A stretch of DNA of 43,338 bases, filler included, from Jimgerdemannia flammicorona (Eukaryota): the NCBI GenBank assembly GCA_003990765.1. It is 2 parts of 2 records of this genome, joined end to end, with 100 filler letters (N's around TTAATTAATTAA, not from the genome) between each part and the next. Parts side by side here need not be neighbours in the genome. Positions count along the whole stretch, not along the records: positions 21,724 to 43,338 come from RBNJ01001421.1; 1 more part is not named here. One strand, written 5' to 3'. The notes beneath the pieces were generated by a model. The model saw only the letters and a list, made by a program, of their open reading frames with translations. It ran no database searches and was not told the origin of the DNA. Of the stretch, positions 1 to 43,338 are shown piece by piece; position 1 is the first letter of the stretch; the number at the start of each line of letters is the position of its first letter. The translations under genes were made by a program, and so were the position numbers.

Positions 1-194
1 TGGTTGCTACTACTGCGGTTCCTTGATCCTTCTTTTATATTCTTCAGGATGCTTGTGCTGTGGTCACAATGACTCACAGTTGGTCATCATTGCTCATCTC
101 GTATGCTGTATGATCTTCTTGTGCTTCAATCTGGTGGCTTGCAAGGAAAGGCTGTCTCCTGTGCTGATGTCATCATTCTGGAGTCACCGTTACA
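1..194 (-). mobile_element. 5' end of an LTR of family A (second copy, continuing out of the window to the left)
   Basis: Reverse complement (TGTAACGGTGACTCCAGAATGATGACATCAGCAC...) aligns with the LTR starts at 7639 and 14894. It is preceded on the minus strand by TTAT rather than the PPT, so it is a 5' or solo LTR. Confidence 0.92.
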
Positions 195-411
195 ATAACT
201 AAGTTCTTTCTGGTGGTAGGGAGAGCATAGTATGTAGAATGAGATATAGACTACTATAGGCCCTGCTGTGCCTAGCATAGTTGAGCTACTAGATAATAAC
301 TAGTCTAGGTTTAATAGAGAGATAGTGCTCAATAAGTGGTGAGGAAGAGTTTTGGCCTATATAGTCTAGGTTTCCTTCTAATAAAAATCTGTAGGACTCT
401 GAGTCTATAAA

Positions 412-479
<68 letters not shown>
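195..479 (+). mobile_element. Decayed 3' end of a non-LTR (LINE-like) retroelement with a long poly(A) tail
   Basis: G-rich decayed sequence, AATAAA, a small GACTC-T-GAGTC hairpin, then about 60 A (about 415-479). Truncated on the left by the family A LTR. Confidence 0.55.
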
Positions 480-482
<3 letters not shown>

Positions 483-1151
483 ATGTTTGCCAACCAGATA
501 ATAAATAAAATAACAGAATAGATGTTTGCTGACCAGATAATAAAATAATAGAATAGTTGTCAGGTATCAGTTATAGAGGTATTTGTCAACCAGATAATAA
601 ATAAAATAATAGAATAGTCATCAGACTTCAGTTACAGAGATGTTCACTGACTAGATAATAAAAAATAGAATGATCTTAAGGGTTCAGTTACAGAGATATT
701 TACCAACCAGATAATAAATAAAATGGTCATCAGGCTTCAGTCACAGAGACATTCACTAACCAATAAATAAAAAAAGTAGAATGGCTATAAGGCTTCAGTC
801 ACAGAGATATTCACCAACTAATAATAAAATAAAATAAATAGAATGGCTATAAAGCTTTAGTCACAGAGATATTTACCAACCAGATAAAATAATAGAATAG
901 TCATCAGGCTTCAGTTATAAAGACATTTACCAATCAGATAATAAAATAAATAGAATGGTCATAAGGCTTTAGTCACAGAGATATTTACCAATTAGATAAT
1001 AAATAGAATAATCATATGGCTTCCATTACAGAGATATTCACTAATGATGAAATAAAATAAGTAGAATGGCCATAAGGCTTCAGTCATAGAGATATTTGCT
1101 GACTAGATAAAATAATAGAATAGTCATCAGGCTTTGATCACAGAGACATTC
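480..1151. repeat. Minisatellite, about 55-62 bp unit, roughly 11-12 copies (one more unit at about 1913-1972)
   Basis: Recurring AGAGATATTCACCAACCAGATAATAAAATAAAATAGAATGGTCATAAGGCTTCAGTCAC-like unit with transition differences between copies. Confidence 0.9.
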
Positions 1152-1541
1152 TGTAAGAGAATACTTTATTAAAGTACTATTATATAGTTCTGGAAGAGTT
1201 TTTTGGAAGTTCAAGAAGACTATTTTCTTTTTGGTCATCATTAATTCACATGTAGAGGTTGGACTCTATACCAATATAATGGAATCCTGGAAGTAGATTA
1301 AGGAATCCAATAACTGACTTTATTATAGGATTTTGATCTCAGTAAAAGAAATACTGCTTTACAGTTCAAAAAAAAGAGAGTATTTATACATTTTGATACT
1401 ATTTAATACTAAACTAAAATAGTCATTGACATGTTAGTTATGCTGAGTCAGAATATAGTCATGCTATATAAGATTCTATTTATAGTATGGCTGCTATGGC
1501 TGCTATAGCTATTGCTATAATTATTGCTATAGTTATTGCTG

Positions 1542-1572
<31 letters not shown>

Positions 1573-1912
1573 GTCTCTTAGACTCTTTTTTTTATTAATA
1601 TTACTATTTATCTCATATATAATACACTAAGCCCACCTCTATCTGATCCCTCTAGAGGCCCCCCCCTCCTCTACTCCCTCTTGATTAAAGACCACTTAAT
1701 TATTAATCACCTCTACCCACTCATCACTCTATCTATAAATCTCTTCCAGTAGTTATTGCTGCAGTTCTTGTAACTTATTTCTAACTAAGCATCAGGTGAC
1801 TTCTTGATTCGGATTTGGCAATCTGTGACTTCAGTTTGACTTAGCTTTATGATCTTATATGTGATTTCTGAATTTGTTCTAAGAGTGATATACAATTTTA
1901 GTTGTACTTATA
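1152..1912. mobile_element. Solo-LTR-like insertion in the minisatellite
   Basis: Starts TGTAAG and ends CTTATA (decayed CTTACA, a 6-bp terminal inverted repeat). Flanks CATTC (1147-1151) and TATTT (1913-1917) match as a 5-bp TSD after C>T. The minisatellite unit resumes after it. Confidence 0.6.
1542..1749 (-). mobile_element. 5'-truncated LINE 3' end (TPRT product)
   Basis: Poly(T) at 1542-1569 is a poly(A) tail on the minus strand, preceded by AATAAA and an AGTCT-AAG-AGACT hairpin. 12-bp TSD TAGTTATTGCTG at 1530-1541 and 1750-1761. Confidence 0.75.
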
Positions 1913-3509
1913 TATTTGCTGACCAGATAATAAAATAAAATAAAATAGTCATAAAGGTTTAGTTACAGAGACTAATAGCTCAAAAACTCACTTTATACTA
2001 TGGCTACCTACAAGGCCTGATTGGTGGAGCTTGTATCACCAGATACTAGGATAGGGTTAACTATCTGACTGTTAATCATTGTACATAGAGCTGCAGTCTG
2101 GTTGGTCCTCTATATCTTGGACATAGCTGTGGTGTAAAGTACTATAATAGCAGTAGGCAGTAGACCTGGCTACCTTCTGGACCTGGGCTTATACCTGGGT
2201 ATGAGTATATATCTGAGGATAGACCTATATCTACTGAGCAATCTGCTAGCTCTAATTTATCTGCTGCAAGTTCTGCTGAGTAACTTATACATTTATGGCT
2301 TGCATGTTTTGCTGTATAGACTATATGATTTCACACATTGTATTTAGCCTTATTTGCTGGGTGAAGAAGATGCTGTATATTTGCTATATCTGAGCTAGTA
2401 TAAAGTTAATGATATTGAGATTATAGTACTAAGAGATAATAGAGGTACTAAAGGTATTATTGATAGTAAAGGTGTTTGAAAATACAGCAATAAGGGCCAG
2501 ATCTGTAATCATACTAGCTAGATTTATGTATTGCTGAGAGGTATAGAAAGACATCAATGAGAGGATGTCAATGAGAGATATAGCTTAACTATTTTAGTAG
2601 ATTGAGAGATCTTGTAAGTATTGAGGTAGTTTTTTTAGTCTCTATAATAAAAGAGATAAAGATGAATATATAAGATTATATATATATAGTAGTTCTCAAT
2701 AGCTTCTATATATTATCCAGAATATATATTATAATATATTATCTCACTATAATAAAAATAATGATCTCAACTCATCAATTATAATATATTAAACTCAAAT
2801 ACTAAAAATCAGTATAAATCTTTTCTACATTAAACTATCAACTCAGATAAAGCCTATAAAATATATGTCTATACATATGTATGATAAGAAATACTAACAG
2901 TATAAAATGGTTAAAATCTATATATATTATATCAAAAAAAAAAAAAAAAATTCAAATATAATCCAAAGAAGATATCTCAGCTATATAAGACTCAAACTTA
3001 TAGACTATATATAGAATAGCATATAGTGCTATTATAAGATTAAGAGAGATACTAAATATATAAAAAGATGAGAAACTTAGTAGCTAAGTCATAGTGCTAG
3101 ATAAGGTCCTCATTAATATAGATTCTCAAGATCAGTAGTTATTGTATATATTGAAAAGAGAAGAAAGGAAATAAGTTTCCAGCTCTTAGTTTTTAACTTC
3201 TAGTTATTTCAAAATATTTTCCAAATAAACTCTAAGACTAAACTATGGCAAAATATTTTCTAAATAAGCTAAGATATGAAGATATAACTACTATGAAGGT
3301 AATATGACTTTATAATAGTAAGGGGGATAATTACTTAAGTTTGTCATTATCTTTAGATATAGAGTAAGAGCTTGAGCAGAGAAGCAATATTAGTTCCAGA
3401 GAGGAGAGAGAAAGAGGAAAAGAGTAGTATAGTAATACTAAGATATTTCAAAACATTCTATTACATATAAGAGTATGTGTTAAAATTTATAACAAAATTG
3501 ATATATAGA

Positions 3510-3620
3510 ATGATGTTTAGAGATCTGAAATAGTTTAGAATAGTATAAAATATCTGAAATAGTTTAGAATAGTATAAGGTATATAAAATAGTTTAGAATA
3601 GTATAAGATACTAGAAATTA
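3510..3620. repeat. About 29-bp tandem repeat, 3-4 copies
   Basis: ATCTGAAATAGTTTAGAATAGTATAA recurs in tandem. Confidence 0.75.
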
Positions 3621-3914
3621 TCTGAGACTATAAGAGCTACCTCTTTTCAGTCTTCTTCCAGTAGCTCTAGATACTTCACTTAGTGAATTTTTTAAGTCTA
3701 GATCTGATAATTTACTCCTTTATTATTGATTAATTTTTGGTAATATTTCTGAAAAAATACTATCTATCATTGAACTCATTCTCACCAAATTACTTTATCT
3801 ATCTGAGTATTTACCAAAATATTACTTTATTAAAATATAATTATAAAAGTAAAAGAAATACTATATTATAAGTATTAATAAAAATATCATATTAGTCATT
3901 TTAAGTATTTATTA

Positions 3915-4200
3915 TATTTTATATAGTAGTTTATAGTACTTTATTAGATCAATGAGTATTTACTGCAAAATAATATTATTGTATAGTAGTTCATAGTACT
4001 CAGTCTTTAAGATTGATGAGTATTTACTGTAAAATAGTTTTGTATAATAATTTAAAGTACTTGAGCTCCAGATTATAAGTATTTATATACTACAAAATAG
4101 TATTATACAATAGTTTATAGTATATACTCAATCTCCAGATTGATGAGTATTTACTAAAAAATATTATTATATAGTAATAAATAGTACTCAATCTCATCAG
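3915..4200. repeat. About 60-65-bp degenerate tandem repeat, 4-5 copies
   Basis: TATAGTAGTTCATAGTACTC...AGATTGATGAGTATTTACT..AAAA recurs. Confidence 0.7.
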
Positions 4201-4499
4201 ACAGATTAATGACAATATTATCTTGTATAATTGAGAGAGAAATTATATTATCTGCAGAGACTATACCCTCTATTTTTTATAATCTGATAAATAGAAATTC
4301 TCAATCAATTTCTTTTGGATCAGCTGAATAATTTTATTAATTTTAATAGTCTATATATAATAGTATAGATATATCTCAGATTCAGTCAAATGATAGTACC
4401 TATGAGCAGAGATAAGATATTCAATCTAAAAGATTAAAAAAGAGGAATTAATAGATAATATTGGAAAAATAAATCAGATTATAATATAAAATATAATTT

Positions 4500-7400
4500 T
4501 TATAAGTATAATAACTATGGCTAGCAAGAGAACTGTCAGCTTATCTCTGTCTTATATAGTATTTTTGAATCATATCTTTCTACTAGTAAAAAAAAGATCA
4601 ATTATATTTGTAATCTATTTTGAGTAAAACTTAGGCTTGACTGTTTTCAATATATTATCACAATCCACTAAGAATATTCTATAGTTTTATGTTACTAATT
4701 CACAATTTCAACTACAGTCTTCTTTAGATCAGAGTCTATCAAAGTAGTAGTAATATTCTTAAAAGAAGTGTTAAAGAAGAGAATAATAAGTTTCTTTACT
4801 AGATACTCCTTTATACATATAAGTGTAATTAAGTAGAAATTGTTGATAGCACTAGATTTTTATAAAAAATTAAATAAGATAGAAGATCAGTTAGCTAGAG
4901 ATAAAATGTAATGAACTTAAATATAGATAAATAAAGTAAATTTTACCTTTTCATATATCTTTCTATAGATCTGCTTTTCATTTTCTTATAAGTATCTATA
5001 CTTTTCAAGTATATTAGTAAGAGTTATATCTAGTACTTCTAAATGAATTGAATCAATTCAAATTAAATCAAATTGGGAGTTATTCAAATTAAATTAGATC
5101 TTTGATTTGATTTGATTTGAATTGAATTGAATTAAACCTTTAATTTGAATTAGTCATGATATATCTGATAGATCAGAAGATCTATACAGATCTGTGGCCA
5201 CTGATTATCAGTTATATGATATTTATACTTAAGCTTAGAAAGTATATAGCTTTTAAAATAAAAATAAATAAAATAAAGATTTAAATTCTATTCTTTTTTA
5301 TATATATTTACCTTTTTATATTATTTTGATAGTAGGTAAGTTTGTAATAACTTTTATATCTCCTTAGAGACAGTCTTATAAAATTGTTATAAAGTTATTG
5401 TAAGAAAATTCTTATAACATATAAAGGTGAGTTTCTAGTTACTATTGAAGAATCTGCCAAACTATTGCTAAAAGATAAGATTATATCTATAGAGATAGTA
5501 AGTCTAATAGTAATGTTTTTACACTTATTAGATATTTTATTATTAGTATCAGTATTCACATTCTTATCATTTATATTCAAATTCTCTTTATCTTTAGAAT
5601 CTCCCTCATTATATATAATTCTACATTACTTATTTACAGTTTTAATAATCTATTTAAGTTATATTATCTGAGGAGACTGAGATATAGTATTATATACAAG
5701 GGCTAATTACTTATTGATATTGACTTTGAAGAGTAGACTGGATAGCTTCTTGTATTCTTGAGGAGTTTTCTTATGAATACTGATATTCATATTACTGCTA
5801 CAAGTTTGTAGTAGTATTGAGTCAAGTGAATTATAAAGATACTAACAATAAGTAATAAGTGATGGATAATAGATAATAGGAGATAGGTGATGAGAGATAG
5901 ATAATGAGAGGATAGACAATAAGAGAAGACAGATAATATATATGTATTATACTGGCTGAGATATAGATGTTGAAGTAGAGGTTAATATAAAAATTAAAGT
6001 AGAGGTTCTGATGAATACATCTATATAGGATTTCTGATTTTCTTTTTTATTGAACTATAAATTATGTGAGATTACTATATAATATTTATGTGGATTCTAA
6101 AGTTGATACATCTTGTCAGAATACCCCAAAAATATATGTTTGCCAGCTTTTAGCTCAAACTTATATCAATTAATATTGTTCTTATTAAGAATATATACAT
6201 TATATCTGAATATATATAGATGCAATATATCTGGCTTCATTCTGCTCTATAACTCTTTGAGAGTAAAATTATAATTGTTTCTGAAATGCTTATTATTGTT
6301 GTTGCCAGATTCTTTACTCAATATTTAAGATATACATTAGTTGTACATATATATATACCACTACATTAATGATCTTAGTCTAATAAAAATTTAATAGTCT
6401 AGCTATATTGATTATTATATATACTATTTCCATAGCTATATAGTTAAATTACTTGATCACACTGTTTTGCTATAATATATAGTACTGTTATCTGATGATA
6501 CATATGTATATACTATATTTTCTCAGATACTGCTTGAATACACTATTGATATATTTGTATTCATTATCTGAGCATATAGTATATATTTTACATTCTGTTT
6601 CATTTTCTATAATTGCTTTAAATTCTTTGAATTTATCCAGAACTTTATTCTTTGTTGATAAGAAGTATATATATACTTTATATATATAATTATTGATAAA
6701 TATAATGAAATATAACTTTCTACTATAGGAAGTAGTATATATTAGACTATATATATCTATATAGATTAAATTAAGTATATTAGATATATATTTTATCCAT
6801 TCTTCAAATAGATGCTAGAATATTTTATTTACTATACAATCTTTACAAAAGTTGTCATTGAGATATATTGTCAATAATTCTCATATAGATCTATTTCTAA
6901 TTATCCTTTTCAGACTCAATTTGTCTATATATCCTAAGTATTGATATCATATGTTAGATATATCAGGCATAGTTGGCATATATATATATAGAGGTTTTTA
7001 TACTATTCAATATATTATTGATTATATAAAGATTATCTCATTTTGACACTATTATAATCTTCTTATTGTTCTTCAAACTATATACTATTGCTCTTATTGA
7101 GTGTATATGTATTTCTTTATTACTGTAGACTATTATTTTGCTAATTAAAAAAAGAATCTTTTCTATCTTTAGAGTATATATATACATAGTATATCTTGAA
7201 AAGTACCAACAGACTCTATAATATTTCTATAAAGATATATACTAATATTTTCTCTTTCTTGAGTATATAACATTGTTATTATCTAATTTGATTAGTATAT
7301 GTATACCAGATGCTTGAAGGACTTATAGATAGAGAACCACTCTTAGTAAACTGATATATGTATTATATAGTATCTGAATCTATAAGCTATATCATTATTA

Positions 7401-7638
7401 TCAACTATATTAGTATATACTTTGCTTATATTGTTACTTTTTACTAACTCAAAAGTATATAGTTTAGGTATAGATATAGATTATGCCTTCTTCAAATACT
7501 CAATATATATTACTTATATATAGAATATATCTTTACTCTAGTTTTTATTAGTTTTAGTAGTATTTATATTATATTACTCTTTACTATCACATTTCTTTCT
7601 ATTACTTCTATATTGCCAACGCTGACTTTTATACTTAT
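4500..7638 (-). mobile_element. Highly decayed Ty1/Copia gag-pol relic (probably resumes at 16450-16560 beyond element A)
   Basis: Minus-strand translation gives decayed Copia motifs in Copia order: *YQYLGY for WHQRLGH (about 6930-6950), SDNSTIY and QNSVIK for SDNGxEY and QNGxAE (about 6450-6500), KPDILHLYIF for KPDvsHLRvFG (about 6210-6240), KFELKAGKHIFLGYSDKMYQL (IN C-terminus, about 6100-6165), and an FTQK...RYDS RT-start remnant (about 4570-4630). Boundaries are approximate. Confidence 0.7.
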
Positions 7639-9188
7639 TGTAATGGTGACCCCAAAATGATGACATCAGCACAGAAGACAGTCTTTCCTTGCAAGCCACT
7701 AGATCAGAGTATAAGGAGATCATATGGTATACAAGATGAGCAATAATGACTAACTGTGAGTCATTATGACCACAGTATGGGTATCTTGAGGAATATAAAA
7801 GAAGAATTAAGGAACCACAGTAGCAGCAACCAATAAGACCCACTAATCCCAAAATAGCTCAAAGACTTACCATAAATGAAATGTCTGCTGCTTGCCAAAC
7901 CTCAAGGTCAAGGAACTACCAAGGCACCTCAGTTGAAGAAAGGATATTCCAAGATATCAGAAGAGCCATGAGAATCTATTCAAGAAGGACTCCTAGTGTC
8001 AATCTGGATACTGGTAACTCTTATCATTATATCCTCTACTGCTGTGAAATGGAAACAAGGATCACCATTGCTATCAAATACCTCCAAATATGGCAGAAGT
8101 ATGAGATAAGAAACCTCCTCTACCAGGAGTTCCCACAGGCCAGCACTCAAGAGCTACAAGATGCCATTCCCATGGATATATATGAAACAAGGACAGCTAA
8201 GAAGATCCATCAGATCTTCAGATATGCACCATGGTTGATCTCCAACTTGGAGTATATTAGAGTCTCAGACTTCAGAGACCTGTCAGCCCACCATATCAAT
8301 ATACTAGAAGCCAGAGTGGCTACAGAAGCCCAGTCTACTATCACTCTCAATAGTGATGAAGTAGAAGACTTCTGACATCCCATCCTCCAGAACAACCCAG
8401 ACCAATTCCTGCAAGGATTGATCTCAGTATTCTAAGACCCAAGTATCCAGGTTAGATCTCTCCAAGACCCCACATTTGTCCCCTATTTTGTAGAAGAGAC
8501 TCTCATAGACTAGAGAGCCCCAGACCTCCTTGTTCCCACTGCCACCAAATGTGATGATGTTATTGGTGATGATATCATCCTGTATGACATATGTGAGATG
8601 TGTGATATATATGAAATATATATGTGACCTATATAACAATGATGAATTTGCGGACCTCATCTTCTTTGAAGACATCCTGACCTCTGATGAGGATAAAGCC
8701 CCTATGGTCTTGAACATTCTGCTCTAAAGTCCTTTGGTTATACTGAATTATGTCAGCACCAGCATTCTGATGTGACACTGAATTATTTCAGTACTATTTT
8801 CCTATACTACTGAAATTATACCAGCATCCTGAACCTATACAACCATCAGTACCAACCCTGAAACTTAGCAGTTTTTCCTATCCTGACATTTTGTTTTAGT
8901 TATTGAAATTTATATTTAGCTTTATATCTTAGCAACCATTGAATTATATTTTATATAAATACCTCTCTTATTTCCTCTGAAATAAAGTCAGTTCATCTTA
9001 GTGCAATAATTCCTTATAAGCAATCTAAGAGATAATAAGACAGTTTAAAGATAAGAAGTTTGAGGACTATAAGACCTTGGGAAGATACTCCAATAAGAAC
9101 TTACTTATAACAAACTTGAGTTAGTCTAAGAGATATACCTTGAAGAGAATCTGGCATATTTGAAGGACTCAGCAATCACTATGTGACA
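7639..9188 (+). repeat. Element A 5' LTR (1550 bp)
   Basis: TGTAATGGTGAC...ATGTGACA; colinear with 14894-16445. TATA-like motifs at about 7794 and 8954; AATAAA at about 8981. Confidence 0.95.
7881..8727 (+). pseudogene. LTR-encoded accessory ORF, 5' LTR copy (consensus about 280 aa, unknown function)
   Basis: 164-aa open part plus continuation. Its stops (8373 TGA, a TAA, a TAG) and a 4-bp insertion are sense codons or absent in the 3' LTR copy. Confidence 0.8.
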
Positions 9189-9210
9189 ACTTAGTACCCA
9201 TTGGCTGGTG
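9189..9210 (+). promoter_or_regulatory. Probable decayed primer-binding site of element A (tRNA not identified)
   Basis: Position immediately after the 5' LTR; TAGTACCCATTGGCTGG could be TGG... after G>A decay. Confidence 0.35.
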
Positions 9211-9319
9211 ATTCAAGATGAATCTCTTACTTTCAAGCTGAAAAACAAATAACCACCACAACAACTACCCTGACTACAAGAGTCACCCCTGTAAGAATTC
9301 AAGATAAGATAAGATAGAA

Positions 9320-11308
9320 ATGTGCCTCCCCATATTCTATAGATATACTACTGAAGGGTCAATCCTGACCTTCATTGAAGACTTTGAACAATTTGCCACT
9401 ATATGATCCCTTGGTGTGGATGTACAATTGGCCCTTCTACCAGTCAGCCTCAGAAGACCTGCCAGAGATAAGTTCAATGCAGCCACTATTGCTGATAATG
9501 GTGCAGCCAAACTTGCCAACATGAAGGCCTTTCTCAGAACAACATACTATACTGAAGAGATCAAGCAAGCTCTCAAGGATCAACTCAATACTATCTGCCA
9601 GGGACTCAGTGAAGATCCCAACTCATTCTATACCCAAATCTGCCACCAGATTATCTTGGTTGGCTATGATGATGCCCTCAAGGAACAAATAGTGGATTCA
9701 ACCTTCCTCAAAGGAGTTCACCCTGAAATTGCTCTAGCAATCTAGTCTATCTCAGCTATACTGACCCTTGATCAGAAAGTGGTCTTTGCACAGAGATATT
9801 GAACTACCAGATATCCTGCTGAACACTTAATGGAAAAAATAACTGGCATCAAGATAGAGCCATCAAAGCCAACTAATATCATACCTGCCATAGTTGTAAA
9901 CAGACAACTATTCCCACCTACCCCCAAGACAACCAAAGCCGACCCAGTAGAGGAACTTGCCAAGTAGTTCACTGAGATGACTGTACATCTTGGTGATATT
10001 GTTAGAGAAGTCTGAAGTGCCAACAGGAGACCAGTGCAGAGATTTGCAGCTGCTACAGAAGAATGCAATATTATATACTTCAGATGTAGAGAAGAAGGCC
10101 ACTATGCAAAGAATTGTATGACCAAAACAAGATGCAAAGCTCAACCAAGCAATGCTAGCAGAACCAGAGAACAAATCAATGCAGTAGTCATTAAGGAGAT
10201 TAGTGATACTGATGATGAAGAATACTATGAAGAGCTCGAATTCTACCCTGCTACTAAAGGTACCAGAACCCAGTCCAAGCCCTATGACAAGAAGAGCAAC
10301 AGCAAGCCAGTTAGAAGACCAAAGAAGACCCCAGCTGTCACTATTCAAAGCAAGACTCAACCTGAGGAGATTGATTAAGATATGGAGTTAGATGAAGCTG
10401 CCTACCAAATCATTGAAGACACTACTCCAGTCTCAAGAGAAAGTGAAAGCAAGAAGGAATAGAAGCTGTGTAAGACCAAGATCCACAAGTATGATATCTA
10501 CAAGGATCTCAAGGAACAGAAGATCAATGCTACTTTTGGATAGCTAGCCAAAGTCCCTGCCTTCAGACAGTAGTTGATAGTAGGACTTACAACTACTGCC
10601 AAGAATTAAGAGTACAAGATTGTAGAAGCTCACAATGCACAGGAAGAATCAGAAGACTCAGGTGAAGAATCCAAAGACCAGTACAAGACATCAGCCTATA
10701 TCCCATGTCAGATTGAAGATTGTATCTTTGATGCCATCATTGATACTGGTGCTAGAGGATACCTCATGAGCAAGAAGACAATTGACTGCCTAGGATGGGA
10801 CATTGAAGAGTCCACCAAAATGATCTATGTCGCAGCAGATGGTATATGAGCTACCCTCCTTGGCAAAATCCAAGAAGTCCCCATCAAGATAGGAGGAGCT
10901 ATTATCTCAGTAGATGTGATTGTTACAAGCACCACCAACTATGACATCCTCATTGGCAACTAATGGCTTCATAAGACCAAGGCCATCATTGACCTCAATA
11001 CCCAGAAGATATAGATCAACTATAGAGGAAGAAAGGTACAAGTCTCTATCAATGTCCACAAAGAAGTCCTACCAGACATAGAGGAAGGAGATGAAGAGGA
11101 TACAGAAGTCTTCATGCACTTGGTGAATAAGAACAAGAACAAGAATAAGAACAAGACACCCAAGCTCACAGATGAGCAGTGGTACAACAAGATCATTGAT
11201 GGCTATACCCCTCAAGGAAGATGCCCCCATGGTACTAGAATGTACTGCTCTGAACACCTGAATGACTGCTAGTTCTGTATCAGTAAAGTCAGGAAAATCC
11301 ACCAATAA
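9320..11308 (+). pseudogene. gag: Element A Gag (capsid-like, CCHC knuckle) plus aspartic protease and a Cys/His module
   Basis: One frame from ATG 9320 with premature stops. LPIF...FIEDFEQFA capsid start, YFRCREEGHYAKNC knuckle (about 10076-10116), AIIDTGA protease site (DTG at 10742), and GRCPHG...DC*FC at 11222-11278. Confidence 0.88.
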
Positions 11309-11406
11309 AACATGAATAAGAAGCTGCTGAAGCAAAAAGGAAAGTTGAAGAAGATGACCAGCCCCCAGAGCTTCAAGCTGACAGTAATAATGAGGAGGAA
11401 TAAGAA

Positions 11407-11826
11407 CCAGATATCACCCTCAAGGTCAAGAAGTTTCACCCCAAAGCCAAGATCCCAGAATACAAGACTGAAGGAACCATAGGAATAGACCTTGCCAGCA
11501 TTCAAGATACTACCCTTGAACCACAGACCACCACCCTACTTGGTACTGGAATTGGAGTCAAGCTACCAGAGAACCATGCTGGAATTATTAAGACCAGGAG
11601 CAGTCTGGCCAAAAGTGAAATCTCAGTTGAAGGAGGAGTAATTGACCCTGATTACACTGGCAAGATCTTCCTCATAGTCAGGAATCACAACCCCACTACC
11701 CCATTTGAAGTCAAGAAGCATGACAGGATTGGCCAGATGCTGATCTATGAAATCAAAAAGCCCAAGATCACTGAAGCCATCCAACTCATCAAGACTAAGA
11801 GAGGAGAACAAGGCTTTGGATCTACT
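11407..11826 (+). pseudogene. dut: Element A trimeric-type dUTPase domain
   Basis: LKVKKFHPKAKIP...GIDL...RSSLA...GGVIDPDYTG...DRIGQM...RGEQGFGST: dUTPase motifs I-V, in frame with RT. Confidence 0.93.
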
Positions 11827-13351
11827 GAAAAAGGAGCCTATACTACTACCAAGATTACTGAACTTGAGCACAAGAAAGACAGGGACCAGAATAAGCACAC
11901 ATATACCATTAGAGAAAACTTTTCCCTGGAAGAACAACTTCTCAAGATCCTGCACCAGATTGAAGGAGTACTTGCTACAGACTTCAGGGATATCCACAAT
12001 CAAGAACCCAAGTACTACCATGAAGTTGACACTGGTGATACCAAGCCCATCTACCAGAAGGCCAGACCCATACCACCCACCTATAGAGAATGGCTGTGAG
12101 CAGAACTCAAGGAAATGGAAGAAGCCAGAATCATCAAGCAAGCTATTAGTCTCTGGGCTTCACCCATTATCCTCACTCCAAAGAAAGGAAGCAAGTCTAG
12201 AGAGTTTGCACCAAGACTCTGCATTGACTATAGGAAGCTCAATGCCATCACCAAAAAGGATAGGCAGCCCTTGCCAAATATTCAAGAAATCCTTACCACT
12301 CTTAGAAGTGAAGCCAAATACTACACCACCTTGGATCTGTTCTCAGGCTTCCATCAGATTGGTCTCACTCAAGATGCTAGTGAGAAATCAGCCTTCATCA
12401 TACCTGATACCATCTATATCTACCTGAGAATGCCATTTGGAATGTACAATACCCCAGCAAGTTTTCAGTGAATTATGAACAGAGTCTTTAGCAACAAGAT
12501 TGAAAAATGGCTCTTCATCTATGTTGATGATGTAATCATCTTCAGCAACACTGTATAGGAATATGTCAACTACATATAGCTAGCCCTCAAGAAGCTCAAG
12601 GAGCATAGCCTCTACATCAAGCCTAAGAAATATAAGTTTGCAGGCTCAGGAAATAACCTACCTAGGACATCTCATTAACCAGACTGGAATCCACACAGAC
12701 CCCATAAAGATTGAGACTGTTGTAGTCTACCTGAGACCCAGAACAACCACAGAAGTCTATGTCTTCCTTGGACTGGCCAGCTATTATAGAAGATTCATCA
12801 AAGGATACTCCAACATTGCAGCACCTATCTACAAGCTACTGAAGAAGGAAACCAAATTCAAATGGACTAAGAAATGCCAAGAAACCTTCAATAAACTCAA
12901 GACCAGATTGACCCAAGTACCTATCCTCAGAAGACCAGATTGGAACCTAGAATTCATCCTGCAGACAGATGCAAGTGCTATAGGACTTGGAGCAGTCCTA
13001 GCTCAGAAGAAAGATGGACATGAATATGTCATCCCCTATGCAAGCTAAGGTACCCACAGAGCAGAACAGAACTATGAGTCATGTAAGCTCAAATGCTTAG
13101 CAGTAGTTTGAGCAGTAGACAAGTTCCACTACTACCTAGTTAGGAAATACTTCACTGTTCAAACAGACCATTCTGCTCTTGTCTAGCTATTCCACACTCT
13201 AAACCCCAAAGAAATATATATCAGATAGATCTACAGGCTGCAAGAGTATGACTGTACTATCAAATACTGCTCAGGAAGAACCAATACCAATGCTGATGCC
13301 CTCTTAAGGATACCCTGAAATACCCCCATCAAGACTATTCAACATGAATAA
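11827..13351 (+). pseudogene. pol: Element A reverse transcriptase - RNase H
   Basis: SLWASPIIL, RLCIDYRKLN, LDLFSGFHQI, RMPFG, YVDD (12520-12531), YLGH, FILQTDASAIGLGAVL, TDHSAL, NADAL. Contains stops and one +1 indel near 12644. Confidence 0.95.
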
Positions 13352-14529
13352 GGAGTTATACTATGGATTAATCAGCTACCTTAGACAGCAGAAGATGCCC
13401 AACTACCTCGAACTCTGGACAATCACCATCATCAACTGGACTTGGAAACAGTTTGAACTAGACAATACTACACTTAGAAAAGGAGAAAAGCTAGTAATAC
13501 CTGAATACAAGAAGTATCAAATAATGAAGAAAGTATATGAGCAAGGATACCTAGGAGGAACTAACATATACAACAAGGCAAGAAGAACTATGTGGTAGCC
13601 CAAAATAGAAGAAAACCTGTACCAATTTGTCAAAGGGTGTGATAAGTGCCAAAAACAGAAACAAGATCAGCAAGACTAGATATCTGGGTCATCAAGAATT
13701 GAGCCTATCCCCTTCCACCATATTACAATAGATATCATTGGGCCACTACCAGTAACACTATCAGGAAACTGCTATATTATAGTTATTGTAGACCTCTTTA
13801 CCAAATAGATAGAAGCAGGAGTATTACAAGAAGCCAATACCCTCTCTATAGCTGACTTCCTGCACTGAGAAATCATCTGCCACTACAAGACATCAAAGTA
13901 AATCACAACAGACCATGGCACAGAATTTGTCAATAGATTCCATGAGATAATGTATCAGAAATATAAGATTCAGTACATCAAGACTACCATATACCACCTT
14001 CAAGGAAATGGACAGACAGAGAGAACTAACAAGACCCTTAAGGACATTCTGGCAAAGATCTCAGAGATATATGAGAATTGAGATAACTACCTCCCAACTG
14101 CTCTCTCTATTCTACAAGACATACAGTCACAGAGCACACACTTTACCCCAAGAGAACTGCTCTTTGGAGAAGAAAATTCTAATAGAACCTCTAGACCTAA
14201 CTTGGAGATAGGTCAATGCAGAAATCTGGAGACTACACCAAATCAGGAAGAAGGTTGAAGATTATATTATCAAGTCACAAGTGCTGATAAGGAAAAATAC
14301 AGAAAAGAATCACAAGACCTTAGAACTTATCCAAATTAAAAAAAAGGTCCTACTATATTGAAATATAGTAGAAGCCTCATGGTTGCAAAAACTGGAGCCC
14401 AAATGGAAAGGACCCTTCTATATACAAGATATCAAGAGAACTACCTTCTGGCTTAGAAAAATCTCAGAGACCATACTGCCTACCACAGTACATAGGAACA
14501 GACTCAAGAAGTACTATGAACCTATATAA
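13344..14529 (+). pseudogene. Element A integrase, in its own frame with its own ATG
   Basis: MNKELYYGLISYL start, decayed HHCC (...CDKCQK at 13638), IDIIGPLP, TDHGTEF, YHLQGNGQTERTN, and GPY/F motif KWKGPF (about 14401). No chromodomain. Confidence 0.9.
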
Positions 14530-14883
14530 GAGAAGCAAAATATGATGACTGCCCATGAGGTTTTAGTCCATAAATCATAACAGCATATCCTGTGATCAGC
14601 AGGCTATCTGTCTTGATCATTCTCTAAGAGATATGGTACCAATAACTACTCATCCATGAGACTTTTGAAGCCAGAGGAGTTTGAACCATCAACTGATTAG
14701 TCAAGATCAGAATCAGGCCCTTGCTCTATATGAAGGGAGCAATCCTTCACTATTACACCAAAATACAAAGGGAAGATGCCAGCCCATAAACACCACTTTT
14801 CAACCCCTTGCCAGAGGTTATGGGATCAGCAAATTTTTCAGGATTGGACCAATAAATAAGGACATTCAAGAAGATCCTTATTC

Positions 14884-14893
14884 AGGAGAAAGA
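14884..14893 (+). promoter_or_regulatory. Polypurine tract of element A
   Basis: AGGAGAAAGA directly before the TG of the 3' LTR. Confidence 0.85.
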
Positions 14894-16445
14894 TGTAATG
14901 ATGACCCCAGAATGATGACATCAGCATAGGAGACAGCCTTTCCTTGCAAGCCACCAGATCAAAGTACAAGGAGATTATACAGCATACAAGATGAGCAATG
15001 ATGATCAACTATGAGTCATTGTGACCACAGTATGGGTATCTTGAGGAATATAAAAGAAGAATCAAAGAACCATAGTAGCAGCAACCAACAAGACCCACTA
15101 ATCTCAAAATAGCTCAAAGACTTACCACAAATGAAATACCTGCTGCTTGCCAAACCTCAAGGTCAAGGAATCACCAAGGCATCTCAGTTGAAGAAAGGAT
15201 GTTCCAAGACATCAGAAGAGCTATGAAAACTTACTCAAGAAGGACTCCTAGTATCAACCTGAGTACTGGTGACCCTTATCATTATATCCTCTACTGCTGT
15301 GAAATGGAAACAAGGATCACCATTACTACCAAATGCCTCCAAATGTGGTAGGAGTATGAGATAGGAAACCTCCTCTGCTGGGAGTTCCTACAGGCCAGCA
15401 CTCAAGAGCTACAAGATACTATTCCCATAGATATATATGAAACAAGGATAGCTAAGAAGATCCATCAGATCTTCAGGTATATACCATGGTCGATCTCTAA
15501 CTTGGAGTATGTTAGAGTCTCAGACTTCAGAGATCTATCAGCCCACCATATCAATATACTAGAAGTCAGAGTGGCTATAGAAGCCCAGTCTACTATTACC
15601 CTCAATAGTGATGAAGTAGAAGACTTCTGGCATCCCATCCTCTAGGACAACCCAGACCAATTCCTGCAAGAATTGATCTCAGTATTCCAAGGCCCAAGCA
15701 TTCAGATTAGACCTCCCCAAGACCCTACATTTGTCCCCTATTTTGTAGAAGAGAACCTCATAGACTGGAGAGCCCCAGACCTCCTTGTTCCTGCCACTGC
15801 CAAACATGATGACATCATTAGTGATGATGTCATCTTATGTGACATATGTAAGATATGTGACATACATAAAACATATGACCTATATGATAATGATGAATTT
15901 ACAGACCTCATCTCCTTCAAAGACATCCTGACCTCTGATGAGAATGAAGCCCCTATGGTCTTGAACATTCTGCTCTAAAGTCCTTTAGTTATACTGAATT
16001 ATGCCAGTACCAGTATTCTGATATGACACTGAATTATTCCAGCACCATTTTTCTATATTACTGAAATTATACCAGTATCCTGAACCTGTACAACCATCAG
16101 TGTCAACCCTGGAACTTAGCAGTTTTTTCTGTCCTGGCATTTTGTTTTAGTTATTGGAATTTATATTTAGCTTTATATCTTAGCAACCATTGAATTATAT
16201 TTTGTATAAATACCCCTCTTATTTTCTCTAAAATAAAGTCAGTTCATCTTAGTGCAATATATACAATTCTTTGCAAGCAATCTAAGAGATAACAAGACAG
16301 TTTAAAGATAAGAAGTTTGAGAACTATAAGATCTTGGGAAGGCACTCCAATAAGAACTTGCTTATAACAAACTTGAGTTAGTCTAAGAGATACACCTTGA
16401 AGAGAATCTAGTATATTTGAAGGACTCAGCGACTACTATATGACA
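14894..16445 (+). repeat. Element A 3' LTR (1552 bp)
   Basis: TGTAATGATGAC...ATATGACA followed by the TTAT TSD. Confidence 0.95.
15136..15978 (+). pseudogene. LTR-encoded accessory ORF, 3' LTR copy
   Basis: 843 nt in one frame. The start is ATA (ATG in the 5' LTR); TAG stops at 15349 and 15643 are CAG in the 5' LTR. Confidence 0.8.
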
Positions 16446-16729
16446 TTATTTTCATTATTCTCCTTATCTTTATAATAGTAGTTATTCTGTATATATTTAT
16501 ACTTACTATAGTAATAGCAGTTTCTATTGAACTTAATAGACTTATATTACTAACCTTATTGGCCAACCCAAATAAACCATTCGGAGCGAGCTAAGCCACA
16601 CGGGCATCTTTTCGTGAAAAGTAACACGTTTTTAAGTTTTCACTTCATTTATACTGGTGTACAAGGTGCGGCAGAAGTCTGGCAACAATTCACAACAAGT
16701 TTCGTCAAAATCCGTCAAGTTTTCGTAGT

Positions 16730-18598
16730 ATGGCGACTCAAGACTCATCGAGCTCAGAGTGCCTAGAGAGGAGGAGGCCTGGCTTGGGCCTCCCCAAGAG
16801 TTTTGCGGCGGCAGCTGGTCAAGGTGGAGCGGGAGGGCAGGCTGGAGGTCAAGGACTGGCAGCAGGACTGGATGGTTGGCACATGGTGATAGGAAATAAG
16901 TGGGCGACCTCTAGGCCTACAATTGTAGGGCAGCAGGGGCATAGTGTTGACAGGGGTGGACGTCAGGTGACTGGTCAGCTAACTGGCCAGGGCCCCAGCA
17001 GGGGTCAGGGGTCTCGGGGCGTGATGACGGGGACTGGCTTTCCTGGGGCTGGGCTGGTGGCTGGGGGTAGGACTGCTGGTGGCACAGTAGCCCCTGGCGA
17101 GACAGTAGTGGGCATTTCTAGCAGCAAGAACAAGGCAACCCTGGCAGCAGGAATGGGGGAGCTGGTGGTACGACCTTTTTTCCATAAGTCAGTATCGTCG
17201 TGGGCAGTCTCCGCCAACTTTTTGGGCCTTGGTCTGTCGGCCAAGGAAGTTCTATGACTGGTGGGTGAGGAGGTTGCAGGAGCTGAGTCGCTGAGGTTTA
17301 TCCCCTCAGCCGAGGCAGTGGAGGTCGGGTTCATTAAGGAGGAGGCTATAGTGAAGGCCCTGGAGAAAGGGTTGATGGTCAAGAATGTTAAGGTGGGGAT
17401 GGCAAGGTACTTGAGGTGGGACCCATGTGCAGTGAGGTTGGTGGTGGAAGGTCTGCCAACACTGAGCAGGCAGGAGACTAAGATGGTGGTAGCAAAGGCT
17501 CTGGAAGGATTTGGCGAGATGGTGGATTTTGGATTTATGTTTTGGGAGGGCACTAAGTTGAGGAATGGCAACTGTGAGGCGATGGTGTGGCTGGAGGGAA
17601 AGGAGGCAACAGGTCTGGGGCAAGACTGGCCAGAGGTCATTCGTGTTGGGGAGCAGGACTGCCGGGTCTGGAGGAGGAAAGGCTCTGAGCAGGAAGAGGA
17701 GGAGCTGCTGATAGCCCTCGAGGAGCGTGATGAGGCAAAGGCTATGCGGAAAAGGAAGTGGGAGGAATTTGCTAAGAATTGGATCTGGATCGAAACAGAT
17801 GGCAAGAGGAAGCATTGGCATAGAGCGAACTGGGAGCGGCTGCAGGCAGTGCTGAGAGCATCTGAGGAGGAGGAGGTGGAAAGGGTAGCGTCGGACAGGA
17901 ATCGAATGGAAGGGGTGGAGGCAGCGGAGGTGTCCTTCTCGCAGTTGGGGGGAGTGGAAGAATCCGTGCATGCACCGGTGACAGGGAAGTGGGCAGATGG
18001 TGAGGAAGAGCGAGGAGAAGGGTTCGAAGAAATTGTAGAGGTGGTTCCCGAAACTCCAATGGAAGACACAGTGATGGCTAGGTCGGCAAATGTGCACTGG
18101 GAATGTCCAGAAGCAGGGGAGGTGGTGAGGTTGGAAAAGGTCTCTGAAGAGGATGAGCTGGTGGATGTCGCTTCAGATGTTTCTGCGGACAGGGAGCTGC
18201 TTCAGGAACTTTGCCGGACTCCCAGGCCTGCAACTCCGGGGCCAATGGCAATGGTGGCAGATGGTTGGTTCCAGGCAGTTCTGGAGGAACTGACGGAGGA
18301 TGACATTAAGGAAGTGGATGTGTTTCAGGGCTCTCCGGAGGCGTGGGAAGGATTTCTCAAGGTGGCGATGCAGGGACTGAAGCTGGTGACTGCAATGGTG
18401 GCGGCCCTGCTGGAGGATGAAGGGTACGAGGTGGATGAGGACCGAATGGCAGATATCTGTAAGGTTGCGTCGGAGCGAGTGGACTTCTTCTGTGGCAGTG
18501 TCAATGGCGAAAGAATTTGGCGAGCAGTCTGTGAGGAGCGTCGAGACATCATTAAGGGCCGAGCTGAGAAGGTGGCGGCAGTGGCGGCGGATATCTAA
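16730..18598 (+). pseudogene. LINE ORF1 (about 620 aa; RRM-like core, acidic coiled C-terminal half), one premature TGA
   Basis: ORFs 16730-17257 and 17261-18598 share a frame. SFAAAA N-terminal motif and VRLVVEGLP...ALEGFGEMVD...GTKLRNG...PEVIRVG are typical of L1/Tx1 ORF1. Confidence 0.8.
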
Positions 18599-18613
18599 AC
18601 TCCAAAATTTTTC

Positions 18614-21600
18614 ATGATGAAGTACAACCTACGTATTCTGTCCATTAATGTCAATGGTTTGTGAGATAGTGTGAAGCGGCGGCGTCTCTTTCGATGGTTG
18701 AAGGTTTGGAGGTATGATGTGGTATTTCTTCAAGATATTCGGGCCTATGGGGAGGAGGACTATGAGGAGTGGAGTCGGGAATGGTTTGGGAACACAGGCT
18801 GGAGTAAGCAAGTTGGTATTCTGGTTGGAGTTGGGAAGGGGGAGTTAGTTGATGTAGAATGCTTTGGGGATCGTCTGGTGTGGGGAAGGCTGAAGGGAGG
18901 GAAAGGAGATGGGCTTTTGGTGGGCTCGGTATATCTGCCAGCAGTTGGCAGAGAGTGAAAGCAATGGGTGGAGGAGTGGATGGCCTGGGAGGATTGGGTG
19001 GCTCTAGGGTTAGACATTTTGGGGGGTGACTTTAATATGATTAGGGACCATGCACTGGATCGGTCTGATGGCAGGGCTGGGGTAGCGGTTTCTCCTGGGC
19101 TGTCTCAGTGGCTTCAGGTGGAGAGGGGCATGGGATTGGTAGATGGGGTACGTTCGAGGGTGGGAGACAGGTTAGGGCCCTTTACCAGGTGGTACTCTAT
19201 AGACAATGGGATGGTCGGTACGCGGATTGACTGGGTGTTGGTAGCTGAACATTGGGGTAATGTATTTGATAGGGTCGGTGTACAGTGGTGCCCATGGTCA
19301 GACCATTGGGGAGTGGAGGTGAGTGGGAGATTCCAGGCTGTTAATAGAGGAGGGGGGCGCTGGCGTCTCAATGTGGCACTGCTCCGGCGTCTGGTGGAAC
19401 GGGAGCAATTTGTATACATGGCCCGACAGGAAGTAGAGCATTGGGTGGCTGGGGGTCTATCTATTGTGGATTGGTGGGGCAGATTCAAACACCTTGCTGG
19501 TGCTTATTGGAGAGACACTGGGGAAGTGGCTGGAAAGGAGCAAATGGACAGGGAGAGGAGAGTTGACAGGGGATTGCGGTGGCGGCTGAAACTATTGGAG
19601 GATGGTTCACTAGCAGAAGAGAGGAAGGGACAACTTGCTAGAGAGGTAGTCGACCTACAGGCAATCTTGAGAGAGGCTGAGGATCGAGTTATGGATGGGC
19701 TCCTGGTGCGCCTAAGGGCTAGACGACTGGAAGAGGGTGAAAGACCAACTAAGTACTTATCTGGTGTCTTGAAGGCGAGGAATGTTAGACATAGCTGGTC
19801 TTCAGTTTTGCAAGAAGATGGTGTCGAGGTTACCAGTGTAGCAGATATGTTGGAGGAGATCTCAGGACAATGGCAGACTCTTTGGAGTGATGATGATATG
19901 GGTGGAGGTGTTGGAGTAGAGGAGGTTGCCGAGGCTCCTCTAGTACATAACTGGCCGGTGGTGTCACAACTGGAGATTGGAGCATCAGTGTTTGGCAGAG
20001 TGTCTTTAGAGGAGATATTGGAGGTTCTGCAGAAGGTACCGAGCGGTTCCTCACCAGGGGAGAATGGCCTCCCTTGGGAATTCTGGAAGGAGTTTAAGGT
20101 GGAATTTGGAGCTTGGCTTGTTGAAATGGTTAATTTCATACTAGAGGAAGGACAGTGGATTGGGAATAGTAGTTTAGGTCTGGTGTCTTTGTTGTATAAG
20201 GAGAAAGGTGACAGGAGGGAGTGGTGCAACTGGCGGCCGATCATGCTGCTAAACGTCGACAGGAAGCTAGTCTCGAAAATCTTGGTAGGGAGGTTGCAGC
20301 AGTGGATTGGAAGATTGGTAGGGGAGGAACAGAGGGGCTTTGTGAAGGGCCGGCAGATCAGGGACAGTACTGCCTGGGTGCAAAACGTTTTGGAGGGCTG
20401 TAGAAGTAGGCAGATTGATGGGAGGATGGTCTTTTTGGATCAAGAGAAGGCCTATGACAGGGTACGGTGGTGTTACCTAGAAGCAATTCTCCAGAAAGTC
20501 GGCTTTAAGCTGGAAGAGGTTAGATGGTTGATCTGATGAATGGCTGGAGCGGCCCAGAGTTTTCTTTAGGAAGAGGGGTTCCACAAGGGGACCCACTTTC
20601 GCCGCTTCTTTATATCCTCTCACTAGAACCGGTGCTGGCATGGCTGAGAGAAAGGCTGAATGGACTGCATATAGGTGAGGTGGTTTGGAAGCTGGGGGCC
20701 TTTACTGACGACATAGTGGTAGGGCTTGGTAGCATCGAGGACATGGACATTTTGCGAGAAGGAATCGAACAGTATGAAGGGTTGGCGGGGGCAAAGTTGA
20801 ATTGGGGGAAGTGTGAAACCTTAGAGCTTGGTGCAGGCTTAGGGGTAGCAGGGCTTGGACGAGTGGTGCCTAAGGAGGAGGCAGTCAGATACTTAGGGAT
20901 ATGGTTTTCGGTGTTTGGGACAGTTCTGCCAAAGGAGTGGTGGAGTTCTATGGTACAAAAATGGGAAGGGGTGTTGACAGGCTGGGCTGGTCAAAACTTT
21001 TCTCTAGTAGGAAGAGTGGTGGTTCTGAATGTATACTGGCTGCCAAAGCTGTGGTACTTGGGTTACCATCTAGATTTTCCTGGTTGGGTGGTGCGGCGTC
21101 TCAAGAAGGCTATGGAAGGGTGGCTCTGGAAGGGTAGGCGACCGCAGATTGGATGGGATGCATTGGTGCTGCCGATTGCTGATGGTGGTTTGGGGTTGGT
21201 GGACTTTCGGCAAAGGTTGAAGGCACTGCGGGGATGGTGGGGTCGCCGACTTGTGGAGCTAGGGGAAGCGAACTGGGGCAGATTAGCAATGGACAATTGG
21301 GAGATTAGGTTCTGCCCCCAGAGTGCGGAGAGGAAGGATTTGCGAGGGCTACTTCAGATCGGATCTGTGGGGAGGATGCGGTTCAAAGGGTTCTGGTGGG
21401 GCATCGTTGAGGCCTGGCTTATGATGGGCCTGACAGGGCCAGAGGTAGAGGTGATAGAGGAGGGGGCAGACCCTGAGCAGCGGTGGTGGCGACTCAAATT
21501 ACTTAGGGTGGGAGGGAAGGAGCTGAAGGATTATTCTCTGGTTGAGGCGATGGAATGGGCCAGATCAGGCCCTCTTGAGCGGTGGCCAGTAGGATGGCAG

Positions 21601-21623
21601 ACAGCTGGTATCGGCGAGATGTG
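18614..21623 (+). pseudogene. LINE ORF2: APE endonuclease plus reverse transcriptase
   Basis: LRILSINVNGL, DVVFLQD, SVYLP, GGDFN, RIDWVL, SDH (APE); SSPGENGLP, NWRPIMLLN, EQRGFVKGR, LDQEKAYDRV, GVPQGDPLSPLLY, AFTDD, RYLGI (RT). TGA stops at 18659 and 18956, and a deletion/frameshift near 20530. Confidence 0.95.
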
Positions 21624-21723
21624 NNNNNNNNNNNNNNNNNNNNNNNNNNNNNNNNNNNNNNNNNNNNTTAATTAATTAANNNNNNNNNNNNNNNNNNNNN
21701 NNNNNNNNNNNNNNNNNNNNNNN
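21624..21723. other. Artificial assembly spacer (44 N + TTAATTAATTAA + 44 N)
   Basis: Symmetric 100-nt spacer with a stop-in-six-frames 12-mer, a known contig-concatenation linker style. Confidence 0.95.
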
Positions 21724-21913
21724 CCCCCCTCTCATCAATTAAAGTATACTTACATCAAATATATATTATAGTGACTATGCCTTATCTTCTGCAAATTGCC
21801 TATATCTATTGAAGCTGTACATCCCCTAAGCTGCCAGCCTTATCGCTGTCTGATTTCAGGAGATTTTTGACATAGAAGTATATGGTATTCATACTGATTA
21901 CTTGAAGTTTGCC

Positions 21914-22326
21914 ATGGAGAATATCTTTGATAAAGTAACTGCTATTAGTAAACATCTTGCAAAGGTTAAGATTGAAAGATATCCAGAGCTTTATCAAGTT
22001 GGTTATGAGAGATTGTGGGCCAAAAGTGATTTGGTCATATAGTATTTCAAAGCCAAAACTATGAGTGGATTGGTGGATATAGCAGTTGATATATCAGAAT
22101 CAGGCTCATAGCTGAGTGTCAACTTTCAGACTATCAGCAGAAGAGTATTGATTGAGAAGCAGCTGAAACTGTCAAGCATTTCTGGCCCTATCAAACAGCA
22201 GCTGGATTCCAAGAATAAGATACTTAAGGTCAAGGAATCAATCATCTCAGGTGATATGACAATCAATTTTCTTTGCTCCTTTGCTGGAGACTTCACACTG
22301 ACTGCTCTTTCTAGCAGCATATATAT
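21914..22326 (+). pseudogene. Unknown ORF remnant interrupted by element B (continues at 32509 to about 32614)
   Basis: MENIFDKV...KQLKLSSISGPIKQQL...SSIY reads in one frame with two TAG stops. After removing B and one TSD it continues in frame as ILASNECSIEYQEKKKSKILGWL. Confidence 0.45.
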
Positions 22327-23602
22327 TGTGACAAACCAAATATATCACCCAAATTATATCTTAACCAGATGACATAAACAATTAGCCAAGATGATGTGAA
22401 CATACAGTATAGTAACTAGTAACCATTGCTGCAGAAAACTGTATAAATAGCCAGACATACCAGAAAGGGTCTGTTTACCTGTACAGACTCTGTACACCTG
22501 CTATAAGTAGCAGATCTATAGTTAGCCACATAGTAATCAGATAGCAACCAACTTGTATAAATTACCCCAGAGACAAGAGTGAATAAACCTCAGTCCGAAA
22601 TACAAATACCAAAGAAACCTCTAAAGATTGAGCATTGGTCCCCTTTCTACTCCAGTCCACTTTCTGATACAAAGCCTGAAGATTTGCTGCCCAAGTTCGA
22701 GTGAAGAACTTCACTATCTTTTGAAGAGAAACCCGCTGCTTAAGGAATAAGCCACAATATTGGTTTGCTTGCCAGATAAGCCTGAAGATTTCTGCCTAAG
22801 AGAAAGCCACCTTGCTCAAGCCAGTTTCTGACACAACTTCGCAGTAATTCATTGTGCAAACGAAGCCAGTCTTTAATATAACTTTGCCAAGAGACCCTTT
22901 CCATGCCATCATATTCCCAGAAGAGCCTACCAATTCAGGAAGAATCTGTGACATCCGCCATTTCTAAGTTATCTACCACATTCCCAGTTGAAGCCAATTC
23001 AGGAAGAATCTGTGCACCCAAGTATTATTCCCAGAGAGCCCAAGTTATCTGCGATATCTGAGTTATTCGTTATTCTCAGTGAGCCTAAGAAGAATCCACC
23101 GCCAGCATTATTCCCAATTATTCGAATTATCTACACCATCTGAGTTATTATTCCCAGAAAAAGAATCCATGTCATACAATTCCCAGTGAGCCAAATCGAG
23201 TTATCTACCAAATTATCAGGATGTCCGCATAAGGAACCCATCATGCTATACAGAGATTGTCACATCAAGATTGTTGCACTACACAGAGATCATCGCACCA
23301 AAGCCATCACCCAGAAATTGCATACTTTTGGAAATTGTCTTGCTATACAAAATTGTAGCATTCTCAGTTGACCCAAGAAGGAAACCTGTTCACATACACA
23401 AATTGCGCTACACCCAAGAACCTGTCCCAAAAAGGAAACTGCTCGCACAGAATCCAGATCTTGACTATTATACCACTAAACACTAAGGACCTCAGGAATC
23501 TTAGAATATTTTATTGCTTTTTGACAAAGTAACTGGGGGCTCAAGCCAAACTATATCAACTCCCAACCTTGTAATTTGCCTCCATTGAGCTGGCACATTA
23601 CA
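22327..23602 (+). repeat. Element B 5' LTR (1276 bp)
   Basis: TGTGACAAACC...CACATTACA; TATAAA at about 22442 and 22556, AATAAA at about 22582. Confidence 0.95.
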
Positions 23603-23604
23603 TT

Positions 23605-23622
23605 TGGGGGTTCAACTGGGAA
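23605..23622 (+). promoter_or_regulatory. Primer-binding site, tRNA-Pro type
   Basis: TGGGGGTTCAACTGGGAA, 2 nt after the LTR; copy C has TGGGGGCTCAACTGGGAA. Resembles the tRNA-Pro PBS TGGGGGCTCGTCCGGGAT. Confidence 0.75.
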
Positions 23623-23635
23623 GATTTCAAAATCA

Positions 23636-26600
23636 ATGTGACTTTTTAGCTCACAAGAACCCACAGTCAAACTGGATACATTTGACACAACACCAACCTC
23701 TGCTACTACAGGAGAACCAGTCATCACTAGCATTTGGACAGGAAGAGAAGTAATCACATCAAAACTTGCCAACTACTCAGCATCAGAAGGATCCCAACCA
23801 GAAGCAGGAGGCAGTATAGTCCGAAATCCCCAACCAGATCAACCAGACAATACAGGCAGCCCTGTTAGAGATTTTGAAGAACTTGTACAAGAACTAGAAG
23901 ATCTTATCACACAAACCTGAGACCTTACAGCCAGATGCCCCACACCAGCCCTACTAATTTCACCAATAGAACCTTTACCACAACCCCTTGCAGAATTGGA
24001 AGTAGCTCCTACAAGAATACCTAGGCTTATTCCACTTCGTCCAAGATCCAGAACACCATTCTCAAGATACCCAAGTATGCCTGTCTCTAGTGACAGCTCC
24101 AAAAGTAAATCAGAATCAGAATCTGAACTTGAACCTGAATCAGAAGAAAGTGATGATGAAATGGCCACCTCATTGCCAACCTTTGCAGGATACCCAGAAT
24201 AAGACTCCAGAGAATTCCTTGATGGAATTGAAGGAATTGCAGCCTTGAGGAATCTCTCAGATGAAAGAAAAATTGCCATCTACAAGGCTCAGCTCAGAGA
24301 ACCAACCAGAGGAATTTTCCAACAAACAGCAAACAACCCAGATTCAGAACTGGCAAGACAGATACAAGCAGCAATGTCTTATGAGCTAGAATATGAGGCC
24401 ATGGTCCACTGGCTCATTGAAAAGTATGCAGGAAATGAAACCCATCACAAGGCTCAGGAATCCATCATGGGGATGAAGATGAATCTTGGAGAATCACCCA
24501 GAGTCTTCTTCACAAGAATCCAGAAGAGAATGCATTCTGCCGGGTTCAATGCCACCAACCAGGACATCATAGGTCTAATGACCTTCATGAATGGAATTCC
24601 CCCGAATATTGCCCAGTATGTCTGAAACCTAGGCATCAGAAGGTCTAAAGAGCAAGTAGATGCAGCTCAAGGATTCTTTGATGTCAGACAAGGAACTACC
24701 TGGAGTGATCATGACAAAAAGGAAGATATAGAAGACATCCTGGTCAAAGCCCTACAAGGACTTCTTCAAGGACAAGAAAGATCTGAAGAAAGAAGGCCAG
24801 TCAAGGAAGGAAAGAAGGATAGAAGTGAAATCCAAGACCTCAGCTCCAAGTTGAACTGATTGGTTGGACAAATTGAAAAACTCACTATATGTAAAAACTG
24901 GAGCTACCAAGATAATAGAGGATACCCACCACAGAGGAGCCAAGGTTATCCACTAAGAGATAACAGGAATTACCAGCAAGAAGAAAGAAGGTACTCTGTC
25001 TGACACAGAGCCCAAGTCCAATGCTTCCACTGTGGATAATTTGGACACTATACTACTGAGTGTGACAACAAAAGAAGTGACTGAAGGGACTCAGAACCAC
25101 CAAACCGAAGGAATGACACTCAGTACAAGAAGACTGAAGTCTATCCTGTTGAAGATTTCGAAGAAGCAAGCAACAGTGAAGACTACAGCGACCTAGACTT
25201 GTACCCCACTAAGGTTACAACCTGGAAAACAGTCTACCCGGCAGAGAAGAGGAAGAGACCAGTAGGAAGGCCATCCAGGAACATCAGCAGAAGAATTATC
25301 CAAGAGGAGGAGGAAGAACATGAAGAGGAACAGGTAGAAACATCTCTCTGAACCCCCTCACCTTTTGTTCCCAAGACAAACGAGTTACCACCAGAGGATG
25401 AAGAAATGGAACAAAAAGAACGAGAACCTGCTGTCCCAAAGCCCAAGAAAAAGTACACCCCAAAGACCATACCTAGAGACATCTACAATGAAGCTTGGCA
25501 GAAGATCCAAGAGGCCAAGATGGAAGTTCCCCTCCTGCAGTTCTTGCAATTGACACCAGCTGGAGTCCGAAACAAATTACTGAGAACCACCAGGTCTAGT
25601 ACTGACTGAGTCCCAATCCCACAGCAAGAACTAGTTCCCATCTCTGTTCAGGCATGTCAGCACCTACCTATGTGGGGATATTGGAGGACAAAAAGCGAAG
25701 ATTCTCATAGACACAGGAGCAGCTATCTGTATCATTGCTAAATGATTCCTAGACACCCTTCAATGGCCCATTGATGGACCATCCAACCTCAGCATCATAG
25801 TAGCAGATGGAGCCCGAACTCAACTCCTTGGAGAAGTACGAAATATCACCATCTCTCTTGGACACATTCAGTTCTCCATCCCCAAAGCTGTTGTCACTGA
25901 GGCTGTTACCTATGACATGATTCTTGGTACCAACTGGATGAAGGAAACAAATGCAGTTGTTGATATTGGCCAATAAGTACTCAAGATTGACTACCGAGGC
26001 AAGAAGTACAGAGTTAAGGTGACCAGCTATGAGCAATCAAAGAAGAAGAAGAAGATCACTATTCAGGAAGAGTATTCCAGTAGTGAAGAATCCACCACAG
26101 AAGAAGAGGAAGAATCCGAAGATGGAAATGATCCCAGACTCAATCCCCGAATTAACCTGGTGGATGACTGACCAGAAGATAATGTGTGGGCCAAGAACAC
26201 TAACCCTATTACCATTGGAGCTATTGCAGGAGAAGCCAAAGGATGGCCTATATGCCTCAAGAGACACAAGTGTCCCAAGTACTCCTCCAAGATCATGGGA
26301 ACAAGGAAATTGCCTGGCATAGCCTGCCCAGAGTGCAGAAGGAAGAAGACGAAATACAGATATGTTCCAGAAACACCTGCAATCAAAGCTACAGAAGTAC
26401 AAGCAATTTGGGGTCAAGAATCATCTGAGGAAGAAGAAACTTCTGACCAAGAAGTTCCTGAACAAGAAGCACCTTAAGAAGAAGAGATTCCAGAACTCAT
26501 TCCCTGAGATGACTCTTGCTGGATACTACCTGAAGACAATGACCCTTGGAATACAGAAGAAGGACCCAGTACAATCACCATTATCCCCAAGAAAGAAACT

Positions 26601-28145
26601 CACCAAGAAAAGGCTTTTTGGCTAGGAAGATGTCTACACCAAATGGTCTCCCACTCTCCCCAAGACTACTGCTATCAGTGTCACCTATTGGATCAACAGG
26701 AAAGGCAGAGACCCCAGAGACCAGAACCTCCAACTATACTTGCACAGTCTACCACCTTTCAAGAAGTCACTACAAAGTTACAAAGTCGATTTAGGGGACA
26801 AGGCTTCTTCACCTGAACAGAAATATACCCCTTATCTACCCTTCCCCCAACTTATGATCAAAATGGATACCAATTCCCAAGACAACAAGAGATAAATAGC
26901 CAGGAACATCATTTTCGAGCAATGGGATATTGCAACCATGGGAGACTCCCTAACTGCCGAGACTGCAGACACCAGAAGATTCACCTCAGTCATGATGTTG
27001 CAGTGCACACTTTGAAGAAAGGAGATAACTAAAGCCAGATCCGAAAAAGCTGGAAAAGCCAGACCAAGAAGCCAGGAAGAAGAATCCTCAAGATCTACAA
27101 TTTGGAAGAAGACATCCTAGCTCTCATTAGACATGCAACCCACCAAGGATGGGCAGAAGATGCTGCCAACTTCATGGAAGCCCTAGACCCTATAGAAAGA
27201 AGGGGAATTAACTACCTCCGAGACCCCTCTACTGGAGCCAGATGGCCACACCTCAACCTTAGAGCCTGGAGGCTTTCCACTAGTGGAGCTTCAGCCTTAG
27301 GAAAGCCTGAACTCAGCAAGGATATTGCCCAGTATGCCCTGCTGCACCCTAAGGCCAAACCCCCGACCAAAGCCCACCCAGAGGATGTAGGATATGATCT
27401 TCACAGCCTGGAGGATGAATCTAACAAGCCTGGAAAAACCTTCATGGTCAGAACTGGATTAGCCATGCAGCCACCCCAAGGAGCTTATATTCAACTGACC
27501 TCAAGGTCTGGACTTGCCAGATAAGGGATAACTGTAGAAGGAGGAATCATTGACCCTGAATATACAGGCGAAATCAAGGTTATCCTATACAACAGTAGTG
27601 CAGAATGGCACCAAATCATTAGAGGACAGAAGATTGCCCAAGCAGTCTTCATGAAGGTCAAGACCCCACAGTTACAGGAAGCCCCTGAACTAACTGAAGA
27701 AACAAGACAGGCCAAGAGATTTGGAAGTTCAGACAGGAAGGAGGTGCATCTCCTTCAAGTCAATCACCTCAAGAGGAATGTTCCCCAGCAAGTGTACTGG
27801 CAACCAGTCAGACTGCACAAGAATCTCATCCTAGAGCCCAGAGAACAAACTACCTTCAAAATCTTTGCACCACCCGATCCCAGAAACCTTTTCTTTGAAC
27901 CCAAGGAAGATATCCCATACCTGGACATAGAGGGACACACATTTCCTGACAAGATGAACCCAGTACACTCCCGAGCAACCAACCAAAGTTGGGAAACCAT
28001 CATCTTGCCAAAAGGAACCATCATAGGACATCTGGTGCCTTTTCTCAACCAAACTCATAGGGAAGTTTATGAACTAAACCTCTTGGGAAATGGCAACAGA
28101 TCCCAGAAGAAAGGAAAGGCCCCTCTGCGACCCAGGAGACAGTGA
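23636..28145 (+). pseudogene. gag: Element B ORF1: Gag (CCHC) - protease - Cys/His modules - dUTPase - dUTPase-like domain
   Basis: LPTFAGYPE.DSREFLDG capsid region, CFHCG*FGHYTTEC knuckle (25022), ILIDTGA (DTG at 25710). Single frame once an 11-nt deletion near 25652 (sequence present in copy C) is restored; ends PLRPRRQ* in B and PLRLRRQ* in C. Confidence 0.88.
27330..27731 (+). pseudogene. dut: Element B dUTPase domain
   Basis: LLHPKAKPPTKAHPEDVGYDL...RSGLAR*GITVEGGIIDPEYTGEIKVIL...GQKIAQ...RQAKRFGSS. Confidence 0.92.
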
Positions 28146-29557
28146 AGCCTTAAACCAACATTCGAGAAGAATTGACACTCCAACAACAGCAACAACTAGT
28201 AGAACTTTTCAACAAATATCAAGATATCTTCACTACTGATTATGGCAACCTCCCATACAATCCATCATACCACTATAGCATAAATACAGGAAATGCAACA
28301 CCCATCTGGCAGAAACCCTATAGAATACCTCATCATATAAAAATATTTGAAAAAGAGCACATCCAAGAACTCTTAGACAATGGAGTCATCTGACCCTCTA
28401 CCAGCCCCTGGGCTAGCCCTATACTTATTGTACCAAATAAAGGAGGATGGAGACTCTGCATAGATTACAGGAAACTCAATTCAGTTACTGAAAAGGATGC
28501 CTATCCTTTGCCCAGAATTGATGACCTCTTGGATCAGTTACAAGATGCCAGATACTTCAGCAGTATGGACCTCTTCGCAGGATTCCATGAGATCTCCATG
28601 GACCCCAAGGACATTTAAAAGACAGCCTTCCTTGCTCTAGGGAAACTGTTTGAATACCTCTGAATGCCCTTTGGACTTTGCAATGCACCCCCCACCTTTC
28701 AGAGGATGATGAATTCAGTCTATGCTCCCTTGATCCACCACTGCCTGATTGTATACATGGACAATTCCAACATCTATTCAGCAAATTTTGAAGAACACCT
28801 GCACCACCTAGAGGAATTCTTCAAGCTTACTCACAAAAACCACTTGAGGCTAAATGCAAAGAAATGCTATTTTGGAAAACAGAAACTTGAATTCCTTGAA
28901 TTCATAGTTTCGAAAGAAGGAACTCTTGCAGATCCAAAGAAAACTGAGAAGATCAACAATTGGCCAGTACCCAAAACCCCAAAGGAGACACTATCATTTC
29001 TGATGCTAGTATCCTACTACAGAAGGTTTATCAAGAACTTTGCTCAAATTGCTGCCCTAATCCGGATCCTTCTCAAGAAAGGAGTGCTATTCAAATGGAC
29101 AGAATTACAAGGAAAAGCCTTCAAAGAACTCAAAAACTGCATGACTATAGCACTAATCCTCATGCACCCCAATCTACAGAAGCCATTCATCTTATATACA
29201 GATGTTTCTAAAGATGGCCTTGGAGCAGTTCTAACTCAAGAAGGACCCAATCAACAGCACCATGTGATAGCTTATGCAAGCAGAGCTACCAATCAGCAGC
29301 AGATGAACTATGGTAGCACCAAACTGGAATGCCTTGCAGTCATATGGGTGGTCACTCTGTTCAAGTATTACCTCATCAGAAAAAGGTTCACGCTGATCAC
29401 AGACCATGCAGCCCTCAAATGGTTATTCAACTACAAGGAACCCACCAGAATCCTAGCCCACTGGATCCTTATCCTTTAAGATTACAAAATCACCATTATC
29501 CACAAAGCAGGGAAAGCTCACAACAATGTTGATGTACTTTCCCACCAACCCCAATGA
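28085..29557 (+). pseudogene. pol: Element B RT - RNase H ORF (-1 frame relative to ORF1)
   Basis: SPWASP, WRLCIDYRKLN, MDLFAGFHEI, MPFGLCNAPPTFQR, YMDN (decayed YMDD), FILYTDVSKDGLGAVL, TDHAAL, NVDVLSH; ends at TGA 29555-29557. Confidence 0.95.
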
Positions 29558-30621
29558 ACCAGAAGAAGGGTGTCCCGAGGAACTACACCCTAAAGGAAGC
29601 TTCTCAGACCATCAAGGCACAAGAAGATCTCATCCATAAAGAACATCAGAAAGCCCATCAAGGACAGACAAGTACAGAAGATAAGATTCGAAAACTATAT
29701 CAACACTGGCCTCACCTCAGAACTCAAGTCTGAGACATCATCCAGAAATGTGACACTTGCCAGAAGTACCAAGAAAAGAAGAACTATCAAGCCCCTTTGC
29801 AACCGATTCCCCCACCCACTCACATCTTTCAGAGATGGGTAGTAGATGTAATTGGACCTCTACCAGTTACACCAAGAAGAAACAAATACATTCTTGTATT
29901 TGTGGAACATCTGACCAAGTGGCCCAAGGCTTTCCCAATGGAAATCGCAGATGCCTTAACCATTGTAGGCCTCCTCCATGGACTCACACTCAGAGATGGA
30001 CCCCCAGAAGAACTCATATCTGACTGAGGCATGGAATTCATCAACAACATAATTACAAGTTATGCCTGAATTCACAAGATCCACCTCAAAAGGACCACAT
30101 CATACTACCCCCAGACCAATGGCATGACAGAGAAAATGAACCAGACTATCAAGAAAGGACTTGCCTGAGTCAATCCTACTAATTGGGACCTCTGCTTACC
30201 TGAGATCCTATGGGAAATTCGGAACACGCTTGCCACCTCCACCAAACAAAAGTTATTCAAAATGATGTTTGCCAAAAGAACCAGAACTACTGACCATGAG
30301 AATCTTGGAGACCTCCTCAAGAAGGCAGAACAGTTACATAATCAAGCCTGAGGACAGATTATCAAAGCCCAAGAAAGACAAAAGAAGTACTATAACCAAA
30401 AACAGAAGGATCAGAAGATCAAGATTGGAGATCAAGTACTAGTTTGGAGAAGCATAATTGAAATGAATTTTGCTGCCAAACTGGAACCCAAATAGGAAGG
30501 ACCTTATTTTGTACACAATATCAAAGGAACCAGTATCTATTTAAGAAGTATGGATGGACGAACCCTGAGAACACCAGTATACATCAATCACCTCAAACTG
30601 TATCTCCCCTCTACACTATGA
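29554..30621 (+). pseudogene. Element B integrase as a separate ORF
   Basis: ATG overlaps the RH stop (ATGA). HQKAHQG...CDTCQK (HHCC), VDVIGPLP, LISD*GMEF, YYPQTNGMTE, K*EGPY; ends at TGA 30619-30621. Confidence 0.92.
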
Positions 30622-31052
30622 GCCAAAGGATTGATCAGCACCTCCAGACATTGGTCCTCAGCTCCTTCTAAGCCTTACCAGTCCCTCTACCCCAATTTGG
30701 CCAAGCTAATGGAAGCCCCCTTCTGAGGATCCAAGCTCATCAAGAAAATCTCACCTTGATCAGATGCCTACTACAAGTCCACCAACTGCAGGCCTATTAT
30801 GCAATCAGTGAACAATTGCAGAACCTCCCAGCCCCAGAGCAGACCTACATCAGGAACACCACAGGTCTGACCAGAAGAGACACTACTGCCACAGACAGAC
30901 TATATACCATTTACAAACGAAATGTCACAGCCCTGACACAGGCACAATTATCCCTGAATGACATTCAAGGAATGAACCCTATTACCTATTTGAGCATCAT
31001 CAACTCTGTCGAAATCCTATTCCCTGAAGAAGAAGAAGAGCCCATAGAATAG
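30618..31052 (+). pseudogene. Element B accessory ORF3 (144 codons, unknown function)
   Basis: ATG overlaps the IN stop (ATGA). The single premature TAA at 30669 is CAA in copy C, and the frame is conserved in C. Confidence 0.82.
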
Positions 31053-31160
31053 AGTGACCCTAGTATGGACAATAAAGATGATAGAACAGGTATAGATGCA
31101 GAAGTAGCCTATGCTTATTGAGATGGCAACTGAAGAATAGTCTGGGACAGACTACCCTTC

Positions 31161-31172
31161 AGTAGGGGCTGA
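31161..31172 (+). promoter_or_regulatory. Polypurine-tract-like sequence of element B
   Basis: AGTAGGGGCTGA directly before the 3' LTR; copy C has AGTGGGGGCTGA. Confidence 0.7.
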
Positions 31173-32504
31173 TGTGATAAACCAAATGTATCATCCGAAT
31201 TATATCTTAACCAGATGACATGAACAATTAGCCAAGATGACATGAATATACAGTATAGTAATCAGCAACCATTGCTGTGGAAAACTGTATAAATAGCCAG
31301 ATATACCAGAAAGGGTCTGTTTACCTGTATAGACTCTGTACACCATACAGACTCTGTACAATGTATAGGTCCTGTACACCATACAGACTCTGTATATCTG
31401 CCATAAGTAGCAGATCTATAGTTAGCCACATAGTAACCAGATAGTAACCAACTTGTATAAATTACCCCATAGACAAGAGTGAATAAACCTCAGTCTGAAA
31501 TACAAATACCAAAGAAGCCTCTAAAGATTGAGCATTGGTCCCCTTTCTACTCCGGTCCACTTTCTGATACAAAGCCTCAAGATTTGCCACTCAAGTTCAA
31601 GTGAAGAACTTCACTGCCTTTTGAAGAGAAACCCACTGCTTAAGGAATAAGCCATGATATTGGTTTGCTTACCAGATAAGCCTGAAGATTTCCACCTAAG
31701 AGAAAGCTGCCTTGCTTAAGCCAGTTTCTGATGCAACTTCACAGTGATTCATTGTACAAACAAAGCCAGTCTTTAATGTAACTTTGCCAAGAGACCCTTT
31801 CTGCGCCATTGTATTCTCAGAAGAGCCCACCGATTTAGGAAGAATCTGCATCATCCACCATTTCTAAGTTATCTGCCACATTCTCAGTTGAAGCCAATTC
31901 AGAAAGAATCCACGCCACCTGAGTATTATTTCCAGAGAGCCCAAGTTATCCATGACATCCGAGTTATTCATTATTCCCAGTGAGCCTAAGAAGAATCTGC
32001 TGCCAGCATTATTCCCAGTTATTTGAATTATCTGCACTATTCGAGTTATTATTCTCAGAAGAAGAATCCATGCCATACAATTCCCAGTGAGCCAAATCGA
32101 GGTATCCACTGAATTATCAGGATGTCTGCATAAGAAACCTGTCACACTACACAGAGATCGTTGCATCAAGATCATCATGCTACACAGAAATTGTCACACC
32201 AAAGCCATCACCCAGAAATCACATACTTTTGGAAAATGCCTCGCTACACAAAATTGTGGCATTCCCAGTTGACCCAAGAAGGAAACCCATTCATATATAC
32301 AAATTGCCACTACACCCAAGAACCTGTCTCAAAAAGGAAACCACTTATACAGTATCTAGATCTTGACTATTATACCACTAAACACCAAGGACCTCAGGAA
32401 TCTTAGAACATTTTGTTGCTTTTTGACAAAGTAACTGGAGGCTTAAGCCAAACTACATCAACCCCCAATCTTGTAATTTGCCTCCATTGAGCCAGCACGT
32501 TACA
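31173..32504 (+). repeat. Element B 3' LTR (1332 bp)
   Basis: TGTGATAAACC...CACGTTACA followed by ATAT; contains four 18-bp units at about 31326-31398 versus one in the 5' LTR. Confidence 0.95.
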
Positions 32505-33270
32505 ATATCCTGGCCTCTAATGAATGCAGCATAGAGTACCAAGAGAAAAAGAAGTCTAAGATATTGGGGTGGTTAAACATAAAGAAGGTTAAGATATGTA
32601 TGGAGTTAATCTAATTGAATACAATATCTGAGAACATACAGTTGAATTTTGTAGATAGTCTGTGACCTTTGAACTCATGATTACAAGAAACTTGTATAAT
32701 TACTGTTCTTGCCAGTTCTTTTTTAATATTGTTTTTAAAAACACACTCTTTCATTATGCTAGTATTATTAATAGATTATTGATATTTTGTTATGATTCAA
32801 AAGCTGGATATATATTGTAAACAAATTGTGTGATTGAATAAAACTAATTAACATTGGAGAAATCCATACTGAATTAGAGATATAGTAATCAAATTTTATT
32901 GGAAAGCATTTGTTTTGATTTATCAAACTAAAACAAAATAGTATGGTTGAAAGTTATTTTTGTTTTTGAAAAATGTAACTGATTTTAGCTCATTTTTAAA
33001 CATGTGAACAATCAGCTAACTTATTATGTAATTTGAACTTAATGGATTACCACCTGTCTGACATCACTCAGAAAACTTCATCCAATATCTTTTTAGAACA
33101 ATAATCTGAATTGTGAGTTGAACAACCAACATGTACATCTAAACTACATGGTAATACCTGTGTATGACTGAGTTCATAAACAATATTCTTCAAAACATTA
33201 TTGTTATATTTTAAAACAGCATCTTAAAAATATAATTATATATCTTGCTACATATATAATATTGATATTT

Positions 33271-34277
33271 TTATCCAACTGTGGGTATTTTCATATACAG
33301 GGCCTCAAGTTTGTTAATGGCTTAATTGACTAGTTTAACATGACTATATACAATACTCTTCTCCAAAAGATGAGTCTTGACAGTCTGGCAAATAGTGCCC
33401 ACTTACTCTCAGAATTTGCTGAAGGTAATGGACATAATTATCAACTTATTCATGTGTGCCAAACATACCTCCTCAAACTTCTGGAGCACATCCAGGTTGT
33501 TGGCTAGTAGTTTTTTTTACATGTAGTCTGTGCCCCAGTCATCTCAGACTATTGCAAGTGATGCTCTTTTTTCACATTATACTTTTTTCTCTTTGACAAT
33601 GACTTCATAAGCTTTGGTGAGTTATACATCCATCTCTATGAAGTATTTGAGAACAATCCCCACCTGAGAATCAAGAATTTGCATACCTTGTTCACATCAG
33701 TCATCACGTCCTCAAAGATGAATGTCAGGTTTGTCAGGAGTGTATCATCGGTATCACCCTCCAGTTGTGTCAGAGCCCACTGAATCATCTGGCTACATTC
33801 AATGAGGAGGCAGAAAATGATGGCCGCCTTGGCCTCTAGTATTTCTATGTTGTAGGCTGCTTGAGCCATGGCTTTCCACTGTTGATTCAATGTATTTACA
33901 AAAATTCTCCTATTGTCAGAGCTCAGGTCCGAATGCTTGACCAGTTACTTGAGGTCATCCATCACTGACCAAGTTTTGGGCAACTCATGACTATAATTCC
34001 CATACAGGGCCAGATCATAGGTCTGCACAGTCTCCAAGTGTGCTTTGAGATGTGGGATTATGTTGTAGATTTCGATGAATGGAGGAGGAGGTAGTGGTGT
34101 GCAGACATGGCCAAGCACTTGCACTGCAGAAAACTGGCATATAACGTCAGTGGAAATAGGGAATAGGGCCAAGAAGCATCCAAGCACTAGCACTAAACTC
34201 GCTGTCATGATCAGGTGTCTGGAAAATAATATTTCTACAAATAAAACATAATAGTTAGTCAGCGATAGACATGGCAA
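33271..34277 (-). pseudogene. Host-like pseudogene: N-terminal hydrophobic segment plus coiled-coil protein, with a 50-nt GT-AG intron
   Basis: ORFs 33945-34277 and 33636-33890 share a frame across one TAA. TM-like SLVLVLGCFLALFP, DLK*LVKHSDL, then frameshifted helical segments. Intron candidate GTATGT...TTCAG at 33468-33419. Confidence 0.6.
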
Positions 34278-34408
34278 AATTCAGTAGATCACCAAATTAA
34301 TGGACTATACAAAACCAGAAATTTTCCAAGAACATAAGGCTACAATGACTTTAGTTTCACAGTGATAGATATCAGCGGTATATTAGTGGCATCGGTAGGT
34401 GGTGGCAT

Positions 34409-35645
34409 TGTGATGAAGCTATGGGGCATCTTCGAACCTTACCCCTGATAGTGACATATGCATTGTGGCATCAGCATCGGGGAAAGTGCATTCACGTGGG
34501 TGTGATTATCACACCCACGTGAATGCACTTTCTCCAAATTTACATGTGTGTGGTCTGGGCCGAGAAATTGGCCTAGACCCTTGTGTGACTTTAAATATAT
34601 GATAATAGTCAAGTCTGGATACAATGGTCGATTTGTGGGTCTATTTCCTTATTGGGACAGTTCTCTGGGTGTAGCGGTGATTTGTGTGGCACGGGTGTTC
34701 TCCAAAAGTATGCGATTTCTGGCATGACGATCTCTTGTATAGTGCTACGATCTCTGTGTAGTGCAGCAGGTTCCTTATGCGTGACGGTCTGGCAATTTGG
34801 CATGATGATCTTAGTGTGGCGATCTCCAAAAGTATGCGGTTTCTGGCGGATGACTTGATTTGGTGCGGATTCTTCTCACTGGGAATGGGTGAATAACTCG
34901 GACAATGTAGATGGCGGATAATTCAATAACTCAGATAACTCGGATGTCGCGGATTCTTCCTGAATCGGCAGGCTCTTCTGGGAATAATAACTGATAACTG
35001 GTGGGGGATTCTTGGCAAGTTACGTCAAAGGCTGGCTTTGATTGTGCGAAGAAATCACTGCGAAGTTGCATCTAATAGACTGGCTTGGTGACAAGGATTG
35101 GGCTCTCTGGGAACGGTGGACTTCTTGAAAATGGCGGCTTTTTCTTAGCAGCAGATTACCCAAATGGTGGTGAAGTTCTTCTCTCAAACTTGGCAGCAAA
35201 CTCAGGCTTTGTATCAGAAAGTGGACCAGAGTAGAAAAGGAATACTTTGCTCACAATCTCCTAGCAGTGGCTGTAGAGTTCCTCTCAAAGTGTGGTAGAC
35301 AGACTTGTCTTTTGCTTTTGGATTCAATTTCGGACTGAGGTTTATTCACTCTTGTCTCTGGGGTATTTTATGTATTGTGGTTGCTATCTGGTTGCTATCT
35401 GGATAATTATAGATTTACCATCTCTGGTAATATTTGGGTGTGTCTACAGGACATGAGTGTGTCTGCAGGATATGAGTGTGTCCACAGGACATGAGTGTAT
35501 CCACTAGACACAGGTGCGTCCTCAGGATATAGATAAACAACCCTGATTTGGTACTCTGGCTAATTATAAGTGTGACATATACAAGTAACTATGCTATGCT
35601 GGGAGTTTCCATCATCTGGCTATGTTATGCTGTTTGCTTGTCACA
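34409..35645 (-). repeat. Element C 3' LTR (about 1237 bp, divergent from B LTRs)
   Basis: Starts TGTGACA right after the PPT and ends ...CATCACA. Shares blocks with the B LTR (GAGTGAATAAACCTCAGTCCGAAA). Five 19-bp units at 35438-35532. The right end is inferred from the TG/CA terminus only. Confidence 0.75.
34482..34532. repeat. Perfect 25-bp inverted repeat with 1-nt spacer
   Basis: GAAAGTGCATTCACGTGGGTGTGAT-T-ATCACACCCACGTGAATGCACTTTC. Confidence 0.97.
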
Positions 35646-35764
35646 TCAGCCCCCACTGTAGATAGTCTGTCTCAGACTGTTCTTCAGTTATCATCCCAAT
35701 AAGTATAAGCAGCTTCTGCATCTATACCTATTCCATCATCTTCATTATCTGTACTATGATCACT

Positions 35765-36199
35765 CTATTCTAAAGGCTCTTCTTCTTCTTTAGGAAATAG
35801 GATATCCACTTGGTAGATAATACTGAGATAGGTGGATAGGGTCATCTTTTAGAGATCATTCAGAGAGAACTGGACCTAGATTAGGGCTGAAGGGTTTCAT
35901 TTGTAGATTGTGTATAATCTTTCTACAGCAGTAGTATTTCTTCTGTTCAGACCAGTGGTGTTGCAGACATAAGCCAGATCTGGGAGGAGAAGATTCTACA
36001 ACTGTTATCCAATTACATAGTAGGCCTACAGTCAGTAGATCTGGAGTAATCTCTTGGCCAGAGTAATGTTTTCTTGATGAACTCTGATTCTTTGAAAATA
36101 TGTTCCATTGGGTTCTTGGAACTGTAGCAGGAAAACTGGTAGGGCTTGGAGAGAGCTGAGGACAAGAGTCTGGAGGTAGTTGTCAATTCTCTGGTTTAT
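35765..36199 (-). pseudogene. Element C accessory ORF3
   Basis: Homologous to 30618-31052 (QRIDNYLQTLVLSSLQALP...AYYVIG...TTAVERLYTIYK...EEEEPLE*); start decayed to ATA, several stops. Confidence 0.78.
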
Positions 36200-37258
36200 G
36201 GTATAGAGAGAGATATATCTTGAGATGATTGATATATACTGGTGTCCTCAGGGTTTATCCATTCATACTTCTTAAATAGATGCTGGTTTCTCTGATATTG
36301 TGTACAAGATAAGGTCCTTCCCATTTAAGCTCTAGTTTGGCAGCAAAGTTTATTTCAATCATGCTTCTCCAAACTATTACTTGATCTCCAATCTTGATCT
36401 TCTGATCCTTCTATTTCTGATCATAGTACTTCTTTTGTCTTTCCTAGACCTTGATTATCTGGGCTTGGGCCTGATTATATAATCATTCTGCTTTCTTGAG
36501 GATGTCTCCGAGGTTCTCATGGTCAGCAGTTCTAGTCTTCTTGACAAACATCATCTTGAATGGCTTTTGTTTAGTAGAGGCAGCAGGTGTTCTAAATTTC
36601 CCATAGGTCTCAGGTAAGCAGAGATTCCAATTGACAGGATTGACTTGACAAGTCCTTTCTTGATAGTCTGATTGATTCTTTCTATTATGCCATTGGTCTG
36701 GGGATGGTATGATGTGGTTTGTTTGAGGTAGATCTTGTGAATTTGAGCATAACTTGTGATTATGTTGTTGATGAATTCTGTGCCTTGGTCAGAGATGAGT
36801 TCTTCTGGAGATCCATATCTCAGTGTAAGTCTATGGAGAAGGCCTACAATAGTTAGGGCATCTGTGATTTCCATTGGTAAAGCCTCAGGCCATTGGGTTA
36901 GATGTTCTACAAATACAAGGATGTACTTGTTACTTCTTGGTGTAACTGGTAGAGGTCTAATTACATGTACTCCCTATCTCTGAAAGATGTTGTTTGGTGA
37001 TATAATTAGTTGTAATGGTGCTTGATGGTTCTTCCTTCTCTGGTACTTCTAGCAGGTATTACATTTCTTGAGTATGTCCCAGACTTATATTCTGAGGTTG
37101 GGCCAATGTTGATGAGTTGTTTACAGCTTTTTCTCTATATTCACCTGTCCTTGATTGGCTCTCTGATGTTCTTTTCAGATGAGATCTTCTTGTGCCATGA
37201 TGGTCTGAGAAGCTTTCTTTAGAGTGTAGTTTCTTGGAAAACCCTTCTTCTGATTTAT
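36196..37258 (-). pseudogene. Element C integrase
   Basis: Colinear with B IN: ISDQGTEF, YHPQTNGIIE, KWEGPY. Confidence 0.88.
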
Positions 37259-38718
37259 TGAGATTGATAGGAAAGTATATCAATATTGTTGTGAGCTTTC
37301 CCTGCTTTGTAGGTGATAATCCTGAAGAATAAGGATCCAGCAGACTAGGATTCTGGTAGGTTCTTTATGGTTGAATAGCCATTTGAGGGCTATATGGTCA
37401 GTTATCAGGTTGAATCTTTTTCCAATTAGGTAATACTTCAACAGAGCAACTGCCCATATGACTGCAAGGCATTCCAATTTAGTGCTGTTATAGTTCATCT
37501 GCTGCTGATTAGTAGCTTGGCTTATATAAGCTATTATATAGTGTAGTTGGTCAGGTTCTTCTTGGGCTAGAACCTCTCCAAGGCCATCTTTAAAGGCATC
37601 TGTATATAAGATAAATGGCTTCTGTAGATTGGGGCAGACAAGAATTGATACTGTGGTCATGTGGTGCTTGAGTTCCTTAAAGGCTAGTTCTTGTGATTCT
37701 GTCTATTTATAAGGTACTCCTTTCTTGAGAAGGATTTGAATTGAAGCAGCATTTTGGGCAAAATCCTTGATAAACCTTCTGTAGTAGGATACTAGCATCA
37801 GGAAGGATAGTGTTTTCTTCAGGGTCTTGGATATTGGCCAATTGTTGATCTTCTCAGTTTTCTTTGAGTTTGTATGAGTTCCTTCTTTTGAAACTATGAA
37901 TCCAAAGAATTCAAGTTTCTGTTTCCCAAAGTAGCATTTCTTGGTATTGAGTCTCAGGTATTCTTAAGGATAAGCTTAAAGAATTCCTCAAGATAGTGCA
38001 GGTGTACTTTGAAATTTACTGAATAGATGTTGGAATCATTCATATATATGTACAACCAGACAGTAATGGATCAAGGGGAAATAGACTGAATTCATCATTC
38101 TCTAGAATGTGGGAGGTACATTGCAAAGTCCAAAGAGTATCTAGAGGTATTCAAACAGTATTCCTAGATCAAGGAAGGTTGTCTTCTGAATGTCATTGGG
38201 ATCCATGGAGATCTCATAGAATTCTGTGAAAAGGTCCATACTGCTGAAGTATCTAGCATCTTGTAACTGGTCCAAGAGGTCATCAATTCTGGGCAAAGGA
38301 TAGATATCCTTTTTGATTACTGAATTGAGTTTCTGTAGTCTATGCAGAGTCTCCATCCTCCTTTCTTTGGTACAATAAGTAAAGGGCTGGCCCAAGGGCT
38401 TATAGAGGGTCAGATGACTCCATTGTCTAAGAGTTCTTGAATGTGCTCCTTTTTGAATGTCTTTAGGTGATAAGGTATTCTATAGGGTTTCTGTCAGATG
38501 GGTGTTGCATTTTCTGTATTTATACTGTGGTGATATGATGGGTTATATGGCAGGTTGCCATAGTCTGTAGTGAAGATATCTTGATATTTGTTGAGGAGTA
38601 CAACTAGTTGTTGCTGTTGCTGGGGTGTCAATTCTTCTCCAATGTTGGTGGAAGGCTTCACTGTCTCCTGAGTCGCAGAGGGACCTTTCCTTTCTTCTGG
38701 GACCTTTTGCTGTTTCCC
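37255..38718 (-). pseudogene. pol: Element C RT - RNase H
   Basis: KLNSVIKKDIYPLPRIDDLLDQL, MDLF, FILYTDAFKDGLG, TDHIAL; many stops and indels. Confidence 0.9.
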
Positions 38719-41700
38719 AATAGGTTTAGTTTGTAAACTTCCCTATGAGTTCGATTGAGAAAAGGCACCAGATGTCCTATAATAGTTCCTTTTGACAAGA
38801 TGATGGTTTCCCAACTCTGGTTGGTTGCTTGAGAGTGCACTGAGTTTATCTTGTCAGGGAATGTTTGTCCTTCAATGTCCAGATTCAGGATATCTTCATT
38901 GGGTTTGAAGAAGAGGTTTCTGGGGTTGGGTGGTGTTAAGATTTCGAAGGTGGTTTGCTCTCTAGGCTCCAGGATGAGATTCTTATATAGTTTGACTGAT
39001 TGGTTACACTTGCTAAGGGACATTACTCTTAAGGTGGTAGACCTGAAGGAGATGTACTTCTTTCTTATCTGAGCTTCCAAATTCTTTAGCTTGTCTCATT
39101 CCTTCAGTCAGTTTGGAGACTTCTTGTAATTGTGGGGTCTTGACTTTCATGAAGACTGCTTGAGCAATCTTCTGTCCTCTCATGATTCACTGCCATTCTG
39201 TACTACTGTTGTGCAGAATGATCTTGATTTCACCTATATATCCTGGATCAATAGTTCCTCCTTCTATAGTTATTTCTTGTCTGGCAAGTCCAGACCTTGA
39301 GGTCAGTTGAATGTAAGTTCCTTGGGGTGGCTGTATGACTAGTCCAATTCCAATCATCAGTGTTCCTCCAGGCTTGATGAGTTCATCATCCAGATTGTGG
39401 AGGTCATACCCTACATCTTCTTGATGAGTTTTGATTGGAGGTTTGGCCTTGGGATGTAGCAGGGCATACTGGGCAATATCCTTGCTGAGTTCAGGCTATC
39501 TTGTACTGAAGCTCTACTAGTAGAGAGCTTTCAGGCTCTGTAGTTGAGGTGTGGCTATCAGGCTCCAGTAGAGGGGTCTCAGAGATAATTGATTCCTCTG
39601 TTTTCTTATAGGGTCTAGGGCTTCCATGAAGTTGGTGGCATCTTCTACCCATCCTTAGTGGGTTGTATATCTGATAAGAGCCAGGATATCTTCTCCTAAA
39701 TCATAGATATTGGGGTTCTTTTTCCTGGCTTCTTGGTCTGGCTTTTTTAGATCTGGTCTCTATTATCTCCTCTCTTCAAGGTGTGGATTGCAACATCATA
39801 ACTGAGGTGAACCTTCTGTTGTCTACAGTCTCAGCAGTCTATGTGCCTTCTATGGTAACAATATCCCATTGCTCAGAAGTGCTATTCCCAGTTGTTGATC
39901 TCTAGTTGTCTTGAGAATCAGTATCTATCTTGGTCATAGGTTGGGGGAAGGGTGGACAGGGGGTATATTTCTGTTTGGGTGAAGAGACCTGGTTCTCTGA
40001 ATCAGCTTTGTATTTGGTGATAACTTCTTGGAAGGTATTTGACTGTGCAATAGTAGTTGGGGGTTCCAATCTTTGGGGTCTCTGTCTTTCTTGTTGGTCT
40101 AGTAGATGGCACTGATAACAGTAGTCTTGAGGAGAGTGAAAGACCATTTGATGTGGATGTCTTCCTAGTCAAAAGACTCTTTCTTGGTGAGTTTCTTTCT
40201 TAGGAATGATGGGGATTGTGCTGGGTCCTTCTTCTATATTCCAAGGATCATTATCTTCAGATGGTGTCCACTGAGTGTCATCTCATAGAATGAGTTCAGG
40301 AACTTCTTCTTCTTCAAGTACTTCTTATTCAGGGACCTCCTGTTTAGGGGTTTCTTCTTCCTCAGATGCTCCTTGATCCAAAATTGCTTGTACTTCTGCA
40401 GCTTTAGTTGTAGGTATTTCTGAATCATATCTGCACTTCTTCTTCTTTCTTCTGCAGTTGGGGCAGGCTGTACCAGGTGAATTCCTTATCTCAATAATCT
40501 TGGAGGAGTGCTCAGAGCACTTGTGTCTTTTGAGACAGGTAGGGCATTCTTTGATTTCACCTACAATGGCTCCAACAATGATGGGGATAGTGTTTCTGGC
40601 CCACATATTGTCTTCTGGTCTGTAATCCACTAGGTTGATTTGGGGATTGAGTCTGGGATCATTTCCATCTTCAGATTCTTTATCTTCTTCTGTGGTAGAT
40701 TCTTTACTACTGACATATTCTTCCTAGATAAAATATTTTTCTTCTTTGATTGCTCATAGCTAGTCACCTTGACTCTATACTTCTTATCTTGGTTGTCAAA
40801 CTTGAGTACTTGTTGACCGATATCAATAACTGTATTCATTTCCTTCATCCAGTTAGTGCTAAGAATCATATTATAGGTACTAGCTTTGGTGACAACAGCT
40901 TTCAGGATGGAAAGCTGAATGTGTCCAAGAGAGATGGTGATGTTTTGTACTTCCCCAAGAGGTTGAGTTTAGGCCCCATCTGCCACTATGATGCTGAGGT
41001 TAGATGGTCCATCAATGGGCCATTGGAGGGTATTCAGAAATCATTTAGTAATAATACAGATAGCTGCTCCTGTATCTATGAGGATTTTCATCTTTTGTCC
41101 TCAAATATCTCCATATAGGTAGGTGCTGACATGTCTCTCTGTAGCTTGGATAGGAATGGGGGCTGGTTCTTGCTTTGGAATTAGTATCTGGCCAGTGCTA
41201 GACCTGGTGTTCCTTAGCAATTTATTCCAGACTCCAGCTAGTATTGGTTGCAGAAACTGCAGGAGAGGAACTTTCACCTTGACTTCTTGAATCTTCTGCC
41301 AAGCTTCATTGTAGATGTCTCTGGGCATGGTCTTTGGGCTGTACTTCTTCTTGGACTTTGGGGCAGTAGGTTTCCATTCTTCTTATTCTTTTCTTCATCT
41401 TCTAGAGGTAGCTCATTTGTCTTAGAGACAAAAGGTGAGGGAGATCAGGAAGGTGTTTCAACTTGCTCCTCTTCATCTTTCTCTTGGATTTTTCTGCTAA
41501 TATTCCTGGATGGCCTTCCTACAGGTCCTTTCTTTTTTCTGCTTGGTAGACTGTCTTTTGGATGATGATTATTGTTGGGTACAAGTCCAGGTTACTGTAG
41601 TCTTCACTATTGCTTTCTTCTTTGAAGTCTTCAATAAGATGGACTTCATTCTTCTTACACTGAGTGTCATTCCTTCAGTTTGGTGGTTCTGAGTCCCTTC

Positions 41701-43146
41701 AGTTGATTCTTTTGTTGTCATATTCAGTAGTATAGTGTCCAAATTATCTACAGTAGAAGCATTAGACTTGGGCTCTGTCTTGGACAGGGTATCTTCTTTC
41801 TTCTTGCTGGTAGTTCCTATTGTCTCTTGGTGGATAACCTTGGTTTCTCTGTGGTGGATATCCTCTGTTGTCTTGGCAACTCTGATTTTCATATATGGTA
41901 AGTTTTTGATCTGTCCAATCAATTGATCCAACTTGGAACTGAGGTCTTGAATTTCACTTCTATCCTTCTTTCCTTCTTTAACTAATCTTCTTTCTTCAGA
42001 TCTTTCTTATCCTTGAAGGAGTCCTTGTAGGGCCTTGACTAGGATGTCTTCTTTGTCATCCTTCTTGTCATAGTTACTCCAGGTAGTTTCTTGTCTGACA
42101 TCAAAGAATCCCTGGGCTGCATCAACTTGTTCTTCAGACCTTCTGATGCCTAGGGTGCAGATACACTGAGCAATATTCAGGGGAATTCTATTCATGAAGA
42201 TCATTGGACCTATGATGTCTTGGTTGGTTCCATTGAATCCAGCTGCATGCATTCTCTTCTGATTTCTGATGAAGAAGGCTCTGGGTGATTCTCTAAGGAT
42301 CATCTTTATTCCCATGATGGATTCTTAAGCTTTGTGGTGGGTTTCATTTCCTGCATATTTTTGGATAAACCAGTGGACCATGGTTATGTATTCTAGCTCA
42401 TAAGATGTTGCTGCTTATATTTCTATTACAAGTTATGAATGTGAGTCATTTGTTATTTGGTGGAAGATTCCTCTTGCTGATTCTCTGAGCTAGGCTTTGT
42501 AGATGGTCATTTTCCTTTTGTCTGAAAGATTCCTTAGAGCTGCAATTCCTTCAATTCCATCAAGGAATTCTGTAGAGTCTTCCTCTGGATATTCTGTGAA
42601 GGTTGGCAATGGGGAGGACATTTTGTCATCACTTTCTTCTGGTTCTGATTTGGGTTCTGATTCCGATTCTGACTCTGGTTCACTTCCTGAACTATTGCTG
42701 GGAGTGGGGGTGATTGGGTATCTTGAGGATGGTGTTGTAGACCTTGGATGAAGTAGAATGAACCTAGATATTATTGAAGGAGATGCTTCTGGTTCTTCAG
42801 GGACTGGTGGTAAGGGTTCAGTAGGTGAGATCAGTGGGACCTCTTTGGGGTATCTGGCTGCAGGATTCCAGACTAGTGTATTGAGATCTTCTAGTTCTTG
42901 TGCTAGTTCTTCAAAGTGTCCAACAGGGTTCCCTGTGTTGTCCGGTTGATCTGATTGAGGATTTCGGGCTATACTGACTTCTGGTTGAGACCCTTCTGAT
43001 GCTGGGTAATTGGCAGCTCTTGAGGTGATTACTTCTCATTCTGTCCAAATGCTGGTAATGACTGGTTCTCCTATAGTAACAGAGATTACTGTTATATCAA
43101 ATACATCCAGTTTGACTGTAGGTTCTTGGAGGCTGAAAAGTCACAT
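38658..43146 (-). pseudogene. gag: Element C ORF1: Gag-PR-Cys/His modules-dUTPase-dUTPase-like
   Basis: Colinear with B 23636-28145, with the same terminal stop. Confidence 0.88.
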
Positions 43147-43160
43147 CAATTTTGGAAATA

Positions 43161-43178
43161 TTCCCAGTTGAGCCCCCA
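43161..43178 (-). promoter_or_regulatory. Element C primer-binding site (tRNA-Pro type)
   Basis: TGGGGGCTCAACTGGGAA on the minus strand. Confidence 0.75.
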
Positions 43179-43325
43179 TAATGTGCCCAGCTCAATGGAG
43201 GCAAATTACAAGATTGGGGGGTTGATGTAGTTTGGCTTGAGCCCTCAGTTACTTTGTCAAAAAGTATCAAAATGTTCTAAGATTCCTGAGGTCCTTGGTG
43301 TTTAGTGGTATAATAGTCAAGTCTG
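43179..43325 (-). repeat. Element C 5' LTR remnant (U5 end, B-type), bounded by poly(T) at 43326-43338
   Basis: Aligns with the last about 147 nt of the B LTRs; lacks the terminal CA. Confidence 0.85.
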
Positions 43326-43338
43326 TTTTTTTTTTTTT

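What the first reader, a model, noticed from the sequence alone, without database searches (positions are those of the whole stretch)
7881..8727. A 280-aa protein-coding ORF inside the LTR (U3) of family A
Seen: the two LTR copies carry complementary lesions. Every stop in one is a sense codon in the other, ATG survives in the 5' copy, and the frame survives in the 3' copy (15136-15978), giving a 280-aa consensus with a helical core, a Pro-rich linker, a CDICEMCDIHxxCD Cys pattern and an acidic tail. A TATAAAA about 85 nt upstream is present in all three LTR copies in the window, separate from the TATA/AATAAA near the LTR end. Established: LTR-borne ORFs are known in retroviruses (MMTV sag, nef overlap) but are rare in retrotransposons. 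Inference: even solo LTRs would spread an expressible gene.
Basis: partly seen in the sequence, partly recalled or inferred. Interest (0 to 1): 0.75.

Follow-up and report, generated by a model that had tools for sequence, protein, structure and literature searches.

The report
Accessory gene inside fungal retrotransposon LTR
The long terminal repeat of this fungal jumping gene, normally only a control region, carries its own conserved protein gene of unknown family, which related elements keep either inside or just outside the repeat and which most likely regulates the element.

Summary
The gene is real; the Cys motif is not. The LTRs of a Ty3/Gypsy element (7639-9188, 14894-16445) hold a 280-codon frame in U3. 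Both window copies are broken, but 38 of 139 listed genome matches are stop-free, 4 of them TSD-flanked solo LTRs with TATA, ATG and AATAAA. Homologues (28-63% identity) occur in three more families of this fungal genome and in metagenomes. Purifying selection shows between families, not within family A. In one family the gene lies outside the LTR, just before the polypurine tract, with its own TATA, so the LTR boundary has shifted across a promoter-plus-gene cassette. ORF and RT trees disagree, implying exchange between lineages. The 'CDICEMCD' pattern tracks CpG decay of an Arg repeat. The protein is soluble: basic N-terminus, helical core without a recognised family or fold, acidic-aromatic tail. 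Best guess: a trans-acting regulator working like foamy-virus Tas (about 50%); expression and function are untested. The scan noted this family before on other pieces of the same genome.

The parts
7639..9188 (+). 5' LTR of element A (TG...CA, 1550 bp)
   Evidence: followed by PBS-like site shared by 16 of 68 copies classed as 5' LTRs
7794..7800 (+). Upstream TATAAAA, candidate promoter of the LTR gene, 87 nt before the ATG
   Evidence: kept in 61 of 66 copies; TATA-like boxes 62-80 nt before the ATG in related families
7881..8727 (+). Accessory gene, broken copy (three stops, one 4-nt insertion); basic N-terminus, helical core to about residue 212, acidic tail
8520..8660 (+). Decayed repeat part of the tail: Arg/Asp/Glu-rich and CpG-rich in little-decayed copies, where it also holds TGACGTCA sites; source of the apparent Cys motif
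8737..8832 (+). About 35-bp tandem repeats between the stop codon and the main TATA; candidate enhancer or response elements
   Evidence: 2 copies here, 4 in L035; array length varies among copies
8954..8986 (+). Main LTR TATAAAT and AATAAA, 27 nt apart; places the gene in U3
   Evidence: 64 of 66 and 60 of 66 copies; 45-bp, 80% match to the same module in the short ORF-less LTR of family f3
9189..14893 (+). Decayed internal region: PBS, gag with CCHC knuckle, dUTPase, RT, RNase H, integrase, purine tract; no further long open frame before the 3' LTR
   Evidence: Pfam; integrase read by eye; frame test
14894..16445 (+). 3' LTR of element A
   Evidence: 152 of 153 differences from the 5' LTR are transitions
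15136..15978 (+). Second copy of the accessory gene (frame kept, ATA start, two stops)
1..194 (-). Start of a third family-A LTR, cut by the contig end; holds the upstream TATA, not the gene
30618..31133 (+). Family-B ORF between integrase and purine tract (171 aa in an open copy); similar build, kinship not established
   Evidence: (hhalign probability 1.9%, E 0.025)

Best explanation
A selected accessory gene of a fungal Ty3/Gypsy lineage, carried as a cassette (TATA box, short leader, about 270-285 codons). In family A the purine tract lies upstream of the cassette, so reverse transcription copies it into U3 of both LTRs and every solo LTR. In the genomic RNA it would sit behind gag-pol, so it needs its own message: a roughly 1.2-kb RNA from the upstream TATA to the LTR AATAAA (inferred). 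The product most likely is a nuclear trans-acting regulator that works like foamy-virus Tas: the helical core with its basic N-terminus recognises the element's own U3 (for example the family-specific tandem repeats before the main TATA), and the acidic-aromatic tail recruits host transcription machinery, switching the element on in a genome that methylates and deaminates its repeats. Shown: gene, selection, position, promoter-like motifs, protein build. Inferred: transcription, nuclear location, DNA binding, activation.
For: Open frame far beyond chance. Selection between families: transversions at 4-fold vs 0-fold sites 19/63 vs 44/384 for A vs L152 (p 2.6e-4), 15/56 vs 16/380 for L152 vs L069 (p 4e-7), 20/77 vs 43/399 for f3 vs L151 (p 7e-4). 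TATA-like box before the ATG in A (61 of 66), f3 (11 of 12), f4 (9 of 10), metagenome locus L151. No hydrophobic 19-residue stretch above 1.07 in 10 of 10 proteins; first 40 residues net +4 to +8 in 7 of 10; last 70 residues hold 12-23 D/E and 10-16 F/W/L/Y in 10 of 10, although tails barely align. Family-specific tandem repeats in U3 of A, f4 and B. Tas has an internal promoter and a C-terminal acidic activation domain (PMC517496, passages).
Against: No family or solved relative supports DNA binding: no Pfam hit over a cut-off for 26 aligned members, none in PDB by sequence. The N-terminus is not basic in 3 of 10 proteins and the whole proteins are acidic (pI 4.3-5.0). Comparisons with f4 and within family A show no significant selection signal. 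f6 has a TATA-like box in only 2 of 8 copies, and no U3 repeat array was found in f3 upstream of its main TATA. Precedent for caution: the snakehead retrovirus 3'ORF, long taken for a Tat, proved dispensable for transcription (PMC12193657, abstract).
Confidence: 0.5

Rival explanations
1. Antagonist of host silencing: the protein binds its family's repeats or a host factor and shields copies from DNA methylation or small-RNA silencing, like plant VANC proteins (recalled) or retroviral Bet/Rem.
For: Heavy C>T load: T in 49% of cells in CpG-bearing columns and 8-18% in other contexts. Swapping between lineages fits an arms-race module. Family-specific repeat arrays.
Against: All sampled copies are CpG-depleted, open ones too (observed/expected 0.00-0.54), so protection is at best brief. 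The core is conserved rather than fast-evolving. No homology to known anti-silencing proteins.
Confidence: 0.2
2. Post-transcriptional helper: binds genomic RNA or Gag to aid export, packaging or trafficking, like CERV of Cer1 or Rev/Rem; the short tail motifs (F-x-D-L-I-x-F, P-x-x-L-N-F) would dock a host adaptor.
For: Arg-rich N-terminus suits RNA binding as well as DNA binding. Two short motifs persist inside otherwise variable tails of A, f3 and several metagenome members. A Ty3/Gypsy precedent exists (PMC10309623, abstract).
Against: CERV comes from a spliced message; here the cassette has its own TATA. The motifs are absent in f4 while acidity persists, which fits a composition-based activation domain better.
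Confidence: 0.2
3. The frame is a by-product: the DNA is kept as cis-regulatory sequence, or it is a captured host or transposon fragment carried passively.
For: No selection signal within family A; the tail codons double as TGACGTCA sites in little-decayed copies; lineages gain, lose or swap it.
Against: Second codon positions vary least in every between-family pair; homologues down to about 30% identity keep start, core motifs and stop; all homologues whose DNA was seen lie in LTR elements.
Confidence: 0.07

Closest known systems
MMTV sag (superantigen gene in U3)
   Same: Mostly inside U3 of the LTR, with a promoter inside U3 among its promoters (PMC4667437, passages).
   Different: Sag is a retroviral membrane protein acting on T cells (recalled). 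This is a soluble protein of a fungal Ty3/Gypsy element, wholly inside U3, with no detected homology.
Foamy-virus Tas/Bel1
   Same: 3' regulatory position, internal promoter, C-terminal acidic region (PMC517496, passages); similar size (recalled).
   Different: No detected sequence or fold link; DNA binding and activation untested here; Tas is not copied whole into both LTRs (recalled).
Additional ORFs (aORF/ORF3) of LTR retrotransposons
   Same: Extra gene at the 3' end, present in most copies, shared among distant lineages (PMC7264820, part 1 of 3 read; PMC5408684, passages, which also mentions dUTPase in bdelloid and basidiomycete elements).
   Different: In the parts read, aORFs lie in the internal region and are env-like, antisense or enzymes, usually from spliced RNA. 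Here the gene is sense, non-membrane, has its own TATA and lies wholly in the LTR in A, f2 and f4.
CERV of C. elegans Cer1
   Same: Novel regulatory protein of a Ty3/Gypsy element (PMC10309623, abstract).
   Different: Made by splicing and needed for RNA export; no homology detected; not described as LTR-borne in the abstract.

Membership tests
Ty3/Gypsy LTR retrotransposon (carrier element) | gag, then RT-RNase H-integrase order | tested here: met
   Pfam zf-CCHC (just under cut-off), dUTPase, RVT_1, RT_RNaseH in order; integrase motifs downstream read by eye
Ty3/Gypsy LTR retrotransposon (carrier element) | TG...CA LTRs, PBS, purine tract, short TSD | tested here: met
   4-bp TSD here and in 8 of 16 copies classed as solo
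Selected protein-coding gene | open frame beyond chance and purifying selection | tested here: met
   no signal within family A or against f4
Cys/His metal-binding motif | conserved Cys or His ligands in the tail | tested here: not met
   positions read Arg in little-decayed copies; P0023 has no Cys at all
env-like aORF / MMTV Sag | transmembrane or signal segment | tested here: not met
   highest Kyte-Doolittle 19-residue mean 0.64-1.07 in 10 proteins
MMTV sag-type arrangement | ORF in U3 with a promoter inside U3 | tested here: inconclusive
   position and TATA motif met; transcription start not observed
Foamy-virus Tas/Bel1 | sequence or fold homology | tested here: inconclusive
   no Pfam or PDB sequence hit; fold searches with a pLDDT 62.7 model gave nothing above background
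Foamy-virus Tas/Bel1 | C-terminal acidic activation domain | tested here: inconclusive
   composition fits in 10 of 10; activity not assayed
Foamy-virus Tas/Bel1 | binds response elements in LTR and internal promoter | not testable with these tools
   candidate repeats only
aORF-3S (sense ORF between pol and 3' LTR) | located in the internal region | tested here: not met
   not met for family A, f2, f4; met for homologues in f3 and L151

The most novel reading that the evidence does not exclude
An undescribed protein family acts as a self-encoded transactivator or anti-silencing factor of fungal LTR retrotransposons. It travels as a promoter-plus-gene cassette that moves in and out of U3 by relocation of the purine tract and is swapped between distant pol lineages, including a chromodomain-bearing one, so that hundreds to thousands of solo LTRs are free-standing genes able to act in trans.
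Probability: 0.35. Interest if true: 0.85.

Novelty: new variant of a known kind. Interest (0 to 1): 0.62.

Why it matters
LTRs are treated as non-coding, so annotation and LTR-based dating ignore coding constraint in them. Here a whole gene with its promoter is duplicated with every LTR and survives solo-LTR formation, the route by which hosts usually delete retrotransposon genes. Having in-LTR and internal forms of one gene in one genome makes testable how genes such as sag came to lie in U3. If the protein is a regulator, these elements are 'complex' in the retroviral sense. The false Cys motif is a general warning for reading methylation-decayed repeats.

Tried and rejected
RNA: no RNA holder listed; three runs laid as contigs, two only guessed to be RNA, show related LTRs but nothing on expression. 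Structure: model from 24 close copies pLDDT 37, not used; model from 34 diverse rows pLDDT 62.7, pTM 0.54; Foldseek PDB and viral 0 hits at E 0.001, wide alignment best Z 4.0, which neither shows nor excludes a new fold. ESM Atlas gave unnamed clusters at 0.90-0.91 and an unrelated mix for f6: leads only. Homodimer job: no answer. Search for longer, fused forms found only P0011 among 8000 scored candidates, weak evidence. Within-family dN/dS null; indel test weak and alignment-dependent (shared indels a multiple of three: 3 of 5 in the ORF, 2 of 12 behind it). A suspected third ORF inside element A was dropped: all six frames have majority stops across 20 copies. Kinship of the family-B ORF (probability 1.9%) and the L147 ORF (12.9%) is unproven. 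One copy of the repeat motif upstream of the ORF is within chance. A recalled resemblance of the core to hypothetical proteins of other early-diverging fungi was not tested. Eight paper searches listed no report of this family or of a whole ORF in a fungal LTR; most listings were seen as titles and abstract starts only, subscription journals and repeat databases were not covered, and no supplements were opened.

Full report
1. The element. Self-comparison shows a 1.55-kb direct repeat at 7639-9188 and 14894-16445, 89.5% identical, with TG...CA ends and a 4-bp target duplication. Between them lie decayed gag (CCHC), dUTPase, RT and RNase H and an integrase read by eye: a Ty3/Gypsy element. Of 153 differences between its LTRs 152 are transitions, and window CpG is 0.16 of expectation, so decay is dominated by cytosine deamination. 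The host is a fungus: it has many chitin synthase loci, one with the Cyt-b5, Chitin_synth_2, DEK_C build known from fungi (own knowledge). The window joins two contigs at about 21623/21724, so elements A and B need not be neighbours.

2. The observation. The 5' copy has ATG at 7881, three stops and a 4-nt insertion; the 3' copy keeps 280 codons, starts ATA and has two other stops. In 30 copies picked by DNA similarity, stops are 128 of 8346 codons in this frame and 387-830 in the others; columns with at least half stops number 2 against 10-30. The two are Trp columns at 15 of 30 and 17 of 30, which counts against a clean result but they are not fixed. A protein search gave 7067 first-look candidates (not a copy number); 38 of 139 listed matches are full-length and stop-free, all 38 were fetched and confirmed, 34 with the ATG. 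These were found through a protein query, which favours open copies, so 38 of 139 is no estimate for the family. A frame this long arose in 1 of 2000 simulated LTRs.

3. Position and promoter. TATAAAA 87 nt upstream is kept in 61 of 66 copies; a second TATAAAT and AATAAA 27 nt apart near the LTR end in 64 and 60 of 66. The gene therefore lies in U3 (inference from the usual LTR layout). Among the 38 open copies, 7 are 5' LTRs, 10 are 3' LTRs, 8 were classed solo by rule (6 with a 4-bp TSD; two are misclassified on inspection), 13 could not be classed at stretch ends. Four TSD-flanked solos also have TATA, ATG and AATAAA. About 35-bp tandem repeats lie between stop and main TATA.

4. The Cys motif is an artefact. 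It appears literally in neither window copy. Over 38 open copies, tail Arg rises with CpG retention (rho 0.79, p 3e-9) and Cys+His+Tyr falls (rho -0.60). No tail Cys is conserved among homologues. In little-decayed copies the same codons contain TGACGTCA sites, so the tail may double as enhancer DNA (inference).

5. A family shared by several lineages. Database searches gave a dozen unnamed metagenome proteins and nothing annotated. Using them as baits in the own genome revealed f2 (48-53% to A; 60-63% for its metagenome member), f3 (38-43%) and f4 (28-32%). f2 starts with TG after either a purine tract or an AT-rich target, so it is in an LTR; f4 lies in both 2350-bp LTRs of a complete element. 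In f3 the gene lies after integrase, its stop abuts the purine tract, and the 780-810-bp LTRs lack it (three contigs); metagenome locus L151 has the same internal layout. The f3 LTR matches the part of the A LTR behind the ORF at the TATA/AATAAA module (45 bp, 80%, E 1.5e-5), and 16 bases before the ATG are identical in A and L151. The simplest reading is that the LTR's left boundary, set by the purine tract, moved across a promoter-plus-gene cassette; the direction is not settled. A fifth family, f6, in the LTR of a chromodomain-bearing element, is a probable remote member (hhalign 60%, E 8.5e-5, 123 columns); the family-B ORF of this window and the L147 ORF are only weakly similar.

6. Selection and exchange. 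Counting transversions only, to escape deamination, family A alone shows nothing, as expected for bursts of dead copies. Between families, 4-fold sites change more than 0-fold sites (0.30 vs 0.115 for A vs L152, 0.27 vs 0.04 for L152 vs L069, 0.26 vs 0.11 for f3 vs L151); most pairs with f4 are not significant, probably through saturation. RT/RNase H groups f2 with f4, whereas the ORF groups f2 with A; forcing the other grouping is rejected (AU p 0.0008 and 0.008, nine rows each of 15 and 17). Caveats: groups were named after seeing the first trees, and f2 pol rests on one decayed copy, though four loci link f2 LTRs to the same f4-like internal region.

7. The protein. No Pfam family over cut-off, no PDB relative. 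The better model (pLDDT 62.7) is mostly helical with two short strands at the end of the core. All 10 proteins examined are soluble with an acidic, aromatic-rich tail, and 7 have a basic first 40 residues.

8. Mechanism. A 3' gene behind gag-pol needs its own message; the conserved TATA offers one, from either LTR or a solo LTR. Basic start, folded core, acidic-aromatic tail, internal promoter and family-specific U3 repeats together resemble foamy-virus Tas (PMC517496, passages). I put 0.5 on a transcriptional trans-activator, 0.2 each on an anti-silencing factor and an RNA or particle helper such as CERV (PMC10309623, abstract), and 0.07 on a passenger. The snakehead retrovirus 3'ORF (PMC12193657, abstract) shows that such guesses can fail. 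Nothing here demonstrates transcription, binding or activation.

9. Novelty. U3-borne genes are known from MMTV (PMC4667437, passages), and extra ORFs shared among retrotransposon lineages from plants and rotifers (PMC7264820, part 1 of 3; PMC5408684, passages). PMC10787394 (passages) reports U3 diversification in a fungal element and mentions no ORF there in the passages seen. Eight searches listed no account of this family. It is a new variant of a known kind. The scan noted the same family on many other pieces of this genome; those notes are not independent support. They were read after my core reading was recorded and supplied paper leads, the prompt to test remote paralogues and the dimer idea.

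Noticed in passing
window 17258-21623: GC-rich non-LTR retrotransposon (endonuclease-like plus RT; long open frames of 446, 525 and 383 codons), much less broken than the LTR elements; runs into the contig end.
   Followed up: no
window 22327-32504 and 35638-43325 (minus): Two copies of a second dUTPase-bearing Ty3/Gypsy family (B), 81.5% alike, with about 1.3-kb LTRs holding 18-bp tandem repeats and a 171-aa ORF before the purine tract that has a TATA 80 nt upstream in 7 of 8 copies.
   Followed up: partly
L147:3800-4411 (minus): ORF after the integrase of a sister lineage of A (pol about 60% alike); weak similarity to the core (hhalign 12.9%, E 0.002).
   Followed up: partly
L158:1212-3277: About 2.07-kb LTR of a chromodomain-bearing element with a 365-aa ORF (family f6); 4711 first-look candidates, many open.
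   Followed up: partly
L105:5985-9899: Short f3 element with both LTRs and the accessory gene but only about 1.4 kb between 5' LTR and gene and no pol hit: a non-autonomous form that kept the accessory gene.
   Followed up: no
window 34479-34535: 57-bp near-perfect palindrome (94.7% to its own reverse complement).
   Followed up: no
family A insertion sites (L001-L068): Targets are mostly TA-rich or (TA)n runs with 4-bp duplications; non-CpG cytosines are also mutated (CpA 18%, CpC 15%, CpT 8%).
   Followed up: partly
window 479-1151: AT-rich tandem repeat region next to the truncated third LTR.
   Followed up: no

What the first reader, a model, noticed from the sequence alone, without database searches (positions are those of the whole stretch)
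28085..28145. Reconstructable -1 frameshift signal G GGA AAC placed after the dUTPase domains, just before RT
Seen: B and C both end ORF1 at the same stop (...PLRxRRQ*) and RT is in the -1 frame. In the overlap B reads G GGA AAT GGC and C reads G GGA AAC AGC (38718-38712), the two alternative CpG-decay products of G GGA AAC GGC, correctly phased as X XXY YYZ. A few nt downstream, GGTC-C-CAGAAG...CCTCTG-C-GACC can form a hairpin that improves if decay is reversed. Established: GGGAAAC is a classic -1 slippery site. Inference: PR, the Cys/His modules and dUTPase are made at Gag stoichiometry and only RT-RH is down-regulated, unlike the usual gag/PR boundary.
Basis: partly seen in the sequence, partly recalled or inferred. 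Interest (0 to 1): 0.72.

Follow-up and report, generated by a model that had tools for sequence, protein, structure and literature searches.

The report
Retrotransposon frameshift placed after protease, dUTPase
A decayed Gypsy-type jumping gene keeps its protease and dUTPase in the same reading frame as the capsid protein and most likely reaches reverse transcriptase through a standard one-base ribosome slip: a known mechanism at an uncommon place.

Summary
In 65 of 65 distinct genomic copies ORF1 stops at 28143 with RT in the -1 frame; 47 of 65 carry a phased G GGA AAY, 25 of them G GGA AAC as they stand. A near-intact metagenome relative (L110) has the same stop and heptamer and an open 494-codon RT-RNase H frame. 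Gag, protease, Cys/His modules and dUTPase share one frame in 18-21 long copies. No RT-frame AUG lies before the RT core. The stimulator is better read as an H-type pseudoknot than as the hairpin alone (L110: 0 of 150 shuffles score as well), but no compensatory pairs were seen and frameshifting itself is untested. 'Only RT-RH is down-regulated' is doubtful: integrase is a separate ORF whose AUG overlaps the RT-RH stop (32 of 38), so it may depend on the shift too. Gag-protease ahead of a regulated RT is known (RSV/ASLV, Ogre); I found no description for a fungal dUTPase Gypsy. This scan noted the same site and the split integrase before, on other DNA.

The parts
22327..23602 (+). 5' LTR of element B (approximate ends)
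   Evidence: direct repeats D2, D5, D6, D8 at about 8.9 kb spacing, 85-93% alike
23642..28145 (+). ORF1 of B: Gag with CX2CX4HX4C knuckle, protease, Cys/His modules, dUTPase, second domain; broken in this copy by private stops and an 11-nt deletion near 25650
   Evidence: no stop shared by 80% or more of 18-21 copies between 23642 and 28142; stop at 28143 in 21 of 21; translation
25680..25975 (+). aspartic protease, DTG motif
   Evidence: translation; C-terminal part matches aspartyl protease families weakly, E 0.004-0.03, below cut-off
27355..27735 (+). dUTPase domain (split by a private stop in B)
   Evidence: Pfam PF00692, E 9.3e-7 and 1.5e-13 for the two pieces
27736..28084 (+). second conserved domain, coding in the ORF1 frame; dUTPase-like fold not tested here
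   Evidence: third-position excess; no Pfam match (copy C); Atlas neighbours 0.95-0.96 are unnamed eukaryotic clusters, recognition value below the threshold
28085..28091 (+). slippery heptamer, phased X XXY YYZ (G GGA AAU in B)
   Evidence: 47 of 65 copies G GGA AAY, core GGAAA in 62 of 65; G GGA AAC in L110
28099..28153 (+). candidate H-type pseudoknot 7 nt behind the heptamer: stem 1 28099-28107/28124-28132 with one mismatch, stem 2 28113-28120/28147-28153 with one bulge
   Evidence: each pair possible in 62-65 of 65 copies; stem score against shuffles; tile control
28143..28145 (+). ORF1 stop, in loop 3 of the candidate pseudoknot
   Evidence: TGA 63, TAA 2 of 65; TAA in L110
28073..29557 (+). 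ORF2: RT and RNase H in the -1 frame, closed upstream at 28070 and ending at its own stop 29555
   Evidence: stop 28070 in 64 of 65; stop 29555 in 38 of 38; Pfam RVT_1, RT_RNaseH
29554..30621 (+). ORF3: integrase, again -1, AUG overlapping the ORF2 stop (AUGA)
   Evidence: ATGA in 32 of 38 copies, integrase frame closed at 29530 in 37 of 38; same in L110; Pfam rve, Integrase_H2C2
30622..31133 (+). ORF4 of unknown function after integrase (approximate ends)
   Evidence: third-position excess in a further frame; related open frame in L110 3699-4100; no convincing Pfam match
31173..32504 (+). 3' LTR of element B (approximate ends)
38712..38718 (-). heptamer G GGA AAC of copy C
38650..38704 (-). 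candidate pseudoknot and ORF1 stop (38660-38658) of copy C

Best explanation
B and C are dead copies of a Ty3/Gypsy family with over a thousand candidate matches in this genome. When active, ribosomes read one long ORF1 (Gag, protease, Cys/His modules, dUTPase, second domain; about 1,500 codons) and most stopped at 28143. A minority slipped back one base on G GGA AAC, paused by a pseudoknot 7 nt downstream, and went on into RT-RNase H, stopping at 29555. So protease and dUTPase come with every Gag, RT only with the shifted fraction. Integrase is made separately, most likely by restart at the AUG overlapping the RT-RH stop, so it would also depend on the shift. Shown: frames, stops, heptamer, selection in both frames, absence of an RT-frame AUG. 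Inferred: the slip, the pseudoknot, the protein ratios, the restart.
For: Frame offset identical in 65 of 65 copies over 28000-28200 and in L110, whose RT-RH and integrase frames are fully open. Three database proteins at 76% (whole query) and 83-85% (region) identity end at the same place with Gly-Asn at the slip site. Variation peaks at third positions of ORF1 before the overlap (0.071 against 0.021 and 0.011) and of the RT frame after it (0.056 against 0.017 and 0.018), and is low at all positions inside it; L110 differs from the copies at 33 of 101 third positions before, 24 of 92 after, and 3 of 64 columns within overlap plus pseudoknot. First common RT-frame ATG is at 28565 (40 of 45), inside RT. 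G_GGA_AAC is among the most shift-prone heptamers on mammalian ribosomes (PMC5009743, passage); pseudoknots lie 5-8 nt behind such sites (PMC12789967, passage). Stem score: as good in 0 of 150 shuffles for L110, 0 and 2 of 150 for two genomic copies; only 2 of 668 other tiles of L110 score as well.
Against: No translation or reporter data. No pair of either stem shows a change on both sides (0 of 65); changes fall 21 in 29 paired and 31 in 30 unpaired columns, a weak difference. The low divergence of the overlap (0.055) equals what double coding alone predicts (about 0.06), so it does not prove an RNA structure. For B and C the stem score is matched by 11 and 5 of 150 shuffles and plain folding is unremarkable. 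The score is my own rough stacking sum without loop terms. Rfam gives nothing significant (best placed match Ma3 frameshift signal, E 4.2, 13.9 bits against a cut-off of 35). Copies were the best matches to B, C or L110, not a random draw. Only one independent relative with DNA was found.
Confidence: 0.82

Rival explanations
1. Ogre-like partial splicing: an intron that removes the ORF1 stop joins Gag-PR-dUTPase to RT in a subset of transcripts.
For: [quoted passage not shown] 14 frame-compatible GT..AG pairs of 83-446 nt are shared by the copies and L110.
Against: None of the 7 donors fits the GTRAGT consensus (recalled; letters); ORFs overlap instead of being separated by a 170-270 nt spacer; the only phased heptamer sits in the overlap with a stem 7 nt behind it.
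Confidence: 0.08
2. The shift is real but is stimulated by the stem-1 hairpin alone, or by no structure.
For: Stem 1 alone scores -14.9 in L110, matched by 2 of 150 shuffles; no covariation supports stem 2.
Against: Stem 2 pairs in 62-65 of 65 copies and in L110, one pair varies G-C/G-U between B and C, and both stems together beat all 150 shuffles in L110.
Confidence: 0.3
3. A disabling indel in a non-autonomous master copy was spread by RT supplied in trans; the heptamer is chance.
For: Sister dUTPase families in this genome keep dUTPase and RT in one frame: family A (29 of 30 copies lack A's private break) and a third family (12 of 16 loci with both domains).
Against: RT frame is under purifying selection among copies and against L110; the same stop recurs in L110 and three database proteins; L110's RT-RH is fully open.
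Confidence: 0.04
4. RT is made by restart or internal initiation after the ORF1 stop, as proposed for integrase.
For: The element seems to use a stop-start overlap one junction further on.
Against: No RT-frame ATG near 28143: 1 of 51 at 28127, 12 of 47 at 28460, first common one at 28565, which would cut off the RT N-terminal part.
Confidence: 0.03

Closest known systems
Alpharetroviruses RSV/ASLV
   Same: Protease is part of Gag (Gag-Pro; PMC12789967, passage) and one -1 shift leads into RT (shift recalled).
   Different: No dUTPase; integrase is part of Pol; enveloped retrovirus; different heptamer (recalled).
Betaretroviruses MMTV, MPMV, SRV-1
   Same: dUTPase and protease lie before a -1 pro-pol shift into RT; heptamer plus pseudoknot (PMC12789967, passages). 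That SRV-1 uses G GGA AAC is recalled.
   Different: They have a second shift between gag and pro, so protease is below Gag level; here none. Order there is dUTPase before protease.
Plant Ogre and other two-ORF groups with GAG-PROT as first ORF
   Same: Ty3/Gypsy with GAG-PROT made in excess of RT (PMC6317226, passage).
   Different: Ogre uses a partly spliced intron of about 274 bp; integrase stays fused to RT-RH.
dUTPase-bearing Ty3/Gypsy elements: PosPlaTy3-5, Tmt1, Phanerochaete elements, rotifer Juno/Vesta/TelKA
   Same: dUTPase between PR and RT (PMC2864245, passages; PMC5408684, passages).
   Different: There dUTPase is described inside pol, with the break, where present, at gag-pol; no shift behind dUTPase is mentioned in the passages I saw.
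PEG10 and PNMA3/Ma3 (Ty3/Gypsy-derived mammalian genes)
   Same: -1 shift at a classical heptamer with an H-type pseudoknot (PMC5009743, passages).
   Different: Shift lies at the gag/protease-side boundary (recalled); domesticated genes; Rfam match not significant.

Membership tests
Ty3/Gypsy LTR retrotransposon (Metaviridae) | Two LTRs flanking the coding region | tested here: met
   B: repeats 85-93% alike at about 8.9 kb spacing
Ty3/Gypsy LTR retrotransposon (Metaviridae) | Order Gag, PR, RT, RNase H, integrase | tested here: met
   (protease matches below cut-off, DTG motif seen)
Ty3/Gypsy LTR retrotransposon (Metaviridae) | Integrase made as part of the Pol polyprotein (usual, not strictly defining) | tested here: not met
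   RT-RH stop in 38 of 38 copies, integrase in another frame; same in L110
Ty3/Gypsy LTR retrotransposon (Metaviridae) | RT falls in the Gypsy clade of a tree | not tested
   no tree built; nearest representatives are 32-50% identical RT-RH proteins
Canonical -1 programmed frameshift site | Overlapping ORFs, second in the -1 frame without its own start | tested here: met
Canonical -1 programmed frameshift site | Phased X XXY YYZ heptamer in the overlap | tested here: met
   47 of 65 copies and L110
Canonical -1 programmed frameshift site | Stimulatory structure 5-9 nt downstream | tested here: inconclusive
   beats shuffles in L110 and two copies, marginal in B and C; no covariation; plain folding of B and C not significant
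Canonical -1 programmed frameshift site | Measured -1 product that depends on heptamer and structure | not testable with these tools
   needs a reporter or proteomics
Known Rfam frameshift elements | Score at or above the gathering cut-off | tested here: not met
   RF01093 13.9 bits against 35, E 4.2
Ogre-type spliced GAG-PROT / RT junction | ORFs separated by a spliceable spacer | tested here: not met
   ORFs overlap by 70 nt; splicing itself could not be tested

The most novel reading that the evidence does not exclude
One RNA gives a three-step cascade: every ribosome makes Gag-protease-dUTPase, a fraction slips -1 to add RT-RNase H, and only those that did can restart at the AUGA overlap, behind a long hairpin, to make a free integrase that has no Gag tether and must enter particles by binding. 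The two best-scoring two-stem structures in 4.1 kb of L110 lie at exactly these two junctions.
Probability: 0.45. Interest if true: 0.72.

Novelty: new variant of a known kind. Interest (0 to 1): 0.45.

Why it matters
It shows that within one genome dUTPase-bearing Gypsy families differ in where, and whether, they throttle their enzymes: two families keep dUTPase and RT in one frame, this one puts a -1 switch directly before RT, the layout of alpharetroviruses reached in a retrotransposon. A dUTPase at capsid stoichiometry suggests that many copies per particle are useful, which bears on the open role of retroelement dUTPases (called unclear in PMC2864245). With the separate integrase it gives a compact, testable case of frameshifting and restart acting in series. 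The mechanism itself is textbook, so the gain is for retroelement and recoding specialists.

Tried and rejected
Plain folding of B and C downstream of the heptamer: not significant. Rfam: nothing at cut-off. RNA runs: none was listed, so splicing and expression were not examined. Viral contigs: 7 loci, all short dUTPase matches, not followed. Profile search with RT-RH: the best 150 were mostly long multi-RT proteins; I looked at 4 chosen by eye, which end right after RNase H and have protease and RT in one ORF. No diverged relative with DNA other than L110 was found, so covariation could not be tested; the DNA behind P0001, P0004 and P0005 was not obtainable. Fold of the second domain not predicted; Atlas gave unnamed clusters only. 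A gag/protease frameshift was considered because B changes frame near 25650 and rejected: 17 of 18 other copies have 11 more bases there and 1 has 10. A frameshift before dUTPase in element A was rejected likewise (29 of 30). Gao et al. 2003, the main survey of gag/pol recoding, is not held; I saw only its summary in PMC5009743, so a prior mention there cannot be excluded. PMC5911963 (passages) added nothing. Literature searches that showed no description of this layout, by listing only. Supplements were not read (the structure table of PMC2864245 may bear on novelty).

Full report
Setting. The window holds three decayed LTR elements (A about 7.6-16.5 kb, +; B about 22.3-32.5 kb, +; C about 35.3-43.3 kb, -) and a LINE-like insert at about 17-21.7 kb. 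B and C are 81% alike over the coding region. The genome is a 231-Mb eukaryotic assembly. Named relatives of the element's proteins come from Geosiphon, Rhizophagus and Entrophospora, so an arbuscular-mycorrhizal-type fungus is my inference for the host; it was not established.

Observation. B has G GGA AAT GGC at 28085 and C has G GGA AAC AGC at 38718; both ORF1 frames end PLR(P/L)RRQ*, RT is in the -1 frame. Three searches of the genome (40 scored of about 1,150 candidates each, 30 loci fetched each) and 20 longer stretches gave 103 loci, 65 distinct. All 65 have a stop at 28143 (63 TGA, 2 TAA) and no net indel over 28000-28200. The RT frame is closed at 28070 in 64 and at 28058 in 65, so the frames overlap by 70 nt. 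The heptamer reads GGGAAAC 25, GGGAAAT 22, AGGAAAC 8, AGGAAAT 7, other 3. In the first 51 copies both ends of the heptamer are CpG-decay columns, and no other phased XXXYYYZ occurs in the overlap except one private variant. These copies are best matches, not a random sample.

Both frames were selected. Outside CpG columns, variation among copies is highest at ORF1 third positions before the overlap (0.071 against 0.021, 0.011), at RT third positions after it (0.056 against 0.017, 0.018) and low throughout the overlap (0.010, 0.008, 0.015). The one relative found in metagenome contigs, L110 (1 of 154 pattern matches confirmed), has G GGA AAC in phase at 1322, a TAA at the same place, and open RT-RH (494 codons) and integrase (361 codons) frames, with a single stop inside its dUTPase. 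It differs from the copies at 33 of 101 third positions before and 24 of 92 after the overlap, but at 3 of 64 columns in overlap plus pseudoknot. Three database proteins end at the same place with Gly-Asn at the slip site; P0001 is nearly identical to L110's protein and is not a further independent case.

ORF1 is one frame. In 21 long copies (18 covering gag) no stop is shared by 80% between 23642 and 28142; stops shared by a quarter to a half lie, with one exception (26505), at codons where others read CGA, CAA or CAG. B's gag/protease frame change is its own deletion (17 of 18 others have 11 more bases, 1 has 10). So Gag, protease, the Cys/His modules, dUTPase and a second domain were one polyprotein of about 1,500 residues.

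Stimulator. Its loop can pair with 28147-28153 (stem 2), giving an H-type pseudoknot with the ORF1 stop in loop 3; each pair is possible in 62-65 of 65 copies. With a rough two-stem stacking score, shuffles did as well in 0 of 150 (L110), 0 and 2 of 150 (two copies chosen for an intact heptamer), 5 of 150 (C) and 11 of 150 (B); 2 of 668 other tiles of L110 did as well, both just before the RNase H/integrase junction. Against: plain folding of B and C is unremarkable, no pair changes on both sides, the three L110 differences all fall in unpaired positions but are too few to count, and double coding alone explains the low divergence. I put the pseudoknot at about 0.65 given a shift.

Alternatives. 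No RT-frame ATG lies near the stop; the first common one is at 28565, inside RT, which rules out restart here. Splicing remains formally open (14 frame-compatible GT..AG pairs, none with a consensus-like donor); RNA could not be examined. A propagated lesion is excluded by selection on RT and by L110.

RT-RH ends at its own stop (29555, 38 of 38 copies); integrase lies in the next -1 frame, closed upstream at 29530 (37 of 38), with ATG overlapping the stop in 32 of 38 and no phased heptamer. L110 has the same, with a long hairpin just upstream. Family A has the stop at 13349 (29 of 29) and ATG at 13344 (26 of 29). Of the best 120 of 812 integrase relatives, 111 start with Met and none carries the RNase H end motif; that search was limited to 194-620 residues, so fused forms could not appear. 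Stop-start precedents (calicivirus, HvV190S, SART1) are recalled or taken from earlier notes, not checked in a paper here.

Spread. The shift before RT is particular to this family: family A keeps protease, dUTPase and RT in one frame (29 of 30 copies lack A's own 1-nt break), and so do 12 of 16 loci of a third dUTPase family that showed both domains (30 examined, 4 differ and were not checked). Four RT-RH relatives picked from 150 have protease and RT in one ORF.

Comparison. RSV/ASLV encode protease in Gag; MMTV, MPMV and SRV-1 shift at gag-pro and again at pro-pol with dUTPase upstream (PMC12789967, passages). Some plant groups have GAG-PROT as first ORF, Ogre through an intron (PMC6317226, passages). 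dUTPase between PR and RT is known from Postia, Phanerochaete, Tuber and rotifers (PMC2864245; PMC5408684; passages). -1 shifts at classical heptamers are common in animal LTR elements (PMC5009743, passages). Eight searches (listings only) showed no fungal Gypsy with a -1 site behind dUTPase; the library lacks most subscription papers and the 2003 survey. Earlier notes of this scan describe the same site (e1-7507618, e1-7551060) and the split integrase many times; I had reached both readings before seeing them, and they are not independent support.

Verdict. A real, conserved -1 junction directly before RT; frameshifting likely (0.82), pseudoknot probable, stoichiometry inferred. New variant of a known kind; interest 0.45, up to about 0.7 if the shift-then-restart cascade is shown.

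Noticed in passing
window 29507-29557 (+); L110 2744-2794: Integrase AUG overlaps the RT-RH stop (AUGA, 32 of 38 copies); a long hairpin lies just upstream and gives the best two-stem score in L110.
   Followed up: partly
window 13344-13351 (+): Element A, a different family, also splits integrase off, with ATG five bases before the RT-RH stop (26 and 29 of 29 copies).
   Followed up: partly
window 30622-31133 (+); L110 3699-4100: A fourth ORF after integrase, under codon-type constraint, without a convincing Pfam match.
   Followed up: no
window 26230-27000 (+): Three Cys/His clusters between protease and dUTPase; no Pfam match at cut-off.
   Followed up: no
window 27736-28084 (+): Well conserved second domain after dUTPase; Atlas neighbours are unnamed clusters from rotifers, arthropods and oomycetes.
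   Followed up: partly
window about 17000-21700 (+): G-rich LINE-like element with endonuclease and RT matches between elements A and B.
   Followed up: no
window 21624-about 21723: The genome search places only 1-21623 on one contig, while B and C lie on the next numbered contig, so the window spans an assembly join.
   Followed up: no
window 1-201 and 660-1105: A further LTR end of family A on the minus strand at the window start and a short degenerate repeat array.
   Followed up: no
window 28128-28129 (+): A CpG inside stem 1 is still CG in 45 of 51 copies, against a median of 7% for CpG columns nearby; unexplained.
   Followed up: no
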